Below are positions 1 to 25,248 of a stretch of DNA of 25,248 nucleotides, one piece after another. Position numbers and translations under genes: made by a program. The notes beneath the pieces are model-generated. The model searched no databases. It worked only from the letters and a program-made list of their open reading frames with translations, and had not been told where the DNA came from. How positions within the stretch are numbered: the first letter of the stretch is position 1; the number at the start of each line of letters is the position of its first letter. The stretch is taken from positions 1 to 25,248 of IMG/VR virus record IMGVR_UViG_2609459844_000006; one strand, 5' to 3'. The DNA is from a virus. Lineage: Duplodnaviria > Heunggongvirae > Uroviricota > Caudoviricetes.

Positions 1-1128
1 TCAAATGACCAGTTTTTTCCATTCTTTGCCACGCGTGTCGTTGTAGTGATCAGTCATTACTTTACTGCTATGGCCCAACAAAATTTGTGTGTCGATACCT
101 TGCTCCCTGAATATTCTTTCAGCCAAAGAACGTTGCTCATGGAAAGAAGGGGGAGCACCTTTGCTTGACCAGTCGTAGTCAACTGAGTCACGTGCTTTTC
201 TGAACGCACCAGTTAGAGATGCCGGTTTTACCATTCCGCCTCTTTTGCCTTTCCCTTTGTCGTGGTGATGATGTAGTAAATACGGGCTAAGTATCCTGTC
301 CCGGCATTGAGAGATTACATCTTCAAGAGAAATGTTTAACTTGTTACAACGTAACTTTAAAGGTATTGCGATTTTGGCACCTGTTTTACTTTGTTCAACG
401 AAGAGGTGACCATCTCTGACATCTGAAAACCTCATATTACAAATATCGGCCAACCGCTGTCCTGTGATGATGGCCAGCAGCATTCCTTTCTGTAGAAAGT
501 AATTATCTTTTTTGGCTGCCTGATAGATCATTAGCCATTCTTCGAACGTCAGGCGTTGTCTGGAGACACGGACCTGCGGTTTTTTTGTAGCTTCAGCTGG
601 ATTAAATCCTGCCGGTACTTCTCCTACCTGCTGTGCTTCTTTAAAAACATCCGACAGCACTTTGCGTACAATTTGTGCCATCCGTAGTTGGCCTTTATTT
701 TTGTAGTCATCGAGGATCCCAACTATATCCTTAACTGTTATGCTGTCGATGGACCGCATGCCAAGATGACTTTCGAAAACGTTAAGTGGGGCGTTTTTCT
801 GCTTGAGCGTATTGAGTTTTATCTCTCCAGTTTCGTAACGCTGGTCCTGCAACTTTCGGTACCGAACAATCCATTCGCTTACCGTTGTAGAAAGCCCACA
901 CCGTTTATTAATTTCTTCTCTGATTTTAAAAGTGTGCCGCATTTGTCTTTCTGCGAGCCGGCTATTTGCTTCCACAGCTATTTCTTTAGCAACTTGCTCA
1001 TCTGTTCCTAATCCATGAAATTTACCAGTTACAGGGTGCTTATACCTCCAGTACACCTTGTTGGTCCTCGAATCCAGGAAACATGACAATCCGGGAATGG
1101 TCACGTTGTGTTTTCGAGGTCTAGCCAT
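1..1128 (-). CDS. int: phage tyrosine integrase (lambda-family site-specific recombinase)
   Basis: 375-aa ORF; C-terminal catalytic region shows the R...HxxR...Y pattern of tyrosine recombinases (HEQRSLAER, LLGHSS, DHYND). Window begins at its stop codon, so the att site is presumably outside the window. Confidence 0.9.
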   Translation of the reverse strand: MARPRKHNVTIPGLSCFLDSRTNKVYWRYKHPVTGKFHGLGTDEQVAKEIAVEANSRLAERQMRHTFKIREEINKRCGLSTTVSEWIVRYRKLQDQRYETGEIKLNTLKQKNAPLNVFESHLGMRSIDSITVKDIVGILDDYKNKGQLRMAQIVRKVLSDVFKEAQQVGEVPAGFNPAEATKKPQVRVSRQRLTFEEWLMIYQAAKKDNYFLQKGMLLAIITGQRLADICNMRFSDVRDGHLFVEQSKTGAKIAIPLKLRCNKLNISLEDVISQCRDRILSPYLLHHHHDKGKGKRGGMVKPASLTGAFRKARDSVDYDWSSKGAPPSFHEQRSLAERIFREQGIDTQILLGHSSKVMTDHYNDTRGKEWKKLVI

Positions 1129-1318
1129 CTTCTAAAATCCTTCTGAGTAGTGGGTGATCTTGATTTTTAATTACTGGTTCTGTTGTGAGTCCAGTAAATC
1201 GGGCATTAGCTTCAACGCGCCAGCTTTTCCCAACACGGCAAGGCAGAGGAAAGATCATCCCGTTTTTGGCGTATTTGTTGAGAGTGGACTTGCTCGGAAT
1301 CGGGTCCCCGCATCGCAT
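1121..1318 (-). CDS. excisionase-like (Xis/AlpA-type HTH) segment; lacks convincing own start/RBS, possibly the frameshifted 3' part of the upstream ORF
   Basis: Frame encodes ...SKSTLNKYAKNGMIFPLPCRVGKSWRVEANARF..., resembling the recognition-helix/wing motif of AlpA/Xis excisionases. Overlaps int start by 8 nt. N-terminal portion of this frame (upstream of 1318) is hydrophobic junk overlapping a better ORF in another frame. Confidence 0.35.
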   Translation of the reverse strand: MRCGDPIPSKSTLNKYAKNGMIFPLPCRVGKSWRVEANARFTGLTTEPVIKNQDHPLLRRILEDG

Positions 1319-1499
1319 ACAGAACAGGTTCAGAGCTATCAGCTTTGCGGCGTTCCTGCAAATCACGCAGCGCCAACAGCTCGATACACTCAGGATATTC
1401 GTAATCGCCGTCCCAAAAATCACGACTGGCAGAACGTCTGTCCTCAATCGCGTTAATGCGTCTTTTGATTTTCTCGTCTGTTAGTTTGTTATTGGTCAT
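1212..1499 (-). CDS. hypothetical phage protein (N-terminal part convincing; 3' end overlaps excisionase-like frame)
   Basis: 95-aa ORF, charged protein-like N-terminus (MTNNKLTDEKIKRRINAIEDRR...), SD-like GGGAG 9 nt upstream, ATGA stop/start overlap with upstream gene. Confidence 0.4.
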   Translation of the reverse strand: MTNNKLTDEKIKRRINAIEDRRSASRDFWDGDYEYPECIELLALRDLQERRKADSSEPVLYAMRGPDSEQVHSQQIRQKRDDLSSALPCWEKLAR

Positions 1500-1750
1500 T
1501 TGGCCTGCTCCCGCGCATTAAGAATCTTCAGACACTTAGGACAGTTAATTTCGACATGCTCTTTCATCTGATACCAGCCAGCCCGATTCATACTGCTATA
1601 CCGGTCCTGGCGAGGTTTATCTCCGCAAAGAGCACCAGATGATGGCGCGTGGCCAGCTTCGGTCAACTCCATGACATGGACGACTGAGCCGCCTTTGCGT
1701 CGTGCGCGTATTTCCCTGCCGATGAGTCGGGTTTTAGAAATAGTTGTCAT
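1496..1750 (-). CDS. hypothetical small phage protein (contains CPKC motif)
   Basis: 84-aa ORF with AGAGGA SD 6 nt upstream of ATG; ATGA overlap with downstream gene; part of the co-directional early-left gene string. Confidence 0.5.
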   Translation of the reverse strand: MTTISKTRLIGREIRARRKGGSVVHVMELTEAGHAPSSGALCGDKPRQDRYSSMNRAGWYQMKEHVEINCPKCLKILNAREQAK

Positions 1751-2079
1751 GCTGCCAATCCTCTGCGTTGATGGCCCAGCGTGTAACGCGCTTCTATCGG
1801 GTCTTCTTCTTCGTATTCACAATTGACGCTTTTAACCATTGCCACACAGCACTCGTTGCAGCACCGATAGGACATGAGTTCGCCGTCGAATTTCCACGCC
1901 GTACTACGGTGAATTTCATCCTTTAAAATTACGCCAGCGCAAATGTGGCATTTGTATTCACCTCGAGAGGTAACGATTTTGTTCGATAGTTCTGTATCGC
2001 ATGGCGTACCGAAATCACCTTCGAAAAGATCAAAGTCCAGTGCGTCGTCTAAATCCTGTTTGTTGAGTGAGTTAGTCAT
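1747..2079 (-). CDS. hypothetical Cys-rich small protein (possible zinc-binding)
   Basis: Start chosen at internal ATG (2079..2077) preceded by GGAGG; contains C-x2-C and CCNECC cysteine clusters. Confidence 0.5.
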   Translation of the reverse strand: MTNSLNKQDLDDALDFDLFEGDFGTPCDTELSNKIVTSRGEYKCHICAGVILKDEIHRSTAWKFDGELMSYRCCNECCVAMVKSVNCEYEEEDPIEARYTLGHQRRGLAA

Positions 2080-2416
2080 TCCAGGCCTCCAGCTCATTCT
2101 GAATCTCTTCGTCGATTTCGTCATTGGTGGCGTCTTCGTTCAGATAGGCGCGCGCCTCTTTGAAATACTTGTCGCGGCGCTCGTCATACCAGGCAGAGAA
2201 CTCAGGCGACCAGGCGTGGGTATGTCAGAAAAAATCGACTCTGGCGTTATCTTCTGCGAGACGCTCAACCATGCAGTAAGCTGTGATTAAACCGCATTCA
2301 CGGATGTACCCGCGCAGGTCGCGCTTACGCCAGTAGGGGCTATGTTTCGAGTCGCAGCGGCCTTTAAATTCGACGGTCCAGCGACGGATGCAGCGTGCGT
2401 TTAATGATTTGCTCAT
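2072..2416 (-). pseudogene. phage hypothetical gene interrupted by in-frame TGA (at 2227..2225)
   Basis: ATG 2416..2414 with GAAGGAG SD. After the TGA, the same frame stays open for 50 protein-like acidic codons (HTHAWSPEFSAWYDERRDKYFKEARAYLNEDATNDEIDEEIQNELEAWND) with no internal ATG/GTG/TTG, ending in a stop that overlaps the next gene start. Confidence 0.4.
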
Positions 2417-3042
2417 AGCGCTACTCCTTCGCGAAGTTGGGCGGCGAACTCGCAAACTGTTACACCACCTTCCTCTGTGTAATCTGCTGACGAGATATGC
2501 AGACCGTGGACAATACTTCCGTCGTCATGTTGGATGTTGCCAACCCACAACAGTCCGTCAGTAAAATCACCGTACCCGGATTCATGGCCGTCACCGCATT
2601 GCGAGCAAATAGACTCAATGTCGGATGGGTCAAGAAAGATTTGTTGAGGCACGAGCACGTAACCTTCAGGGATTGCACCTGCCCGCACTTCAGCCAGGAA
2701 AGCGTCGGTGGCTGGGGTTTTGCAGTAGGCATCACGCAAGGCTGGCATGCACTTATCCATCATCATTTCCATTTTCCCTGCTTCAGCAGCAGCCCAATGA
2801 GCCAGGGTTTCTTTTGCCGCTGCCTTCAGCGCCGCATTCTCAGCAACTACCGCCGCCAGCTGCCTGCACTTGCTCTCGGCTGCTTCCAGTTCATTCAATA
2901 GCGCCAGCACAGTGGCAGGGTTAGCGGCGGCGATGAATCGCTTATTGGCCTCGATGCCTTTCGTGTAACGCTTGATGATGCCAAGCTCGTGGGCATCAGT
3001 TGCTAACTGGCGCAGCGCCGCATATTTGTTGAGTGCTGTCAT
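2413..3042 (-). CDS. Ea22-like early protein (coiled-coil N-terminus)
   Basis: 209-aa ORF; Ala/Glu-rich N-terminal coiled-coil-like region followed by Cys/His-containing C-terminal domain, resembling lambdoid ead/Ea22-family proteins; family call from memory only. Confidence 0.5.
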   Translation of the reverse strand: MTALNKYAALRQLATDAHELGIIKRYTKGIEANKRFIAAANPATVLALLNELEAAESKCRQLAAVVAENAALKAAAKETLAHWAAAEAGKMEMMMDKCMPALRDAYCKTPATDAFLAEVRAGAIPEGYVLVPQQIFLDPSDIESICSQCGDGHESGYGDFTDGLLWVGNIQHDDGSIVHGLHISSADYTEEGGVTVCEFAAQLREGVAL

Positions 3043-3293
3043 TGGGCTGATTCCTGTCTGGCTCTATTCAACAACTGGTTAAACATCATGGTTAGGCTGT
3101 TACTGCACCCAAATGGCATATCGTTAACACGGTATGTTGGAATGCCCTTGCGAACACCTGACTTCACGATCCGGCCGGTGCCATAGAGTTGCGATAATGC
3201 GCCAGCGACCGCGGGTGTCTTTTTGTTCATACCTTTGGCGATTTCACCGCTGGTGGTATTCGGATGAGCCTGGAGATATTCAAATACGGTCAT
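3039..3293 (-). CDS. hypothetical small protein, possibly DNA-binding
   Basis: 84-aa ORF in operon context with ATGA-type overlaps on both sides. Confidence 0.5.
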   Translation of the reverse strand: MTVFEYLQAHPNTTSGEIAKGMNKKTPAVAGALSQLYGTGRIVKSGVRKGIPTYRVNDMPFGCSNSLTMMFNQLLNRARQESAQ

Positions 3294-3457
3294 GGCGTTT
3301 TACCTTTACGTTCCTGTTCCAGTTGCACCAGAGACTCTTTTAATGCTGCGAACGTAGCGTCCAGTCTGGTGGCAACTTCGCGCATAAGCGGTGCATGCTT
3401 TGGTGGCAGTTCAGCAACGGAGGCAAAAGCCTCCGTAACGAGTTCTTTTACCTTCAT
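3290..3457 (-). CDS. hypothetical small protein (55 aa)
   Basis: Not in the ORF track (below 60 aa). Hand-translated MKVKELVTEAFASVAELPPKHAPLMREVATRLDATFAALKESLVQLEQERKGKTP; start overlaps stop of upstream HD gene (ATGA) and its stop overlaps the next start, suggesting translational coupling. Confidence 0.35.
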   Translation of the reverse strand: MKVKELVTEAFASVAELPPKHAPLMREVATRLDATFAALKESLVQLEQERKGKTP

Positions 3458-3993
3458 GCGGCGCATTGGCGCAGCTCCGCCAGTTCGTTAAAGCGGTTCA
3501 TGAACAGGCCATAGGATTGACCTGGACGGAGAGGGATAACCTGAACGAGATCAGAGCAGGGAATACCTTCGAGAATTTCCCACTTCGAACCGTTATCGAT
3601 TTCCAGATCACGGCGCTCGGTAGCTAACATGGTTAGATCGGCGTATTTCACGACGGCAGATTGCTCAAGCGGGATACCGAATTTAAAGCGGATAAGACCA
3701 TCAACATAAGTTTCCATGCGCTGGTAGTCAGGCAGCAAGGCTTTGAGCGGGGCTGGAATATCCTGGCAATATGCCTCCGCAGCGTCGTGCATCAACGCTT
3801 CAAAGGCGAACTCTGGCGGCACAATCTGGCTTACAAGCACAGAGTGCTGGGCCACGCTGTAGAACTCTGGCAGATGCCCAGCGAATCGACAGATGTTGGA
3901 AAGAGCAGTCGCGATATCCTCAACATCGATATCGTCGATTGTGGCGGTCAGGTAGTTAAATTTTTTACCGGATAATGTCTGAATGTAGCTCAT
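3454..3993 (-). CDS. HD-domain phosphohydrolase (YfdR-like, 5'-deoxynucleotidase-type)
   Basis: H..HD motif (ALMHDAAEAY) typical of HD-superfamily metal-dependent phosphohydrolases; start set at internal ATG 3993 preceded by GGAGAAAACC. Confidence 0.6.
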   Translation of the reverse strand: MSYIQTLSGKKFNYLTATIDDIDVEDIATALSNICRFAGHLPEFYSVAQHSVLVSQIVPPEFAFEALMHDAAEAYCQDIPAPLKALLPDYQRMETYVDGLIRFKFGIPLEQSAVVKYADLTMLATERRDLEIDNGSKWEILEGIPCSDLVQVIPLRPGQSYGLFMNRFNELAELRQCAA

Positions 3994-4086
3994 GGTTTTC
4001 TCCATATTGGCGCGCTGCACCACGCAGATTTTGGTTGCACGAATCCCTCGCCGGATGGCGATAATTAATGGAATTACGCTTCAATA

Positions 4087-4110
4087 AATCCCCGCGGCGC
4101 CGGGGATTTA
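4087..4110 (-). terminator. putative intrinsic terminator/attenuator hairpin within early-left operon
   Basis: 9-bp GC-rich inverted repeat (AAATCCCCG ... CGGGGATTT) directly downstream of the YfdQ-like stop; on the minus strand followed by TTTATTG. Confidence 0.35.
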
Positions 4111-4121
4111 ATGCAGAGCAA

Positions 4122-4949
4122 TTAGGCTTTAAAGTTACCGATGAAAGTTTCCACTGATTCACCTTCGAACTTGCTGATCAGCAAATCGCGGAATTCATTG
4201 GCGATAGCTTCTTCCTGGGCTTCCAGTTGTACTATGCGCAGTACAAAACGAGGTTCATCACCTGTAAGCAAACTGTTGCGTAAGCTAAAGCGGCGTTCGC
4301 CTAAACCTTCATACGGCACACATTTGAATTCGAACGCTACCGGCATTACGTCTTTGCTGCTGGCTTCAATACTCTGCATAAGCGATTTTTTGCCGCTGAA
4401 ATCGCTGTCTTCATGATCCTGCTGGGTTGCCTGCTGGATAGTTATACGACGAACAGCCTGGGCGGCTTGTGAAATCTGCATCGTATTGCCATCAGCATCG
4501 AACGCCAGCAGGTAATCGCTCCAGTCTTCCAGCCACTCGGCGATCTGTTTTTGTTTCAGACGCTCACCGTTGATCTGGAGAAGAGCACGGAAAGGTGCGG
4601 TCTGTTTCAGGGTGATGGATGCAACATTGTCCGCATGACCGGGGTTATCGAGTGTGCCGATGTTGAACACTGAACGGGCGGTCATGTTGTCAGCGTCAAT
4701 AAAGCAACGAGCTGGCTCACTTTCGCTGGCATAGCCTTTTGAATAACGAGCAAAATCTTCAATGCTGGTCGTGGTCATGGCACCGCGGAAGCGGAAACGC
4801 TCCAGAGAAAAACGCTCGAGGCTTTCAATGCCGGTACCCTCTGGCAGTAATGCGGTCGGGCAAGCCAGGCCATGAATATCATTCAGGTGGTAGCCAGAAA
4901 GGACCAGGTCTTTTACCTGCTGAAATGTACCGCTGTCTAACTGGGACAT
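4122..4949 (-). CDS. YfdQ-like prophage protein (DUF2303-type), function unknown
   Basis: 275-aa ORF with AAGGAA SD; gene order P-Q-HD matches the yfdP-yfdQ-yfdR arrangement of E. coli CPS-53-type prophages (from memory). Confidence 0.55.
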   Translation of the reverse strand: MSQLDSGTFQQVKDLVLSGYHLNDIHGLACPTALLPEGTGIESLERFSLERFRFRGAMTTTSIEDFARYSKGYASESEPARCFIDADNMTARSVFNIGTLDNPGHADNVASITLKQTAPFRALLQINGERLKQKQIAEWLEDWSDYLLAFDADGNTMQISQAAQAVRRITIQQATQQDHEDSDFSGKKSLMQSIEASSKDVMPVAFEFKCVPYEGLGERRFSLRNSLLTGDEPRFVLRIVQLEAQEEAIANEFRDLLISKFEGESVETFIGNFKA

Positions 4950-5005
4950 ATAAATTCCTTATTAACTGATGATCGAAGAGGTATCAGTGAATTTTTTGTT
5001 GCGGA

Positions 5006-5377
5006 TCACTGAGCCGCTTTAAGCTTTCCGTCCACCGCGCCGGTGATGCCGAAGAGTTGCCCCTGATCCTCCTGGAGGATGGTGAGCTTCCCGCCTTTGT
5101 TGACCCACATTGGTGTTTCGGTGGTGTCTTCTTCAGAGACTTTGCCGCGCGGTGTTGGGGTGCTGTATTTCAGCTTGTGCTTGATCTTGACGCGTTTCTC
5201 TTCGACAGAGTTACCCATGCGCTCAAAATCAAAGGTGAGAACTACCTGGCCTTTGTTACCGTTGCTCAGAACGCCGAGCGCAGTGGTATTAAGCGCTCCT
5301 GCTATTTTGTTCATGAACACTCCGGCATCCAGTTCGCTCAGAAAGTCGGGTACTACGGTCGTGCGGTCATTACTCAT
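5006..5377 (-). CDS. hypothetical prophage protein (YfdP-like position)
   Basis: 123-aa ORF, GAGGG SD 8 nt upstream; first gene after the long ORF-free leader. Confidence 0.5.
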   Translation of the reverse strand: MSNDRTTVVPDFLSELDAGVFMNKIAGALNTTALGVLSNGNKGQVVLTFDFERMGNSVEEKRVKIKHKLKYSTPTPRGKVSEEDTTETPMWVNKGGKLTILQEDQGQLFGITGAVDGKLKAAQ

Positions 5378-6383
5378 GGTTTTACCCTCGTTAAGGCGGC
5401 TGCCACCGCCGTGTTTTCTCCATACACAACAGAGAAGGACACCTGCATTGGTCGGCGGCTTGCAGAGACCGCTGTCTTTTTGTCCGGACGGGTTGGGTTA
5501 TGAGCCCGTCACACGGTGATACCCTTTTCTGTTGCGTAAAAAGGGCGGTACCGAGGTAGAACATTATCTTCGTCCCCCTTGCATAAGGTTGAAGACCCTG
5601 GTACCGCCAAGACTACACACAGCAATACTGGAACTACGGTTATCACGGTCCTAAGCGTGATTTGGTTGTGGTGGCCGGTACTACGATATTCCGGCATGGG
5701 TTGATTATCAGTGACGCACCCTTTCGGGACACTCCCTCACGGTTTAGCGCATCAGCCTGCGCATTCACCACAACGAAGAGAGCACTGCCGGTGTTCGAAT
5801 CGAACGAACCTTTTCCCTGCCCAACCCTCCCAACAGAATGGGACTGTCTGGAATCGAACCAGCACTTATGCCTTGCTCGTCAATGCTCTCGTCGTTGTGC
5901 CCTGAAAAAGGCTGGCGGTGACCGGACAAGTGGGAAAACACCGGGCCGCCAGAACAGGGAAGTACTTGTTATTGCTTTGGCCTGCTTTTAACCACATCAG
6001 GCGCGGTGGTAGGTATCTTCGGGCGGGGTGCTAAGGGGGTGATTAGCCCTTGCCCTTAACACTCCTGCTGGTTTTGGTATTCCTGGCTTGGGTATCGCCA
6101 CCAGCTATAGGAATTTGACTACGAGTTGCGGTTAATCAGACCGCGTCTCTGTTACCCCTCCCGAAGACACCTGTCAGCGAATCATCCGGTTATTCATACG
6201 CCACCGGCGGCTACTTCGTGGGCGTCCTGCCTGTTCGCTGTTGCTTATGGCTAGTTGTAATGTTGTAAATCGTAATAACACCTTTAAGGTGTAATTTAGT
6301 TGTGAATAATGGTTATGTCAACAACTTTATGTGGTTTGATTGTGGGGCGTCTGAATGTAAGGATGTTCAAAAAAGGAGGCTGT

Positions 6384-7265
6384 ATGGAAGACAAGCTCTA
6401 CGTTTTTAACTACACACAAAATAGAAATAAGCTTTTTGCAAATTTAATCAGCATTATTGATGGGATTCTTGCCGATGGACATGTGCGGGATGAAGAGGTG
6501 CTATATCTTGATACTTGGCTACTTGAAGCCAACCAAACCATTAGAAATGGTGTTATCAAGAGTCTAAGTGTTAGGGTCTCTAAAATACTGGCCGATGGTG
6601 TTGTTTCTGATGATGAGCGTGGTGAATTAAAACTGCATCTTAATGATATACAAAGACAAATACTCGATATACCCGATGTGGATTTATTCTCCAGTGAGTC
6701 AGATCTGCATCTGTTGAATGGTCTTTGCAAGGGTTTAATATCAGATCGAACCTTAAGTGAAGAAGAAGTGAGATACCTGGACTGGTGGTTAACACAGAAC
6801 GGGGCGCTAAAAAGTAATTATCCAGGAAAGGAACTATACGCTTTAGTAAAAGAGATTCTGAGCGATGGGATCATCACCACTGAAGAAAGTGAAAATCTAC
6901 ACAAGGCGCTGGTAGATTTTACTGGTTGTGACCTTGCAAGCGGCGTCGTAGATGGGCTTTCTACTAAATTACCATTAGATAATACTGCTGAAGTTTCTGT
7001 TGAAAATAAAACATTTTGCTTAACGGGTGTTTTTTTGGCAGGAAAGAGAGCACATGTTGAAGACCTAATTAAAAAGAATAATGGACTGATTTCCAGCGGA
7101 ATCACAAAGAGAATTGATTTTCTCGTAATTGGTACTCTTTCCTCGCGTGACTGGAAGTTCTCCAGTCACGGAAGGAAAATAGAAAAAGCAGTCTCATATA
7201 GAGATGATGAAGGGGCTAAGTTAAAAATCATTTCAGAAGAAATGCTTTTTCACGCTCTACCATGA
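6384..7265 (+). CDS. tandem-repeat protein with C-terminal BRCT domain (function unknown)
   Basis: Start at ATG 6384 with perfect AAGGAGG SD. Four ~45-aa acidic repeats (ILADGHVRDEEVLYLDTWL / ILADGVVSDDERGELKLHL / LISDRTLSEEEVRYLDWWL / ILSDGIITTEESENLHKAL). C-terminus (NKTFCLTGVF..GKRAHVEDLIKKNNGLISSGITKRIDFLVIG..RDWKF..KLKIISEEMLF) matches the BRCT pattern seen in NAD-dependent ligases. AT-rich relative to flanks. Confidence 0.6.
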   Translation: MEDKLYVFNYTQNRNKLFANLISIIDGILADGHVRDEEVLYLDTWLLEANQTIRNGVIKSLSVRVSKILADGVVSDDERGELKLHLNDIQRQILDIPDVDLFSSESDLHLLNGLCKGLISDRTLSEEEVRYLDWWLTQNGALKSNYPGKELYALVKEILSDGIITTEESENLHKALVDFTGCDLASGVVDGLSTKLPLDNTAEVSVENKTFCLTGVFLAGKRAHVEDLIKKNNGLISSGITKRIDFLVIGTLSSRDWKFSSHGRKIEKAVSYRDDEGAKLKIISEEMLFHALP

Positions 7266-7943
7266 ACGTGAAGACCAGAACACGCGACCAATAACGTGTA
7301 TTCTGGCTCTTCTTTCATCAAAGTTGAGTACTTCATCCGGGTACTCTTCTTTGTTGAAACTCCGCAGTATCAAACCACCATCTGGTTGATTGATAAGAAC
7401 TTTAACTCGAAGTAAAACTCCATCTCTAACAGCGTATAAATCACCATCTCTGATAGGTTTCGACTGTGACATGTCAATCGCGACATGATCCCCATTATTC
7501 AATACTGGCAAAAGGCTGTTGCCCCAAATCTTTACGATTCTTGCGTTAGCAGGACTGACTCCAGCTTTTCTAAGATCGAAACGACGAAGAGGGAACGAAT
7601 CAACAACTGATTCCACAATTTCGGCTTCACATCCATTGCCAGCAGAGAACTCAACATCGAGAACGGGTATGTTGGCAAATACTTCAGGATCAAGTTTTGC
7701 TTCTTCAAGTTCCTCAACTACAAAATCAGAAATAGAGCCATTCTCCTCAATTCCGAGCTGTAGCCATTTTTGGGATACATCTAAAGCTTTCGCAATATCT
7801 TTGATCTTTCTAGGTTGAAGCGTATCTCCATTTTCAATTTTCGCCACAGATTGTTGAGACAGGCCTATTAGCTCGGCTAACTGAGCCTGGCTCATGCCTT
7901 TCTTCTCTCTAGCTATTTTTAGTCGTTCCGCAAGTGTATTCAC
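7257..7943 (-). CDS. cI: CI-type prophage repressor (HTH_XRE + S24 LexA-like peptidase domain)
   Basis: GTG start 7943 with AGGGGG SD 7 nt upstream; N-terminal HTH (LAERLKIAREKKGMSQAQLAELIGLSQQSVAKIENG) and C-terminal autocleavage-type domain; divergent from a Cro-like gene across operator repeats. Confidence 0.8.
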   Translation of the reverse strand: MNTLAERLKIAREKKGMSQAQLAELIGLSQQSVAKIENGDTLQPRKIKDIAKALDVSQKWLQLGIEENGSISDFVVEELEEAKLDPEVFANIPVLDVEFSAGNGCEAEIVESVVDSFPLRRFDLRKAGVSPANARIVKIWGNSLLPVLNNGDHVAIDMSQSKPIRDGDLYAVRDGVLLRVKVLINQPDGGLILRSFNKEEYPDEVLNFDERRARIHVIGRVFWSSRSW

Positions 7944-8080
7944 AACTTTACCCCCTGTATTAGGAGAGATTACAACTTTATGTTTTAGCTTTCCAACACC
8001 TAAAAGTTGTGGTAAAAGTTGTTTAGGTTGTATGATCAATGGTGCCAACAACTTTTACCTCAAACCACAGGAGAAAAACT
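7944..8080. promoter_or_regulatory. immunity-region operator/promoter region (OR-like) with repeated CAACTTT half-sites
   Basis: Five copies of the 8-mer CAACTTT(T/A) or its complement AAAAGTTG (7943-7950, 7973-7980, 8002-8009, 8014-8021, 8048-8055) between divergent cI and cro-like starts. Confidence 0.55.
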
Positions 8081-8323
8081 ATGACACCTGAGCAGTTAGC
8101 CCTTTCAGAGGCAATTGAAACTGCTGGTGGCCAGTCTGAGTTAGCCCGGAAACTAACTGCAAGTTCCGGGAAGGAAGTTAAACAACAACAGGTATGGAAC
8201 TGGCTCAACAGAGAAAAAAGGTCGCCAATAAAGCAATCTCAGTACATTGAGAGCGTTACTGGCATCCCAAAAGAAAGACTGCGTCCTGATGTTTTCCAAA
8301 AGTCTACAGATTCAGCAGCTTAA
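8081..8323 (+). CDS. Cro-like small HTH regulator
   Basis: 80-aa ORF from ATG 8081 with AGGAG SD; contains HTH-like segment (LSEAIETAGGQSELARKL); first rightward gene opposite cI. Confidence 0.55.
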   Translation: MTPEQLALSEAIETAGGQSELARKLTASSGKEVKQQQVWNWLNREKRSPIKQSQYIESVTGIPKERLRPDVFQKSTDSAA

Positions 8324-8352
8324 TCAACAACCACAAAAGAGAGGAGTTAACC

Positions 8353-8598
8353 GTGGGTAACAGCAGCGAGACAAAAGATACAAACAGCGTGACCGCTAAA
8401 AGCGATGAAGGACAAATAACCATTTCCGAAGGAAAGATGCGGGTTTACATGTCATTCCAGCCAATTGTCCTTCCCCTTATTGGCGAGCTGATAAACGAGA
8501 TGATCCTTAGAGGGAGATCCGCGGAGGAAATACAGGCGGCAGTTGAAAGCGCCGCCCGTGGTTATTCAACGTTCTATCTTTCGTTTGTTCATGGCTAG
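8353..8598 (+). CDS. hypothetical small protein (start uncertain; alternative ATG at 8434)
   Basis: ORF with GTG start after GAGAGG; alternative ATG 8434 has AAGGAAAG SD. Converges on a minus-strand ORF, so one of the two may be non-coding. Confidence 0.3.
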   Translation: MGNSSETKDTNSVTAKSDEGQITISEGKMRVYMSFQPIVLPLIGELINEMILRGRSAEEIQAAVESAARGYSTFYLSFVHG

Positions 8599-8831
8599 CA
8601 CTGCGTACGTTGATATTGCTCTTCGGTTTCTTTTGATCTGGCGGACTCTATTTCCTTCAGTTTGTTTCGGTAAAGCTCACTGAAGACCAGTTCTGCATTG
8701 GTGATCAACTGAAAAACCTCTTCTGGCGACTTCTGGAATGTTTTGAAGTGACCAGACAAGACAAGATTCATGGCCAGATCGTGAGCGGCTTCTTCGGGAG
8801 ACTTGCCGTAAGGCAGTGAATTTACAGACAT
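8595..8831 (-). CDS. hypothetical small protein encoded antisense to early-right operon
   Basis: 78-aa ORF from ATG 8831 with strong AGGAGG SD 5 nt upstream. Confidence 0.4.
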   Translation of the reverse strand: MSVNSLPYGKSPEEAAHDLAMNLVLSGHFKTFQKSPEEVFQLITNAELVFSELYRNKLKEIESARSKETEEQYQRTQC

Positions 8832-8916
8832 GTCGAACCTCCTTCGGTTCTGTTGGTGTGAGAGCTTGCAGGCTATCACCGTCAGGAAGTTCGGCGCCAA
8901 TAATGGAGTTGCAGTA

Positions 8917-9465
8917 ATGAACGAACCGCAATGGAAAGTCGAACGTCAGCCTTCTTGGCTGGTGGTAGCGATTAAAAAAACGATTACCGAACTGCCTGGC
9001 GGGTATTCCGAAGCAGCTGAGTGGTTGGGTGTGACCGAGAACGCGCTGTTTAACCGCCTTCGCGTCGACGGGGATCAGATCTTCCCTATGGGATGGGCGA
9101 TGGTTTTACAGAAAGCAGCCGGTGTTAGCTACATAGCTGATGCGTTTTCTCGTCAAACAGATAACGGGATACACGTTCCGGGTGCGGTGCCAGATGACGA
9201 AAACGAAGAAATTGGCTTAAAGCTGGCCGAGCTGGTGGGGCGTCTCGGAGAACTGGTCAACGCTTACCGTTGGTATATCGACGATGGGGTTGTTGATAAG
9301 GGTGAGTGGCAAAGCCTTAACGACATTGCATATCAGTTCAGGGTAACTCTGATGACCTTTCTGAATTTGATTGCCCGTGTTTACTGCCTTCCAGAAAAGA
9401 GTGACGCCCGTGAGTGTGCAGCTCCGGGCGCCTTGGCGAACAACTCTTCGAGTATGGAGAAATAA
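8917..9465 (+). CDS. putative cII-like regulatory protein
   Basis: 182-aa ORF at the cII position (after cro, before replication gene), GGAG SD upstream; family assignment is positional and from memory, not verified. Confidence 0.4.
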   Translation: MNEPQWKVERQPSWLVVAIKKTITELPGGYSEAAEWLGVTENALFNRLRVDGDQIFPMGWAMVLQKAAGVSYIADAFSRQTDNGIHVPGAVPDDENEEIGLKLAELVGRLGELVNAYRWYIDDGVVDKGEWQSLNDIAYQFRVTLMTFLNLIARVYCLPEKSDARECAAPGALANNSSSMEK

Positions 9466-9637
9466 TCCGCATGAACAGTTTAACGGCTTTTAACCGTCTA
9501 CCGCAACTCAGGATGCTCCCTGTTTCGGGTACTCCGTTGTTTCGGTATGAACGCAGATTATCAAACCGCTGGGTACCGTGTAACCACAGTAGGGCGGTTT
9601 CAATTGTGGGGGTCTACAACCGGAGGGCAAAACGCCT

Positions 9638-9823
9638 GTGCGCGAACTTAACCGAAGGTTCAAAGACTACCGTGGAGTGCCAGTCCGTGTTATCCGCTGG
9701 GAGCCAGAAACACAGCGCGTTGTCTATCTGCGTGATGGCTACCCGCACGAATGCTTCAGCCCACTTGAGCATTTCAGGCGAAAGTTCAGGGAGATAACGG
9801 ACGATCATGAGCCAGATATTTGA
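9638..9823 (+). CDS. hypothetical small protein
   Basis: 61-aa ORF with GTG start and GGAGGG upstream; 3' end overlaps start of replication gene. Confidence 0.3.
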   Translation: MRELNRRFKDYRGVPVRVIRWEPETQRVVYLRDGYPHECFSPLEHFRRKFREITDDHEPDI

Positions 9824-10739
9824 AATCGTTCAATCGCTGTCGGGGCAAAGGAATAGCATCACCATTCCGGTCCCGTACCTCGATTATTTCTCCGGCGATC
9901 AGCAGGCGCATGCTTTGGGCGCTGTGCTAAACCAGCTCGTGTTCTGGTCTGGTAAATCAGATCTGAATGATGGCTGGTTTTATAAAGAGCACAGCGAGCT
10001 TGCGGCAGAGATTCGCGGCGTGAGTGAAGATCAGGTGCAGCGCCTGGTAAACAAGATTTGTACCCGCTGGCTACCAGGGGTTGTTGAAAAGGCGCAGCGA
10101 CAGGTAAACGGCACGAAAAAGACGCATTACCGTATCAATGGCGAAGCGCTAATCAATGTTTTATTCCCGGCAACGCTGGATTCCGCAGAATCGCGGAACG
10201 GGAAACGCGAAGTCGCGGAACCTATTCCGCAGAATCACGGAACCGAAAACGCAGAATCGCGGAACCCTAACCGCGAAGTCGCGGAACCTATTCTCTATAC
10301 AGATCATTACTCAGATCACCACAAACAGATCATTAACCCCTCTTGTCCGGTTGCGCCGCAACCAGACCCTGAGGTGTTGATCACTGATAACGCCATCCTG
10401 GTTTTAACTCATTTGAACCAGGTAAGCGGCTCCCGGTACCAGAAATCTAAAACCTCTCTGGAAAACATACGTGCCCGTCTGCGTGAAGGTTATACCGTCA
10501 GCGACTTAACGCTGGTGATTGACCTCAAGCATGAACACTGGAACGGCAATGACGTGCAGTATCAGTACATGCGGCCTGAAACTCTGTTTGGGCCGAAAAA
10601 ATTTGAGGGTTATCTGCAAAGCGGGCTCCGCTGGGATAAGAAAGGCCGTCCCCCTCGTGAAAGCTGGGGCGAGAAGAAACATGACCCGATGAAGTTCGGC
10701 CCGGTAGATACCAAAATTCCAGAGGGATTCAGAGGATGA
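9807..10739 (+). CDS. phage replication initiator (O-like; conserved phage C-terminal domain)
   Basis: 310-aa ORF at the O position; internal DNA iterons within the coding sequence as in lambda O; C-terminal region resembles the conserved phage replication C-terminal domain. Confidence 0.65.
   Translation: MSQIFEIVQSLSGQRNSITIPVPYLDYFSGDQQAHALGAVLNQLVFWSGKSDLNDGWFYKEHSELAAEIRGVSEDQVQRLVNKICTRWLPGVVEKAQRQVNGTKKTHYRINGEALINVLFPATLDSAESRNGKREVAEPIPQNHGTENAESRNPNREVAEPILYTDHYSDHHKQIINPSCPVAPQPDPEVLITDNAILVLTHLNQVSGSRYQKSKTSLENIRARLREGYTVSDLTLVIDLKHEHWNGNDVQYQYMRPETLFGPKKFEGYLQSGLRWDKKGRPPRESWGEKKHDPMKFGPVDTKIPEGFRG
10183..10293. repeat. ori-like iterons (five ~18-22 bp direct repeats, core GAATCGCGGAACC / GAAGTCGCGGAACCTATTC)
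   Basis: Direct repeats at about 10183-10199, 10206-10227, 10226-10243, 10250-10267 and 10271-10293 inside the replication gene, encoding the repeated peptide AESRNGKREVAEPIP. Confidence 0.55.
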
Positions 10740-11488
10740 TTGAAAACAAATACTGCCGCGCGCTGGCCGAACTGCGTTCAAAACCAGCTCACGAATTGAA
10801 AGAAGTTGGCGATCAGTGGCGGACACCGGATCTGCTTTTATGGGGTATCAACGCGCTATTTGGTCCATTAGTTCTGGACTTGTTTGCTGACGACGACAAC
10901 GCGAAATGCCCAGCATGGTACACCGCCGAAGATAACGCACTGACGCAGGACTGGTCTGAACGTCTGGCAGAACTGGGTGGCGCGGCTTTTGCCAACCCTC
11001 CATATAGCCGCTCGCAGTACCACGAGAAACAGGCGATCACTGGTATGACGCACATCATGAAGTACGCAGCAACCCAGCGCGAGAAGGGCGGTCGCTATGT
11101 ATTCCTGATAAAAGCCGCGCCGAGTGAAACGTGGTGGCCGGAAGATGCCGATCACATTGTATTCATTCGCGGGCGCATTGGTTTCGATCTGCCAGTGTGG
11201 TTTGTACCTGCTGACGAAAAACAGAAGCCCACCAGCGCGTTTTTTTCCGGAGCCATAGCTGTATTCGATAAGTCATGGCGTGGTGAGCGGTTCAGCTATA
11301 TCAACCGTACAGAACTGGAGGCAAAAGGTCGGGCATTTATGGCGCTGGCCCAATTCGCTGTTGGCAAAGAGCCGACAATTGCAATGCGGCCCCCCAGGAT
11401 CCAGTCATACCATCGGAAACTGAGTCACGAATCTGGCCTCTCGAGGTTGGTCTGGTGTTTAACCAGGTGGAAGGCGTTGACGTATTGA
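10736..11488 (+). CDS. phage Dam-family N6-adenine DNA methyltransferase (3' end uncertain)
   Basis: NPPY motif (AFANPPYS) typical of N6-adenine MTases; ATGA overlap with the replication gene stop. Last ~30 codons look non-protein-like and follow a C6 homopolymer at 11390-11395. Confidence 0.65.
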   Translation: MIENKYCRALAELRSKPAHELKEVGDQWRTPDLLLWGINALFGPLVLDLFADDDNAKCPAWYTAEDNALTQDWSERLAELGGAAFANPPYSRSQYHEKQAITGMTHIMKYAATQREKGGRYVFLIKAAPSETWWPEDADHIVFIRGRIGFDLPVWFVPADEKQKPTSAFFSGAIAVFDKSWRGERFSYINRTELEAKGRAFMALAQFAVGKEPTIAMRPPRIQSYHRKLSHESGLSRLVWCLTRWKALTY

Positions 11489-11616
11489 GCGAGGCTCAGC
11501 AGAACAAGCTGAAAGCCAACATCAATCAACTCTGGCTGGAACGAACGGCCACCAGCGAAATTATCACAATTGCGCAAGGTCTTGTCGACAGCATGCAGGG
11601 GGTAACTCATGCGTGA
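11455..11616 (+). CDS. hypothetical small nin-region-like protein (or frameshifted 3' part of the MTase)
   Basis: Protein-like frame (VFNQVEGVDVLSEAQQNKLKANINQLWLERTATSEIITIAQGLVDSMQGVTHA) with GTG start and GAGG SD; the same frame is open upstream into the MTase. Confidence 0.3.
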   Translation: MFNQVEGVDVLSEAQQNKLKANINQLWLERTATSEIITIAQGLVDSMQGVTHA

Positions 11617-11731
11617 AACAGTCTTTTATCGCCCTGCCGGTATAGCGCCTATTTCGGATGTTGTTCAACGTGTTCGTCACTATAGCGGGAAAGTTGAGGT
11701 ATGTTTCAGGAATTATGACGGAGGCTTTTAA
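11609..11731 (+). CDS. hypothetical small protein (40 aa)
   Basis: ATG 11609 preceded by AGGGGG 7 nt upstream; stop overlaps rusA start (TAATG). Confidence 0.3.
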   Translation: MRETVFYRPAGIAPISDVVQRVRHYSGKVEVCFRNYDGGF

Positions 11732-12117
11732 TGAGGCTCATACTCCCATTTCCACCCAGCGTGAACACTTACTGGCGCGCTCCTAACAAGGGGGCGCTGG
11801 CTGGTCGTCACCTCATTAGCGCTGAAGGCCGTAAATACCAGAGCGCTGCCTGCGTGGCGATCATTGAGCAATTACGACGTCTCCCGAAGCCATCGACTGA
11901 ACTGGCTGCGGTAGAAATCACTCTGTACCCGCCGGATGCGCGCCGCCGGGATATCGATAATTACAACAAAGCCCTGTTTGACGCGCTGACGCATGCGGGT
12001 GTCTGGGAAGATGACAGCCAGATTAAGCGCATGCTGGTGGAATGGGGACCCGTAGTGCCGAAAGGTCGGGTAGAGATAACGATCAGCAGATATGAACCGG
12101 CGGGGGCAGCCGCCTGA
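11731..12117 (+). CDS. rusA: RusA-family Holliday junction resolvase
   Basis: N-terminus MRLILPFPPSVNTYWR and ~128-aa size are characteristic of RusA endodeoxyribonuclease; location in the nin-like region. Confidence 0.85.
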   Translation: MRLILPFPPSVNTYWRAPNKGALAGRHLISAEGRKYQSAACVAIIEQLRRLPKPSTELAAVEITLYPPDARRRDIDNYNKALFDALTHAGVWEDDSQIKRMLVEWGPVVPKGRVEITISRYEPAGAAA

Positions 12118-12130
12118 TATGGAGAAAAGT

Positions 12131-12817
12131 ATGAGCCAGTTAATCGTGAATGGTGTAGTAACAATGTCCAGCCGTGATATTGCGGATCTGGTTCAGAGTA
12201 AACACAGTGACGTGAAACGCTCGGCTGAGCGTCTTGTTGCTGCGGGAATTTTAACCGCGCCATTGGCGCAGTTCGATTTTGAGCATAACGGTAATGTGTA
12301 CCAGGAGTATCGTTTTAACAAACGCGACTCTCTGGTGATTGTTGCCAGACTGTCACCTGAATTTACCGCCGCGGTCGTCGATCGCTGGCAGGAACTGGAA
12401 GAAGGGCAGAGTGTCAGTGTTCCCCGCTCATTACCGGAAGCGCTTCGCCTGGCTGCTGATTTAGCCGAGCAGAAAGAGCAACTGACGATCCAACTGGCAG
12501 CCGCGGCGCCAAAAGTGGAGTTTGTTGATCGTTATTGCTCAGCAAAAGGCTCCATGTCATTCCGGCAGGTAGCCAAATTGCTTAACGCAAAAGAAACTGA
12601 GTTTCGTCTGTTCCTTATTGAACGCAATATCCTGTATCGCCTCGGCGGCACACTTACCCCCATGGCGCAGCACATTTCCGCGGGAAGATTTGAAGTTAAG
12701 ACGGGAACATCGAGCACATCCAATCACGCATTCAGCCAGACGCGTTTCACTGCCAAGGGAGTACGCTGGATTGGTGGTTTGTGGGCTGAACATATTGCAG
12801 GGGGGCAAGCGGCGTGA
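12131..12817 (+). CDS. Rha-family phage regulatory protein / antirepressor (KilAC-type C-terminal domain)
   Basis: Start at ATG 12131 with GGAGAAAAG SD; N-terminal Rha-like segment (LIVNGVVTMSSRDIADLV..KHSDVKR) and antirepressor-like C-terminal domain. Confidence 0.65.
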   Translation: MSQLIVNGVVTMSSRDIADLVQSKHSDVKRSAERLVAAGILTAPLAQFDFEHNGNVYQEYRFNKRDSLVIVARLSPEFTAAVVDRWQELEEGQSVSVPRSLPEALRLAADLAEQKEQLTIQLAAAAPKVEFVDRYCSAKGSMSFRQVAKLLNAKETEFRLFLIERNILYRLGGTLTPMAQHISAGRFEVKTGTSSTSNHAFSQTRFTAKGVRWIGGLWAEHIAGGQAA

Positions 12818-13809
12818 GGGCTTTGTTAACTCCTGAAGTAGCCCATCGCATGGGGATTGTGTTGTTTCGTCCCGGCGCGGAACTGATGCACCTCTTCATG
12901 CGCGGTCGCGTCCTTCTCGAACCTGAACCAGAAGAAATGGCGTCATTCAGTACAGGAGCTGTTCCCGCCGCCATTCAGCCGCTGGCTGATGATCCGGTAA
13001 TGCGGCAGGTCTTCGGGAATGAGCGGGTTATTCAGCGTGCCGGTGGGCTTCCTTCCCTTGAGCAATGGTTGAGTACCCGGTTTGATTGCCAGTGGCCACA
13101 TTCATCGTGGCACGACAAGAACTTCACAACAATGCGGCACCCACCAGGAAGCATTCGCCTGTGCTGGCATTGCGATCACACTTTGTCCGGGCAGCATACT
13201 GAACAGCTTGCAGTTATAGCTGCCGGAAACCTGGTATCCTGGATTCTGGAAGTCATTCGGCGTGATTCTGGTTTTCCCGAGTCGCATATCCTGACGCTTC
13301 CGGAACTGTGCTGGTGGATGGTCAGAAACGACCTGGCTGATGTTATTCCGGAAAGCGTTGCGCACAGGGGGTTGCGCCTTCCGGATGAGAAGATCCGCTC
13401 TGTCATGAGGGAAAGCGACATAGTGCCTTCCCCGTCTGCAACCAGCCTCGTGCAGAAGAAAGCGAAGAAGATCCTCACGCTCTCTGTTGATCCGGAGTCG
13501 CCAGAATCTTTCATGCTCAGGCCAAAACGCCGCCGCTGGGTAAATGAGACATACACCCGCTGGGTTAAAACACAACCCTGTGAGTGTTGCCGAGGGCCAG
13601 CAGATGATCCGCACCATATCGTAGGGCACGGTTTGGGTGGTACAGCAACAAAAGCCCATGACCTCTTCGTGATCCCTCTGTGCAGAGAGTGCCACGACGA
13701 GTTACACGCCGATGTACCGGCATTCGAGCAGAAGCATGGTACGCAGCTTGAGCTGCTACTGCGTTTTATGGATCGGGCGCTGGCGATCGGCGTAATTGCG
13801 AAAGCTTAA
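12814..13809 (+). CDS. DUF968-like prophage protein with C-terminal Cys/His zinc-binding (HNH-like) motif
   Basis: GTG start overlapping upstream stop (GTGA) with G-rich SD; C-terminus CECC..HH..CRECH cluster; resembles YdfU-type prophage proteins (from memory). Confidence 0.5.
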   Translation: MRALLTPEVAHRMGIVLFRPGAELMHLFMRGRVLLEPEPEEMASFSTGAVPAAIQPLADDPVMRQVFGNERVIQRAGGLPSLEQWLSTRFDCQWPHSSWHDKNFTTMRHPPGSIRLCWHCDHTLSGQHTEQLAVIAAGNLVSWILEVIRRDSGFPESHILTLPELCWWMVRNDLADVIPESVAHRGLRLPDEKIRSVMRESDIVPSPSATSLVQKKAKKILTLSVDPESPESFMLRPKRRRWVNETYTRWVKTQPCECCRGPADDPHHIVGHGLGGTATKAHDLFVIPLCRECHDELHADVPAFEQKHGTQLELLLRFMDRALAIGVIAKA

Positions 13810-14520
13810 GTGTATGGAGCGCTGAGAAACATGAATCAACAAGACCTGAACTTTGTCAGAATAGAACTGCGTCGCGCGCTACCTGACCTCTCTGGGGGAA
13901 CAAAAGGGCAGCTTGAGGCTTTCAGTGAACACCCACCAGCAGACAAAAATGCCACCCCGCGCCGTGGCATTCATCTCGTTGAACTCGAGGGAGAGGAGGG
14001 GCCTCGCTTTGTTAACTCTCTTTCCGCACCACTTTATGTGCTGGAAACACGCAGCCGCCGCAGACCAATGGCGCCAATAAAGGATATGGAGTTTGCATAC
14101 GCACCGTGGCGCCGTGCTGTTAATGCTCTCGACGATTACCAGCAGGCCTGGCTGCGTTACTGCTACGGCTTTGATTTGAGCTATAAACACCAGGTGATAA
14201 TGTGTGAGCACGTCTGGAAAAACTATCAGGATTGCCTCATTAAAAACCCGATGCAGTCCCGCGTGGTAAAGAAACTGATCGGCCTGGTATGGCTGGCAGG
14301 TCAGGAGGTTGCCGCCGAAAGGAACAATGAAACCTATAAGGATTATGCTGGCGCGGCGTTGGCCCGCATGGTTAGCGTTGACCGTTCGACATGGTTGCGT
14401 GTCTATTCAGGGCACTGGGCTGGGTTAAAGGCCGCTTTTATCCAGCTTGATGAGTCTGCGCTGGCTATAGCTCTTGAATACTATGAGGAAGAAGAAGCCC
14501 TCAAAGTGGCAGAAATGTGA
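13810..14520 (+). CDS. putative late-gene antiterminator (Q-like); start uncertain (GTG 13810 or ATG 13831)
   Basis: Immediately upstream of a promoter-like element and a short-transcript intrinsic terminator preceding the late/lysis region; assignment is positional. Confidence 0.45.
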   Translation: MYGALRNMNQQDLNFVRIELRRALPDLSGGTKGQLEAFSEHPPADKNATPRRGIHLVELEGEEGPRFVNSLSAPLYVLETRSRRRPMAPIKDMEFAYAPWRRAVNALDDYQQAWLRYCYGFDLSYKHQVIMCEHVWKNYQDCLIKNPMQSRVVKKLIGLVWLAGQEVAAERNNETYKDYAGAALARMVSVDRSTWLRVYSGHWAGLKAAFIQLDESALAIALEYYEEEEALKVAEM

Positions 14521-14550
14521 AGTAAATTTCACTATCTCCTTCAAACTCGC

Positions 14551-14579
14551 TTGCAAAATGCAACAAAATAAGCCATATT
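14551..14579 (+). promoter_or_regulatory. candidate late promoter (PR'-like): TTGCAA -17 nt- CATATT
   Basis: -35-like TTGCAA (14551-14556) and weak -10-like CATATT (14574-14579), about 35 nt upstream of an intrinsic terminator; eye-called only. Confidence 0.25.
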
Positions 14580-14612
14580 TGAAGCATATTTGATATGTTG
14601 CCAAAGTTCTAT

Positions 14613-14640
14613 AAACCCGCCAATGAGCGGGTTTTTTAAT
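14613..14640 (+). terminator. intrinsic terminator (tR'-like) downstream of Q-like gene
   Basis: AAACCCGC-CAATGA-GCGGGTT hairpin followed by TTTTTT. Confidence 0.7.
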
Positions 14641-14988
14641 TTTGCGGATAACTTTTTAATTGCTGGAAAGAGTGTTTTTTCGTTTTGATAGGAAAAAACG
14701 ATGAGTCGGTAACACAAGGCTCCAATGTGCGTAAGTATGATGGATATGATAGTTATGCACAGTATGTCAACAGCGTTCTGCTATTAATTATGTTGTGAAT
14801 AACCTTTTTTGTTGATAACTATTTTTTCTGTGGATAAGTCTATGGGTTTATTAAATTTTTATGCACAAGTAGAACGCTAATGATCCTGTACAATCCCGTA
14901 AAAGCTTCAATACTGATGACAGCAAGATAAAAACCTAACCAGTGAAGCTATTGAAAACATACAGGATTTGGTTTTCTTTGGGAAAATT

Positions 14989-15744
14989 ATGTCAGGACAG
15001 CCTGAGTCAAAAGAACAAGAACTGCTTACAACTATCCTCGATTACTTCCAGAAGGGAGAAATCCCGGATACAGAAACTATTTCGGAAATAGAGCACGATA
15101 TTGCTAAACTTCCAATAAGTGAGCGCGCACATGCGTATGCTTGGCTCAATGGCACTCTTGGGCGTCACTCTGATGCTGTACGTTTATTCAAAGACGCGAT
15201 GAGCTCTGGGAATTCCACGATCGCGCAAAACTACTTGGCGTATCTTTCTCGTTCGGCTCATAACTATGAGCATCGCGTTGAGTTGTTTAGATTGGTTGAA
15301 CTTTTCCCCTCACACGAACTGAGGCTTGTTGCAAGAAACGCTGCATTTTGTATCGGCAATGATAAATTGGTTAAAAAGTTCTCCCTCAAAATGGCTGCTC
15401 TTTATGATGGTCAGGAGCGAGAGGATATAATCAATCAGGGAAACTATATGGTTGAACAGATTGTTGATTTCAAAAACGCTACCCGTCTTTCTTCTAGAGA
15501 ACTAGAAGTTCTTTGTGATCGAGCTGAAGAGATTGCGAACAAGCGTGGTATTAACTGTTCAAGTGTTAGCTATTACCTTGGGGGTGATGATGACAATGCA
15601 TTCATCGTCAGAGCCCAAACTGCTGATCCGCAGGTTTTAGCTGAAATGAACATGGAACTGTTGGTTTTGCTCTCAGATGATAGTTATCGGAACAGTCCTT
15701 TTACATCCTGGTTCCAAAGTGATGAAAAACGAGGGATTTACTGA
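14989..15744 (+). CDS. hypothetical alpha-helical protein, cargo gene A of Q-to-lysis moron
   Basis: Start at ATG 14989 (MSGQPESKEQ...); AT-rich; no recognisable catalytic motif; stop overlaps start of gene B by 1 nt (TGATG). Confidence 0.5.
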   Translation: MSGQPESKEQELLTTILDYFQKGEIPDTETISEIEHDIAKLPISERAHAYAWLNGTLGRHSDAVRLFKDAMSSGNSTIAQNYLAYLSRSAHNYEHRVELFRLVELFPSHELRLVARNAAFCIGNDKLVKKFSLKMAALYDGQEREDIINQGNYMVEQIVDFKNATRLSSRELEVLCDRAEEIANKRGINCSSVSYYLGGDDDNAFIVRAQTADPQVLAEMNMELLVLLSDDSYRNSPFTSWFQSDEKRGIY

Positions 15745-16148
15745 TGAGCGTAACTGGGAAGGATTTTATTTTTTTTGCTGGTAAGTGCATTTCTCACAAC
15801 GATGAAATCGGTTACAGAAACGCCATTGGTCGCGCGTATTATGGAGTTTATCATGAAACACTTGATAAGCTTGAGAAGTGCCCAAACAAGTCATCACACC
15901 AAGCTGTTCGTGACTACCTTACAAATGACGCATGGTTAAAAGGAAATGAGCCGTTTGAAAAAATGAAACTCATTTCTATGGGAACAATGCTAAGACATTT
16001 GCATACCCGCCGTAAATGGGCAGATTACGAGCTTGATAGAACTTTAAGTAAGGCTGATGCAGAAGCTATATTAATCATGGCTAATAAAGCTATAGATACC
16101 CTTCAGCAAATGTATGAGCAGGTTTATCCATCCGAACCTGCTGCTTGA
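15744..16148 (+). CDS. hypothetical protein with Rx6H HEPN-like motif, cargo gene B of Q-to-lysis moron
   Basis: 134-aa ORF; motif GRAYYGVYH (R-x6-H) fits the HEPN Rx4-6H signature, though HEPN motifs are more often C-terminal; followed by two tandem intrinsic terminators. Confidence 0.5.
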   Translation: MSVTGKDFIFFAGKCISHNDEIGYRNAIGRAYYGVYHETLDKLEKCPNKSSHQAVRDYLTNDAWLKGNEPFEKMKLISMGTMLRHLHTRRKWADYELDRTLSKADAEAILIMANKAIDTLQQMYEQVYPSEPAA

Positions 16149-16164
16149 TTATCTATTCGAAATA

Positions 16165-16187
16165 ACCTCGCTTAGGCGGGGTTTTTT
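16165..16187 (+). terminator. intrinsic terminator 1 after cargo operon
   Basis: CCTCGC-TTAG-GCGGGG stem-loop (one G:U pair) followed by TTTTTTT. Confidence 0.6.
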
Positions 16188-16197
16188 TATGTCTTCG

Positions 16198-16220
16198 CAC
16201 CTCCATTTCGGAGGTGTTTT
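16198..16220 (+). terminator. intrinsic terminator 2 after cargo operon
   Basis: Perfect 7-bp stem CACCTCC-ATTTC-GGAGGTG followed by TTTT. Confidence 0.65.
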
Positions 16221-16358
16221 GCTGTGGAAATGGGCGGCTGGTGGGTGTTAGCGCACCCGGCCAGCCATCAGCTCATGCTTTCAGGTCACAAGCTAACCAA
16301 GGCCCACTGCTTTAGCGCAAAAGCAACGTGAGCCTATCAGAGTTACGCTTACTGATCT

Positions 16359-17411
16359 ATGGAAAATACTGTAAAAATAAACAGTATCGAGTTAATCAAC
16401 GCTGATAGCCTGCATTACGTCGCCACCCTCCCGGATAACTCTATTGATCTGATAGTTACGGATCCGCCTTACTTCAAAGTGAAGCCCAACGGCTGGGACA
16501 ACCAATGGAAAGGGGACGAGGACTACTTACGCTGGCTTGATAGCTGTCTGGCTGAGTATGCTCGCGTTCTTAAACCTGCTGGCAGCATTTACCTGTTTTG
16601 CGGTCACCGACTGGCCTCAGACATAGAGATTATGATGCGTGCCCGGTTCAACGTTTTGAATCATATAATTTGGGCAAAACCATCGGGCCGCTGGAATGGT
16701 TGTAACAAAGAAAGCCTGCGTGCGTACTTTCCATCTACGGAACGGATTTTGTTTGCAGAGCGCTATCCTGGCCCGTACACAGGTAAAGAGGATGTTTACG
16801 AAAGGAAAAGCACAGAGCTAAAGCAGCACATTATGACGCCGCTGATTGATTACTTCCGTAATGCCCGTGAATCACTGGGTGTCAGTGCGAAAGAAATAGC
16901 TGAGGCAACCGGAAAGAAAAACATGGCGTCACACTGGTTTGGTGCAAGCCAATGGCAACTACCGAATGAAGTGGACTACAAAAAATTACAGGAACTATTC
17001 ACGCGGATCGCTATCGATAAGCACATTCAGCAGAAGCTTGAACATCCTCACCACCAGCTGGTGGCTACCTACCAGTCATTAAACCGCAAGTATTCAGAAT
17101 TGCTGGAGGAATACAAAATCCTTCGGCGCTGCTTCTCTGTTTCCGCTCTTGTTCCGTATACCGACGTATGGACGCATAAGCCTGTTCAGTTTTATCCAGG
17201 CAAACATCCATGCGAAAAACCTGCCGATATGCTGAAGCAGATCATTAGCGCCAGCAGCAGGCCGGGGGATATCGTTGCCGATTTCTTTATGGGTTCTGGT
17301 TCAACGGTGAAAGCTGCAATAGCACTTGGCCGTCGGGCTATCGGTGTAGAACTGGAAGCAGACAGGTTTATTCAGACCACTGAAGAGGTGGAAAAACTGA
17401 ACAAAACATAA
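16359..17411 (+). CDS. orphan DNA methyltransferase (N6-adenine/N4-cytosine, beta-class motif order)
   Basis: DPPY motif (LIVTDPPYF) near N-terminus and FxGxG SAM-binding motif (FFMGSGST) near C-terminus; no adjacent restriction endonuclease candidate. Confidence 0.8.
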   Translation: MENTVKINSIELINADSLHYVATLPDNSIDLIVTDPPYFKVKPNGWDNQWKGDEDYLRWLDSCLAEYARVLKPAGSIYLFCGHRLASDIEIMMRARFNVLNHIIWAKPSGRWNGCNKESLRAYFPSTERILFAERYPGPYTGKEDVYERKSTELKQHIMTPLIDYFRNARESLGVSAKEIAEATGKKNMASHWFGASQWQLPNEVDYKKLQELFTRIAIDKHIQQKLEHPHHQLVATYQSLNRKYSELLEEYKILRRCFSVSALVPYTDVWTHKPVQFYPGKHPCEKPADMLKQIISASSRPGDIVADFFMGSGSTVKAAIALGRRAIGVELEADRFIQTTEEVEKLNKT

Positions 17412-17557
17412 CGATCATCACGCCCCTGTGGATGTGGTGAGCACCATTTTCAGGCACCGGGAATCATCCTTACTTTTATTTGAACAAAAGAGCCCGGTTG
17501 CCTGATTCCACATCCCCTCATTTCTGAGAGGAATCACAGCAATTAAGAGGGGGCTAA

Positions 17558-17944
17558 ATGTCCGATCCGATTTCCGGTTCTGGGATGGCTGGTGGTGTCC
17601 TGACGGGGGCCAGCGTCTATGGATTTCTGTCCGGAACCGATTACGGCGTGGTGTTTGGCGCATTTGCCGGGGCTGTATTTTACATTGCAACCGCAGCGGA
17701 TCTAAGTGCAGCGCGCCGACTGGCATATTTTCTGGTGTCGTATATCGCGGGGATCCTTTGTTCCGGGCTGGTGGGTTCAAAGCTGGCTCAGGCTACCGGC
17801 TACAGTGATAAACCACTGGATGCCATTGGCGCCGTAATCGTTTCTGCTTTAGCCGTCAAAATCCTGACATTCCTGAATAATCAGGATGTCGGCTCGCTGG
17901 TGGCGCTGATAACGCGCCGGGGAGGTTCAGGTGGTACAAAATGA
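17558..17944 (+). CDS. putative holin (small multi-TM membrane protein)
   Basis: 128-aa ORF with AGAGGGGG SD; Gly/Ala-rich hydrophobic segments consistent with 3 TM helices; immediately upstream of endolysin. Confidence 0.55.
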   Translation: MSDPISGSGMAGGVLTGASVYGFLSGTDYGVVFGAFAGAVFYIATAADLSAARRLAYFLVSYIAGILCSGLVGSKLAQATGYSDKPLDAIGAVIVSALAVKILTFLNNQDVGSLVALITRRGGSGGTK

Positions 17945-18212
17945 CCCATCGGCAACTTTTAATGCATTGCTTTGTGCTGGGGTAGTGTTAACCCTGATGT
18001 TTTACCGTCGCGGCGACTCGCGACATCGACCGTGGATATCTCGCTTAGCGTGGCTGCTTACGGTCATCTACAGCGCCGTTCCGCTGGCGTATCTGTGCGG
18101 TATTTACCCGTACTCATCATGGGCCACTATCGGGGCCAACTTTATTTTCCTGTCCGTGCTGGTCGCCGTAAGAGGCAACGTGGCACGTCTGGTTGATCAT
18201 CTGAGGCACTAA
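17931..18212 (+). CDS. second small membrane protein (holin/antiholin-like)
   Basis: GTG start with GGAGG SD 5 nt upstream; 93 aa with hydrophobic helices; overlaps upstream gene by 14 nt and abuts endolysin start. Confidence 0.45.
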   Translation: MVQNDPSATFNALLCAGVVLTLMFYRRGDSRHRPWISRLAWLLTVIYSAVPLAYLCGIYPYSSWATIGANFIFLSVLVAVRGNVARLVDHLRH

Positions 18213-18826
18213 TGAACCAATCACAATTTCAGCAGGCGGCTGGTATCAGCGCCGGGCTTTCTGCGCGCTGGTTTCCGCACATTGACGCGGCAATGAAAGA
18301 GTTTGGCATTACAGCTACGAACGATCTGGCTATGTTCATCGCCCAGGTTGGGCATGAGTCTGCTGGCTTTACCTCGCTGGTGGAAAGCTTCAACTACTCG
18401 GTAGAGGGGCTGAAGAAAACCTTTGGTAAACGGCTTACTCCTTATCAGTGTGAAATGCTGGGTCGTGTCGATGGTAAACAGGTGGCCCACCAGCCGCAAA
18501 TAGCCAATCTGGTTTATGGTGACCGCATGGGGAATAACAGCCAGGGTGACGGCTGGAAATATCGCGGTCGCGGCCTGCTGCAAATCACGGGTCGTGAGAA
18601 CTACACCAAATGCGGCACGGCGCTGAAACTTGACCTTATCAGTACGCCAGAATTGCTAACGCAAGAGCGACATGCGGCTCATTCTGCTGCGTGGTACTTC
18701 ACGTTACGCGGTTGTCTGATGTATTCGGGTGACGTGGCACGCGTTACGCAGATTATTAACGGCGGACAGAACGGCATTAAAGACCGCCGTGAACGTTACG
18801 CCAAAGCTAAAGCTGCACTGGTGTGA
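18212..18826 (+). CDS. endolysin (glycoside hydrolase family 19-like lysozyme)
   Basis: 204-aa soluble protein with MFIAQVGHESAGF segment resembling GH19 chitinase-type phage endolysins; positioned between holin-like and spanin-like genes. Confidence 0.7.
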   Translation: MNQSQFQQAAGISAGLSARWFPHIDAAMKEFGITATNDLAMFIAQVGHESAGFTSLVESFNYSVEGLKKTFGKRLTPYQCEMLGRVDGKQVAHQPQIANLVYGDRMGNNSQGDGWKYRGRGLLQITGRENYTKCGTALKLDLISTPELLTQERHAAHSAAWYFTLRGCLMYSGDVARVTQIINGGQNGIKDRRERYAKAKAALV

Positions 18827-18833
18827 GGTCAGT

Positions 18834-19103
18834 ATGGGGCTTGAAATGATTATCGGCCTGGTTGTTGCTGTGCTGGCTGCAATTGCAGGTGCTTTTGGGC
18901 TGGGCAAATCACGCGGTACCAGTATCGCTGAAACAAAAGCGGACCAACAACGCACTGAAGAACGTGCAATAGCTATTGAAGCGGTCGCAGAACGCCGGGT
19001 AGAAACAACAAAAGGAGCCAGGGATGTACAGCAGACTGTTAATCATCTTCCTGATGACGATGTTGACCGTGAGTTGCGCGAAAACTTTACCCGCAAAACC
19101 TGA
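18834..19103 (+). CDS. putative i-spanin (Rz-like; N-terminal TM helix + charged helical region)
   Basis: ATG 18834 after GAGG; N-terminal TM helix (IIGLVVAVLAAIAGAFGL) then charged alpha-helical segment; 3' end overlapped by lipoprotein ORF in another frame. Confidence 0.45.
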   Translation: MGLEMIIGLVVAVLAAIAGAFGLGKSRGTSIAETKADQQRTEERAIAIEAVAERRVETTKGARDVQQTVNHLPDDDVDRELRENFTRKT

Positions 19104-19248
19104 AGTAACGGACACGGCCTGTGACTGGGTAAGGCCAATCTATCTGACTGAACATGATATCGATGTTATGGACAAGCTTACAAAAAGAGACATCCTGATG
19201 CACAATAAGACGACTTCAAAAAACTGTCCAAAAAAAGATAATAATTAG
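19024..19248 (+). CDS. putative o-spanin (Rz1-like lipoprotein)
   Basis: Signal peptide with lipobox LTVSC; ORF start embedded in the 3' end of the Rz-like gene as in Rz/Rz1 pairs; not proline-rich, so assignment is tentative. Confidence 0.45.
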   Translation: MYSRLLIIFLMTMLTVSCAKTLPAKPEVTDTACDWVRPIYLTEHDIDVMDKLTKRDILMHNKTTSKNCPKKDNN

Positions 19249-19427
19249 ATATAGAATATTCAATTAAATCATATGGTTGCATTGGGTGTCGGTGATGGTG
19301 AACAACGTAATGCCTCTTTGAGAGTTCAGATATTAATGTTATAGTAACTCATTGTTTATTAGACATTAGTGTTTATTATAATTGGTATTTACTAATAAAT
19401 ACTTTTTGCATAATGCTATAGGTATAC

Positions 19428-19751
19428 ATGATGTCATCATTTAGTAAAATAACATCTGCCTTAGATAAATTATCTAAGTTCAGATCTGATAGTTTTGAAG
19501 TAGTTAAAGGTTATATTGATTTCGTTATGCCAATGGTGGCTAAGGCACAAGAACTCAAAATGAAAGAAGATGATGGAACTATCTCCGATGAAGAAAAGAT
19601 TCTGATTAAATTTTATGACGCGCATTTTGAAGATTTTAAAACGGCATTGAACAAAATTTCTCAGTATAATGATTCGGTATCTGATAACTATATTAAGGCA
19701 ATTGATTTGCTTGGTGATGTTAAGGAGAACATTAACAATGCAGATAAATAA
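19428..19751 (+). CDS. hypothetical soluble acidic protein, AT-rich cargo gene 1
   Basis: 107-aa ORF in strongly AT-rich DNA; no recognised motif. Confidence 0.4.
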   Translation: MMSSFSKITSALDKLSKFRSDSFEVVKGYIDFVMPMVAKAQELKMKEDDGTISDEEKILIKFYDAHFEDFKTALNKISQYNDSVSDNYIKAIDLLGDVKENINNADK

Positions 19752-20118
19752 TGTCTCAGATATGTCTAATCTGCTTGATTCATTGAAAAAACAAGTAGGT
19801 AAAGCTGAAGATGCTGCTGATGATGCAGAGGGTAAGGCTAACTCCAGTTCAAAAAACGAAGGTAAAACACGCAGTGCGCTCACGATTAGTTTTTTAGTCG
19901 GTTTCTTCGTGTTGATTGCACTTAGTGGCTTGTTTGTGCTTTGGTATAATAACAGTGTTGTGTCATGGGTTATAAATTTGCAACAGGCAGGAGTTTCAGA
20001 TGCCTCAACTTATCTGAAACCTTTGGAGTTAGAAAAAGTCTTGTCTGTAATAATCGGAGCATTAGGCACATCACTTGGTTTTATTATTGGTTATTATTTT
20101 AAAGAAAAAAATAAATAG
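19738..20118 (+). CDS. hypothetical 2-TM membrane protein, AT-rich cargo gene 2
   Basis: Start at ATG 19738 with AAGGAGAAC SD; two hydrophobic helices (ALTISFLVGFFVLIALSGLFVLW and LSVIIGALGTSLGFIIGYYF); overlaps gene 1 by 14 nt. Confidence 0.45.
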   Translation: MQINNVSDMSNLLDSLKKQVGKAEDAADDAEGKANSSSKNEGKTRSALTISFLVGFFVLIALSGLFVLWYNNSVVSWVINLQQAGVSDASTYLKPLELEKVLSVIIGALGTSLGFIIGYYFKEKNK

Positions 20119-20240
20119 CTGTTTTCAGACTTAAACACCCTCGATTACTAACTTCAAGTTTATGGGGGTGTTATATCAAACATAATTAATTCAATGCGTT
20201 CTGAAATATTATTTAAATTTTAAAATCTAGTAGATACAAT

Positions 20241-20264
20241 GCCTCGCAATCGCGGGGCTTTTTT
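20241..20264 (+). terminator. intrinsic terminator after AT-rich cassette
   Basis: GCCTCGC-AATC-GCGGGGC hairpin followed by TTTTTT. Confidence 0.55.
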
Positions 20265-20363
20265 ATGCGCATCGCACGTACACATCGAAGAAATCTTAGT
20301 CATCAGTCCGGACGGGCGCTTACATACCCAGTCCGCCCGTTACCTTTTAAAATGGAAAAGCCA

Positions 20364-21107
20364 ATGAAAGCCAAAGAATTTTTGAACAGCCATAAACTTG
20401 TGGTTATCAGTGATTTTATAAAAAGCATTGAAGCCATCCCTGAACAGAAATGGCTGCATGACTTTATGCAGGATGAATTAGCCTATCTGATTGAACGTGG
20501 TATGAACTGGGCAAAATTCGATGATGATGTGCCTGCTGAGATGATTCGAAGCGCTGCATGGTTAGTGGCTATGTCTAAAGCCTACTCAGGAAATTATCCC
20601 GTGAAACAGGTAGCCAATCCATCTCAAATAATTCAGGCATGGAGTGTTAAAAAAGATGGCAAACAGTATGCAGCCACTTTTAAAATAGCCATTGATACCA
20701 GTGAGGCTATTGCTGCTGTTGAAGTACTGGGTAAGAAAATTAAAGATGTTATTAATTCATTATCTATCGAAGATGAAATTAAAATTAAAAAATATGAATT
20801 ATCACATCTGACTTCCAGAAGTATGAATAAAGAAATGGTTGAACGTATCAGGCATATAGTTGATAAAGCTGCGAAGCATTGTCTTGATGGCCGGGCTATC
20901 CCAGAACAGAATAATAAAATTTCAGAAGCAACTTTCTGCTCTGTTGAGAGCACCGGCAGCATTGAACAGCAAGCGTTGAGCACTGTACTTGGAAATACCT
21001 TACACAATATTCCAGTCAGTGATGCTTCTTCTGTGGCGGTTGAGTTAGCTCAGGCTGTGAAAGCAGCATTTGATGTGCTGGAAAATAAGAATGCCGCCAC
21101 GCGCTAA
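20364..21107 (+). CDS. hypothetical protein (248 aa), function unknown
   Basis: Start chosen at ATG 20364 (MKAKEFLNSH...); ORF-track start 20265 lies inside the upstream terminator T-run and is unlikely. Confidence 0.45.
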   Translation: MKAKEFLNSHKLVVISDFIKSIEAIPEQKWLHDFMQDELAYLIERGMNWAKFDDDVPAEMIRSAAWLVAMSKAYSGNYPVKQVANPSQIIQAWSVKKDGKQYAATFKIAIDTSEAIAAVEVLGKKIKDVINSLSIEDEIKIKKYELSHLTSRSMNKEMVERIRHIVDKAAKHCLDGRAIPEQNNKISEATFCSVESTGSIEQQALSTVLGNTLHNIPVSDASSVAVELAQAVKAAFDVLENKNAATR

Positions 21108-21453
21108 ACGCCCATGCCGGCACAAGGGATGTGCGGCAATCACCAACGATACCAGCGGGTATTGTGAACAACACCGCCAGCAGCATGCCGGTGATGGCTG
21201 GCGCAACTATCAGGCAGGTAAAAGCAGGCAAGAACGAGGGTACGGTCGGCCCTGGGAAATCATACGGGCGCGCATCCTCCGGCGTGATCAATACCTGTGT
21301 CAGAAGCATCGACGGCAGAAGATAGCGAAGAAAGCGACCAGCGTTGACCACATCATTCCAAAAGCTCATGGCGGCACTGATGACGATTCCAACCTAGAGT
21401 CGTTATGCTGGGAATGCCACAGAGCGAAGACAGCAAGAGAACGTATTCGATGA
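21091..21453 (+). CDS. HNH endonuclease (phage packaging-associated type)
   Basis: Classic HNH motif VDHIIPKAHGGTDDDSNLESLCWECHRAKT plus N-terminal Cys cluster; start assumed at ATG 21091. Confidence 0.75.
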   Translation: MPPRAKRPCRHKGCAAITNDTSGYCEQHRQQHAGDGWRNYQAGKSRQERGYGRPWEIIRARILRRDQYLCQKHRRQKIAKKATSVDHIIPKAHGGTDDDSNLESLCWECHRAKTARERIR

Positions 21454-21538
21454 TAATATTCACTGCTGTAATGCATAAGAACAGTTTCTACATTCATGCA
21501 GATACCGGAAGATAAACGCGCAGCTTAAAGAGTCAGAC

Positions 21539-23869
21539 ATGGCGGCCAGCGTCGCCAAACAACGGGTGGCTGCGGCGGGAAAGGCAGCGGCAGAAGCGGA
21601 GGCACTGGAAGCACTCGGAAAGTCGAAGCTCTCGGATGCTATGCGTCTTATCAGCGCCAGGAACTATGAGATTTCTCTGTCAGCGCGTGCCGCCGCCGCG
21701 GGTACCGCGTTGCTGAACGGTGCACTGGCGATGGTAGGCGGGCCGGTCGGTCTGGGGATTATTGCGCTGGTTTCTGGCGTGACGGCACTGTGGTCTGCCT
21801 ACAGCAAAGCTGAAGAAAAAACGAAAGCCCTGAATGCGGCATTACTGCAAGGCAATAGTGGCGCGTCACTCAGCCTGACCCGGATCCGGGCGCTGAATAA
21901 AAGCCTGGGTGACACGGATGGCTCCATGAAGGCAGTGACGGCCGCGGTTAAGGCCGGGTTCAGCGGCGAGATGCTGGATCGCGTGTCCTCACTCGGTAGC
22001 CAGCTGGAATCACTGGGTGGGAATGCTGATGAGCTGGTCCGACAGCTGTCATCCATCAGTGGCGATCCGATCAAAGCGATGCAGGATGCCACGCAGCAGG
22101 GATACGAATTTAATGCTGCACAGATAGAACAGATTGCCACCCTGGCCCGCCTGGGTAAAACCGCCGAGGCGGTGGCGCTGGTGCAGAAAATCATGCTTGA
22201 TGACGTTGCGGACAAAATGAAGGAGCAACAGCGTCAGACTGAGGAGAGCATTGGCTGGTGGGAGAAGCTGAAGAAAGCTGTTTCTGAAGGGCTTGAGGGC
22301 TACGCTTCAGCGCAGATTGAGACCAGTCGCGCGATGGCGGCCGCGGTGGGGGTGGATATTGATGAGCCCGCCCGAAAGCTCAAAGAGAAGCGGGACGAAG
22401 AGAATAAACAGGAGGAAGACCGGGCTCAGGCCGCCCGTCAGCGCCAGGATGAGCAGAGCAAAGAAATCACCGCCCGGATAAATCTGGCCGCCTGGATCAA
22501 GGCCGGGACGGATAAAACCCGTCTTGCAGCAGAAGCCACCGCCGATCTCAGTACCCGCTATAAGGCCGGAAAAATCACCGCTGATGAGTACGCTTCTGCC
22601 CTGAGAGGGATAGACAAACTCTACGGTGATAAAAAAACCGGGGTGTCCGCCCATCAGGACAGCGAGGGTGTTCGCCGTCTGGCGCAACTGAAGCAACAGG
22701 AAGTGGTGCTGAAAGCGCAGGGGCGTGAAACGGAGCGGATGGGTGAAAGTCAGAAAAAATTACTGGCTTTTGAACAGGAAATCGCGTCTTACGCCGGGAA
22801 AAAACTGACAAAGGCCCAGGAAAGCGTACTGGCTATGCAGGATCAACTGCGTGCCCAGCTTGAAACTAACGCAGCCCTGGAGAAGCAAAACGCACAACGT
22901 AATCTGGCTGTGACGCTTGAAAAACAACTCCGGGATGTCAGGGAGGAAACGGCACGCCGTCAGCAGGAGCAGAATAACGCTGCTGCTCAGGTGACGATGA
23001 GCGACCGGGAATATGAGCAGATGGTCACCCTGCAACAGATCCGTGAGGATTTTGCGCAGAAACAGAAAGCGCTCGATGAGGAGGTAAAAGACCATTCATC
23101 AGTGCTTTACCAGGCACAGACACAGGCGCTTGCCGAAGAAATGCAGAGGCAGACTGAAATCGTCAAAAAAGGCGCCGAAGACAAAAAAGCGGCTGAGGAG
23201 GATTTTGCGGGAGCTGCCGCCGCAGGCATGAAGAACTGGATGGACAAGGCCGGTAACTATGCACAGCAGATAAAGGACGCTGTGTCGAGCGCCATGGACG
23301 GGCTGGCGGATAATATTGTCGCCACCCTTAACGGCAATAAAAGCTCATGGCGTGACTGGGGGACGATGATACTCCAGACCATTCAGAAAATTCTGGTGAA
23401 TGCCGCGCTGGTTAACGGCCTGAAGGCACTGGGCGGATCACTGGGTGGTGCCGGAGGGATCCTGGGAGGGATTGGCAGTGCAATTTCCGGTGTGGTGGGT
23501 AATGCCCGGGGGGGCGTCTATGACTCTCCGGGACTCAGTGCTTACAGCTCTACTGTCGTCGACAGGCCCACGCTGTTTCCGTTTGCCAAAGGGGCGGGAC
23601 TGATGGGGGAAGCGGGGCCGGAAGCGATTATGCCGCTGACCAGAGACAGTAAAGGTCGTCTGGCCGTCACCGCGACGGGAATGGAAGGGACGGGAGGTAG
23701 CGTGGTGGTTAATCAGCAGTTCAGTGTGCACATACAGAATGACGGCAGTAACGGTGAAATAGGCCCCGGCGCGCTGAAGATGGTGTATGAGATTGCCGAA
23801 CAGGCAGCAATGAAAACACTGACTGTGCAGGGGCGTGATGGTGGCAGGCTGAGCGGAGCATACAGATGA
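21539..23869 (+). CDS. tail tape measure protein (lambda gpH-like), probably N-terminally truncated
   Basis: 776-aa Ala/Gln/Glu-rich coiled-coil protein; C-terminal region (GPEAIMPLTRDSKGRLAV ... NDGSNGEIGPGALKMVYEIAEQ ... RDGGRLSGAYR) matches the gpH C-terminus; N-terminus appears to lack roughly the first 80 residues of lambda H. Confidence 0.8.
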   Translation: MAASVAKQRVAAAGKAAAEAEALEALGKSKLSDAMRLISARNYEISLSARAAAAGTALLNGALAMVGGPVGLGIIALVSGVTALWSAYSKAEEKTKALNAALLQGNSGASLSLTRIRALNKSLGDTDGSMKAVTAAVKAGFSGEMLDRVSSLGSQLESLGGNADELVRQLSSISGDPIKAMQDATQQGYEFNAAQIEQIATLARLGKTAEAVALVQKIMLDDVADKMKEQQRQTEESIGWWEKLKKAVSEGLEGYASAQIETSRAMAAAVGVDIDEPARKLKEKRDEENKQEEDRAQAARQRQDEQSKEITARINLAAWIKAGTDKTRLAAEATADLSTRYKAGKITADEYASALRGIDKLYGDKKTGVSAHQDSEGVRRLAQLKQQEVVLKAQGRETERMGESQKKLLAFEQEIASYAGKKLTKAQESVLAMQDQLRAQLETNAALEKQNAQRNLAVTLEKQLRDVREETARRQQEQNNAAAQVTMSDREYEQMVTLQQIREDFAQKQKALDEEVKDHSSVLYQAQTQALAEEMQRQTEIVKKGAEDKKAAEEDFAGAAAAGMKNWMDKAGNYAQQIKDAVSSAMDGLADNIVATLNGNKSSWRDWGTMILQTIQKILVNAALVNGLKALGGSLGGAGGILGGIGSAISGVVGNARGGVYDSPGLSAYSSTVVDRPTLFPFAKGAGLMGEAGPEAIMPLTRDSKGRLAVTATGMEGTGGSVVVNQQFSVHIQNDGSNGEIGPGALKMVYEIAEQAAMKTLTVQGRDGGRLSGAYR

Positions 23870-24210
23870 CAGTGCAACTGAAAACATTTCACTGGTCGCC
23901 CAGAGAAGGGATGAAGATGGCATCAAAGCCGTCTGTTGTCACGGTGAGATTTGGTGACGGGTATTCACAGCGCAGGGCGGCAGGGCTGAATGCGCAACTG
24001 AAAACGTGGTCGCCGGTATTCCGGGTTCAGGGAGAAAGGGAGATTCGCGCCCTGAATGATTTTCTGGATGCGCATGCAGGGTACCGGGCTTTTTTGTGGC
24101 GACCGCCGCTGGTGAACTGGCTGGTCAGAGTGATATGTCCTGAATGGGATGTCAGCAATCTGGGGGGTTACACTGATTTCTCATGCAGGTTTGAGCAGGT
24201 CGTGATTTAA
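23866..24210 (+). CDS. minor tail protein M (gpM-like)
   Basis: 114-aa ORF immediately after the tape measure gene (ATGA overlap), matching gpM size and position. Confidence 0.7.
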   Translation: MTVQLKTFHWSPREGMKMASKPSVVTVRFGDGYSQRRAAGLNAQLKTWSPVFRVQGEREIRALNDFLDAHAGYRAFLWRPPLVNWLVRVICPEWDVSNLGGYTDFSCRFEQVVI

Positions 24211-24324
24211 AGATCGAAGAATCGATCTGATCGATATATTTAATTGAACTTGTTCATCTGCTGGTGATGTTGTTCAGGCGCACGCCATGGTGCGCCTTAT
24301 AAACAAAAACTGAAGGGAAACAAT

Positions 24325-24987
24325 ATGAATAAGTTAGCAGTGGCTGTTCTGGCTATGTCGGTTTCTGGTGGTGTCGGAGTCGCAAATGCGGCAGCGGGCG
24401 ACAGTACGTTTTCTGTTGGTTATGCGCAGATTCATTCTAAAGGGCTAAAGAAAGAAGTTAATGCCACACGTGATGCTGTTAATGCAGTGTCTGACGCTGT
24501 TTATACGTTTGCCGGCCCCCTTCCTGCTGATGTATTCAGTGCTGATGCGGGTAAATATAAAGAGCCGGAAGGTCTTAACGTCAAATATCGTTATGAGTTT
24601 GACGACCGCTGGGGTGTTATTGGATCGTTTACCTGGGCGAGGTCAAAAACATCTGCGTATATTCAACTCGACGACCCGGACAGTAATACTTTTGCAAATG
24701 CTTCTGGCTCAGCTAAGGGGAATTACTTCACCGCCACATTTATTCTCGCTAACCCTGTTGAAACTGACGGCTCGGTGTTTCCAGCACGTATTATGCTGGC
24801 GGATATCTGTACGTGGACATACCGGGGAGATGAGTGCGGGTATGACGGCCCGCCGGTAGCCGATGAATTTGATAAACCCACCTCAGATCCTGCAAAGGAT
24901 CAATGCAGCAGATGTCCTGCAGGATGCAGGCTACGCAACAATATTGCCAGAGCAGGCTTTTTTATCTCCATTAACAAACTTTCCTGA
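24325..24987 (+). CDS. chimeric ORF: Ail/Lom/PagC-like outer-membrane protein N-terminus fused to minor tail protein L C-terminus
   Basis: N-terminal signal peptide and STFSVGYAQ...LNVKYRYEFDDRWGVIGSF match Ail/Lom/PagC beta-barrels; C-terminal ~95 aa (PVETDGSVFPARIMLADICTWTYRGDECGYDGPPVADEFDKPTSD..FISINKLS) matches the lambda gpL C-terminus. Confidence 0.55.
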   Translation: MNKLAVAVLAMSVSGGVGVANAAAGDSTFSVGYAQIHSKGLKKEVNATRDAVNAVSDAVYTFAGPLPADVFSADAGKYKEPEGLNVKYRYEFDDRWGVIGSFTWARSKTSAYIQLDDPDSNTFANASGSAKGNYFTATFILANPVETDGSVFPARIMLADICTWTYRGDECGYDGPPVADEFDKPTSDPAKDQCSRCPAGCRLRNNIARAGFFISINKLS

Positions 24988-25004
24988 CGGTGACGTTATG
25001 ACAA

Positions 25005-25111
25005 AAACAGAACAGGATATTCTGGCGCATGCCGCACAGTGTGCACCGGAGGAATCGTGCGGGTACCGGATGCGAAAATCAGCGCAGGAAACACAGTGCA
25101 GGTGGTGGTGA
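25005..25111 (+). pseudogene. gpK-like tail protein N-terminal fragment (frame lost after ~22 codons)
   Basis: MTKTEQDILAHAAQCAPEESCG resembles the N-terminus of JAB/MPN-type tail assembly protein K; the frame then reads non-protein-like sequence to a stop at 25111. Confidence 0.3.
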
Positions 25112-25248
25112 ACAATGCCGGTATCATCGCCATTGAACCAGCAAGCAGCAACGTACTGCTTAACAATCTGCCTTCTTCTGCAACCACTGACAGAAGTGTC
25201 ACGCTGGTTCAGACCAGTCTGGACGGGAAGACCTGGGTGATTACCTGA
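25039..25248 (+). CDS. unknown C-terminal protein fragment (possibly tail-fibre related), out of frame with the K-like start
   Basis: Open frame ...VQVVVNNAGIIAIEPASSNVLLNNLPSSATTDRSVTLVQTSLDGKTWVIT ending at the window edge; its ATG is probably fortuitous. Confidence 0.25.
   Translation: MCTGGIVRVPDAKISAGNTVQVVVNNAGIIAIEPASSNVLLNNLPSSATTDRSVTLVQTSLDGKTWVIT

What the first reader, a model, noticed from the sequence alone, without database searches (positions are those of the whole stretch)
6240..7265. Tandem-repeat + BRCT-domain protein in the immunity region, convergent with cI
The ORF 6384-7265 has a perfect SD and is AT-rich relative to its surroundings. It sits where lambdoid phages keep lysogen-expressed exclusion genes (the rexAB/sieB position) but is oriented convergently, overlapping the cI 3' end by 9 nt. 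The protein combines four acidic ~45-aa repeats (motif I-L-A/S-D-G-x-V/I-x-D/E-E-E, reminiscent of TerB/DjlA-type motifs) with a C-terminal BRCT-like domain including the conserved W. BRCT domains bind DNA ends or phospho-epitopes, and I do not know of a characterised prophage immunity-region protein with this architecture. Candidate new superinfection-exclusion or DNA-damage-sensing factor.
Basis: partly seen in the sequence, partly recalled or inferred. Interest (0 to 1): 0.68.

Follow-up and report, generated by a model that had tools for sequence, protein, structure and literature searches.

The report
Repressor-linked BRCT protein of prophages
A real, strongly conserved prophage gene, always found next to the phage repressor gene, encodes a non-enzymatic protein that joins two acidic helical modules to a DNA-end-binding type (BRCT) domain; it belongs to a very large family that nobody has characterised, and it is probably made in the dormant prophage state.

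Summary

It is not a ligase, and TerB membership is unsupported. The "conserved W" is a family-specific Trp, not the canonical BRCT Trp.

It is a full-length member of PHROG 3989 (function unknown), the family of Vibrio phage K139 Orf2. The family has about 2,700 clusters at 50% identity.

In 92/92 Enterobacterales loci the gene lies tail-to-tail with the same cI family. In K139 and many short-form relatives it lies directly downstream of the repressor, in the lysogenic operon.

Its upstream region carries conserved operator copies and back-to-back promoters. A cI operator abuts the gene's -35 box, as lambda OR2 does at PRM, which predicts expression in lysogens.

The module+BRCT cassette is fused elsewhere to DEDDh exonuclease (untested defence candidate PDC-S48) and to a helicase-nuclease.

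Best reading: a lysogen-expressed binder of 5'-phosphate DNA ends or nicks that acts in exclusion or defence. This is inferred, not shown. Rivals are an induction modulator and a DNA-repair accessory.

The parts
6384..7265 (+). Coding sequence of the 293-aa protein (stop 7263-7265)
   Evidence: phrog_3989 full-length match, E 1.5e-114. dN/dS 0.057 against a 94%-identical homologue with dS 0.56.
6384..6929 (+). N-terminal region (res 1-182): duplicated ~90-aa acidic helical module (res ~10-98 and ~99-182). Each module has two D-x7-E repeats. Net charge is -14.
7008..7262 (+). BRCT domain (res 209-293), basic (pI 9.6). T214-G215 and R222 align to the T-G and R of the RFC1 BRCT. K265 is invariant. 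The family-specific insert is SSRDWKFSSHGRKIEKA.
6336..6364 (+). Candidate sigma-70 promoter of the gene: -35 TTGATT (6336-6341), 17-nt spacer, TG (6356-6357), -10 AAGGAT (6359-6364). Predicted transcription start near 6371.
   Evidence: Own scan. Both boxes and their spacing are conserved without indels in 20 loci whose proteins diverge to 53% identity, while the spacer sequence varies. Function is inferred.
6373..6379 (+). Shine-Dalgarno AAGGAGG
   Evidence: conserved.
6321..6335 (.). Operator-like site ACAACTTTATGTGGT. It overlaps the -35 box of the leftward promoter and ends 1 nt before the -35 box of the BRCT-gene promoter. Its centre is about -43 from the predicted start.
   Evidence: 12/13 identical to 7972-7984 in the cI-cro intergenic region. 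All six exact ACAACTTTW sites in the 25 kb lie at 6321 and 7942-8056. Invariant in 20 loci.
6278..6292 (.). Operator-like perfect palindrome ACACCTTTAAGGTGT, just downstream of the leftward -10 box
6293..6321 (-). Candidate early-left promoter (pL): TTGACA (6321-6316), 17 nt, TAAATT (6298-6293)
   Evidence: 10/12 consensus match. Boxes conserved and spacer variable in 20 loci.
7257..7265 (.). 9-nt tail-to-tail overlap of the two coding sequences
7326..7356 (+). Terminator-like hairpin plus T-rich tail, 61 nt after the stop, embedded in cI codons for E-Y-P-D-E-V-L
   Evidence: Present in most Enterobacteriaceae relatives, with one compensatory arm change (GAGTAC/GTACTC to GAGTAT/ATACTC).
7257..7943 (-). 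cI-type repressor (HTH_3 + Peptidase_S24), 228 aa from GTG 7943. The 264-aa ORF reaching 8051 is an over-extension.
   Evidence: Pfam. The E. coli homologue is 228 aa. Alignment shows the Ala-Gly site, Ser143 and Lys181 conserved.
7944..8080 (.). cI-cro intergenic (OR-type) region with five exact ACAACTTTW half-sites. Candidate PR is TTGTGG-18-TATGAT. Candidate PRM is TTGGAA (7996-7991)-18-TAATCT, with an operator abutting its -35 box.
8081..8323 (+). Cro-like regulator (YdaS-type HTH), 80 aa

Best explanation
The gene is an accessory ('moron'-type) member of the prophage immunity cassette and is expressed in the lysogen. The repressor bound at operator 6321-6335 shuts off the leftward early promoter. 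From the same site it sits just upstream of the gene's own -35 box, which is the geometry lambda cI uses at OR2 to activate PRM. The protein would therefore be made while cI is present.

The product has no catalytic domain. Its basic BRCT domain keeps the T-G / R / K phosphate pocket of the RFC1 and LigA class, which binds 5'-phosphorylated DNA ends and nicks. Its strongly acidic, duplicated helical modules, with four D-x7-E motifs, are a ligand-, metal- or partner-binding (or autoinhibitory) sensor part.

Proposed action: in the lysogen it binds the ends or nicks of incoming or replicating foreign DNA and blocks their processing (end joining or replication). This would be a superinfection-exclusion or defence function. 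In relatives the same cassette is coupled to nucleases.

Shown: the architecture, the fold, the conserved pocket residues, the obligate linkage to repressor genes and the conserved regulatory boxes.
Inferred: promoter activity, cI dependence, DNA-end binding and the exclusion phenotype.
For: Domain and fold:
- T214-G215 and R222 align to the RFC1 T-G and R. T214, G215, R222 and K265 are invariant or nearly so.
- Charge dipole of -14 and +5, conserved across the family.

Linkage to repressors:
- 92/92 Enterobacterales loci are convergent with the same cI family, and identities co-vary.
- 80/80 loci found from the cI side carry the gene or a remnant of it.
- K139 orf2 lies in the annotated PL lysogenic operon, next to the exclusion gene glo. 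K139 cI is a different repressor family, so the link is positional rather than tied to one repressor family.
- Short forms lie directly downstream of S24 repressors or near int.

Regulatory region:
- Operator and promoter boxes are conserved with fixed spacing and variable spacers.
- The operator word is confined to the OL and OR regions.
- The geometry is the same at the candidate PRM.

Defence flavour:
- The cassette is fused to DEDDh exonuclease, which is PADLOC candidate PDC-S48 (E 1e-21 for the fusions, 5.5e-5 for this protein).
- It is fused to an SF1 helicase + REase protein that matches PDC-S37, MkoA and Hhe.
- It is adjacent to SNase, to a reverse transcriptase and to Kv-type K+ channels.
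- Distribution is patchy, in 48 of 5,426 complete E. coli genomes.
- The gene is dispensable: 17 of 80 loci have it truncated or deleted.
Against: - There is no experimental datum for any family member, and no literature was found.
- The -10 box (AAGGAT) is weak, and promoter activity and cI activation are unproven.
- cI read-through would run antisense through the gene, because no minus-strand terminator was found.
- The window protein has no effector domain or partner gene.
- The PADLOC similarity is weak, and PDC-S48 is itself untested.
- About 32 of 80 genomic loci (Pseudohongiella, SAR86 and other marine Gammaproteobacteria) sit in conserved non-phage synteny: TonB receptor, SPFH/NfeD, ECF sigma. 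That pattern suggests a housekeeping DNA-metabolism role rather than defence.
- Very strong purifying selection and co-divergence with cI are unusual for freely exchanged defence cargo.
Confidence: 0.4

Rival explanations
1. Lysis-lysogeny modulator. The protein senses DNA damage (nicks, gaps or ends) through its BRCT domain and tunes prophage induction. It might do so by limiting or promoting RecA filament formation near damage, or by acting on the repressor.
For: - Invariable linkage and co-divergence with cI.
- It sits inside the switch region and shares operators with it.
- A 2026 preprint on Roseobacter prophages lists cI- and BRCT-encoding modules as presumed DNA-damage-responsive replacements for quorum-sensing modules (PMC13345283).
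- Strong purifying selection.
Against: - The same family is linked to an uncleavable 186-type CI in K139, to simple HTH_3 regulators, and to int-proximal slots without an adjacent repressor. A specific interaction with S24 autocleavage is therefore unlikely.
- Prophage lineages with the gene truncated or deleted persist.
- Chromosomal homologues have no phage switch nearby.
Confidence: 0.25
2. Host-benefit DNA-maintenance factor (lysogenic conversion). It is a cellular-type nick/end-binding accessory protein, captured by phages, that helps the lysogen tolerate DNA damage.
For: - Conserved single-copy chromosomal homologues sit in stable, non-phage synteny in marine Gammaproteobacteria.
- Fusions to the LigA-type HhH+BRCT tail and to DEDDh exonuclease.
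- NCBIfam's best partial hit is the BRCT tail of a Pol III epsilon-like exonuclease.
Against: - It does not explain the strict placement next to repressors in three unrelated temperate-phage groups.
- It does not explain the recurrent neighbours typical of defence cargo (SNase, RT, K+ channel, glo).
- Prevalence in E. coli is only 0.9%.
Confidence: 0.15
3. Lytic-phase accessory of phage replication, recombination or genome-end handling, expressed after induction rather than in the lysogen.
For: - The BRCT of the LigA/RFC1 class is associated with DNA joining and clamp loading.
- The gene lies beside the early-left operon, which carries recombination-type genes such as DUF2303 and Ead/Ea22.
Against: - It is transcribed away from pL and towards cI.
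- The operator lies upstream of the -35 box, not over the core promoter.
- K139 and the short-form homologues are in repressor operons.
- The gene is dispensable in natural deletion variants.
Confidence: 0.1
4. It is an NAD-dependent DNA ligase, as several database records name it.
For: Source names. Weak hits to LigA models restricted to residues ~200-255.
Against: LigA models score 14-25 bits against cutoffs of 369-1051 and cover only the BRCT tail. There is no adenylation, OB, zinc-finger or HhH domain.
Confidence: 0.01

Closest known systems
Vibrio phage K139 Orf2 (NP_536630) / PHROG phrog_3989
   Same: Full-length homologue (31.6% identity over 96% of the protein; phrog E 1.5e-114). It has the same architecture of two modules plus BRCT and the same invariant residues. 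It also lies next to the repressor gene.
   Different: In K139 it is co-directional, in the cI-orf2-glo-int operon of a P2-like phage with a 186-type CI. Here it is convergent with an S24-type cI of a lambdoid prophage and has its own promoter at OL. No function is known for either protein.
Lambda rexA/rexB (and sieB-type) immunity-region exclusion genes
   Same: The chromosomal slot is the same, between the cI 3' end and OL/pL. Both are predicted to be expressed in the lysogen, and both are accessory and dispensable. In eight relatives a K+-channel gene is the operon partner, which recalls the RexA sensor / RexB channel logic.
   Different: There is no sequence or fold similarity. Orientation is opposite. 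It is a single gene here, with no membrane component. The exclusion phenotype is untested.
PADLOC phage-defence candidate PDC-S48 (DEDDh exonuclease + module + BRCT; Payne et al., bioRxiv 10.1101/2024.01.29.577857)
   Same: It shares the second helical module and the BRCT domain (residues 119-251 match profile positions 239-377 of 411, E 5.5e-5; K139 Orf2 E 3e-8).
   Different: The window protein lacks the exonuclease domain entirely. PDC-S48 is an untested 'guilt-by-embedding' candidate.
BRCT domains of RFC1 p140 and bacterial/phage NAD+ ligases
   Different: It is not attached to a clamp-loader or ligase catalytic core. It has a family-specific 13-residue insert (SRDW...HGRK). The canonical alpha3 Trp is replaced by Leu in this protein.
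TerB / DjlA N-terminal domain
   Same: A helix-loop motif A-D-G-x5-E-(R) repeated in a helical bundle. Five of 40 relatives give weak PF05099 hits (best E 7e-4).

Membership tests
BRCT domain (Pfam PF00533) | Profile match above the curated gathering score | tested here: met
   25.8 bits against 21.3, residues 207-266. All 40 of 40 relatives match.
BRCT domain (Pfam PF00533) | Beta-alpha-beta-beta-alpha-beta-alpha fold superposable on solved BRCT domains | tested here: met
BRCT domain (Pfam PF00533) | Phosphate-binding pocket (S/T-G after beta1, R/K in alpha1, K in alpha2) | tested here: met
   T214-G215 and R222 align to the RFC1 T-G and R. K265 is invariant; its equivalence to the RFC1 alpha2 Lys is inferred. 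Ligand binding itself was not testable.
BRCT domain (Pfam PF00533) | Conserved Trp of helix alpha3 | tested here: not met
The position is Leu288 here, while most relatives have W (consensus '..EExW'). The Pfam match stops at profile position 52 of 78.
K139 Orf2 family / phrog_3989 | End-to-end profile match with the same domain order | tested here: met
   Residues 2-292 match profile positions 2-292 of 296, E 1.5e-114. Aligned with K139 Orf2.
NAD-dependent DNA ligase LigA | Adenylation, OB-fold, Zn-finger and HhH domains; equivalog score | tested here: not met
   Only the BRCT tail matches: 25.3 bits against a cutoff of 444 (TIGR00575) and 14-19 bits for the other LigA models. No other domain was found in Pfam or in the model.
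TerB (PF05099) / DjlA N-domain | Significant profile or fold match to TerB-like domains | tested here: inconclusive
PADLOC PDC-S48 (defence candidate) | N-terminal DEDDh 3'-5' exonuclease domain | tested here: not met
   No RNase_T or DEDDh match in the window protein. The fused relatives P0187 and P0269 have it.
PADLOC PDC-S48 (defence candidate) | C-terminal helical module + BRCT | tested here: met
   E 5.5e-5, residues 119-251 against profile positions 239-377 of 411.
Lambda Rex-type immunity-region exclusion system | Located between the cI 3' end and OL/pL | tested here: met
   Operators and candidate pL lie at 6278-6335, and the cI 3' end is at 7257.
Lambda Rex-type immunity-region exclusion system | Co-transcribed with cI from PRM | tested here: not met
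   The gene is convergent with cI here. The feature is met in K139 and in the short-form relatives.
Lambda Rex-type immunity-region exclusion system | Sensor plus membrane ion-channel pair; exclusion phenotype | not testable with these tools
   The window has no partner gene. A Kv-type channel is adjacent in 4 of 80 family-seeded loci and 4 of 157 channel-seeded loci. The phenotype needs experiments.

The most novel reading that the evidence does not exclude
The acidic-module + BRCT cassette is the shared DNA-end or nick sensor of a large, unrecognised class of prophage and chromosomal immunity genes with interchangeable effectors. These effectors are DEDDh exonuclease, an SF1 helicase-nuclease, SNase and a Kv-type K+ channel. 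In enteric lambdoid prophages the effector-less form is switched on by the repressor itself, from a second PRM-like promoter at OL. It excludes superinfecting phages simply by capping the 5'-phosphate ends or nicks of their DNA. That would be a new exclusion mechanism and a new output of the cI switch.
Probability: 0.2. Interest if true: 0.8.

Novelty: new variant of a known kind. Interest (0 to 1): 0.6.

Why it matters
Genes that prophages express next to their repressor (rexAB, sieB and others) are a classic source of phage-exclusion mechanisms. This one has a domain combination not seen in any characterised case.

The family is large: 2,675 clusters at 50% identity, 1,500 of them with E <= 1e-10. 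It spans lambdoid, P2-like and Pseudomonas temperate phages as well as some bacterial chromosomes. It is still annotated only as 'BRCT domain-containing protein' or wrongly as a ligase.

The conserved operator and promoter layout gives a directly testable prediction: a second repressor-activated promoter at OL. The conserved T-G/R/K pocket gives clean loss-of-function mutants.

If the protein binds DNA ends, it would be a rare bacterial example of a free-standing BRCT reader. It would also explain why the same cassette is attached to nucleases in candidate defence systems.

Tried and rejected
- **RNA gene searches:** Rfam (gathering on the whole window, and E <= 1 on 5300-6400) and a tRNA scan found nothing.
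- **BFVD Foldseek** of the N-terminal model gave no hit with E <= 0.001. The afdb50 library was unavailable.
- **Ligase annotation** was rejected on domain content.
- **Literature:** ten searches found no characterised member. One search led to a paper on integron 'BRiC' cassettes, which proved unrelated on reading. Nesper et al. 1999 on the K139 control region (PMC93736) is not held, so I could not check whether it reports any Orf2 phenotype. Two later K139-family papers say nothing about orf2 function.
- **K+-channel partnership:** seeding from the channel side recovered the pair in only 4 of 157 loci. It is an occasional association, not a defining one.
- **Specific co-factor of S24 repressor cleavage:** made unlikely by the link to a 186-type CI in K139.
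- **Minus-strand terminator for cI inside the gene:** none was conserved.
Full report

ORF 6384-7265 (+) encodes 293 aa. AAGGAGG lies at 6373-6379, and the gene overlaps the 3' end of the minus-strand repressor gene by 9 nt (7257-7265). The mechanical ORF list extends the frame to 6309. Relatives have indels between the -10-like box and the SD, so that extension is not conserved. E. coli homologues are annotated at 293 aa.

The gene is under strong purifying selection. Against a 94%-identical homologue, dN/dS is 0.057 with dS 0.56.

GC is 38.8% against 48.8% for the window. However, the low-GC block runs from about 6240 to 8250 and includes cI and cro. The whole immunity cassette is AT-rich, not this gene alone.

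The repeats are real. Residues 1-98 and 99-190 align with z = 14.8 against shuffles, and the four sub-repeats score z = 3-8. Each sub-repeat carries an Asp and a Glu seven residues apart: D31/E38, D71/E78, D121/E128 and D161/E168. These remain invariant or nearly so in 40 relatives down to about 30% identity.

**2. What the protein is**

Pfam finds BRCT above its gathering score: 25.8 against 21.3 bits, residues 207-266. An AlphaFold2 model built on a 40-sequence alignment has pLDDT 85 and pTM 0.76. It shows nine helices (residues 2-180), a less confident linker, and a beta-alpha BRCT unit at 210-291.

A family profile against PDB sequences aligns the family's 'C-f-T-G-k-f-x-x-g-k-R' with RFC1 'v-i-T-G-v-l-e-s-i-e-R'. 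T214-G215 and R222 therefore occupy the T-G and R positions. From my knowledge of the RFC1 p140 BRCT work, those positions bind the 5' phosphate of dsDNA. K265, in the alpha2 region, is invariant.

The most conserved stretch of the whole family is an insert in the beta3-alpha2 loop, S254-R-D-W257...G263-R-K-I-E267. The canonical alpha3 Trp position is Leu288 here and is W in most relatives.

The TerB/DjlA idea did not survive testing beyond the ADG-x5-E motif:
- Only 5 of 40 relatives give weak PF05099 hits, and 5 give weak EF-hand hits.
- A module profile finds nothing in the PDB.
- hhalign to E. coli DjlA gives 1% probability.

The two halves have opposite charge. The modules carry -14 (family mean -19, pI 4.4), and the BRCT domain carries +5 (pI 9.6).

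The protein is not a ligase. LigA models score 14-25 bits against cutoffs of 369-1051 and touch only the BRCT tail.

**3. How common it is, and where it sits**

The protein is a full-length member of phrog_3989, function unknown (E 1.5e-114). Near-identical proteins come from Citrobacter koseri. Homologues at 65-98% identity are spread over Citrobacter, Klebsiella, Enterobacter, Serratia, Salmonella and E. coli, named 'BRCT domain-containing protein' or, wrongly, 'NAD-dependent DNA ligase'.

An exhaustive HMMER search of 1.84 billion cluster representatives gives 2,675 clusters with E <= 1e-3 and 1,500 with E <= 1e-10. There are two main forms: about 295 aa (two modules + BRCT) and about 210 aa (one module + BRCT).

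In E. coli the gene occurs in 48 of 5,426 complete genomes. It is always single-copy, chromosomal and next to the repressor gene.

Linkage to the repressor is the most striking result:
- In the window and 91 related loci from Enterobacterales genomes and IMG/VR contigs, the gene is always tail-to-tail with the same HTH_3 + S24 cI family.
- In 89 of these 92 loci the genes overlap by 9, 15 or 18 nt. In two loci the BRCT ORF is cut short. In one there is a 28-nt gap and a more divergent cI.
- The two proteins co-diverge: BRCT 53-100% identity, cI 41-100%.
- Seeded from the cI side, all 80 best viral loci carry the gene or a remnant. Sixty-three are full-length, 3 are truncated, and 14 carry an internal deletion that keeps the promoter, SD, start codon and the last ~30 codons. 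The gene is therefore accessory and dispensable, but it has never been exchanged for other cargo in this cassette.

Outside this clade the theme persists with different partners:
- In the P2-like Vibrio phage K139 the homologue orf2 (31.6% identity, full length) lies in the annotated PL 'lysogenic operon' cI-orf2-glo-int, next to the exclusion gene glo. K139 CI is a 186-type repressor without an S24 domain.
- Among 75 viral contigs with the short form, an S24-type repressor lies within two genes in 24. In 12 it is immediately upstream and co-directional, with gaps of 15-276 nt. Cro-like genes, integrases, SNase nucleases, reverse transcriptases and Bro-N genes are the other recurrent neighbours.
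- In Pseudomonas phage Lodos the gene sits beside int.
- In Sulfurimonas phage SNW-1 it is followed after 3 nt by a thermonuclease gene.

The link is therefore to the lysogeny module as a place of expression, not to one repressor family.

A third context argues for caution. About 32 of 80 genomic loci (Pseudohongiella, SAR86 and other marine Gammaproteobacteria) show conserved synteny with ordinary cellular genes: a TonB-dependent receptor, SPFH/NfeD, an ECF sigma factor and a hydrolase. In those lineages the gene looks like a stable chromosomal resident.

**4. Regulatory anatomy**

The 140 nt upstream of the ATG are not spacer. The word ACAACTTTW occurs exactly six times in the 25 kb: once at 6321 and five times at 7942-8056 in the cI-cro intergenic region. 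Site 6321-6335 is 12/13 identical to 7972-7984, and 6278-6292 is a perfect palindrome resembling 7996-8010. These are operator-type sites, so 6278-6335 is the OL equivalent.

A 10/12 consensus promoter points leftwards: TTGACA 6321-6316, 17 nt, TAAATT 6298-6293. It is flanked by the two sites, as expected for pL.

Twenty non-redundant loci, whose proteins diverge to 53% identity, were aligned. The alignment shows blocks of near-invariant sequence separated by fully variable spacers of fixed length. The conserved blocks are:
- the two operators;
- the pL boxes;
- TTTGATT immediately after the second operator;
- exactly 17 nt further on, (A/G)ATG(C/T)AAGGAT;
- an A-run and the SD.

I read TTGATT (6336-6341), 17 nt, TG-n-AAGGAT (6356-6364) as the gene's own promoter, with an extended -10 and a start near 6371. 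The operator centre (6328) is then at about -43. That is the position from which lambda cI at OR2 activates PRM (established knowledge).

The candidate PRM of this phage has the same layout: operator ACAACTTTTAGGTGT abutting TTGGAA. The inference is that repressor bound at OL turns pL off and keeps this gene on. All of this is consensus and conservation evidence. No expression data exist.

Other features of the transcription unit:
- A terminator-like hairpin 61 nt past the stop lies inside cI codons and is conserved with one compensatory change.
- No conserved minus-strand terminator follows cI, so cI read-through would be antisense to the gene. This is an unresolved complication.

**5. What the fusions say**

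The module + BRCT cassette is attached to DNA enzymes in other proteins:
- a DEDDh (RNase_T) exonuclease at the N-terminus (P0187, P0269, P0246);
- a 2,042-aa SF1 helicase + REase_MTES_1575 + DUF3320 protein (P0236);
- a LigA-type HhH + BRCT tail (P0151);
- extra BRCT units.

In PADLOC the exonuclease fusions match the single-gene candidate PDC-S48 (E ~1e-21). The giant protein matches PDC-S37, MkoA and Hhe. The window protein and K139 Orf2 match only the C-terminal module + BRCT part of PDC-S48, at 5.5e-5 and 3e-8. PDC systems are untested candidates found embedded in BREX, DISARM and type I RM loci (bioRxiv 10.1101/2024.01.29.577857).

A Kv-type K+ channel gene (TVGYGD filter) is the immediate operon partner, in either order, in four family-seeded loci. 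One of these is an Aliivibrio prophage with the order cI-BRCT-channel-int. The pair also appears in four of 157 channel-seeded loci. The association is occasional but recurrent.

One conserved non-catalytic cassette combined with varied nucleases and a channel is the pattern of a sensor or targeting unit.

**6. Mechanism and rivals**

Best-supported reading (confidence 0.4): a lysogen-expressed, repressor-coupled, non-enzymatic reader of 5'-phosphate DNA ends or nicks that interferes with incoming or replicating foreign DNA. In short, an exclusion or defence function.

Rivals:
- A damage-sensing modulator of induction (0.25). This is favoured by the tight co-evolution with cI and by a passing remark in a 2026 preprint (PMC13345283). 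It is weakened by the link to uncleavable repressors and by the natural deletions.
- A captured cellular DNA-maintenance factor (0.15). This is favoured by the marine chromosomal orthologues.
- A lytic-phase DNA-handling accessory (0.1). This is disfavoured by orientation and operon membership.
- A ligase. This is excluded.

**7. Novelty**

The sequence family is catalogued but uncharacterised. No paper with functional data was found in ten searches. The K139 control-region paper (Nesper 1999) could not be read.

Relative to known kinds, this is a new variant of the repressor-adjacent prophage accessory gene, with an undescribed N-terminal module and a free-standing BRCT. The predicted PRM-like promoter at OL is a specific and cheap experimental handle.

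Noticed in passing
window 5378-6292, minus strand (blocks 5415-5545 and 6165-6240): A leader of about 915 nt lies between the candidate pL and the first left-operon gene, with no ORF over 62 aa. It is a mosaic of conserved non-coding blocks. Two blocks are ~94% identical to an E. coli Nissle 1917 prophage whose cI is only 29% identical. Pieces occur in ~1,700 of 5,426 E. coli genomes and in 166 phage records (ST64B, SfV, Stx2a phages, phiNP), mostly unannotated. There is no Rfam hit. Minus-strand folding z-scores are -2.8 (5410-5550) and -2.5 (5484-5904). It may be a structured leader, an antitermination element or an sRNA.
   Followed up: partly
L030 5874-6584, L043 4218-4934, L057 5852-6607, L075 1006-1722; also L218, L223, L288, L309: A Kv-type potassium channel gene (S4-like Arg repeats, TVGYGD filter) sits directly next to, or overlaps, the BRCT-family gene, in either order. 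One case is a prophage with the order cI-BRCT-channel-int. The layout recalls the RexA/RexB sensor-channel pair, but it is rare: 4 of 80 and 4 of 157 loci.
   Followed up: partly
L468-L481 (e.g. L472 3215-3403): One prophage sub-lineage (cI 79% identical) carries an internal deletion of the BRCT gene. A 62-aa ORF remains that keeps the SD, the start 'MDDAL' and the C-terminal 'TLSFRDWKLSNHGRKIEKA'. A ClpX-type zinc-finger gene lies further into the left operon.
   Followed up: yes
L022, L032-L068 and others (Pseudohongiella, SAR86 and other marine Gammaproteobacteria): Full-length homologues (30-36% identity) sit in conserved, non-phage synteny: a 486-aa unknown protein, a small membrane protein, a TonB-dependent receptor, SPFH/NfeD, an ECF sigma factor and an alpha/beta hydrolase. 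They look like stable chromosomal genes.
   Followed up: partly
window 7326-7356 (+), inside cI codons: The terminator-like hairpin for the BRCT transcript is encoded within cI residues E-Y-P-D-E-V-L. Relatives keep the pairing through a synonymous Tyr codon change paired with a Val-to-Ile change, which suggests dual coding and structure constraint.
   Followed up: partly
window 7943-8051 and 8039-8080: The longest-ORF calls over-extend both regulators. cI most likely starts at GTG 7943 (228 aa, with a GGGGG SD-like run upstream). cro most likely starts at ATG 8081 (80 aa, with GGAG upstream). This leaves a 137-bp operator region.
   Followed up: yes
L339 4004-4498, L165 3555-3986, L382 663-1715: Short-form family members in viral contigs are repeatedly followed by a staphylococcal-nuclease-type gene or a reverse-transcriptase gene. 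This is typical prophage defence cargo.
   Followed up: no
window 4122-4949 (-), 10736-11488 (+): The neighbouring genes are a DUF2303 protein in the left operon, a Dam-type N6-adenine methyltransferase, and a Phg_2220_C protein in the right operon. This is an ordinary lambdoid/ST64B-like layout.
   Followed up: no

Follow-up and report, generated by a model that had tools for sequence, protein, structure and literature searches.

The window, that is, the whole 25,248-nt stretch of DNA that was analysed, contains an ORF-free gap bounded by the phrog_204 gene and the BRCT gene (true ATG at 6384, plus strand). The features of the gap and its surroundings, in the order in which the minus strand is read, are as follows.

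7257-8051, minus: cI S24 repressor gene, neighbour of the gap, alongside a cro-like gene
6293-6321, minus: candidate pL promoter; -35 TTGACA (6321-6316), 17-nt spacer, -10 TAAATT (6298-6293)
6176-6239, minus: domain D, 64-nt three-helix motif (P1 AGCGAA/UUCGCU, P2 GGC-AGGAC-GCC, P3 CCGGU/ACCGG) with an invariant single strand CCCACGAAGUAGCC between P2 and P3, a conserved P3 loop GGCGUAUGAAUA and the sequence element CCCACGAAGUAGC
6012-6171, minus: domain X, about 160 nt; closing helix of 17-18 bp, GGUGUCUUCGGGAGGGGU (6171-6154) / CACCCCGCCCGAAGAUACC (6030-6012)
5905-6002, minus: domain C; first hairpin GCCUGAUGUGGUUAAAAGCAGGC (6002-5980), second, terminator-like hairpin CUGGCGGCCCGG...CCGGUCACCGCCAG with CCUUUUU after it (5952-5905)
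5769-5899, minus: domain B1, 131-nt four-way-junction RNA with a 20-bp closing helix; T-arm hairpins GCUGG-UUCGAUU-CCAGA (5863-5846) and GUUCG-UUCGAUU-CGAAC (5810-5790), one variable hairpin (5845-5827), invariant joining strands UUGACGAGCAAGGC and GGGCAGGGAAAAGG
5665-5774, minus: domain B2, 'cargo' domain of cloverleaf-like shape with the closing helix GUUGUGGUG/CACCACAAC
5538-5661, minus: domain B3, sRNA unit resembling DicF; a small hairpin, AUCACG...CGUGAU (5661-5642), an unpaired, conserved seed UUGCUGUGUGUAGUCUUGGCGG (5625-5604) and a terminator hairpin GGCGGUACC...GGUACCGCC followed by CUUUUU (5608-5538)
5395-5535, minus: domain A; long helix GCAACAGAAAAGGGUAUCACC (5535-5515) / GGUGUCCUUCUCUGUUGUGU (5443-5424) with a variable apical insert; last hairpin GGCGGUGGCAGCCGCC (5410-5395) just 5' of the Shine-Dalgarno sequence GAGGG (5389-5385)
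5391-5564, minus: 57-codon ORF, MFYLGTALFTQQKR..., starting in the B3 hairpin loop behind AAGGGGGA
5006-5377, minus: phrog_204 gene, ATG at 5377

No credible ORF lies in 5378-6300, where the GC content is 0.53. The longest ORFs in the gap have 109 and 64 aa on the plus strand and 62, 58 and 57 aa on the minus strand. A Pfam scan of the gap ORFs of at least 34 aa gave no match; in the PHROG scan two of them match partially, over 22-41 residues confined to nucleotide-conserved RNA segments. Neither scan revealed remnants of a protein family, and comparison of the relatives revealed no reading frame conserved across the gap. The original prediction, made from the sequence alone, had described a region with no convincing ORF on either strand, no Arg-rich N-like ORF and no AT-richness, and the ORF list, these scans and the base composition (GC 0.52-0.54 over 5250-6300 vs 0.38-0.41 in the adjoining BRCT gene) agree with it on all three points. 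An ORF-free stretch of 900 nt alone is not improbable in random sequence; the gap is non-trivial because of its structure, the conservation of that structure and the compact phage context.

The predicted promoter matches the sigma-70 consensus at 10 of 12 positions and would start transcription near 6286, reading leftward. It is overlapped by the operator-like repeat ACAACTTT, which recurs in the cI-cro intergenic region (7972-8063); the repeat TGTCAACAACTTTATGT (6316-6332) is found again at 7972-7983, 8007-8023 and 8043-8063, between cI and cro. On the minus strand the gap follows this CI-operator-bearing promoter and precedes the first early-left gene, at the pL/N position to which it had originally been assigned. 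The range initially given for it, 5378-6383, holds up to 6300; the remainder (6300-6383) is promoter/operator DNA together with the ribosome-binding region of the BRCT gene and lies outside the RNA. The same unannotated gap is present in Stx2a_1447, EPP-1 and phiNP. The group of N-less lambdoid phages is large (it includes ST64B, SfV/SfII/SfIV, a Stx2a phage and a prophage of E. coli Nissle 1917), and in all of them an unannotated gap of 0.8-1.1 kb heads the early-left operon.

Structured RNA domains of the gap

The gap consists of at least seven stem-closed RNA domains set out as a mosaic, and not of dead genes. A map of domain presence and absence over 80 related loci places each domain in other enterobacterial phages, independently of the others, and the alignments of relatives reveal that the helices of the domains are maintained by compensatory changes (97.5-99.3% paired in X, C, B3 and A). 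The 909-nt stretch folds better than dinucleotide shuffles (z = -4.8 on the minus and -5.6 on the plus strand; 0/20 shuffles as good), with z from -2.1 to -3.4 for single domains. Because z is about -5 both ways, folding energy is uninformative on the strand, which was decided by pair counts and model scores. G·U pairs far exceed A·C pairs (82/15 in X, 9/2 in C, 50/3 in B3 and 199/6 in A), and the RNA strand is therefore the minus strand; the covariance model R1 scores B1 at 163.7 bits on the minus vs 32.7 on the plus strand. A structured leader or ncRNA had been one of the original suggestions, with alignment of relatives proposed as the way to tell covariation from decay, and the alignment found strong covariation on the transcribed strand. 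The Rfam scan proposed alongside yielded no family: with Rfam 15 a scan of the full window gave 0 matches at gathering score, and one of 5200-6500 at E up to 10 gave only three, all at chance level (DicF, BLV and tmRNA fragments).

Domain D is the first of the series. In an alignment of 36 diverse copies (A2), 94.6% of the cells are paired, vs 23-44% with the partners slid, and double changes occur in 11 of the 14 pairs; 0/500 shuffles match the observed values. D was found in 53 phage records and in 104 species genomes, with roughly 150 copies collected. In 107 of 202 contexts the 90 nt upstream of D contain a promoter match of 9/12 or better (3 and 1 in the controls), and the median distance from the end of the -10 element to P1 in these 107 contexts with a strong match is 13 nt. 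D in many phages usually starts about 6 nt past the start site of the early-left promoter. In the window the -10 element is 53-55 nt from D; a 32-nt insertion here moves the beginning of D to about 47 nt past the predicted start. D lies 3' of the repressor gene in SfV, ZF40, SPN3UB, Aeromonas pAEv1818 and ST64B, and a T5-like phage carries it in the leader of its pre-early operon. No second copy exists in the 25-kb window, including the pR operon, and D matches neither an Rfam family nor the sequence of any Rfam riboswitch. A terminator directly after D was considered as a general rule and rejected, being found within 300 nt in only 59 of 139 contexts and at scattered distances.

Domain X is closed by the inverted repeat I1. 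Its 31 distinct homologues support 30 pairs (97.7% paired, nine compensatory). The X slot is variable: the related locus L004 lacks X, and a 121-aa ClpX-type zinc-finger ORF takes its place in locus L002 and in the matches from E. coli Nissle. Domain C folds with -24.5 kcal/mol (z = -2.9) and has 48 homologues, with 99.3% paired and one compensatory pair. The loops of the terminator-like hairpins of C and B3 are unusually large, with 15 and 49 nt respectively, and a simple terminator scan missed both hairpins.

For domain B1, the alignment of 35 copies (A1) has 36 pairs, 97.3% paired vs 36-51% when slid, with double changes in 14 of the 36 and 0/500 shuffles matching. There are 128 copies in viral contigs. 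In SPN1S-type phages B1 stands at an unrelated genome position. The 5' strand of B2 overlaps the 3' strand of the B1 closing helix, and the closing helix of B2 is the inverted repeat I19 (fold -41.2 kcal/mol, z = -2.1). B2 has only seven homologues (30 pairs, three compensatory). The B2 slot is variable too: Salmonella phage SPN9TCW fills it with a genuine tRNA-Arg(UCU), the sole tRNA found, and other loci with different cassettes. In Qin of E. coli K-12, dicF is followed downstream by a relative of the ST64B version of B2. ARAGORN called no tRNA in the window or in the 80 related loci.

Domain B3 has 32 pairs, 97.5% paired, with seven compensatory (z = -3.4). Its stem covaries, being GGCGGUUAUCC/GGAUAACCGCC in L013 and GUCGGCGUC/GACGCCGAC in ST64B, and the seed is unchanged. 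Domain A has 60 homologues and 30 pairs, 98.9% paired, again with seven compensatory (z = -2.4). The apical inserts of A are wholly different among relatives, and one occurs either way round (L073 vs L081). The hairpin at 5522-5545 that the original prediction had singled out straddles the boundary of these two domains. It exists in the window but is not kept in relatives: one of its arms is the U-tract that ends the B3 terminator, the other the A-rich 5' half of the domain A stem, and it is a by-product of two other, better-supported structures. This had been overlooked, as had the mosaic of at least seven domains and the terminated DicF-like and STnc1310-like sRNAs.

Relationship to known phage and bacterial RNAs

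Put RNAs act in cis and suppress terminators in a factor-independent manner that needs the zinc-binding domain of the RNA polymerase beta' subunit. An HK022-style put RNA had been offered originally as one model for the region, and D agrees with it in placement and approximate length, but not in sequence, helix count or the presence of a second copy. Both D and HK022 putL are structured RNAs, putL being of roughly 65-75 nt [PMC9378689]. Like putL [PMC9378689], D lies just downstream of an early promoter, and in related phages at the very start of the pL transcript; the D-bearing related phages have no N gene and, in the window, predicted terminators follow D. In contrast, put is a pair of long stem-loops of about 70 nt, and D has 64 nt and three helices round a junction (a closing helix and two internal hairpins), all supported by pair counts. 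Furthermore, HK022 has a second put-type copy (putR) in its rightward early operon, and the window has a single D. Reading and folding D and putL side by side revealed no detectable sequence similarity, a D profile search of the HK022 immunity region found nothing, and all 21 phage records from the put search have no overlap with the 40 of 53 D records that are listed.

The lambda pL leader has the same genomic position and is likewise a structured untranslated leader with long helices before the first early-left gene. However, it carries nutL, an RNase III site and N, whereas the leader in the window has about 900 nt and many conserved domains. The lambda N/nut hallmarks boxB and an N-like ORF are absent from the window, and a search for boxA (YGCUCUUUA) found none in the leader and only chance-level matches in the window. 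In some relatives an rrn-type boxA, GCUCUUUAA, does lie within 100 nt 3' of D (15 of 129 contexts), and none lies upstream or antisense.

Domain C leads to an RNA detected in vivo. STnc1310 is an RNA-seq feature of Salmonella found downstream of the cI gene of ST64B; it is co-induced with two downstream genes, by peroxide and NO stress [PMC7067206]. Its coordinates, taken from the supplement of that paper, map to 2878-2805 of the ST64B locus L206 and end in a U-run. The position in the leader is that of C, with cI before it and the sb37/sb36 homologues after it, and local alignment gives a common hairpin, UUCUGGCGGCCCG...ACCGCCAGC(C)UUUU. Judging from this alignment, the terminator-like hairpin of C is homologous to the 3' hairpin of STnc1310, both being terminal hairpins with a U-run at the same place in a cI-proximal leader. 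STnc1310 is known solely as a 74-nt RNA-seq feature; its 5' part is unlike the window's C, which is longer. In ST64B the 5' end of STnc1310 falls within the 3' strand of the helix that closes the X-type domain.

B3 can be compared with DicF, an sRNA of cell division and metabolism from the E. coli K-12 prophage Qin. The Rfam DicF model (RF00039) gives 16.6 bits (E = 1.4) at 5543-5621 on the minus strand, below its gathering score of 48. The hairpin base UUGGCGGUA...CCGCCCUUUUU is common to B3 and K-12 DicF; compared in full, the hairpins are UUGGCGGUACC...GGUACCGCCCUUUUU in B3 and UUGGCGGUAUC...CUGCCGCCCUUUUU in DicF. As in DicF, the 3' terminator hairpin of B3 has the base UUGGCGGUA...CCGCC followed by CUUUUU and lies inside a repressor-controlled early-left operon, downstream of its promoter. 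The contexts are also alike. The dicBF operon is a repressor-controlled leftward early operon of a lambdoid (pro)phage, with the DicF terminator hairpin (GGCGGUA...CCGCCCUUUUU) several hundred nt past the promoter and before the protein genes, a structured domain upstream of the sRNA and the B2-type relative (ST64B form) downstream. On the other hand, the loop has 49 nt in B3 and 23 in Qin DicF, the seeds differ, Qin has three small ORFs (ydfABC) in place of the window's D, X and C, and it lacks D and B1. Overall, B3 appears from its sequence to be a diverged DicF-like sRNA with a terminator, the homology being evident for the hairpin base. An RNAduplex comparison of B3 with the translation-initiation region of E. 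coli ftsZ (-60..+30) gave no complementarity beyond chance (0.90 of shuffles at least as good), in a weak test in which DicF itself gives 0.12. The Pas sRNAs were set aside as a counterpart; they sit among capsid, tail and lysis genes, in another context.

Both T-arm hairpins of B1 fit the tRNA consensus G-UUCRAUY-C on a 5-bp stem perfectly. However, a tRNA has a CCA acceptor stem, a D arm and an anticodon arm, and B1 is without all of them and has two T-arms in one junction. It forms no cloverleaf of acceptor, anticodon arm and T-arm, it received no tRNA call and belongs to no Rfam family, the one Rfam trace being a 9-bit T-arm fragment of tmRNA. In SPN9TCW a genuine tRNA-Arg follows B1, the two being fused. 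A B1-like domain in Qin or HK022 was considered and rejected, as model R1 found there only a weak closing-helix resemblance of about 23 bits. The gap also resembles the large prophage RNAs GOLLD and ROOL, which are long, ornate, ORF-free, prophage-borne and able to host a tRNA. They have one conserved fold, whereas the gap consists of separable cassettes, occurs in Enterobacterales and has no Rfam match. No earlier description of D or B1 was found in the literature searched, which is weak evidence given its incomplete coverage. Coordinates, alignments and tested secondary structures for D and B1, neither of which matches an Rfam family, are provided here.

A probable modular leader and its alternatives

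The gap is likely to be the untranslated modular RNA leader of a CI-controlled leftward early (pL) operon, in the form of a predicted transcript. It would be read right-to-left from the predicted promoter through D, X, C, B1, B2, B3 and A, each with its own closing helix and each an exchangeable cassette among related phages. Partial termination at the hairpins and U-tracts of C and B3 may produce the predicted 3' ends of small RNAs, and polymerases reading through both would reach the first protein gene. In the dicBF transcript, DicF is released by RNase III in a 190-nt form and by RNase E in a 53-nt form [PMC10448788]. Helices long enough to suit RNase III are present in the leader, as seen from the inverted repeats and alignments, and those closing X, B1 and A (17-20 bp) resemble its substrates. 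By analogy with Qin, RNase III may free the domains and RNase E may trim them at the predicted processing sites. Termination efficiency, RNase processing and every function in trans or in cis are inferred. D would act in cis, possibly as an antiterminator.

One alternative, included in the original prediction, is that the gap holds decayed N-like or other delayed-early genes, its conservation being left over from coding sequence. The gap does lie at the lambdoid N position, 'hypothetical proteins' have been called over parts of it in other phages, two of its ORFs have the partial PHROG matches, and in some relatives the X slot carries the zinc-finger ORF or other ORFs. However, tblastn of the relatives' zinc-finger protein against the window found nothing, there is neither a Pfam match nor a conserved frame, and the domain edges coincide with the ends of helices and not of ORFs. 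Together with the compensatory substitutions across helices and the strong bias of G·U over A·C, this makes decay highly improbable. Translation in a different sense is suggested by the 57-codon ORF: the locus would then act through a small, basic protein, or through a leader ORF whose translation couples into the first gene, with the RNA structures secondary. A strong Shine-Dalgarno sequence, AAGGGGGA, stands 8 nt 5' of its ATG, its stop is 2 nt before the Shine-Dalgarno sequence of the phrog_204 gene, and Arg/Lys make up 11 of its 57 residues. Many relatives likewise have an uninterrupted frame through B3 and A, and in ST64B the equivalent ORF begins with GTG. Nevertheless, the open frame is one of two that differ between relatives, a one-base change in the length of the U-run switching between them (L061/L070 vs L013); the Shine-Dalgarno segment is missing in L001 and the start in relatives without B3. 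Only residues 6-27 match phrog_33599, the basic residues derive from purine-rich helix strands, and the ORF spans two of the seven domains only. The 57-codon ORF is probably not a conserved protein; translation of a leader ORF is possible, but as the main product of the locus it is unlikely.

The hairpins might instead matter in DNA or nowhere, as in a recombination hotspot or in MITE-like palindromic insertions. The sharp cassette edges share CACAAC/GUUGUG microhomology at the junctions, the entire B block is inserted relative to L002 and L006, the apical insert of A occurs in either orientation (L073 vs L081), B1 is displaced in the SPN1S-type phages, and both strands fold equally well. Such mobility accounts for the mosaic but not for the conservation. 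Selection is strand-specific, as G·U is tolerated and the equivalent A·C is not, and B1 scores 164 vs 33 bits by strand; unpaired junction nucleotides are invariant, the counterpart of one domain is an RNA detected in vivo, and the domains keep a single orientation to the promoter in nearly all loci. A feature of the DNA only is, on this evidence, quite improbable, and the modular RNA leader remains the preferred reading.

Within this leader, D most likely works in cis, its target being either the polymerase during elongation or the transcript itself. A put-like suppression of downstream terminators is our favoured guess. There is a real possibility, short of an even chance, that D is something other than an antiterminator: it may stabilise the 5' end or shield it from RNases, sense a ligand as an aptamer, or bind a host factor (for example, a Nus-factor partner). 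Stem-loops at the 5' end guard transcripts against 5'-end-dependent decay, and D is predicted at the extreme 5' end of its transcripts; stabilisation, however, needs just a simple hairpin. The invariant unpaired nucleotides of D are typical of aptamers or protein sites, but the lack of a conserved expression platform after D speaks against a simple riboswitch, as does the lack of an Rfam riboswitch match. If the boxA found after D in 15 of 129 contexts antiterminates there, D may serve otherwise. Nothing firm in the present evidence separates these alternatives from antitermination.

Lambdoid phages are the textbook system of transcription antitermination, and D is a testable candidate for getting polymerase past early terminators in the N-less ones. 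A larger proposal, which we regard as rather doubtful, is that D represents a second, unrelated put-like class that acts on host RNA polymerase without a phage protein and makes early transcription termination-resistant, the leader being a programmable 'RNA operon' with released trans-acting cargo. If so, many N-less lambdoid phages of Enterobacterales would rely on D, as would the pre-early operons of T5-like phages, the cargo domains would be exchangeable means of reprogramming or disarming the host, and the double-T-loop B1 could be a mimic of the tRNA elbow or a decoy for tRNA enzymes. The cassette architecture suggests RNA 'morons' that phages shuffle like protein morons. The comparisons tie the gap both to DicF and to STnc1310, an orphan RNA-seq feature of Salmonella. 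Of 5,426 complete E. coli genomes, 1,698 contain parts of the region, so that any function in trans would affect many strains, including probiotic and Shiga-toxin-producing ones.

Genomic setting of the leader

The window is a lambdoid prophage, and the genes around the region studied (5378-6383) are as follows.

1-1128, minus: integrase
Minus strand: Ead/Ea22-like gene
3454-4023, minus: dNMP phosphatase-like gene
4122-4949, minus: DUF2303/YfdQ gene
5006-5377, minus: phrog_204 gene, 123 aa
6384 (ATG) to 7265, plus: AT-rich BRCT-domain gene
7257-8051, minus: S24/HTH CI-type repressor
8039-8323, plus: cro/YdaS-like gene

The original prediction that this stretch contains no convincing ORF and is not AT-rich holds. 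The longest ORF in 5378-6300 encodes 109 aa, and GC is 0.52-0.54, whereas the BRCT gene has about 0.39. A sigma-70 promoter match (10/12) is found at 6321-6293 on the minus strand. Overlapping it is the repeat ACAACTTT..., with several further copies in the cI-cro interval, the arrangement expected of OL and OR. The promoter match and the shared repeat indicate that the region is the leader of a CI-controlled leftward operon, with a predicted start near 6286 and a predicted end at the ATG at 5377.

The BRCT gene (293 aa) lies on the opposite strand between cI and pL, the position of lambda rexAB. Its N-terminal segments are repeated, its C-terminus carries the BRCT domain (Pfam E = 1.2e-5), and its full length matches phrog_3989, a family of unknown function. 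The ORF list extends its frame to 6309; an ATG preceded by a Shine-Dalgarno sequence (SD) is at 6384. It resembles a moron and is a candidate gene for superinfection exclusion or defence.

Modular structured RNA at the start of the pL operon

Conservation of the region is patchy in Megablast. The matches, short blocks at 85-99% identity, involve 111 phage records as well as 1,698 of 5,426 complete E. coli genomes, and none in either set spans 80% of the query. In 80 viral contigs collected via the neighbouring phrog_204 protein, mapping of the window revealed cassettes with sharp boundaries, each present or absent independently of the others.

Cassettes of the leader in order of transcription, with their presence among 83 loci
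D, 6239-6176, minus: 63/83
X, 6171-6012, minus: 38/83
C, 6002-5905, minus: 57/83
B1, 5899-5769, minus: 28/83
B2, 5774-5665, minus: 6/83
B3, 5661-5538, minus: 39/83
A, 5535-5395, minus: 80/83

Every cassette is flanked by its own inverted repeat. The entire B block is inserted relative to L002 (E. coli MSB1_9D) and L006, in both of which C is joined straight to A at a common CACAAC. The outermost pairs of B1, B2 and A are those between this motif and its complement GUUGUG (window 5769-5777 and all B and A junctions). The 3′ strand of the B1 helix overlaps the 5′ strand of the B2 helix, and therefore the two helices compete for it. The motif could be microhomology for cassette-exchange recombination, an RNase site common to the cassettes or a switch between structures.

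In many relatives the X slot is filled by a 121-aa ORF (L002 2838-3203) that carries the annotation 'ClpX C4-type zinc finger protein'; the same annotation underlies the matches in several further genomes, among them that of E. coli Nissle 1917. This ORF is the first gene after D, where N would be. No remnant of it is found in the window.

The leader is an untranslated, strand-specific RNA. Over 909 nt, folding is far beyond that of dinucleotide shuffles on both strands (z = -4.8 and -5.6). In 35 diverse copies of B1, 97.3% of the cells of 36 pairs are paired, compared with 36-51% when the partners are slid; 14 pairs show changes on both sides, and 0/500 column shuffles equal this. The corresponding values for D (36 diverse copies, 14 pairs) are 94.6% versus 23-44%, with double changes in 11 pairs and 0/500 shuffles equal. 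RNAalifold consensus structures of X, C, B3 and A, built on 31, 48, 13 and 60 distinct homologues, respectively, are 97.5-99.3% paired and contain 9, 1, 7 and 7 compensatory pairs. Their G·U versus A·C cells number 82/15, 9/2, 50/3 and 199/6, an asymmetry that can arise only with the minus strand as the RNA. The B1 covariance model likewise scores 163.7 bits on the minus and 32.7 bits on the plus strand. The fold of B2 is less certain than those of the other domains, since it has only 7 homologues.

Covariation and strand bias in the cassettes thus bear out the suggestion of a structured leader or ncRNA. The competing suggestion, decayed early genes, fails: no ORF of at least 34 aa in the region has a Pfam hit, and ORFs in the leaders of relatives are conserved neither in position nor in frame. 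Two PHROG matches cover only 22 and 41 residues on nucleotide-conserved RNA; they were rejected as protein evidence because these families are built from spurious ORF calls.

Relatives of the leader occur across enterobacterial phages, and its known kin are the dicBF/DicF locus of K-12 Qin and STnc1310, an sRNA of Salmonella prophage ST64B. For D and B1 as RNA families, neither of which has a match in Rfam 15, and for the arrangement in cassettes, no prior description was found in the incomplete body of literature searched.

Domain D and its possible role in elongation

Domain D consists of three helices (P1-P3) and two invariant single-stranded stretches, CCCACGAAGUAGC and GGCRUAYGAA. In SfV, ZF40, SPN3UB and Aeromonas phage pAEv1818 it lies 70-170 nt past the stop codon of a CI/DicA-type repressor; in ST64B the distance is about 120 nt. 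This holds regardless of the genes that come next. In a T5-like Providencia phage, D is in the leader of a pre-early operon. A promoter match of at least 9/12 is present within 90 nt upstream of D in 107 of 202 distinct contexts, versus 3 and 1 in control windows. The median distance from the -10 end to P1 is 13 nt, so D normally starts at about +6 of the transcript; in the window, a 32-nt insertion shifts it to about +47.

Among representative genomes, 104 species carry the conserved core of D, and nearly all of them belong to Enterobacterales. A 22-nt core is also present in contigs L349, L355, L357 and L368, labelled Haloarchaeobius, Rhodospirillales, Chryseobacterium and Pseudomonas lundensis. 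Matches outside Enterobacterales could represent contamination, chance or real spread.

D occupies the same place as HK022 putL, which is so annotated in phage O276. However, D has no detectable similarity to putL, its helix arrangement differs from the two stem-loops of put, it has no twin in the pR operon, and the phage records listed for put and for D do not overlap. A hairpin plus an rrn-type boxA (GCUCUUUAACAA) comes within 100 nt after D in 15 of 129 contexts, with none upstream or antisense, which ties those leaders to elongation control. The window has no boxA. We favour the hypothesis that D modifies elongation, presumably in cis; real alternatives are that D stabilises the 5′ end, is an aptamer or is a protein site.

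The conserved module AAAAAAGCGCCCnnnnGGACGCUU-(C/A)GCUCUUUAACAAUCUGG, a hairpin followed by the rrn-type boxA, lies just 3′ of D in a subset of phages: lambdoid contigs L221, L104, L111, L153, L254, L264, L282, L301 and L303, and L212 (T5-like Providencia phage PR1). In PR1, a boxA-like CGCUCUUUAAAAA is 6 nt past D. The module suggests Nus-factor-type antitermination in those N-less leaders.

Domains C, B3, B1 and A

Peroxide and nitric oxide induce STnc1310 along with the two genes that follow it, and it is located at D23580 2099207-2099280, 326-399 nt past cI (Owen et al., PMC7067206). The ST64B record L206 has the same cI-to-sb37 spacing (1187 vs 1186 nt), which places STnc1310 at L206 2878-2805. 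There its 3′ end is in the U-run following the hairpin CUGGCGGCCCG...CGGAAACCGCCAG, and its 5′ end is within the 3′ strand of the X-type closing helix, as double-strand cleavage would give. The C hairpin of the window (5952-5905; -24.5 kcal/mol, z = -2.9) is alignable with STnc1310. Thus at least one phage has a stable RNA whose end is marked by a C-type hairpin.

B3 is DicF-like. K-12 DicF and B3 have UUGGCGGUA...CCGCCCUUUUU in common, their 5′ strands are similar (UUGCUGUGUGUAGUCUUGGCGGUACCAG against UUUCUGGUGACGUUUGGCGGUAUCAG), and both are within a repressor-controlled early-left operon. Membership in the DicF family was rejected by the Rfam criterion (16.6 bits vs a threshold of 48, the sole Rfam hint), and no ftsZ complementarity was found in B3. 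In relatives, stem substitutions are compensatory and the single-stranded seed is retained, the pattern expected of a base-pairing sRNA with an intrinsic terminator. The hairpin singled out originally at 5522-5545 survives in part: the pairing is present, between the B3 U-tract and the A-rich strand of A's helix, but it is not independently conserved.

DicF is cut out of the dicBF transcript by RNase III to a 190-nt form and by RNase E to a 53-nt form (PMC10448788). By analogy, RNase III could plausibly cut in the 17-20 bp helices that close X, B1 and A. Transcription would terminate partially at C and B3, RNase III/E would process the leader, and the released RNAs would act in trans.

The sequence directly downstream of dicF (GUGGUGAAUGCGGCUGAGCGCACGCGG...) is related to the B2-type domain of ST64B. 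In Qin (L207 2436-2600), the unannotated GUGAUGUGGUGAAUGCGGCUGAGCGCACGCGG...GGAGGCACCAGGCACUGCAUCAC between dicF and dicB resembles this domain and has its own closing helix. The dicBF transcript may contain an additional conserved RNA domain.

B1 is a 131-nt four-way junction with a 20-bp closing helix, invariant joining strands, one hairpin of free sequence and two hairpins that each fit the tRNA T-arm consensus (5-bp stem, loop UUCRAUY, closing G-C pair). An exact-word scan of viral contigs yielded 128 genuine copies, about half of them with a B3 seed and terminator 60-200 nt further on. In SPN1S-type Salmonella phages, B1 lies between the terminase and portal genes, where a real tRNA-Arg(UCU) takes the B2 slot and has B1 fused to its 5′ side. 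In SPN9TCW (L003 2428-2638; also SPN1S, SPC32H/N), this fusion is on the strand opposite terminase and portal, the first three bases of the tRNA are part of the B1 closing helix, and a small B3-type hairpin follows the tRNA. B1 itself was rejected as a tRNA. B1 might serve as a scaffold in processing, mimic the tRNA elbow or divert T-arm enzymes as a decoy; these are guesses.

Domain A forms a long helix whose tip is hypervariable. After the helix comes a small covarying hairpin, directly ahead of the first gene's SD. In the loop of the B3 terminator hairpin, a strong SD precedes the start of a 57-codon ORF (5391-5564, minus; 19% Arg+Lys), which stops 2 nt ahead of the next gene's SD. Relatives keep an ORF open here in two different frames, switched by U-run length, which makes a conserved protein unlikely; translation as such could matter. 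One insert in the A tip is found in both orientations among relatives. It measures about 70 nt in contigs L073, L076 and L078 and is the reverse complement in L081, indicating an invertible or doubly inserted palindromic element.

Follow-up and report, generated by a model that had tools for sequence, protein, structure and literature searches.

Organization of the locus

The window, by which we mean the whole 25,248-nucleotide stretch of DNA that was analyzed, carries two adjoining genes, here called A and B, downstream of the gene for a Q antiterminator. The features of the locus are listed below with positions counted from the first letter of the window.

13810 to 14520, + strand: Q antiterminator gene (PF06323 E 1.5e-37, phrog_304), prophage backbone, outside the cassette
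14613 to 14644, + strand: tR′-like intrinsic terminator, an 8-bp GC-rich stem followed by a T-run, at the left edge of the variable slot
14638 to 16209, + strand: exchangeable cargo segment (moron), made up of the leader, gene A, gene B, and their own terminator
14989 to 15744, + strand: gene A, 251 aa from ATG, a TPR-like putative non-enzymatic partner, sensor, or antitoxin
15744 to 16148, + strand: gene B, 134 aa, a HEPN-fold (UPF0332/PF05168-type) putative RNase effector
16164 to 16190, + strand: the cassette's own intrinsic terminator, hairpin and U-tract
16197 to 16224, + strand: second intrinsic terminator, hairpin and U-tract, at the right junction with the backbone
16359 to 17411, + strand: orphan N6/N4 DNA methyltransferase gene, backbone context (PF01555 E 4.5e-44; PADLOC MTase_II E 3e-142)

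A sequence-only reading of this DNA had proposed an AT-rich two-gene unit bounded by terminators, and this description was confirmed in each of its parts. The open reading frames at 14989–15744 and 15744–16148 share a 1-nt stop/start overlap (TGATG), and the start assigned to gene A is the same M that all of its homologues use. The GC content of the cassette is 0.35–0.42 as compared with about 0.53 in the flanks, and a hairpin with a U-tract is present at each terminator, spanning 14613–14634 at the tR′-like element upstream (MFE −16.6 kcal/mol, z −3.2) and 16164–16183 and 16197–16217 at the pair 3′ of gene B (folding z −4.2). A gene pair with the partner gene first and an overlap has the classical antitoxin-toxin layout. 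An Rfam scan gave nothing above threshold, and its matches below the gathering score all lay on the terminator hairpins. Unlike in Stx phages, a search for tRNA genes gave none. The same reading had placed the unit between Q and the lysis genes; the cassette does follow Q, but the methyltransferase gene at 16359–17411 separates it from the lysis genes.

The cassette is exchanged between prophages

The prophage of Nissle 1917 is collinear with the window as far as position 14637 and again from 16210, which is inside the second terminator hairpin, and in that prophage 14638–16209 is replaced by 1.8 kb of unrelated genes. Other sibling prophages also hold different cargo in the Q-to-lysis slot, so that the question raised earlier, whether related prophages vary at this site, is answered by both. 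PADLOC recognized no defense gene in the alternative cargos of the slot. An exact look-up of the Q protein returned the same prophage only and is uninformative on cargo variation. A 93% identical copy of the cassette segment occurs in 12 of the 5426 E. coli genomes; two of these copies were inspected, and their prophage backbones differ from each other. In two other cassette-bearing loci (L022 and L023), the cassette's own terminator moves along with the genes, with homology extending to 16187–16194. The segment therefore has the attributes of a moron, namely extra DNA between backbone genes that is present or absent in siblings, a deviant composition, and its own terminator, and the data support an insulated and mobile cargo unit, two genes long, whose Q-to-lysis slot is hypervariable.

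Members of the A-B family occur frequently in Enterobacterales and Vibrio prophages and at loci ranging from 38 to 68% GC, and clustering of the genes that flank the pair gave 46 clusters upstream and 59 downstream. The positions occupied include late-region, integrase-end, tail-fiber, baseplate, and chromosome-junction sites. In a P2-like Vibrio phage, the pair has the portal/late-control genes on one side and replication gene A on the other, the position at which P2 carries old/tin. A megablast search with the cassette gave no match among 50,697 deposited phage genomes, and tblastn with B found three phages only, all annotated "hypothetical."

A and B are strictly linked

In the first fetches, which were protein- and DNA-based and seeded with A, B, or cassette DNA, B was directly downstream of A in all 44 of the 44 A-B loci. 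A B-seeded scan, for which the helix-2 motif of B was written as a degenerate DNA pattern, gave 168 B matches, of which 161 have an upstream ORF of 243–290 aa, truncated in some cases by the end of the locus. Among the 93 distinct upstream proteins, 92 belong to one A superfamily. When size-matched control ORFs were searched with the iterated A profile, 3 of 271 matched; two of these are clear A genes whose neighboring B is truncated where the locus stops, and the third (L061), which is followed by a B motif at the edge of its locus, is probably another A. No nucleotidyltransferase (NTase) gene was seen next to A-B in any inspected locus. A and B are a strictly linked pair that moves as a unit, and they are co-oriented, overlapping, and co-inherited in the manner of a toxin-antitoxin (TA) or abortive-infection (Abi) module.

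The leader contains a cluster of DnaA-box matches

A conserved leader of about 300 bp moves together with the cassette. A promoter-like region had been proposed upstream of gene A, which was not borne out in that form, as a sigma-70 consensus scan of the + strand from 14300 to 17600 found no promoter-like site. What the leader holds instead is a series of DnaA-box matches and a conserved TACAAT.

14643 to 14867, no single strand: cluster of DnaA-box (TTATNCACA) matches
14753 (+), 14794 (−), 14829 (−, perfect TTATCCACA), and 14859 (+): exact DnaA-box matches
14643 (−), 14726 (−), and 14810 (−): DnaA-box matches with one mismatch
14889 to 14894, + strand: TACAAT, candidate −10 of a cassette promoter, within the block CTGTACAATCC and missed by the consensus scan

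There are five exact DnaA-box matches in the whole window as compared with 0.74 expected, and four of them are within 115 bp of the leader. The cluster is kept in the cassettes of E. coli and L022 and is absent from the alternative Nissle cargo. The block CTGTACAATCC is kept in the window, in the E. coli copy, and in the 76%-identical L022 cassette, while the neighboring bases diverge, and from this conservation TACAAT may tentatively be taken as a −10 element. In other clades, the leaders contain TTGACA-type elements. A literature search on DnaA boxes combined with anti-phage function returned nothing relevant. Because the cassette lies within the Q-dependent late transcription unit in this prophage, it could be expressed in the lytic phase rather than in the lysogen.

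Gene A encodes a TPR-like protein without an enzymatic signature

The product of gene A has a TPR-like helical repeat (about residues 8–136), long helices, and a C-terminal alpha/beta region (about residues 169–244), in keeping with the helical partner that had been anticipated. The sequence-only reading had recognized neither protein, and neither A nor B gives a significant match in Pfam, NCBIfam, or PADLOC. For A, no curated family in the three libraries was matched, and ten diverse members of its superfamily searched along with A itself gave no PDC-M05 match, nor any other PADLOC model at E below 0.03. We detected no DNA-binding domain in A, no match to an NTase family, and no conserved set of catalytic-type residues. 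An MNT-like or other enzymatic antitoxin was considered for A and rejected, given that conserved catalytic-type residues and similarity to NTases are both missing, and since A is no nucleotidyltransferase, neutralization of B by AMPylation is unlikely. A diverges faster than B (27% vs 47% identity in one example and 45% vs 57% in another). The families of the two proteins correspond to PHROGs 17809 and 5176, both of which are entries with no function assigned.

Gene B encodes a HEPN-fold protein

The AF2 model of B (pLDDT 93.5) has as its core a four-helix up-and-down bundle that can be superposed on solved HEPN domains. A search of the PDB with a profile of the B family retrieved 9xbd (E 8.5e-13) and 2hsb (E 5.9e-8). 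Of 66 diverse relatives, 29 match PF05168 (best E 9.4e-9) and 38 match the PADLOC model HEPN_IX, the latter collinearly over both halves, so that the C-terminal part of the model is included. One close homologue of B (P0019) has a precomputed PF05168 match. Searched alone, B was below significance against all Pfam, NCBIfam, and PADLOC models, and its only PADLOC match was to PDC-M05B (E 0.012, 48 residues); the pair does not belong to PDC-M05 because both components are needed and A matches none. A representative search for the B family gave 2,779 small-protein clusters at E ≤ 0.001, and among the 150 listed, almost all are 100–155 aa. From these results, B is a HEPN-fold protein of the UPF0332/PF05168 ("HEPN-T") clade. 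Literature searches on the E. coli B protein (WP_000116520), on 9XBD, and on HEPN with UPF0332 returned nothing relevant.

The candidate active site of B is non-canonical

Three stretches of gene B bear on whether and how it could be catalytic.

15828 to 15854, + strand: codons G29–H37 (GRAYYGVYH), the "Rx6H" of the sequence-only reading, a helix-2 family motif
15897 to 15899, + strand: codon H52, a candidate catalytic histidine with which helix 3 begins
16011 to 16028, + strand: codons R90-K-W-A-D94-Y95 in helix 4, at the canonical Rx4-6H position with D for H

The HEPN assignment had been made from GRAYYGVYH, and while the fold proved right, the reason given for it was wrong. The motif is present, and its R30 and H37 are invariant in 22 homologues, but it is on helix 2 and away from the HEPN catalytic position. 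It corresponds to the motif "sRAYYAxfH" in helix 2 of UPF0332-type HEPN proteins and aligns with "SRAYYAMFY" in 9xbd, "STAYYAMFH" in 2hsb, and "NRYYYACF" in the HEPN protein of Retron-Kva2. The equivalent of H37 varies in solved relatives, being Y in 9xbd and F in the Retron-Kva2 HEPN. Mutation of R30 and H37 would not be a decisive test of B.

B has no canonical Rx4-6H where the last core helix begins. At that position, R90-K-W-A-D94-Y95 aligns with "R..SDY" of 9xbd and 2hsb, and for PF05168 it is recorded that "D replaces conserved H" (Anantharaman et al. 2013, Table 1). Across the 66 relatives, R25, Y32, Y33, R90, and Y95 are invariant, and conservation reaches at least 90% for E21, R30, H37, H52, and D94; H52 is also invariant in alignments A1 and A4. 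The Retron-Kva2 HEPN is without Rx4-6H and has H64 and R122 as its catalytic residues (bioRxiv 10.64898/2026.07.14.738597), and H52 aligns with this H64 in a weak match (E 0.14) that covers the N-terminal half only. By analogy with the H64/R122 pair, the catalytic residues of B are likely to be H52 and R90. When the PDB was searched with a profile of only the C-terminal half of the B family, the Retron-Kva2 HEPN was not recovered, and for that reason the equivalence of R90 and R122 is one that we infer.

Comparison with known HEPN systems

The best structural and sequence matches of B are the UPF0332/PF05168 proteins (AF0298, 2hsb; TT1696, 1ufb; ST0689, 1wol; and 9xbd), which like B have RxxxDY in place of Rx4-6H and a conserved His elsewhere (Anantharaman et al. 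2013). Proteins of this type are usually paired or fused with a minimal nucleotidyltransferase, whereas B has a TPR-like partner and is prophage cargo. The type IX retron HEPN (Retron-Kva2; PDB 36ht) resembles B in being small, in having no Rx4-6H, and in its N-terminal "R..a..R.YY" motif, and for its conserved His in helix 3 and Arg in helix 4 the candidates in B are H52 and R90. It cleaves rRNA and tRNA, is toxic alone, and is inactive when wrapped by its partner (bioRxiv 10.64898/2026.07.14.738597), and this caging is the logic that we propose for A. The retron partner is a winged-helix protein, however, while A is TPR-like and of an unrelated family; the Kva2 HEPN is 174 aa as compared with 134 aa for B, which itself has no HEPN_IX match; and no reverse transcriptase, ncRNA/msDNA, or winged-helix gene was found in the window or related loci.

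The HEPN-MNT (HepT/MntA) type VII TA systems also consist of two genes with the partner first. HepT is a dimer-forming HEPN RNase toxin, and a conserved Tyr lies by the active-site helix in both cases, Y95 in B and the AMPylated Tyr of RX4HXY in HEPN-MNT. They differ from A-B in that no MNT is present at the A-B locus and RX4HXY is absent from B. For abortive infection by a prophage-encoded HEPN protein, there are precedents in HepS (Gifsy-1; PMC13043305) and Tha (S. aureus prophages; PMC11087260), but these are single self-sensing proteins with a canonical Rx4-6H, unlike A-B with its obligatory TPR-like partner and non-canonical site. The predicted LA2681 and AbiU2 systems (Anantharaman et al. 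2013, Table 1) are like A-B in that HEPN is in an operon with a TPR/Sel1 protein. Their HEPN domains, however, retain Rx4-6H and are covered by Pfam models of their own that gave no match to B, and we found no homology of A to their partners.

Proposed function and alternatives

We lean, though only slightly, toward A-B being a TA- or abortive-infection-like module where the RNase activity of B is held back, and perhaps also set off, by A. In this proposal, B would be a small dimer-type HEPN ribonuclease with a non-canonical site formed by H52 in helix 3 and R90 of the invariant RxxxDY in helix 4. A, a fast-evolving and apparently non-enzymatic TPR-like protein, would be made first and be translationally coupled to B, and it would bind B and hold its active site closed. 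On infection, the repeat surface of A might recognize a phage product, or A might be displaced or degraded, and B once freed would cut cellular RNA so that the infected cell stops growing. The pair is described by no curated library (Pfam, NCBIfam, PADLOC) and by none of the publications found, and thus a TA/Abi-type defense role stays the most plausible reading. The three accessions searched were absent from the examined portion of the DefensePredictor supplements. The larger claim, that A-B is an undescribed and widespread prophage Abi family with a TPR-like cage or trigger, a non-canonical HEPN RNase, and DnaA-gated transcription in at least two divergent clades, is rather improbable when taken as a whole.

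The pair could also be a TA module for addiction or stabilization with no part in phage defense, where A is a labile antitoxin, B is a HEPN toxin, and loss of the cassette kills the cell. We consider this unlikely. In its favor, the genes overlap with the putative antitoxin first, the cassette moves as a unit, and it is kept in a seemingly defective prophage without head and packaging genes; HEPN toxins are, moreover, classical TA toxins. On the other hand, A (about 250 aa, TPR) is far bigger than typical type II antitoxins and unlike them, with no DNA-binding domain detected, the insertion sites are typical phage moron or hotspot positions, and TA function and defense can coexist.

Another explanation is that A and B are a late pair that benefits the phage, transcribed from pR′ under Q and acting in host RNA turnover, as a decoy or inhibitor that counters HEPN or retron defenses, or in lysis timing. 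In its favor, RNA polymerase modified by Q has to transcribe across the cassette, given its place between Q/tR′ and the lysis genes, the promoter scan gave no independent promoter, and B resembles a host immune effector, which is a frequent source of mimics. Yet the cassette is also found outside the control of Q, at positions such as the ends of prophages, beside integrases, or between tail genes; it has its own terminator and conserved leader of about 300 bp, with TTGACA-type elements in other clades; and the strict conservation of residues equivalent to catalytic ones argues against a dead decoy. We rate this explanation as improbable.

It is more doubtful still that B is a non-catalytic HEPN adaptor that binds nucleotides or RNA, with A-B serving as a regulatory or scaffold complex. 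The missing canonical Rx4-6H is what speaks for an adaptor, as a HEPN domain without the motif may be non-catalytic, and PF05168-type domains are partly seen as non-catalytic nucleotide- or substrate-binding modules, such as the substrate-binding subunits of NTases (Anantharaman et al. 2013). The same authors point out, however, that in D-for-H clade members activity could be restored by a His conserved at another site. The HEPN of type IX retrons is a proven RNase without Rx4-6H, using His of helix 3 and Arg of helix 4, and H52, R90, and several other polar residues are kept across the wide divergence of B.

Finally, a three-gene restriction-modification-like system of A, B, and the methyltransferase, as might be suggested by the methyltransferase adjoining A-B in the window lineage and E. 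coli copies and by the occasional clustering of HEPN-T genes with R-M operons (Anantharaman et al. 2013), is essentially refuted by distribution: two terminators lie between B and the methyltransferase, a similar methyltransferase segment is in about 639 of 5426 E. coli genomes as compared with 12 with A-B, it occupies the same slot with other cargo or none, it is 79% identical where A and B are 96–98%, and most A-B loci (Morganella, Erwinia, Vibrio, and others) have no methyltransferase neighbor.

Significance

Even if A-B were only an addiction module or a late phage gene pair, annotation would gain from the result, since PHROG 17809 could be labeled a TPR partner and PHROG 5176 a UPF0332-type HEPN protein. 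The A-B family sits in classic cargo hotspots and is missed by current defense finders, and it is a cheap and well-defined candidate for experiments. If the pair is a working defense or toxin module, it would represent a new class of HEPN partner, a TPR-like cage or sensor without a known family, and the non-canonical HEPN active site would extend beyond retrons to a far larger set of proteins. The DnaA-box cluster in the leader may link replication control to the expression of a toxic effector, and if DnaA gating is true, an immune effector would be tied to the replication-initiation state of the cell.

Organization of the A-B cassette

Genes A and B occupy the two ORFs that the sequence-only reading had assigned to them, joined by a 1-nt stop/start overlap (TGATG), and a Shine-Dalgarno sequence, GAGG, precedes gene B. 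The cassette and its neighbors are arranged as follows.

13810-14520, + strand: Q antiterminator gene (PF06323, E 1.5e-37), upstream of the cassette
14613-14634, 16164-16183 and 16197-16217, + strand: intrinsic-terminator-like hairpins with U tracts, from a hairpin scan
14989-15744, + strand: gene A, ORF of 251 aa from the ATG common to all homologues
15744-16148, + strand: gene B, ORF of 134 aa
16359-17411, + strand: orphan N6/N4 DNA methyltransferase (MTase) gene, between the cassette and the holins/endolysin

The terminator hairpins fold far better than shuffled controls (z -3.2 and -4.2), which bears out the tR'-like terminator ahead of the unit and the two tandem terminators after it that had been read from the sequence, and the unit is AT-rich as claimed (GC 0.35-0.42 vs ~0.53 in both flanks). 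A promoter-like region had also been proposed before gene A, but a consensus scan of 14300-17600 found no sigma-70 consensus promoter on the + strand. The proposed Q-to-lysis position holds on the upstream side, where Q is found, but the cassette does not directly adjoin the lysis genes because the MTase gene intervenes.

The cassette is an exchangeable cargo unit

Whether related prophages carry different cargo at this site had been put forward as a check, and they do. A Nissle 1917 prophage is collinear with window positions 12001-14637 (86% identity) and 16210-17509 (95%), and between these blocks it has 1.8 kb of unrelated genes. This cargo (3203-4997 of the Nissle locus L055, in the slot corresponding to window 14638-16209) consists of a 68-aa ORF, a 289-aa "SDH family Clp fold serine proteinase" and a 63-aa ORF, none of the three matching PADLOC. 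Strain 2017-02-2CC has two other hypotheticals in the slot, and strains 1943 and KSC64, both with a Q of the window's type, have an 80-aa ORF and a 261-aa hypothetical, respectively. In E. coli HH97, the antiterminator gene is followed by the MTase gene with nothing between. From the contents in Nissle, KSC64 and 1943, we therefore regard this hotspot as a reservoir of uncharacterised accessory genes.

Of 5426 complete E. coli genomes, 12 carry the cassette, with 93% identity at the DNA level. Two of these copies were inspected, and each belongs to a different prophage backbone with a different Q protein. Against the window, their A and B proteins have 96% and 98.5% identity but the neighboring MTase has only 79%, so the cassette has moved independently of the MTase. 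MTase-like DNA occurs in ~639 of the 5426 genomes, independently of A-B. The cassette is thus a discrete, exchangeable cargo unit.

Several other features of the element were observed. The MTase gene belongs to the prophage backbone, and a second methyltransferase, of Dam type (PF05869), is encoded at 10736-11488. In the gene calls of L008, a locus identical to that of the window, a small YdaS-type gene (PF15943; 8081-8323) adjoins the gene for the S24-peptidase repressor, an arrangement known from cryptic E. coli prophages. In the same calls, the stretch 19428-23869 that follows the lysis genes has a few small ORFs and an HNH protein, then directly a tape-measure protein (21539-23869), and also a minor tail protein, with no terminase, portal or capsid gene called between the lysis genes and the tape measure. 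Despite having the appearance of a deleted or defective prophage, the element retains the A-B cassette.

Genes A and B form an obligate pair

In the first fetches, which were seeded with A, B or cassette DNA, B lies immediately downstream of A in 44 of 44 A-B loci, an order kept down to 25-27% A identity. We also scanned viral contigs with a degenerate DNA pattern derived only from the helix-2 motif of B, and the stretches recovered (at least 119) are nearly all true B-family genes. Among all loci compared, an upstream ORF accompanies 161 of 168 B matches, measuring 243-290 aa where it is intact and in some cases truncated by the end of the locus. Iterative searching joined 92 of the 93 distinct upstream ORFs into one A superfamily (24 clusters at >=40% identity), and the iterated A profile matched only 3 of 271 size-matched control ORFs. 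Of these three, two are plainly A genes that adjoin a truncated copy of B, and the one in locus L061 is probably an A gene as well. A is more divergent than B in every comparison.

The GC content of the host loci spans 38-68%, Klebsiella phages and a P2-like Vibrio phage are among them, and no conserved third gene was found among the 46 upstream and 59 downstream flank clusters. Flanking genes include Q/DUF968, integrases, portal, terminase, tail tube, tape measure, tail fibre, baseplate J, lysozyme/holin, O-antigen acyltransferases, and SmpB and other chromosomal genes. Vibrio phage 10N.286.54.E4_PE001 carries a divergent pair (locus L175, 2723-3917; B, hhalign probability 99.9%; A, iterated-profile E 7e-53) that has the portal/late-control genes on one side and replication gene A on the other, apparently where P2 has its old/tin accessory locus. 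A-B is an obligate pair with a wide distribution.

DnaA-box matches upstream of gene A

A striking cluster of DnaA-box matches (14643-14867) lies in the non-coding leader, which moves together with the cassette. The exact consensus TTATNCACA occurs five times in the whole 25-kb window vs 0.74 expected, and four of the five sites, including a perfect TTATCCACA, lie within 115 bp (14753-14867). Three more leader matches have one mismatch each, and the last box is ~22 nt upstream of a conserved TACAAT. Both the E. coli cassette copy and a copy of 76% identity from a different context retain the boxes, which are absent from the alternative Nissle cargo. Across 91 distinct A-upstream regions their density is 1.16 per kb vs 0.056 per kb in whole loci (~20-fold), with the boxes concentrated in two divergent clades and not universal in the family; in one of these clades an inverted pair, TGTGGATAA-N7-TTATCCACA, precedes a TTGACA element. 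The clustering, conservation and density of the boxes suggest that cassette transcription may be controlled by DnaA or by another dimeric regulator.

In five loci of one cassette clade (L099, L162, L166, L134 and L140), the motif CTATATACATCAAT(G/C)AG(T/C)TA is conserved ~330 nt upstream of A and marks the left edge of this upstream stretch. It may reflect a boundary of recombination or insertion, or a neighboring gene may end there.

Gene B is a predicted HEPN protein with a non-canonical motif

A profile of 22 close B homologues matched PDB 9xbd ("HEPN domain-containing protein") with E 1.8e-5, and a 66-member profile matched 9xbd (E 8.5e-13) and 2hsb (E 5.9e-8). Among the 66 sampled relatives, 29 matched Pfam PF05168 and 38 the PADLOC model for the type IX retron HEPN, collinearly over both halves. 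An exhaustive HMM search gave 2,779 representative clusters (E <= 0.001), the best 150 of which are nearly all ~100-155 aa. These matches identify B as a HEPN protein and agree with the sequence-only reading on the fold, but not on the motif. GRAYYGVYH (R30..H37), which had been taken as the Rx4-6H RNase motif, aligns in every alignment with the helix-2 motif "sRAYYAxfH", and in place of H37 9xbd has Y and the retron HEPN has F.

The canonical Rx4-6H position, in helix 4, is R90-KWA-D94-Y95. This agrees with the remark on PF05168 that "D replaces conserved H", with a possible contribution from a conserved His at another position (Anantharaman et al. 2013). Across the 66 divergent relatives, R25, Y32, Y33, R90 and Y95 are invariant, and conservation reaches at least 90% for E21, R30, H37, H52 and D94. 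As shown in a 2026 preprint, Rx4-6H is also missing from the type IX retron HEPN, which relies on H64 (helix 3) and R122 (helix 4); this enzyme cuts rRNA and tRNA, is toxic by itself, and is kept inactive by a wrapping partner protein and msDNA (bioRxiv 10.64898/2026.07.14.738597). H64 of the retron chain 36ht_I aligns with the conserved His of the B family (H52 in B) in a weak PDB match (E 0.14). Because the C-terminal half-profile of the B family did not recover 36ht_I from the PDB, we only infer that R90 corresponds to R122.

The closest solved relatives of B are 9xbd and 9xbc, for which no paper was found in the literature. Their deposited sequences differ at the Y95 position (DY in 9xbd, DF in 9xbc), as though the depositors had targeted this tyrosine. 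In the B family the corresponding Tyr does not vary, and it may serve in catalysis or as a modification site.

Gene A belongs to a separate family

The close A family is small and isolated, with 33 clusters that are all from Enterobacterales and all full length. A and ten diverse superfamily members matched no family in Pfam, NCBIfam or PADLOC; neither PDC-M05 nor any other PADLOC model matched A with E below 0.03. PHROGs lists both A and B as "unknown function". Among 18 diverse superfamily members that were aligned, only the N-terminal P-x2-K-x2-E-x4-L, A79, N81-Y82, A115, M220-N221-x2-L224 and F242 are well conserved. A79 and N81-Y82 are TPR-type positions, and the alignment contains no catalytic-looking residue set.

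Discussion

The best-supported reading, which we consider somewhat probable, is that A-B is a toxin or abortive-infection-type module. A pure addiction toxin-antitoxin module would also fit a coupled, mobile pair, and is a minor but appreciable possibility. That A-B is a Q-dependent late gene pair serving the phage, counter-defence included, is unlikely; Q does lie upstream here, and elsewhere the pair sits beside integrases and chromosomal genes. It is more doubtful still that B is a non-catalytic HEPN adaptor; the canonical motif is missing, and R90 and H52 are conserved. A three-gene unit with the MTase is essentially refuted by distribution.

In the toxin or abortive-infection reading, A would be made first, translationally coupled to B, and would act as a non-enzymatic partner that cages and neutralises B, a putative dimeric, non-canonical HEPN RNase that would be toxic when released. 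The fast-evolving repeat surface of A would be the likely sensor of a phage cue. The data establish the fold of B, its clade and conserved residues, the A-B linkage, the mobility of the cassette and its hotspot setting; catalysis, toxicity, neutralisation, trigger and phenotype are inferred. In its working, the module would most closely resemble the HEPN-WH pair of type IX retrons, and would also resemble the prophage HEPN abortive-infection proteins HepS (PMC13043305) and Tha (PMC11087260). It belongs to none of these. Unlike type IX retrons, A-B has no RT, msDNA or WH protein; unlike MNT-paired HEPN systems, it has no MNT; and unlike HEPN proteins with the canonical motif, B does not carry it. 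No mention of the E. coli accessions was found in the papers and supplements searched. We rate A-B as a HEPN effector with a new partner family.

Follow-up and report, generated by a model that had tools for sequence, protein, structure and literature searches.

Does a terminator travel with cargo genes in lambdoid prophages? By definition, morons carry their own promoter and terminator (PMC3594210). The window (the whole stretch of 25,248 nucleotides analyzed here) contains two GC-rich hairpins of the form CCTCGC-N4-GCGGGG, each at the end of a cargo module, and a preliminary description proposed that they represent a shared, portable terminator that moves with the morons of this phage group. 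The window is a defective lambda-like (lambdoid) prophage in which the gene order proceeds from a Q82-type antiterminator through a methylase, the lysis genes, and an HNH gene to a tape-measure gene (Table 1). Our comparisons favor a different reading, to which we assign a probability of roughly 75%: the hairpins are probably two independent Rho-independent terminators of the late operon that share a generic stem, rather than a cargo-borne element.

Table 1 Features of the window discussed in the text, in order of position.
Feature	Position	Strand	Description
Late antiterminator Q, phage-82 type	13810..14520	+	PF06323 Phage_antiter_Q, E = 1.5e-37
Invariant 21-mer GCTTGCAAAATGCAACAAAAT	14549..14569	+	Block close to Q, expected site of the late promoter pR'; putative promoter
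First terminator after the promoter block (tR'-equivalent)	14613..14640	+	ACCCGC-N6-GCGGGT allele; -12.0 kcal/mol
AT-rich cassette 1	14643..16163	+	Two unassigned genes (14968-15744, 15744-16148) and a 325-nt 5' region
Hairpin 1	16164..16188	+	AACCTCGC-TTAG-GCGGGGTT plus T-run; terminator-like; CCTCGC-type tR' allele
Second, backbone hairpin	16197..16221	+	GCACCTCC-ATTTC-GGAGGTG plus TTTT; -13.8 kcal/mol
Nearly invariant non-coding block	16222..16358	+	Upstream of the methylase gene; most alignment columns invariant
N6/N4 DNA methylase, two holins, GH19 endolysin, i-spanin and o-spanin genes	16359..19248	+	Family matches
AT-rich cassette 2	19209..20240	+	Promoter-like site 19318-19345; overlapping genes 19428-19751 and 19738-20118
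Hairpin 2	20241..20264	+	GCCTCGC-AATC-GCGGGGC plus T6; terminator-like; post-spanin backbone element in relatives
Conserved-leader remnant (TTTTTTATGCGCATCGCACG...)	20259..20297	+	84-95% identity over 38-51 nt to relatives
AT-rich gene of unassigned function	20352..21107	+	In the variable slot behind the leader; overlaps the HNH gene start
HNH endonuclease gene, start of the packaging module	21091..21453	+	PF01844, E = 4.8e-14

The existence of two hairpins with a G:U pair and a T-run was borne out; they span 16166-16188 and 20241-20264 and are stable on the + strand only. Hairpin 1 reads CCTCGC-TTAG-GCGGGG-T7, its T-run reaching position 16188. The stems comprise 8 bp in hairpin 1 and 7 bp in hairpin 2, both loops contain 4 nt, and the G:U pair occupies the third stem position in each. 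RNA folding predicts energies of -12.3 and -13.2 kcal/mol for hairpins 1 and 2, respectively, and none of 200 shuffled sequences was equally stable. On the opposite strand, where a C/A mismatch replaces the G:U pair, the hairpins fold at only -7.8 and -9.6 kcal/mol and neither is followed by a U-run; T7 and T6 lie immediately 3' of the stems on the + strand alone. Both hairpins thus combine the features of intrinsic terminators, namely a G+C-rich stem within the range of 5-10 bp with a short loop, a U-run on one strand, and pairing that is conserved at orthologous positions. No Rfam family reached its gathering threshold in the window, and sub-threshold matches around the two sites are noise driven by the terminators.

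The description of the hairpins as near-identical holds for the stem, the T-run, and the ATG that follows, to which their likeness is limited. All four loop positions differ between the copies, and local alignment of the flanks gave chance similarity, the downstream score being matched in 603 of 2000 shuffles and the upstream score in 822 of 2000. Treated as a 26-nt repeat of 81% identity, the pair does not stand out from other two-copy repeats that arise by chance within the same 8 kb (families D7 and D8). Extended homology between the two hairpins was rejected on the basis of these flanks and this ranking among ordinary repeats; a mobile hairpin resembling an integron attC site or a MITE was also rejected, as the flanks of the listed matches are unrelated and terminal repeats are lacking. 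The lack of related flanks around the two hairpins of the window leads us to conclude from the alignments that the pair does not consist of copies of a single portable element. For CCTCGC-N4-GCGGGG, a pattern set with knowledge of the sites, the window contains exactly two matches where 0.08 would be expected, and two matches arose in 1 of 100 shuffles.

The preliminary description had set its proposal against the possibility that the motif is a common generic terminator with no association to cargo boundaries. The generic half of that alternative is what we found: among the bacterial matches listed, the CCTCGC/GCGGGG stem is distributed over many phyla, a spread that argues against a portable terminator of one phage group, and in viral contigs it occurs with at least 45 different loops. 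An extra stem pair was present in 121/124 viral and 118/124 bacterial matches among those listed, and the T-runs of the listed matches exceed what the pattern required. Because 17 fixed bases would give about 70 chance matches in 596 Gb, the genome-wide scan was read for match quality only and not for enrichment. Judged by these matches, the stem is a generic and very common terminator form that is a major allele at both sites by happenstance.

The position of hairpin 1 was evaluated through the block that follows Q. This block is invariant in Flotzy, Eeyore, LLS, and phiNP; by our own reading it matches approximately 8 of 12 promoter hexamer positions, and it is absent from the output of the promoter scan. 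The 21-mer GCTTGCAAAATGCAACAAAAT alone retrieved 116 viral loci. Of 119 distinct loci identified through this 21-mer alone, 74 have the ACCCGC-type allele at +64 to +66, the offset that it has in the window, 37 contain a CCTCGY-N4-GCGGGG terminator there with 10 different loops, and two contain an all-Watson-Crick terminator. The tR' position therefore accommodates at least three alleles and 10 loops, and almost all of the 37 loci with the CCTCGC type lack the cassette 1 of the window. Window positions 16160-16196, which include the flanks of hairpin 1, are identical to the tR' region of locus L112 at 36 of 37 positions. In an alignment that took in phiNP, L112, L074, and L045, hairpin 1 was approximately 30/32 identical (own count) to the hairpin at the tR' position of the Citrobacter phage phiNP. 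By position and homology, hairpin 1 is thus an allele of the tR'-equivalent, the usual place of which is about 45 nt after the late-promoter block.

Transcripts from pR' are constitutive and end at tR', where Q permits read-through (PMC8065619). Hairpin 1 shares its orientation with the tR' of lambdoid and Stx phages, and it lies in the same variable region, between Q and the lysis genes, in which Stx phages carry stx (PMC8065619). Unlike tR', however, it is the second terminator after the promoter block: the first place is held by the other allele at 14613-14640, and the inserted cassette puts hairpin 1 1.55 kb downstream. The backbone hairpin that follows at 16197..16221 is retained with compensatory changes in Flotzy, Eeyore, LLS, and phiNP and is also present in many loci of set A. 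Folded jointly with this hairpin, the adjoining non-coding block gave z = -3.4; the block matched no Rfam family.

Cassette 1 (GC 34-46%) is missing in Flotzy, where Q and the methylase are separated by 336 bp. Its genes match phrog_17809 and phrog_5176 only, with no match in Pfam, PADLOC, or NCBIfam, and the promoter scan reported no promoter-like site on its + strand. The module is mobile, having been found in six other genomic contexts in which these distant homologues are followed by unrelated terminators, contrary to what a terminator bound to its cargo would predict. At shorter range the picture differs. Locus L132, which has a different Q gene and no methylase, shares with window positions 14683-16187 a 1.5-kb homology block of 76% identity that includes hairpin 1. 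Because hairpin 1 lies inside this block, the alignment indicates that it moved with cassette 1 into at least one other backbone, that of L132. For the same reason, hairpin 1 could have arrived in the window with cassette 1 and may not be native to this backbone. Cassette 1 thus kept its terminator in L132 and has different ones in the distant homologues.

Cassette 2 has a GC content of 29-38%. Its genes match phrog_21707 and phrog_20796, and its promoter-like site agrees with 10/12 positions and has an upstream TG, in a region where such sites are no more numerous than expected from shuffling. The cassette is missing in L020 and L088, in which the spanin gene is followed after 35 nt by the hairpin; further orthologues of hairpin 2 were found in L016, L035, L134, and L140. 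Homologues of cassette 2 elsewhere precede GCCACTGGC-type terminators, AGCCCCTC-type terminators, or none, at variable distances, and the terminators 3' of these homologues track the downstream module. With the hairpin present in the absence of the cassette and the cassette present with other terminators, hairpin 2 does not behave as cassette 2's own, and the idea that the two travel together was not upheld. From these comparisons, hairpin 2 corresponds to the terminator that in relatives comes immediately after the spanin genes and stands at the head of a conserved leader, and cassette 2 was inserted just upstream of it. In the o-spanin gene itself, a lipoprotein-type signal could be read in the sequence.

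A search with the leader alone provided a view of hairpin 2 that was independent of its stem. Among 124 loci, the CCTCGC/GCGGGG stem lies upstream of the leader in 64; the remaining loci have more than 20 other stems in which pairing is still kept. In an alignment of 30 sequences, 6 of 8 predicted stem pairs were maintained through two-sided changes in at least one sequence. The equivalent hairpins of phi80 and HK639 are annotated as terminators. In phi80, the "putative rightward transcription terminator" (NC_021190, 43609-43631) is located downstream of Rz/Rz1, the same post-spanin position; it has the same stem (AGCCTCGC...GCGGGGCT), T6, and ATG, and the same leader motif (GCGCATCTCACGCGC) begins a few bases beyond it. 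The phi80 loop has 3 nt (GAT) whereas that of hairpin 2 has 4, the phi80 hairpin follows the spanin genes directly whereas the window has a 1-kb AT-rich cassette in between, and the window, unlike phi80, retains only about 40 nt of the leader. In the slot beyond the leader, L134 has a gene different from that of the window, which matched no family in Pfam, PHROGs, PADLOC, or NCBIfam. The ATG at 20265, immediately after the T-run of hairpin 2, was considered as the start of an open reading frame and is probably false; the frame contains stops in L035 and L088, and the hairpin leaves no ribosome-binding site unobstructed. The dominance of the G:U-bearing stem at both sites is left unaccounted for by the generic-terminator explanation.

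These observations suggest how two independent late-operon terminators would operate in this prophage. In the lineage of the window, hairpin 1 is preceded by another tR' allele and by an AT-rich cassette of two genes. In the lysogen, transcripts starting at pR' or at a cassette promoter would stop at the hairpins, leaving the methylase, lysis, and packaging genes silent; insulation of the lysis and packaging genes is the most likely function of the hairpins. After induction, Q-modified RNA polymerase would pass through them, and such read-through is most likely in light of the PF06323 Q gene and the literature. We infer termination, promoters, and Q-dependent read-through at this locus.

The cassettes can now be compared with the morons of HK97 and HK022, which consist of promoter, gene, and terminator and deviate in base composition. 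Both cassettes resemble them as AT-rich insertions followed by a terminator, and the preliminary description was correct in that each hairpin marks the 3' edge of such an insertion, as judged from the absence of cassette 1 in Flotzy and of cassette 2 in L020 and L088. Cassette 2 may also be moron-like in its promoter-like site. Unlike those morons, however, cassette 2 ends at a terminator that belongs to the backbone and not to the insert, and cassette 1 has no promoter that we found and a terminator indistinguishable from a backbone tR' allele. As originally stated, the proposal has little consequence, as terminators beside prophage cargo belong to the textbook definition of a moron and the stem is generic. 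For annotation, the hairpins are useful as markers of the two classical cargo slots in this phage group, one after Q/tR' and the other between the lysis and packaging genes. The cargo here appears to use or share backbone terminators that would keep the lysis genes silent in the lysogen.

A further role that is compatible with two late-operon terminators deserves consideration. The hairpins, in the case of hairpin 2 together with the first part of the leader, may also act as boundary sequences at which homologous recombination joins modules and stacks cassettes. Boundary sequences are an established concept for module exchange (PMC3029335). L016 shares 46 nt at 91% identity with the window and nothing else in common with positions 17400-22000; L035 and L140 share 51 nt at 84%; and L112 shares 37 nt at 97% between flanking segments of 68% and 77% identity. 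Moreover, some cassettes lie between two terminator copies, the left with the native upstream flank and the right with the native downstream flank; examples are cassette 1 of the window, L132, a tRNA cluster in L162, and L035. Like the linker sequences proposed to drive module exchange among lambdoid phages, these islands of 37-51 nt have high identity at module junctions with unrelated flanks. They differ in serving an evident purpose as terminator and leader, which would be expected to conserve them equally well, and their role in recombination is putative. Examples are scarce and came from searches for the motif, and selection for insulated products of illegitimate recombination would leave the same pattern. 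We therefore hold this added role tentatively, at somewhat below even odds.

A more elaborate version builds on the leader. The hairpin and the structured leader of about 130 nt, with a long GAGCCTG/CAGGCTC stem, that comes after hairpin 2 in relatives could constitute a reusable platform of terminator, 5'UTR, and Shine-Dalgarno sequence that doubles as a recombination joint of lambdoid phages, a possibility that we consider rather unlikely as a whole. At least 15 accessory gene families were found behind one leader, and terminator-leader units sit at no fewer than two places in the genome, one behind the lysis genes and another behind the gene for the major tail protein. It is conceivable, though again doubtful, that unrelated accessory genes are swapped precisely at the ATG, with units stacked in tandem and cassettes bracketed by two terminators. 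If such a platform exists, there would indeed be a portable terminator, but it would mark the 5' boundary of a cassette system and not the 3' end of a moron. It would provide a sequence handle on slots for accessory and defence genes in lambdoid prophages and render the old linker-sequence model of module exchange testable.

Improbable in our estimate is the original proposal, in which the terminator belongs to the moron cassettes and is carried along when they pass from one phage of this group to another. It draws on the homology with L132, which spans hairpin 1 despite differing backbones, on a hairpin 2-type terminator with its leader located between the HK639 major tail protein gene and an accessory gene, and on tandem arrays of this unit in L271, L291, and L313. 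Against it, both hairpin types are present at the same backbone positions in phages without the cassettes. Such positional orthologues of each hairpin, the other or missing terminators of cassette 2 homologues, the unrelated ones in the six contexts of cassette 1, and the lack of a common flank between the two copies in the window all argue against a single travelling element. Pure coincidence, with one or both hairpins functionless, is very improbable: the common sequence is just 21/26 nt, repeats of similar quality lie nearby, and the pattern was set with the sites in hand, but each hairpin is anatomically a complete terminator, each is retained at orthologous positions where loops vary and stems are replaced in a compensatory manner, and reference phages have equivalents annotated as terminators.

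The cargo proteins matched only PHROGs of unassigned function, with no match in Pfam, NCBIfam, or PADLOC. One distant homologue of the 134-aa cargo protein has a precomputed match to the HEPN domain (PF05168).

Hairpins 1 and 2 are ordinary predicted terminators of known kind at two classical lambdoid cargo slots, and the stem common to both is a generic, frequent form. The preliminary description had reported two CCTCGC-N4-GCGGGG hairpins, each with a G:U pair and a T-run. Both were found where it had placed them, and both fold stably as single-hairpin RNAs (-12.3 kcal/mol for hairpin 1 and -13.2 kcal/mol for hairpin 2), beating 200 of 200 shuffles. The G:U wobble at the third stem position makes the hairpins strand-specific; on the opposite strand it becomes a C/A mismatch, the folds weaken to -7.8 and -9.6 kcal/mol, respectively, and the stems have no U-run on their 3' side. 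The pattern, set only after both sites had been seen, matches the window twice against 0.08 expected. Near-identity of the hairpins holds for the stem, T-run, and ATG but not for the flanks beyond them, which align at shuffle level (603/2000 and 822/2000 shuffles). The 26-nt, 81% repeat formed by both hairpins ranks with the ordinary chance repeats of the region.

Features of the window and leader copies in related loci
Feature	Position	Strand	Remarks
RusA, antirepressor, DUF968	5' of Q	+	in this order
Q, phage-82 type	13810-14520	+	PF06323
First terminator	14613-14640		3' of promoter block
AT-rich two-gene block (cassette 1)	between Q and methylase	+
Hairpin 1	16164-16188	+	AACCTCGC-TTAG-GCGGGGTT, then T-run to 16188
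Backbone hairpin	16197-16221
N6/N4 methylase, two holins, GH19 endolysin, spanin genes	3' of cassette 1	+
AT-rich two-gene block (cassette 2), AT-rich gene of unknown function, HNH	3' of spanin genes	+	in this order
Promoter-like site	19318-19345		in cassette 2
Hairpin 2	20241-20264	+	GCCTCGC-AATC-GCGGGGC, then TTTTTT
Leader remnant	20259-20297		first ~40 nt only
HNH endonuclease and tape-measure genes	21091-23869	+	tape-measure gene starts 85 nt after HNH
Leader, full form	L016:2838-3177; L273:2228-2432	-
Leader, full form	phi80 L506:375-510 and 1990-2125

The window is an enterobacterial lambdoid prophage. Its lysis genes are at most ~89% identical to those of complete E. coli genomes, none of which is close to the window. 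The tape-measure product aligns over residues 59-776 with positions 303-1056 of a profile of 1151 positions. The window has no terminase, portal, head, or tail-tube genes; the prophage is therefore defective, a deletion remnant.

The block 3' of Q, which is followed by the first terminator, shows no variation among phages Flotzy, Eeyore, LLS, and phiNP. These phages also keep the backbone hairpin and a ~140-nt block before the methylase. Only 336 bp separate Q from the methylase in Flotzy, and window positions ~14643-16163 are therefore an insertion. Hairpin 1 lies between this insertion and the conserved backbone elements. By manual count, ~30/32 of its positions are identical to the terminator that comes first after the promoter block in Citrobacter phage phiNP; with its flanks, it matches the corresponding terminator of the related locus L112 at 36 of 37. 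We retrieved 119 distinct sequences with the invariant promoter-block 21-mer alone, leaving the hairpin out of the query. At +64 to +66, 74 of them have the terminator ACCCGC-N6-GCGGGT and 37 have CCTCGY-N4-GCGGGG (ten different loops); two carry the all-Watson-Crick CCTCGC/GCGAGG. By these sequence counts, hairpin 1 is thus one of two common alleles of a predicted equivalent of tR', the terminator after late promoter pR'. Among the 119 loci, only the window lineage has this allele behind a 1.5-kb cassette and the other allele in front.

Whether hairpin 1 travels with cassette 1 depends on the relatives considered. The related locus L132, which has a different Q gene and lacks the methylase, contains a copy of the cassette matching window 14683-16187 at 76%; the block takes in the hairpin (loop TACG), and upstream of the cassette stands another CCTCGC hairpin with loop TTCG. 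Homologues of the two genes at greater distance (45-58% identical as proteins) occupy very different sites. These include late regions in two other prophages, positions beside a prophage integrase, beside smpB (with genes of the Abi_2 and SRAP families close by), and near umuDC and a resolvase, and an Erwinia chromosome. Terminators 3' of these homologues are unrelated or of the other tR'-like types. The module (14968-16148) is mobile on its own. It encodes proteins of ~255 and 134 amino acids with overlapping stop and start. One homologue of the 134-residue protein has a precomputed HEPN domain match (PF05168), and PADLOC gave no match for the module, a candidate toxin-antitoxin or defence pair.

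Hairpin 2 belongs to the backbone rather than to cassette 2. In the related loci L020 and L088, lysis-gene homology to the window ends at 19208 and resumes at hairpin 2 only 35 nt on; window 19209-20240 was therefore inserted upstream of a pre-existing terminator. Homologues of the 126-residue cassette 2 protein are followed by the hairpin 2 type only if the same leader comes next (L134, L140-143). The others have GCCACTGGC-type or AGCCCCTC-type terminators at +63 to +630 nt, which track a different downstream module, or none that is clear. In L135 and L136, homology to the window ends exactly at the stop codon (20118). With only the leader (TTTTANGCGCNTCNCACGCGC) as query, we retrieved 124 sites; 64 have CCTCGC/GCGGGG 5' of the leader, with many loops; the rest carry more than 20 different stems with pairing kept. 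In phage phi80, this hairpin and the leader come after Rz/Rz1, where the hairpin is annotated as a putative rightward terminator, and in HK639 the leader lies 3' of an annotated terminator after the major tail protein gene.

This terminator-plus-leader platform is a more promising lead than the hairpin motif. In relatives, the conserved ~130-nt leader has, in this order, an invariant TGCGC-N7-GCGCA, a long stem (GAGCCTG...CAGGCTC) in which some changes are compensatory, AAAGGA, and ATG; Rfam returned no family match for it. Among 96 ORFs examined 3' of it, at least 15 unrelated gene families are represented. phi80 has two copies, and L271, L291, and L313 contain tandem arrays of terminator, leader, and gene.

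The 22-nt pattern occurs at no fewer than 124 sites with at least 45 loops in viral contigs, with mostly unrelated flanks among the matches listed. Bacterial matches listed span many lineages, including Patescibacteria, Bacilli, Bacteroidetes, and Alpha- and Gammaproteobacteria. Chance would give ~70 matches in 596 Gb. The stem gains a further pair in 121/124 viral and 118/124 genome matches listed, and at least 7 of the 9 bases 3' of the stem are T in most; by sequence, the matches thus resemble terminators in behaviour. This spread is that of a common generic terminator, the first half of what the preliminary description had named as refuting its portable moron terminator. That proposal is partly supported, in that each hairpin lies at the 3' edge of an insertion and the cassette copy in L132 includes hairpin 1; the generic stem and the backbone positions of the hairpins speak against it. 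At allele frequencies of ~31% and ~52%, it is no surprise that one phage has the stem at both sites, as L112 also does. At the third stem position, G:U outnumbers Watson-Crick 64 to 2 5' of the leader and 37 to 2 at the tR' position. A Morganella prophage has a CCCCGC/GCGGGG version (L504:2095-2145).

Lambdoid pR' is constitutive; without Q its transcript stops at tR', and polymerase once modified by Q disregards the terminators downstream (PMC8065619). A moron is an insertion that is expressed while the prophage is repressed and has a promoter and a terminator of its own (PMC3594210). In the lysogen, the pR' transcript would end at the 14613 hairpin. Any transcript from cassette 1 would end at hairpin 1 or the 16197 hairpin, ahead of the methylase and lysis genes, and hairpin 2 would stop those of cassette 2 ahead of packaging genes. 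Upon induction, Q would override all four hairpins.

It is tempting to speculate that the hairpin and leader islands have a second role in homologous exchange, an old idea for short conserved boundary sequences (PMC3029335), which we consider possible but rather doubtful here. Several cassettes lie between two terminator copies (among them cassette 1, L132, L035, and a tRNA cluster in L162), with the native upstream flank on the left copy and the native downstream flank on the right. Short islands of identity also lie between otherwise unrelated DNA, as in L112 and in L016, which shares with window 17400-22000 only 46 nt at 91% (the hairpin and leader start). However, illegitimate recombination with selection for insulated recombinants fits the bracketing and islands equally well.

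The promoter block and first terminator (14574-14640) would, by our own reading, yield a constitutive lysogen transcript of ~50-60 nt. Such an RNA would be the counterpart of the short pR'-tR' transcript in Stx phages, which is reported to have a regulatory role (PMC8065619). The non-coding ~140 nt 5' of the methylase (16222-16358) vary hardly at all among Flotzy, Eeyore, LLS, and phiNP, match many Stx2c phages at 88.7%, and are strongly structured when folded with the preceding hairpin (z = -3.4); Rfam returned no family match. Third positions of a 33-codon ORF within them are conserved as much as the others, which speaks for an element acting as RNA or DNA. The L162 cluster (- strand, ~3400-3810) comprises four predicted tRNA genes (Met, one of undetermined anticodon, Thr, and Gly) between two CCTCGC-type hairpins downstream of a Q82-type promoter block, an arrangement reminiscent of Stx phages, which have tRNA genes downstream of pR'.

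What the first reader, a model, noticed from the sequence alone, without database searches (positions are those of the whole stretch)
19249..20264. AT-rich two-gene cassette (soluble protein + 2-TM membrane protein) after the spanin genes
Markedly AT-rich DNA starts right after the lipoprotein gene. It carries an AT-rich promoter-like leader (19249-19427), two overlapping genes (19428-19751 and 19738-20118) and an intrinsic terminator (20241-20264), so it looks like an independently acquired moron. Small soluble protein plus 2-TM membrane protein pairs are typical of abortive-infection or superinfection-exclusion modules with membrane-disrupting effectors; it could alternatively be a lysis-timing accessory.
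Basis: partly seen in the sequence, partly recalled or inferred. Interest (0 to 1): 0.55.

Follow-up and report, generated by a model that had tools for sequence, protein, structure and literature searches.

The report
Conserved two-gene membrane moron in prophages
This AT-rich insert in a defective E. coli prophage is a self-contained two-gene cassette, a small cytoplasmic helical protein plus a small two-pass membrane protein with an invariant glycine zipper, that recurs at many different sites in many phages, has no known function, and is a reasonable but untested candidate for a new phage-exclusion system.

Summary
GC drops from about 0.53 to 0.29-0.39. Two overlapping genes lie at 19431(19428)-19751 (A) and 19738-20118 (B), with a promoter-like site upstream and an intrinsic terminator at 20241-20264. 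Both genes are under purifying selection (dN/dS about 0.2 and 0.07).

A is predicted as a two-helix hairpin. B is a 2-TM protein, N-in/C-in, with an invariant GxxxGxxxG...YYFK second helix. They match PHROG families 21707 and 20796 (function unknown) and nothing in Pfam, NCBIfam, PADLOC or PDB.

The pair is always coupled and always AT-rich. A terminator follows it in 28 of 39 loci. It occupies at least five unrelated phage sites, including the lysis-packaging junction and the P2 old/tin hotspot. It also survives in decayed prophage remnants. Only 1 of 80 prophages with the same holin carries it.

It is therefore a mobile moron, not a lysis component. A membrane-acting exclusion or abortive-infection role is the best guess (about 0.35) and is untested. 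Known-defence neighbours are few, and the local hotspot showed no known defence families.

The parts
19024..19248 (+). o-spanin lipoprotein gene. It is the left flank and the last gene of the lysis cassette. Its 3' end is already AT-rich.
   Evidence: phrog_1275 Rz-like spanin, E 6.8e-31. GC profile. A copy of the cassette in a decayed prophage (L067) begins at window 19026.
19318..19345 (+). Sigma-70 promoter-like site: -35 TTGAGA (19318-19323), 16-nt spacer, TG-extended -10 TATAGT (19340-19345). The predicted transcription start is near 19352.
   Evidence: 10/12 match with TG. This block and about 45 nt downstream are nearly invariant between the window-type and the 76%-identical L022/L023 cassettes, while the sequence further upstream is not conserved. 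Expression was not tested.
19346..19430 (+). 5' leader with a conserved inverted repeat (19368-19378 / 19393-19403) and a weak AGG Shine-Dalgarno sequence at 19420-19422.
   Evidence: Inverted repeat, 11 nt, 91% complementary. Conservation shown in the alignment. Function unknown.
19431..19751 (+). orfA: a 106-aa soluble protein (107 aa from the alternative ATG at 19428), predicted as a hairpin of two long helices. It is the fast-evolving partner of B.
   Evidence: phrog_21707, E 1.5e-13. AF2 model with helices 2-48 and 54-106, pLDDT 83. Near-invariant R19, Y80 and Y88. dN/dS about 0.2. No hydrophobic segment.
19738..20118 (+). orfB: a 126-aa inner-membrane protein. It has a variable cytoplasmic N-terminal helix (1-44), TM1 (about 45-71, motif TRSxLT...YN), a 28-aa periplasmic loop, and TM2 (about 100-121) with an invariant G110xxxG114xxxG118-YYFK motif. 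Predicted topology is N-in/C-in.
   Evidence: phrog_20796, E 2.2e-48. 121 homologue clusters at 90% identity and 223 at 50% identity. Alignment A1. AF2 model with helices 6-83 and 98-125, pLDDT 76. Hydropathy and flanking charges. dN/dS 0.06-0.07.
20134..20172 (+). GC-rich 10-bp hairpin just after the orfB stop codon, without a clear U-tract.
   Evidence: RNA fold of 20119-20300, z-score -2.4.
20241..20264 (+). Intrinsic terminator (GCCTCGC-AATC-GCGGGGC followed by TTTTTT), the 3' end of the transcription unit.
   Evidence: An analogous hairpin plus T-run lies within 220 nt after B in 28 of 39 related loci, with unrelated stem sequences. Homology to all relatives ends at 20297.
20364..21107 (+). 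orfC: a 247-aa protein (alternative ATG at 20352). It is a separate AT-rich cargo gene inserted between the cassette and the HNH gene, and it is not part of the A-B unit.
   Evidence: Present only in the window and its identical copies L068/L071. Relatives L021/L066/L069/L070 lose homology at 20297. No Pfam, PHROG, PADLOC or NCBIfam family. Only two IMG/VR relatives were found.
21091..21453 (+). HNH endonuclease gene, the right flank. In intact relatives it precedes the small terminase gene.
   Evidence: PF01844, E 5e-14. Gene order in L066/L069/L070.

Best explanation
The region is a moron: a horizontally mobile, self-contained transcription unit (promoter-like site, two translationally coupled genes, terminator) carried as accessory cargo by a defective HK97-like E. 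coli prophage.

Shown here: the pair is a conserved unit. A roughly 100-aa cytoplasmic two-helix hairpin protein (A) always sits directly upstream of a roughly 125-aa two-pass inner-membrane protein (B). B's transmembrane helices are the most conserved part of the system and carry an invariant glycine zipper.

Inferred mechanism:
1. The cassette is expressed from the repressed prophage.
2. B can self-assemble through the TM2 glycine zipper into a small channel or otherwise lethal membrane lesion.
3. A binds B's variable cytoplasmic N-terminal helix and keeps it inactive, or couples it to a signal.
4. Infection by another phage releases B, the membrane depolarises and the infection aborts.

This would be a miniature functional analogue of lambda RexA/RexB. 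None of these four steps is demonstrated.
For: Moron status:
- GC is 0.31-0.39 against flanks of 0.37-0.59, lower than the flanks in 44 of 45 loci.
- A conserved promoter-like block lies upstream.
- A terminator follows B in 28 of 39 loci, but only 3 loci have one upstream.
- 79 of 80 prophages with a holin at least 91% identical lack the pair, and the spanin-to-HNH distance varies from 479 to 4166 nt.
- A-B is 99.6-99.7% identical between prophages whose endolysins are about 70% identical.

Independence from lysis. The pair also lies:
- between P2 gpA and the portal/terminase genes;
- between the tail chaperones and the tape measure gene in Proteus prophages;
- next to an integrase gene;
- between the portal and capsid genes in a podophage-like contig;
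- in remnants without lysis genes (L067; L168-170).

Retention in decayed prophages: the window itself lacks the terminase-to-tail-tube genes. In Enterobacter bugandensis the icd remnant keeps little more than A-B and a KwaA-family gene, in at least 24 contigs.

Conflict-gene neighbours:
- the P2 old/tin hotspot (PMC9122126);
- AbiLi/AbiLii directly downstream in L007;
- a Lit-like Peptidase_U49 near the L067 copy;
- an Acb2/Tad1-hairpin gene adjacent in Klebsiella prophages.

Effector-like B:
- TM segments are 73% identical on average, against 25% for B's N-terminus and 26% for A.
- The GxxxGxxxG-YYFK motif is invariant from Enterobacterales to Patescibacteria.
- A glycine zipper in TMD2 is used by the S21 pinholin for helix packing (PMC9025707).

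Obligate pairing: overlaps of 8-14 nt or gaps of 1-10 nt in nearly all loci, and all five distant homologues examined have an 86-103-aa helical ORF directly upstream. The one pseudogenised copy has lost B, not A (L059).
Against: - No sequence or fold similarity to any known defence, exclusion, toxin or holin family: PADLOC found nothing even at E<=1, Pfam and NCBIfam nothing significant, the PDB profile searches nothing, and Foldseek nothing below E 0.4.
- Forty representatives of other cargo genes at the same lysis-to-HNH hotspot gave no PADLOC hit. They include Rha, KilA-N and antirepressor domains, so this hotspot is not demonstrably a defence hotspot.
- Defence neighbours are few: one AbiL locus, one KwaA lineage and one P2-like lineage.
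- One neighbour is an anti-defence family.
- In the sub-lineage where A carries an N-terminal TM segment, A's start overlaps the o-spanin stop and there is no separate leader. There the pair is probably expressed with the late genes.
- Promoter-like matches are not enriched over shuffles in this AT-rich DNA.
- A and B's N-terminus do not co-vary more than A and B's core do (Spearman 0.31 against 0.36), so the proposed A-to-B N-terminus contact has no specific support.
- Toxicity, expression and phage resistance are all untested.
Confidence: 0.35

Rival explanations
1. Superinfection exclusion without cell death. B sits in the inner membrane and blocks genome entry by incoming phages, for example by interfering with the tape-measure or inner-membrane channel step. 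This is how the HK97 gp15 moron or T4 Imm work. A would act as an assembly or stability partner.
For: The architecture is a moron encoding a small inner-membrane protein. In Proteus prophages the pair occupies the tail-chaperone to tape-measure site, which is exactly where the HK97 gp15 exclusion moron lies (PMC3594210). The pair is retained in defective prophages. The periplasmic loop is moderately conserved at 41%.
Against: There is no similarity to YebO/gp15, Imm or SieA. The most conserved parts are the TM helices and their cytoplasmic ends, not the periplasmic loop. Known entry blockers do not need an obligate, translationally coupled cytoplasmic partner. Homologues extend to Patescibacteria, which have very different envelopes and phages.
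Confidence: 0.2
2. Toxin-antitoxin-like addiction module. B is a membrane toxin and A its cognate protein antitoxin, comparable to the type IV pair CptA/CptB (YgfX/YgfY). Its main effect would be to stabilise the prophage or remnant rather than to defend against phages.
For: The gene order is soluble-first, membrane-second with translational coupling. The pair persists in remnants. The only pseudogenised copy lost B while keeping A. The partner has been swapped in Patescibacteria for a protein whose best, weak match is the ribbon-helix-helix repressor CopG (E 0.037). Some of those loci add a weakly Cas2-like third gene (Pfam E 0.0024), which recalls GhoS. This last comparison rests on my own knowledge.
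Against: There is no match to the Cpta_toxin, GhoT or other toxin families. A has no DNA-binding or protease-labile features that I could detect. The CopG and Cas2 matches are below significance. This function would overlap with abortive infection, so it is not cleanly distinct from the main explanation.
Confidence: 0.12
3. Lysis-associated late function. A pinholin-like or antiholin-like pair would tune lysis timing or depolarise the membrane at the end of the lytic cycle.
For: In most Enterobacterales loci the pair lies directly after the spanin genes, in the orientation of the late operon. In the lineage with a TM-bearing A, the A start overlaps the o-spanin stop. B has 2 TM segments, N-in/C-in topology and a TM2 glycine zipper, as the S21 pinholin does. 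There is a weak PHROG holin hit (phrog_4237, E 0.037).
Against: 79 of 80 prophages with the same holin, endolysin and spanin set lack it. The window already has two holins. The pair occurs at four non-lysis sites and in remnants with no lysis genes. It has its own terminator and a conserved promoter-like block. TM1 is strongly hydrophobic and flanked by Lys/Arg, unlike a SAR domain. There is no significant holin family match.
Confidence: 0.08
4. Counter-defence or other host-modulating cargo. For example, the pair might neutralise a host membrane-acting immune effector or alter envelope physiology.
For: An Acb2/Tad1-hairpin anti-defence gene lies immediately upstream in Klebsiella prophages. 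The hotspot holds very mixed cargo, with 62 clusters in 40 loci. In one locus a RhoGAP-domain effector-like gene is the neighbour.
Against: A is unrelated to the Acb2-like neighbour (hhalign probability 0.1). Retention in fixed, non-inducible remnants argues for a benefit to the host rather than to the phage. No known anti-defence protein has this architecture, to my own knowledge.
Confidence: 0.12

Closest known systems
PHROG families phrog_21707 (A) and phrog_20796 (B)
   Same: Direct HMM membership: E 1.5e-13 over the full length of A and E 2.2e-48 over the full length of B.
   Different: Both families are annotated 'unknown function'. Every source name among 121 B clusters and 36 A clusters is 'hypothetical' or 'uncharacterised'. 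A search for the two PHROG ids found no paper that mentions either family.
HK97 gp15 moron (YebO-like superinfection exclusion protein)
   Same: Same kind of genetic element: an AT-shifted insert with its own promoter and terminator that encodes a small inner-membrane protein in an HK97-like prophage (PMC3594210). In Proteus prophages the A-B pair occupies the same chaperone-to-tape-measure slot.
   Different: There is no sequence relation, since Pfam YebO does not match. This cassette has two genes, not one. B has two TM helices and a long cytoplasmic helix. An intact relative (L066) carries a separate YebO gene at the gp15 site in addition to A-B.
Lambda RexA/RexB abortive-infection system
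   Same: A soluble protein is encoded directly upstream of, and coupled to, a membrane protein, and both are carried by a prophage. The proposed logic is the same: a cytoplasmic partner controls a membrane channel that depolarises the cell. The details of Rex come from my own knowledge.
   Different: There is no homology. A is about 106 aa where RexA is 279 aa. B has 2 TM segments and 126 aa where RexB has 4 TM segments and 144 aa. No function has been shown for A-B.
Phage 21 pinholin S21 68 (class II holin)
   Same: A small protein with 2 TM segments, N-in/C-in topology and a glycine zipper in TMD2 (the zipper in S21 68 is described in PMC9025707).
   Different: B's TM1 is not SAR-like. B has a 44-residue cytoplasmic N-terminus with Lys/Arg next to TM1. 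The gene lies after the spanins in its own unit rather than ahead of the endolysin. There is no holin family match. The pair is absent from most phages with the same lysis cassette.
Membrane-toxin TA pairs: type IV CptA/CptB (YgfX/YgfY) and type V GhoT/GhoS
   Same: A small soluble protein is paired with a small 2-TM inner-membrane protein. In distant relatives of B a weakly Cas2-like gene is adjacent, which recalls the Cas2-like fold of GhoS. These comparisons come from my own knowledge and were not tested.
   Different: There is no Pfam match to these families. Toxicity and neutralisation are untested. The gene order differs from ghoST for the Cas2-like gene.

Membership tests
Phage moron (Juhala/Hendrix definition, as summarised in PMC3594210) | Base composition differs from that of the surrounding genes | tested here: met
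   GC is 0.29-0.39 against about 0.53 in the flanks. The same holds in 44 of 45 related loci.
Phage moron (Juhala/Hendrix definition, as summarised in PMC3594210) | Own terminator | tested here: met
   A hairpin plus T6 at 20241-20264. A terminator-like site follows B in 28 of 39 loci, with unrelated stems.
Phage moron (Juhala/Hendrix definition, as summarised in PMC3594210) | Own promoter that allows expression from the repressed prophage | tested here: inconclusive
   A 10/12 extended -10 site at 19318-19345 is conserved across diverged cassettes. The count of promoter-like matches is not above shuffles, only 24 of 39 loci have a comparable match, and no expression data exist.
Phage moron (Juhala/Hendrix definition, as summarised in PMC3594210) | An addition between genes that are adjacent in related phages | tested here: met
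   79 of 80 prophages with a holin at least 91% identical lack it, and some have only 479 nt between the spanin and HNH genes.
phrog_20796 / phrog_21707 | Full-length HMM match | tested here: met
   B: E 2.2e-48 over residues 2-126 of 126. A: E 1.5e-13 over residues 6-105.
Known anti-phage defence systems (PADLOC-DB v2) | HMM match of a component to a catalogued system protein | tested here: not met
   No family matched A, B or orfC at E<=1.
Lambda RexAB | Homology to RexA/RexB, and a four-TM channel subunit | tested here: not met
   No Pfam or PADLOC match. B has two hydrophobic segments.
Holin / pinholin | Membership of a holin sequence family | tested here: not met
   No Pfam holin family matches at E<=0.1. 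The only match is phrog_4237 at E 0.037.
Holin / pinholin | Encoded within the lysis cassette and needed alongside the endolysin | tested here: not met
   The pair lies after the spanins in a separate unit, is absent from 79 of 80 phages with the same cassette, and is present at non-lysis sites.
Holin / pinholin | Two TM domains, N-in/C-in, with a glycine zipper in TMD2 (S21 68 type) | tested here: met
   Hydropathy and charge distribution. Invariant G110xxxG114xxxG118. This is a prediction only.
Holin / pinholin | SAR-type TMD1 that can leave the membrane | tested here: not met
   TM1 is Phe/Leu/Val-rich with a Kyte-Doolittle value up to 2.69. It is preceded by KNEGKTRS and a 44-residue cytoplasmic helix.
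HK97 gp15 / YebO exclusion proteins | YebO-family sequence | tested here: not met
   No Pfam hit for B. A separate YebO gene is present in relative L066.
Toxin-antitoxin module | B is toxic and A neutralises it | not testable with these tools
   Only indirect signs exist: translational coupling, and one locus where B is frameshifted while A is intact.

The most novel reading that the evidence does not exclude
A-B is the founding example of a previously unrecognised, very widespread family of miniature two-component, phage-borne immune systems. In this reading a glycine-zipper 2-TM channel effector (about 223 clusters at 50% identity, from Enterobacterales and Vibrio to Patescibacteria, Prevotellaceae and Pirellulales) is gated by an interchangeable small cytoplasmic partner. 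The partner would be a helical hairpin in most phages and a ribbon-helix-helix-like protein, with or without a Cas2-like protein, in Patescibacteria. The system would kill or arrest the cell on infection.
Probability: 0.25. Interest if true: 0.7.

Novelty: new variant of a known kind. Interest (0 to 1): 0.5.

Why it matters
If the pair is a defence or exclusion system, it would be among the smallest two-gene membrane-effector systems known, at about 690 bp. It is absent from current defence catalogues and is carried by prophages across a very wide range of bacteria, so it would add to the unannotated share of prophage-encoded immunity.

The invariant glycine-zipper helix gives a direct handle for mutagenesis. 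The fast-evolving partner gives a handle for studying specificity.

Even if it is not a defence system, the data define a clean, portable moron that has been inserted at five or more classic cargo sites. That makes it a useful marker for such hotspots. The data also show that the lysis-to-HNH/terminase junction of HK97-like prophages is hypervariable, with 62 cargo clusters in 40 loci, most of them unknown.

Tried and rejected
Searches that found nothing useful:
- Family searches. Pfam, NCBIfam and PADLOC gave nothing significant for A, B or orfC. The weak hits were bPH_10 at E 0.007, a holin PHROG at E 0.037 and SAG1386 at E 0.083. All overlap TM segments and I dismissed them.
- PDB profile searches for A and B. 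Only rhodopsin or designed helical bundles at E>0.06.
- AF2 models followed by Foldseek against PDB (A) and BFVD (B). No match below E 0.4; helical hairpins are uninformative. The afdb50 library was unavailable.
- Named phages. tblastn against 50,697 phage records found B in only one, Klebsiella phage P7641, where it is annotated hypothetical; A was found in none.
- E. coli complete genomes. No megablast match.
- Rfam. No RNA family anywhere in the window.
- Literature. No paper mentions the two PHROG ids, and the other searches found none describing a similar pair.

Ideas tested and rejected:
- A is related to the neighbouring Acb2/Tad1-hairpin protein: rejected (hhalign probability 0.1).
- The lysis-to-HNH site is a hotspot of known defence systems: not supported (0 of 40 cargo representatives hit PADLOC).
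- A co-varies specifically with B's N-terminus: not supported.

Left unverified:
- The 294-aa gene next to KwaA is KwaB.
- The ribbon-helix-helix and Cas2-like readings of the Patescibacteria partners rest on sub-threshold hits.
Full report
**1. Observation**

- **Lysis cassette upstream.** It consists of a PF16931 holin (17558-17944), a PF05449 3-TM holin (17931-18212) and a GH19 endolysin (18212-18826). An embedded spanin pair follows at 18834-19103 and 19024-19248 (phrog_1026 and phrog_1275).
- **Composition.** GC in 300-nt windows drops from 0.51-0.54 to 0.29 at 19150-19450. It stays at 0.29-0.40 until about 20950.
- **Genes.** Two ORFs overlap by 14 nt: 19428-19751 (107 aa) and 19738-20118 (126 aa, with AAGGAG 9 nt upstream).
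- **Promoter-like site.** TTGAGA-16-TGtTATAGT lies at 19318-19345.
- **Terminator.** A hairpin with 7 pairs (6 GC) followed by T6 lies at 20241-20264.
- **Correction to the first gene's start.** In cassettes that are 76% identical, the first ATG is ATT. The conserved start is therefore ATG 19431.
- **Selection.** Nei-Gojobori comparisons give dN/dS of about 0.2 for A and 0.06-0.07 for B, so both are real genes.

**2. Where the window comes from**

- **Source.** The window is 100% identical over 5 kb to contigs of two E. coli assemblies, GCA_021449925.1 and GCA_000703525.1. It is absent from complete RefSeq E. coli genomes.
- **Gene order here.** Q antiterminator, two unknown genes, DNA methyltransferase, lysis cassette, A-B, orfC, HNH, then directly a 776-aa tape measure protein.
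- **Gene order in intact relatives (L066, L069, L070).** Lysis, A-B, small ORFs, HNH, Terminase_4, TerL, portal, protease, capsid, tail genes, tape measure.
- **Consequence.** The window's prophage has lost everything from the terminase to the tail tube and is defective.
- **Cassette boundary.** Homology of all relatives to the window stops at 20297, just past the terminator. orfC (20364-21107) is therefore a second, independent insertion.

**3. The two proteins**

*Protein B*

- **Database matches.** B matches phrog_20796 (E 2e-48, unknown function) and nothing significant in Pfam, NCBIfam or PADLOC.
- **Family size.** It has 121 relatives at the 90%-cluster level, all named hypothetical. They come from Enterobacterales, Vibrio and Photobacterium. 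An exhaustive profile search finds 223 clusters at 50% identity, all 38-228 aa long.
- **Conservation pattern.** The alignment shows a variable hydrophilic N-terminus. TM1 is bracketed by TRSxLT and YN. A loop of about 28 residues follows. TM2 has the invariant sequence G-T-S-L-G-F-I-I-G-Y-Y-F-K, a GxxxGxxxG glycine zipper.
- **Reach of the motif.** The same LGF(I/V)(I/M)GYYFK ending is kept in relatives from Patescibacteria, an alphaproteobacterial MAG, Prevotellaceae and Pirellulales.
- **Topology and model.** Flanking charges predict N-in/C-in. AF2 gives one long helix (6-83) running from the cytoplasm into TM1, and a second TM helix at 98-125, with pLDDT 76.
- **Rates of change.** Mean pairwise identity is 73% in the TM segments, 41% in the loop and 25% in the N-terminus.

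*Protein A*

- **Database matches.** A matches phrog_21707 (E 1.5e-13).
- **Divergence.** A single-sequence search finds only close relatives. A profile built from the ORFs found upstream of B in other loci retrieves 36 clusters.
- **Conserved residues.** R19, Y80 and Y88 are nearly invariant, in the motifs L..FR and YN.S...DY.
- **Model.** AF2 predicts a hairpin of two long helices, with pLDDT 83.

*Structure comparisons.* PDB profile searches and Foldseek gave no significant match for either protein.

**4. The pair is a unit**

- **Enterobacterales.** Every locus with enough upstream sequence has a roughly 90-165-aa soluble ORF directly ahead of the B homologue. The two ORFs overlap by 8-14 nt or are separated by 1-10 nt.
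- **Distant homologues.** All five examined have an 86-103-aa helical ORF 3-37 nt upstream.
- **Patescibacteria.** The upstream partner is instead an 80-aa protein whose best, non-significant PDB match is the ribbon-helix-helix repressor CopG (E 0.037). Four loci add a 92-aa gene with a sub-threshold Cas2 match (E 0.0024). These two matches are leads only.
- **Pseudogene.** One locus (L059) has a frameshifted B and an intact A.

**5. It is a moron, not part of the lysis cassette**

(a) *Composition.* The pair has 0.31-0.39 GC in hosts whose flanks range from 0.37 to 0.59. It is lower than the flanks in 44 of 45 loci.

(b) *Terminator.* A hairpin plus T-run lies within 220 nt after B in 28 of 39 loci. 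The stem sequences are unrelated. Only 3 loci have such a site upstream of A.

(c) *Promoter.* The -35, the extended -10 and about 45 nt of leader are nearly invariant between cassettes that are 76% identical overall. The sequence further upstream has diverged.

(d) *Absence from relatives.* Among 80 prophages whose holin is at least 91% identical to the window's, one carries A-B. The spanin-to-HNH distance ranges from 479 to 4166 nt. It holds 62 different cargo clusters in 40 loci.

(e) *Mosaicism.* A-B is 99.6-99.7% identical between prophages whose endolysins are about 70% identical and whose holins are 67-94% identical.

(f) *Other sites.*
- The lysis-packaging junction ahead of three different terminase types.
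- Between P2 gpA and the portal/terminase genes. This is the cos-proximal hotspot that holds old and tin in P2 and many validated defence systems (PMC9122126).
- Between the tail assembly chaperones and the tape measure gene in Proteus prophages. This is the site of the original HK97 gp15 moron (PMC3594210).
- Next to a lambda-type integrase.
- Between the portal and capsid genes in a podophage-like contig.

These points meet the published definition of a moron, apart from direct proof of expression.

**6. Clues to function**

*Points that favour a host-beneficial, conflict-related role*

- **Survival in decayed prophages.**
  - The window itself is defective.
  - L067 keeps an o-spanin fragment, A-B, umuDC and a Lit-like Peptidase_U49 next to an integrase.
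  - Serratia copies sit beside eroded terminase genes.
  - In Enterobacter bugandensis, a remnant at icd holds A-B, IS fragments, a KwaA-family gene with a 294-aa partner, and a terminase fragment. It is seen in at least 24 contigs.
- **AbiL neighbour.** AbiLi (E 9e-101) and AbiLii (E 3e-27) lie directly downstream in a Providencia chromosome.
- **P2 hotspot.** Three loci lie in the P2 old/tin hotspot.
- **Anti-defence neighbour.** In Klebsiella prophages the neighbour is an Acb2/Tad1-hairpin anti-defence gene. This marks the site as holding arms-race cargo, but it does not say which side A-B is on.

*Points against*

- **Other cargo at this hotspot.** Forty representatives of other cargo at the same lysis-to-HNH hotspot gave no PADLOC hit. 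Their only Pfam domains were Rha, KilA-N, antirepressor, ORF11CD3, DUF4145, HEAT and GrlR.
- **A late-operon sub-lineage.** In the sub-lineage whose A has an N-terminal TM segment, there is no leader and A abuts the o-spanin gene. That implies late-operon expression there.

**7. Proposed mechanism**

My best guess, at about 0.35, has three parts.

- **Effector.** B is the effector. Its TM helices are the most constrained part of the system. The invariant glycine zipper suggests tight homo-oligomeric helix packing, as used by the S21 pinholin (PMC9025707). The likely result is a small channel that collapses the proton motive force.
- **Regulator.** A is a cytoplasmic regulator. It is coupled in synthesis to B and evolves as fast as B's cytoplasmic N-terminal helix. 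It would either hold B inactive or relay an infection signal.
- **Analogy.** The logic resembles lambda RexA/RexB. There is no homology, and the proteins are far smaller.

What is shown: gene structure, conservation pattern, predicted topology and fold, pairing, mobility, and persistence in remnants. What is inferred: expression in the lysogen, oligomerisation, toxicity, the A-B contact, and any phage phenotype. The A-to-B N-terminus contact has no specific covariation support.

Rival explanations:
- Non-lethal entry exclusion of the gp15 or Imm kind (0.2).
- A TA-like addiction pair (0.12).
- Counter-defence or another host-modulating function (0.12).
- A lysis-timing accessory (0.08).

**8. 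Novelty and verdict**

- **Known kind.** As a genetic element this is a textbook moron.
- **New variant.** As a protein system it belongs to two PHROG families of unknown function. It has no link to any catalogued defence, exclusion, toxin or holin family. It is best described as a new variant of a known kind: a prophage accessory module made of a soluble protein plus a membrane protein.
- **Why it deserves a test.** It is small, widespread, highly portable and easy to assay.
- **Why interest is moderate.** The evidence for function is circumstantial, and the general idea would not surprise a specialist.

Noticed in passing
window 21091-23869 (HNH 21091-21453, tape measure 21539-23869): The HNH endonuclease gene is followed directly by a 776-aa tape measure gene. 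Intact relatives (L066, L069, L070) have the small and large terminase, portal, protease, capsid, connector, tail tube and chaperone genes in between. The window's prophage is therefore a deletion derivative that cannot make particles.
   Followed up: partly
window 20298-21107 (orfC 20364-21107, alternative ATG 20352): A second AT-rich cargo gene of 247 aa lies right after the cassette's terminator and overlaps the HNH start. It has no Pfam, PHROG, PADLOC or NCBIfam family. Only two IMG/VR relatives (52-55% identity) and a weak partial match in two Klebsiella phages were found.
   Followed up: partly
window 14000-16300 (ORFs 14968-15744 and 15744-16148) and 16359-17411: Another AT-rich stretch (GC 0.39-0.43) lies between the Q antiterminator and the lysis genes. 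From my own knowledge, this is the position where Stx phages carry stx. It holds two abutting genes of 258 and 134 aa with no Pfam hit on record in the identical contig L071, followed by an N6/N4 DNA methyltransferase.
   Followed up: no
window 6000-8100: A third low-GC stretch (0.40-0.43) contains convergent ORFs at 6309-7265 (+) and 7257-8051 (-). It was not examined.
   Followed up: no
window 19368-19403: There is an inverted repeat (AGTGTTTATTA / TAATAAATACT, 14 nt apart) in the predicted 5' leader of orfA. It lies inside the block that stays conserved between diverged cassettes. It could be an operator or an RNA hairpin.
   Followed up: partly
L011 5756-6563, L013 5708-6536, L012 5959-6614, L014 5698-6369 (Patescibacteria, Gammaproteobacteria MAG, Prevotellaceae): Distant B homologues keep the LGFIIGYYFK ending but are paired with an 80-aa protein that looks like a ribbon-helix-helix protein (CopG is the best PDB hit, E 0.037). 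They are followed by a conserved 92-aa gene with a sub-threshold Cas2 match (E 0.0024). In L013 the trio sits next to a methyltransferase and a MutH/Sau3AI-like nuclease.
   Followed up: partly
L168-L170, about 5400-10250 (Enterobacter bugandensis, next to icd): A minimal prophage remnant at the icd locus retains A-B, IS3 fragments, a KwaA-family gene with a 294-aa partner, and a terminase fragment. It recurs in many assemblies. I could not confirm that the 294-aa gene is KwaB.
   Followed up: partly
L161 4784-5068, L162 4775-5068, L164 4784-5068 (Klebsiella prophages): An Acb2/Tad1-hairpin (PF24729) anti-defence gene sits between the spanins and the A-B pair, in the same hypervariable slot.
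   Followed up: partly
L007 6708-8687 (Providencia sp. chromosome): A complete AbiL system (AbiLi E 8.6e-101, AbiLii E 3.4e-27) lies immediately downstream of the A-B pair.
   Followed up: yes
L066 19830-20009: An intact relative of the window's prophage carries a YebO-family (HK97 gp15-like) gene between the tail chaperone T gene and the tape measure gene. This lineage therefore holds a classic exclusion moron in addition to A-B.
   Followed up: no
L074-L153, region between the spanin and HNH genes: The lysis-to-HNH junction of these HK97-like prophages is hypervariable, with 62 protein clusters among 40 loci. Most have no family. A 485-aa plus 196-aa gene pair recurs in five loci and also in Klebsiella prophages.
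   Followed up: partly

What the first reader, a model, noticed from the sequence alone, without database searches (positions are those of the whole stretch)
24325..24987. In-frame chimera of an Ail/Lom/PagC-type outer-membrane protein N-terminus with the C-terminus of tail protein L
A single ORF changes identity mid-way: a signal peptide plus the first beta-strands of an Ail/Lom-family virulence-associated OMP, then the conserved C-terminal region of gpL. The junction is near ...SGSAKGNYF/TATFILANPVETDG. This records an illegitimate recombination that brought a lom-like moron into the tail operon and deleted the 5' part of L; the product is unlikely to be a functional barrel or tail protein but could be a secreted fragment.
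Basis: partly seen in the sequence, partly recalled or inferred. Interest (0 to 1): 0.5.

Follow-up and report, generated by a model that had tools for sequence, protein, structure and literature searches.

The report
Deletion-fused Lom/tail-L pseudogene in decaying prophage
The odd half-membrane-protein, half-tail-protein gene is real, but it is the scar of one 798-base deletion in a decaying E. coli prophage whose intact relatives carry the two genes side by side, so it is an ordinary relic.

Summary

The origin story needs correcting. An intact relative (locus L010) has tape measure - M - complete Ail/Lom gene - terminator - complete L - K. It is collinear with the window on both sides of the junction (95-97% and 94% DNA identity). 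One 798-bp (266-codon) gap with 1-2 nt of microhomology accounts for the chimera. The Lom gene already lay between M and L, as annotated in Salmonella phage Gifsy-2 (M - Lom - sodC - L). Nothing was brought in.

The host element is a heavily deleted E. coli prophage beside the trp operon:
- the head genes are gone;
- the tape measure is truncated;
- K is cut after 22 codons;
- I and J are absent.

A near-identical strain has since lost the first 116 codons of the chimera. No other protein among 1.84 billion cluster representatives has this architecture.

The product lacks half the barrel, its C-terminal end and the N-terminal domain of L. It is most likely a non-functional fusion pseudogene.

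The parts
21539..23869 (+). Tape measure gene, 5'-truncated (776 aa against 990 aa in relatives)
   Evidence: Pfam TMP_2/TMP_4/Tape_meas_lam_C on the called gene. The window lacks 1627 bp that L001 carries, at 21502-21511.
23866..24210 (+). Minor tail protein M homologue, intact (114 aa)
   Evidence: Pfam Phage_min_tail over profile positions 1-108 of 108, E 4e-32. 95.7% DNA identity to M of L010.
24211..24324 (+). 5' untranslated region of the Ail/Lom moron, with a GC-rich hairpin at 24276-24297 and a ribosome-binding site (AAGGGA) before the ATG
   Evidence: Collinear with L010 9921-10036. Hairpin -20.3 kcal/mol, z -3.8. The consensus scan found no sigma-70 promoter.
24325..24390 (+). Predicted Sec signal peptide (MNKLAVAVLAMSVSGGVGVANA, AXA cleavage motif)
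   Evidence: Read from the sequence. The mature N-terminus of Ail (3qra residue 3) aligns to aa 25. No signal-peptide predictor was available.
24325..24729 (+). Ail/Lom part: codons 1-135 (signal peptide, strand 1, long loop 1, strands 2-3, first half of strand 4)
   Evidence: 100% identical to P0125 residues 1-135. PHROG Lom profile positions 1-83 of 199. Window 21502-24730 aligns to L010 7212-10442 at 96.9%.
24730..24730 (+). Deletion junction: a single A shared by both parents (CA if the L allele was L011-like). 798 bp are missing relative to L010.
24731..24987 (+). gpL part: codons 147-231 plus stop. This is the complete C-terminal iron-sulfur domain (Cys162/171/194/201 correspond to lambda Cys173/182/205/212). 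The N-terminal hub domain is missing.
   Evidence: 100% identical to P0003 residues 147-231. Pfam profile positions 116-206 of 206. Lambda gpL 146-231. Domain limits and cysteine ligands from PMC10721106. Cysteine positions.
24998..25065 (+). Remnant of tail assembly gene K: 22 codons, then an out-of-frame deletion junction
   Evidence: Homology to K of L010, L011 and L012 stops at 25065. Weak Prok-JAB hit.
25066..25248 (+). 3' end of an unrelated ORF joined to the K remnant (possibly the end of a tail fibre gene)
   Evidence: No Pfam or PHROG family. In L001 it is followed by a DUF1353 gene that PHROGs calls a tail assembly chaperone. No DNA match among deposited phages.

Best explanation
The ORF is a fusion pseudogene left by one illegitimate 798-bp (266-codon) deletion in a cryptic lambdoid prophage of an E. 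coli lineage, integrated beside the yciEFG-trp region.

The ancestor had the order tape measure - M - [Ail/Lom moron with its own terminator] - L - K - I - J. The deletion ran from the middle of beta-strand 4 of the Lom gene to codon 147 of L. It removed the 3' half of lom, the moron terminator and the N-terminal hub domain of L. It happened to be in frame.

Shown here: collinearity with an intact relative, the size, phase and microhomology of the deletion, the pre-existing M-Lom-L arrangement, the surrounding deletions, and later loss of the ORF's 5' part in a sister strain.

Inferred:
- If still expressed from the moron's signals, the product would be exported by Sec.
- It could not form an 8-stranded barrel. 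It has about 3.5 strands and lacks the C-terminal ...GYKF end, the type of aromatic end that outer-membrane barrels generally need for assembly (general knowledge, not tested here).
- It could not acquire its [4Fe-4S] cluster in the periplasm.
- It could not join a tail tip. The hub domain is missing, and K, I and J are absent.
- It would therefore most likely be degraded. It has no function.
For: - Intact relative L010 carries TMP(990 aa)-M(114)-Ail/Lom(234)-L(231)-K.
- Window 21502-24730 aligns to L010 7212-10442 (96.9%) and window 24730-25065 to L010 11240-11575 (94.3%). One 798-bp gap, in frame, with 1 nt of overlap, or 2 nt with an L011-type allele.
- The gap contains an intrinsic terminator, AAAACCCUC...GAGGGUUUUUU.
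- The two halves are 100% identical to intact proteins P0125 and P0003.
- Differences from L010 and L011 are almost all synonymous (27 synonymous to 3 non-synonymous, and 11 to 0). The divergence therefore accrued in working genes.
- The M-Lom-L arrangement is annotated in Gifsy-2 and seen in other Salmonella prophages.
- Context of decay: K cut at codon 22 and out of frame, I and J absent, head genes absent, tape measure truncated.
- Strain GCA_020857475.1, 100% identical elsewhere, has a further 2570-bp deletion that removes M and codons 1-116 of the chimera.
- The host is E. coli, but 0 of 5426 complete E. coli genomes carry the region.
- No other protein with this architecture was found.
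Against: - The deletion is in frame. It leaves a complete signal peptide and a complete Fe-S domain with all four cysteine ligands, so a product can be made. This is expected about one time in three by chance, and the other junctions mapped in the element are out of frame or truncating.
- All nine full copies are identical at the DNA level, so neither selection nor its absence can be measured from sequence variation.
- No expression data were available.
- The exact ancestor (an E. coli prophage with intact lom and L at this site) was not recovered. The closest DNA-level relative is 94-97% identical.
Confidence: 0.92

Rival explanations
1. One reading: one illegitimate recombination event imported a lom-like moron from elsewhere into the tail operon and at the same time replaced the 5' part of L.
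For: In lambda itself lom lies downstream of J, not next to L. From lambda alone an import looks necessary. The junction has only 1-2 nt of homology.
Against: Intact relatives already have the complete Lom gene between M and L. The same 5' untranslated region and hairpin follow the M stop codon. Gifsy-2 and other Salmonella prophages show the same site in use. Divergence from L010 is similar on both sides of the junction (95.2% and 94.3%). One deletion is enough.
Confidence: 0.03
2. The chimera is an assembly or library artefact.
For: The only other database protein with both Pfam domains (P0077) is an artefact. It carries the peptide VSYTHLDVYKRQ, which I recognise from general knowledge as translated Nextera adapter, between lambda lom and L pieces.
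Against: The junction in the window has no adapter sequence. The same DNA is present in at least 9 independent assemblies from three sources. It is also present in a strain with a different upstream structure.
Confidence: 0.01
3. The fusion is a retained, functional exported protein: for example a periplasmic or surface fragment that affects the envelope, or a decoy that interferes with tail-tip assembly or adsorption of incoming lambdoid phages.
For: The ORF is open and in frame. It has an intact ribosome-binding site, signal peptide and complete Fe-S domain. Morons are commonly expressed from repressed prophages (PMC7067206).
Against: It was lost in a sister strain. It is confined to one near-clonal lineage with no sequence variation. 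It has a half barrel without the C-terminal end. Fe-S clusters are inserted in the cytoplasm, whereas Sec exports unfolded chains (general knowledge). Tail assembly is cytoplasmic, so an exported fragment could not interfere with it. No homologous architecture exists elsewhere.
Confidence: 0.04

Closest known systems
Ail/Lom gene between M and L in Salmonella phage Gifsy-2 (STM1042 gpM - STM1043 Lom homologue - STM1044 sodC - STM1045 gpL; NC_010393)
   Same: A Lom-family gene is inserted at the same site, between the M and L tail-tip genes, on the same strand. The window's parent arrangement (L010) is M-Lom-L.
   Different: In Gifsy-2, lom and L are separate genes with sodC between them. DNA similarity to the window is low: no match in the lom part and about 71% in L. 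Here the 3' half of lom and the 5' two thirds of L are deleted and the rest is fused.
Lambda Lom / Yersinia Ail / E. coli OmpX (Pfam PF06316, 8-stranded outer-membrane barrels)
   Same: Signal peptide, strand 1 (GDSTFSVGYAQ) and strands 2-3 (GLNVKYRYEFDDRWGVIGSF) match the family.
   Different: Only about 3.5 of 8 strands remain, and the C-terminal ...GYKF strand is gone. This subfamily also has a loop 1 about 40 residues longer than in Ail.
Lambda tail tip (hub) protein gpL (PF05100; PDB 8iyk chain L)
   Same: The C-terminal iron-binding domain is complete and about 70% identical to lambda, with all four cysteine ligands.
   Different: The N-terminal hub (HDI) beta-sandwich, which forms the last tail ring with gpJ, is missing (residues 1-146). 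The partner genes K, I and J are missing or truncated.
Deletion-decayed ('grounded' or cryptic) prophages of E. coli such as Rac, DLP12, e14 and Qin
   Same: Stepwise loss of structural genes by deletion, with strain-to-strain differences in the remnant (PMC6379469). Three nested variants were seen here.
   Different: This is a different element. It is related to Salmonella prophages, sits beside trp, and is absent from all 5426 complete E. coli genomes searched.

Membership tests
Ail/Lom/OmpX outer-membrane beta-barrel (PF06316) | N-terminal Sec signal peptide followed by the conserved first strand | tested here: met
   MNKLAVAVLAMSVSGGVGVANA|AAGDSTFSVGYAQ. The mature Ail N-terminus aligns at aa 25. 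PHROG Lom profile matched from position 1. No dedicated signal-peptide predictor was run.
Ail/Lom/OmpX outer-membrane beta-barrel (PF06316) | Complete 8-stranded barrel (full-length match to the family profile) | tested here: not met
   Only profile positions 1-83 of 199 (PHROG) and 40-76 of 199 (Pfam) are matched. The intact parent P0125 is 234 aa, of which 135 are kept.
Ail/Lom/OmpX outer-membrane beta-barrel (PF06316) | C-terminal strand ending in an aromatic residue (needed for barrel assembly, per general knowledge) | tested here: not met
   Parents end ...GFIMGIGYKF. The chimera ends ...FFISINKLS.
Phage minor tail protein L (PF05100, lambda gpL) | N-terminal hub (HDI) beta-sandwich domain, lambda residues 1-166 | tested here: not met
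   The Pfam match starts at profile position 116 of 206. The lambda alignment starts at residue 146. Domain limits from PMC10721106.
Phage minor tail protein L (PF05100, lambda gpL) | C-terminal domain with four cysteines that bind a [4Fe-4S] cluster | tested here: met
   Cys162, 171, 194 and 201 align with lambda Cys173, 182, 205 and 212. Cluster binding itself cannot be tested with these tools.
Phage minor tail protein L (PF05100, lambda gpL) | Encoded within a complete tail-tip module (M, L, K, I, J) | tested here: not met
   K stops after 22 codons. I and J are absent from the window and from the longer loci L001 and L002.
Moron (independent transcription unit inserted between phage genes) | Own promoter upstream and own terminator downstream | tested here: inconclusive
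   The intact relative has an intrinsic terminator after lom, and this lies in the deleted 798 bp. The simple scan found no sigma-70 consensus promoter upstream.
Deletion-derived fusion pseudogene in a cryptic prophage | Collinear with an intact relative apart from one internal gap; neighbouring genes also deleted; presence varies among near-identical strains | tested here: met

The most novel reading that the evidence does not exclude
The in-frame fusion is expressed from the moron's signals in the lysogen and yields a stable exported protein: a signal peptide, a half Lom sheet and the gpL cysteine-rich domain. That protein gives the E. coli lineage some benefit, such as an altered envelope or interference with incoming lambdoid phages. 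This would be an early case of a new gene born from prophage decay.
Probability: 0.04. Interest if true: 0.4.

Novelty: new member of a known kind. Interest (0 to 1): 0.1.

Why it matters
It matters little for biology. It is a cleanly resolved example of how deletions in a decaying prophage create chimeric reading frames.

It has some practical value for annotation. NCBI and UniRef name this protein 'phage minor tail protein L', although 61% of it is an outer-membrane protein fragment and the L hub domain is missing.

It also shows that the M/L junction of lambdoid tail operons is a recurrent insertion site for accessory genes: Lom, sodC, and nearby a toxin-antitoxin pair and a porin. The three nested deletion variants in near-identical strains give a small time series of prophage decay.

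Tried and rejected
- Megablast of 23800-25248 against 5426 complete E. coli genomes found no match. The host was identified from the flanking trp operon and NCBI protein names instead.
- The scan of species-representative genomes with the chimera found only distant Lom or L relatives. No chimera and no close parent turned up.
- I tried to recover the DNA of the 100%-identical intact Lom allele (P0125):
  - a junction-spanning DNA pattern found nothing in viral contigs;
  - scans of viral and metagenome contigs with the N-terminal 136 aa gave only 37%-identical relatives or a 23-residue fragment.
- The phage collection holds Lom proteins mostly around 40% identical or less to this subfamily; one record in the 60-80% band was not examined. 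It has no DNA match to the region downstream of the K junction.
- The promoter scan found nothing convincing for the moron.
- P0077 and P0128 looked like further chimeras. P0077 is an adapter artefact and P0128 is an internal duplication of L.
- I did not run a structure prediction. Mixed-family alignments would be noisy, and a half-barrel model could not decide function.

Full report
**What is there**

The window holds an ORF at 24325-24987 (+) of 220 codons. It lies 114 bp downstream of an intact minor tail protein M gene (23866-24210; Pfam Phage_min_tail, full length). That gene follows a tape measure gene (21539-23869).

- Pfam splits the ORF in two. Ail_Lom matches aa 73-109, and Phage_tail_L matches aa 133-219, covering only the last 91 of 206 profile positions.
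- PHROGs agrees. Lom matches aa 1-121, covering profile positions 1-83 of 199. Minor tail protein matches aa 134-220.
- Among solved structures, lambda gpL residues 146-231 align to aa 135-220 (E 1e-37). Ail strand 1 and strands 2-3 align to aa 25-39 and 79-107.
- Residues 1-135 are identical to the first 135 residues of an intact 234-aa Ail/Lom protein (P0125). Residues 136-220 are identical to residues 147-231 of an intact Salmonella gpL (P0003).

**It is not an artefact**

The exact protein is encoded on 13 contigs, nine of which were fetched (NCBI, ENA, Logan). All nine have zero nucleotide differences in the ORF. The window itself equals GCA_000703525.1 contig JNPF01000023.1.

A tenth strain carries the same junction behind a different upstream deletion.

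By contrast, the only other database protein with both Pfam domains (P0077) contains VSYTHLDVYKRQ. I recognise this from general knowledge as translated Nextera adapter, so P0077 is an assembly artefact.

**How the chimera arose**

The contig that encodes the closest intact Lom cluster (L010) carries portal, protease, capsid, tail tube, chaperone, tape measure (990 aa), M (114 aa), a complete Ail/Lom gene, a complete L (231 aa) and K.

- Window 21502-24730 aligns to L010 7212-10442 (96.9%).
- Window 24730-25065 aligns to L010 11240-11575 (94.3%).
- The single gap is 798 bp, or 266 codons, so the fusion is in frame.
- The parents share only one A at the crossover, or CA if the L allele was like L011.
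- The missing piece holds the 3' half of lom, an intrinsic terminator (AAAACCCTC...GAGGGTTTTTT) and the first 146 codons of L.
- The 5' untranslated region after the M stop codon, including a GC hairpin at 24276-24297, is shared with L010.
- Divergence from L010 is similar on both sides of the junction (95.2% and 94.3%) and almost wholly synonymous. It therefore accrued while both genes were working.

**The M-Lom-L arrangement is already known**

- The deposited Gifsy-2 genome annotates gpM homologue (STM1042), Lom homologue (STM1043), sodC (STM1044, opposite strand) and gpL homologue (STM1045), followed by K, I and J.
- Other Salmonella prophages show M - Ail/Lom (235 aa) - Sod_Cu - L - K - I (L034-L037).
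- L038 shows Ail/Lom directly followed by L.

**Context: a decaying prophage**

The window begins with an integrase (1-1128, minus strand). It continues through a cI-like repressor, replication genes, Dam, RusA, an antirepressor, DUF968, Q, a second methyltransferase, lysis genes and an HNH endonuclease. It then jumps straight into a 5'-truncated tape measure gene. Terminase, portal, capsid and tail tube genes are missing (compare L010).

After the chimera, K survives for 22 codons. At 25065 it is joined out of frame to the 3' end of an unrelated ORF. I and J are absent.

Longer loci show that the element ends near a DUF1353 gene, a 502-aa SMC_N/AAA_15 (ATPase-domain) protein and an SRAP gene, then yciE/F/G-like genes and trpA-D. 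The trp genes are 100% identical to E. coli genomes, and NCBI names the protein as E. coli. Yet none of 5426 complete E. coli genomes has the tail remnant. It is confined to a rare, near-clonal lineage.

Three nested states exist:
- L001 type, with a full tape measure gene.
- Window type, with a further 1627-bp deletion at an imperfect 10-bp repeat.
- L039 type, with a further 2570-bp deletion that removes the tape measure 3' end, M and the first 116 codons of the chimera. This strain is 100% identical elsewhere.

The chimera is thus not being preserved.

**Likely fate of the product (inferred)**

The ORF keeps a ribosome-binding site, a typical Sec signal peptide (…VANA|AAGD) and about 3.5 of the 8 barrel strands. 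It lacks the C-terminal …GYKF strand. By general knowledge, outer-membrane barrels need such an aromatic end for assembly.

The gpL part is the complete C-terminal iron-binding domain. Cys162/171/194/201 correspond to lambda Cys173/182/205/212 (PMC10721106). It lacks the N-terminal hub domain, which forms the last tail ring with gpJ.

A chain exported through Sec cannot receive a cytoplasmically assembled [4Fe-4S] cluster (general knowledge). The fragment has no partners (K, I, J) and no virion to join. The most likely outcome is a misfolded periplasmic polypeptide that is degraded, that is, a fusion pseudogene.

An in-frame junction is expected one time in three. The other junctions mapped in this element are out of frame or truncating.

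A word-indexed search of 5.8 billion proteins and an exhaustive HMMER search of 1.84 billion cluster representatives found hits to either half only, apart from the query's own cluster. The two multi-stretch hits (P0128, P0268) were inspected and do not combine Lom with L; P0128 is an internal duplication of L. There is no family with this architecture in intact phages.

**Verdict**

- It is a new instance of a well-known process, deletional decay of cryptic prophages (PMC6379469).
- Interest is low. The practical points are a misleading database name ('phage minor tail protein L') and a tidy illustration of the M/L junction as an insertion site for accessory genes.

Noticed in passing
window 24998-25248: Gene K survives for only 22 codons. 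At 25065 it is joined out of frame to the 3' end of an unrelated ORF with no Pfam, PHROG or phage-database match. In longer loci a DUF1353 gene (PHROG 'tail assembly chaperone') follows. This is a second large deletion, removing K, I, J and probably most of a fibre gene.
   Followed up: partly
window 21502-21511 (against L001 577-2203): The window strain lacks 1627 bp that sister contigs carry: the 3' part of a 133-aa ORF, the tail chaperone gene and about 200 codons of the tape measure. The junction lies at an imperfect 10-bp repeat, ATACC(C)GGAAG.
   Followed up: yes
window 21070-21540: An HNH endonuclease gene lies directly before the truncated tape measure gene. Terminase, portal, protease, capsid, connector and tail tube genes of the intact relative (L010) are all absent.
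   Followed up: partly
L039 2748 (= L001 2805-5374 deleted): E. coli GCA_020857475.1, 100% identical to L001 over 13 kb, has a 2570-bp deletion with 2 nt of microhomology. It fuses mid tape measure to codon 117 of the chimera. NCBI still annotates the resulting 130-aa ORF as 'phage minor tail protein L'.
   Followed up: yes
protein P0077 (ENA, 145 aa): A database protein with both Ail_Lom and Phage_tail_L domains contains VSYTHLDVYKRQ, which I recognise from general knowledge as translated Nextera adapter, between lambda lom and L pieces. It is an assembly artefact. P0130 and P0136 are similar odd fusions of the lambda L C-terminus.
   Followed up: partly
L035-L037 2752-3482; L038 2324-3295; L040 (Gifsy-2) 31238-32400: The tail-tip operon of Salmonella lambdoid prophages holds several accessory insertions. 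A HigB/HTH toxin-antitoxin pair lies between tape measure and M. A Porin_1 gene lies between L and K. Lom plus sodC lies between M and L. The Gifsy-2 Lom homologue is annotated at only 165 aa, against about 235 aa in relatives, so it may itself be truncated.
   Followed up: no
window 24276-24297: A strong 8-bp GC hairpin (AGGCGCAC...GTGCGCCT, -20 kcal/mol, z -3.8) lies 28 bp upstream of the Lom start codon. It is conserved in L010 and has no T-run, so it is not a typical terminator. It may be regulatory.
   Followed up: partly
window 10736-11488 and 16359-17411: The prophage carries two DNA methyltransferase genes: a Dam-family gene in the early region, and an N6_N4_Mtase between Q and the lysis genes.
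   Followed up: no
L001 7270-9792: Between the prophage remnant and yciE/F/G-trp lie a 502-aa protein with SMC_N/AAA_15/AAA_21 (ATPase) domains and an SRAP (SOS response-associated peptidase) gene. The first could be a defence gene. Only the SRAP region and a short stretch near 7120 (about 16% of the 4-kb query) have about 91% matches in 131 complete E. coli genomes.
   Followed up: no
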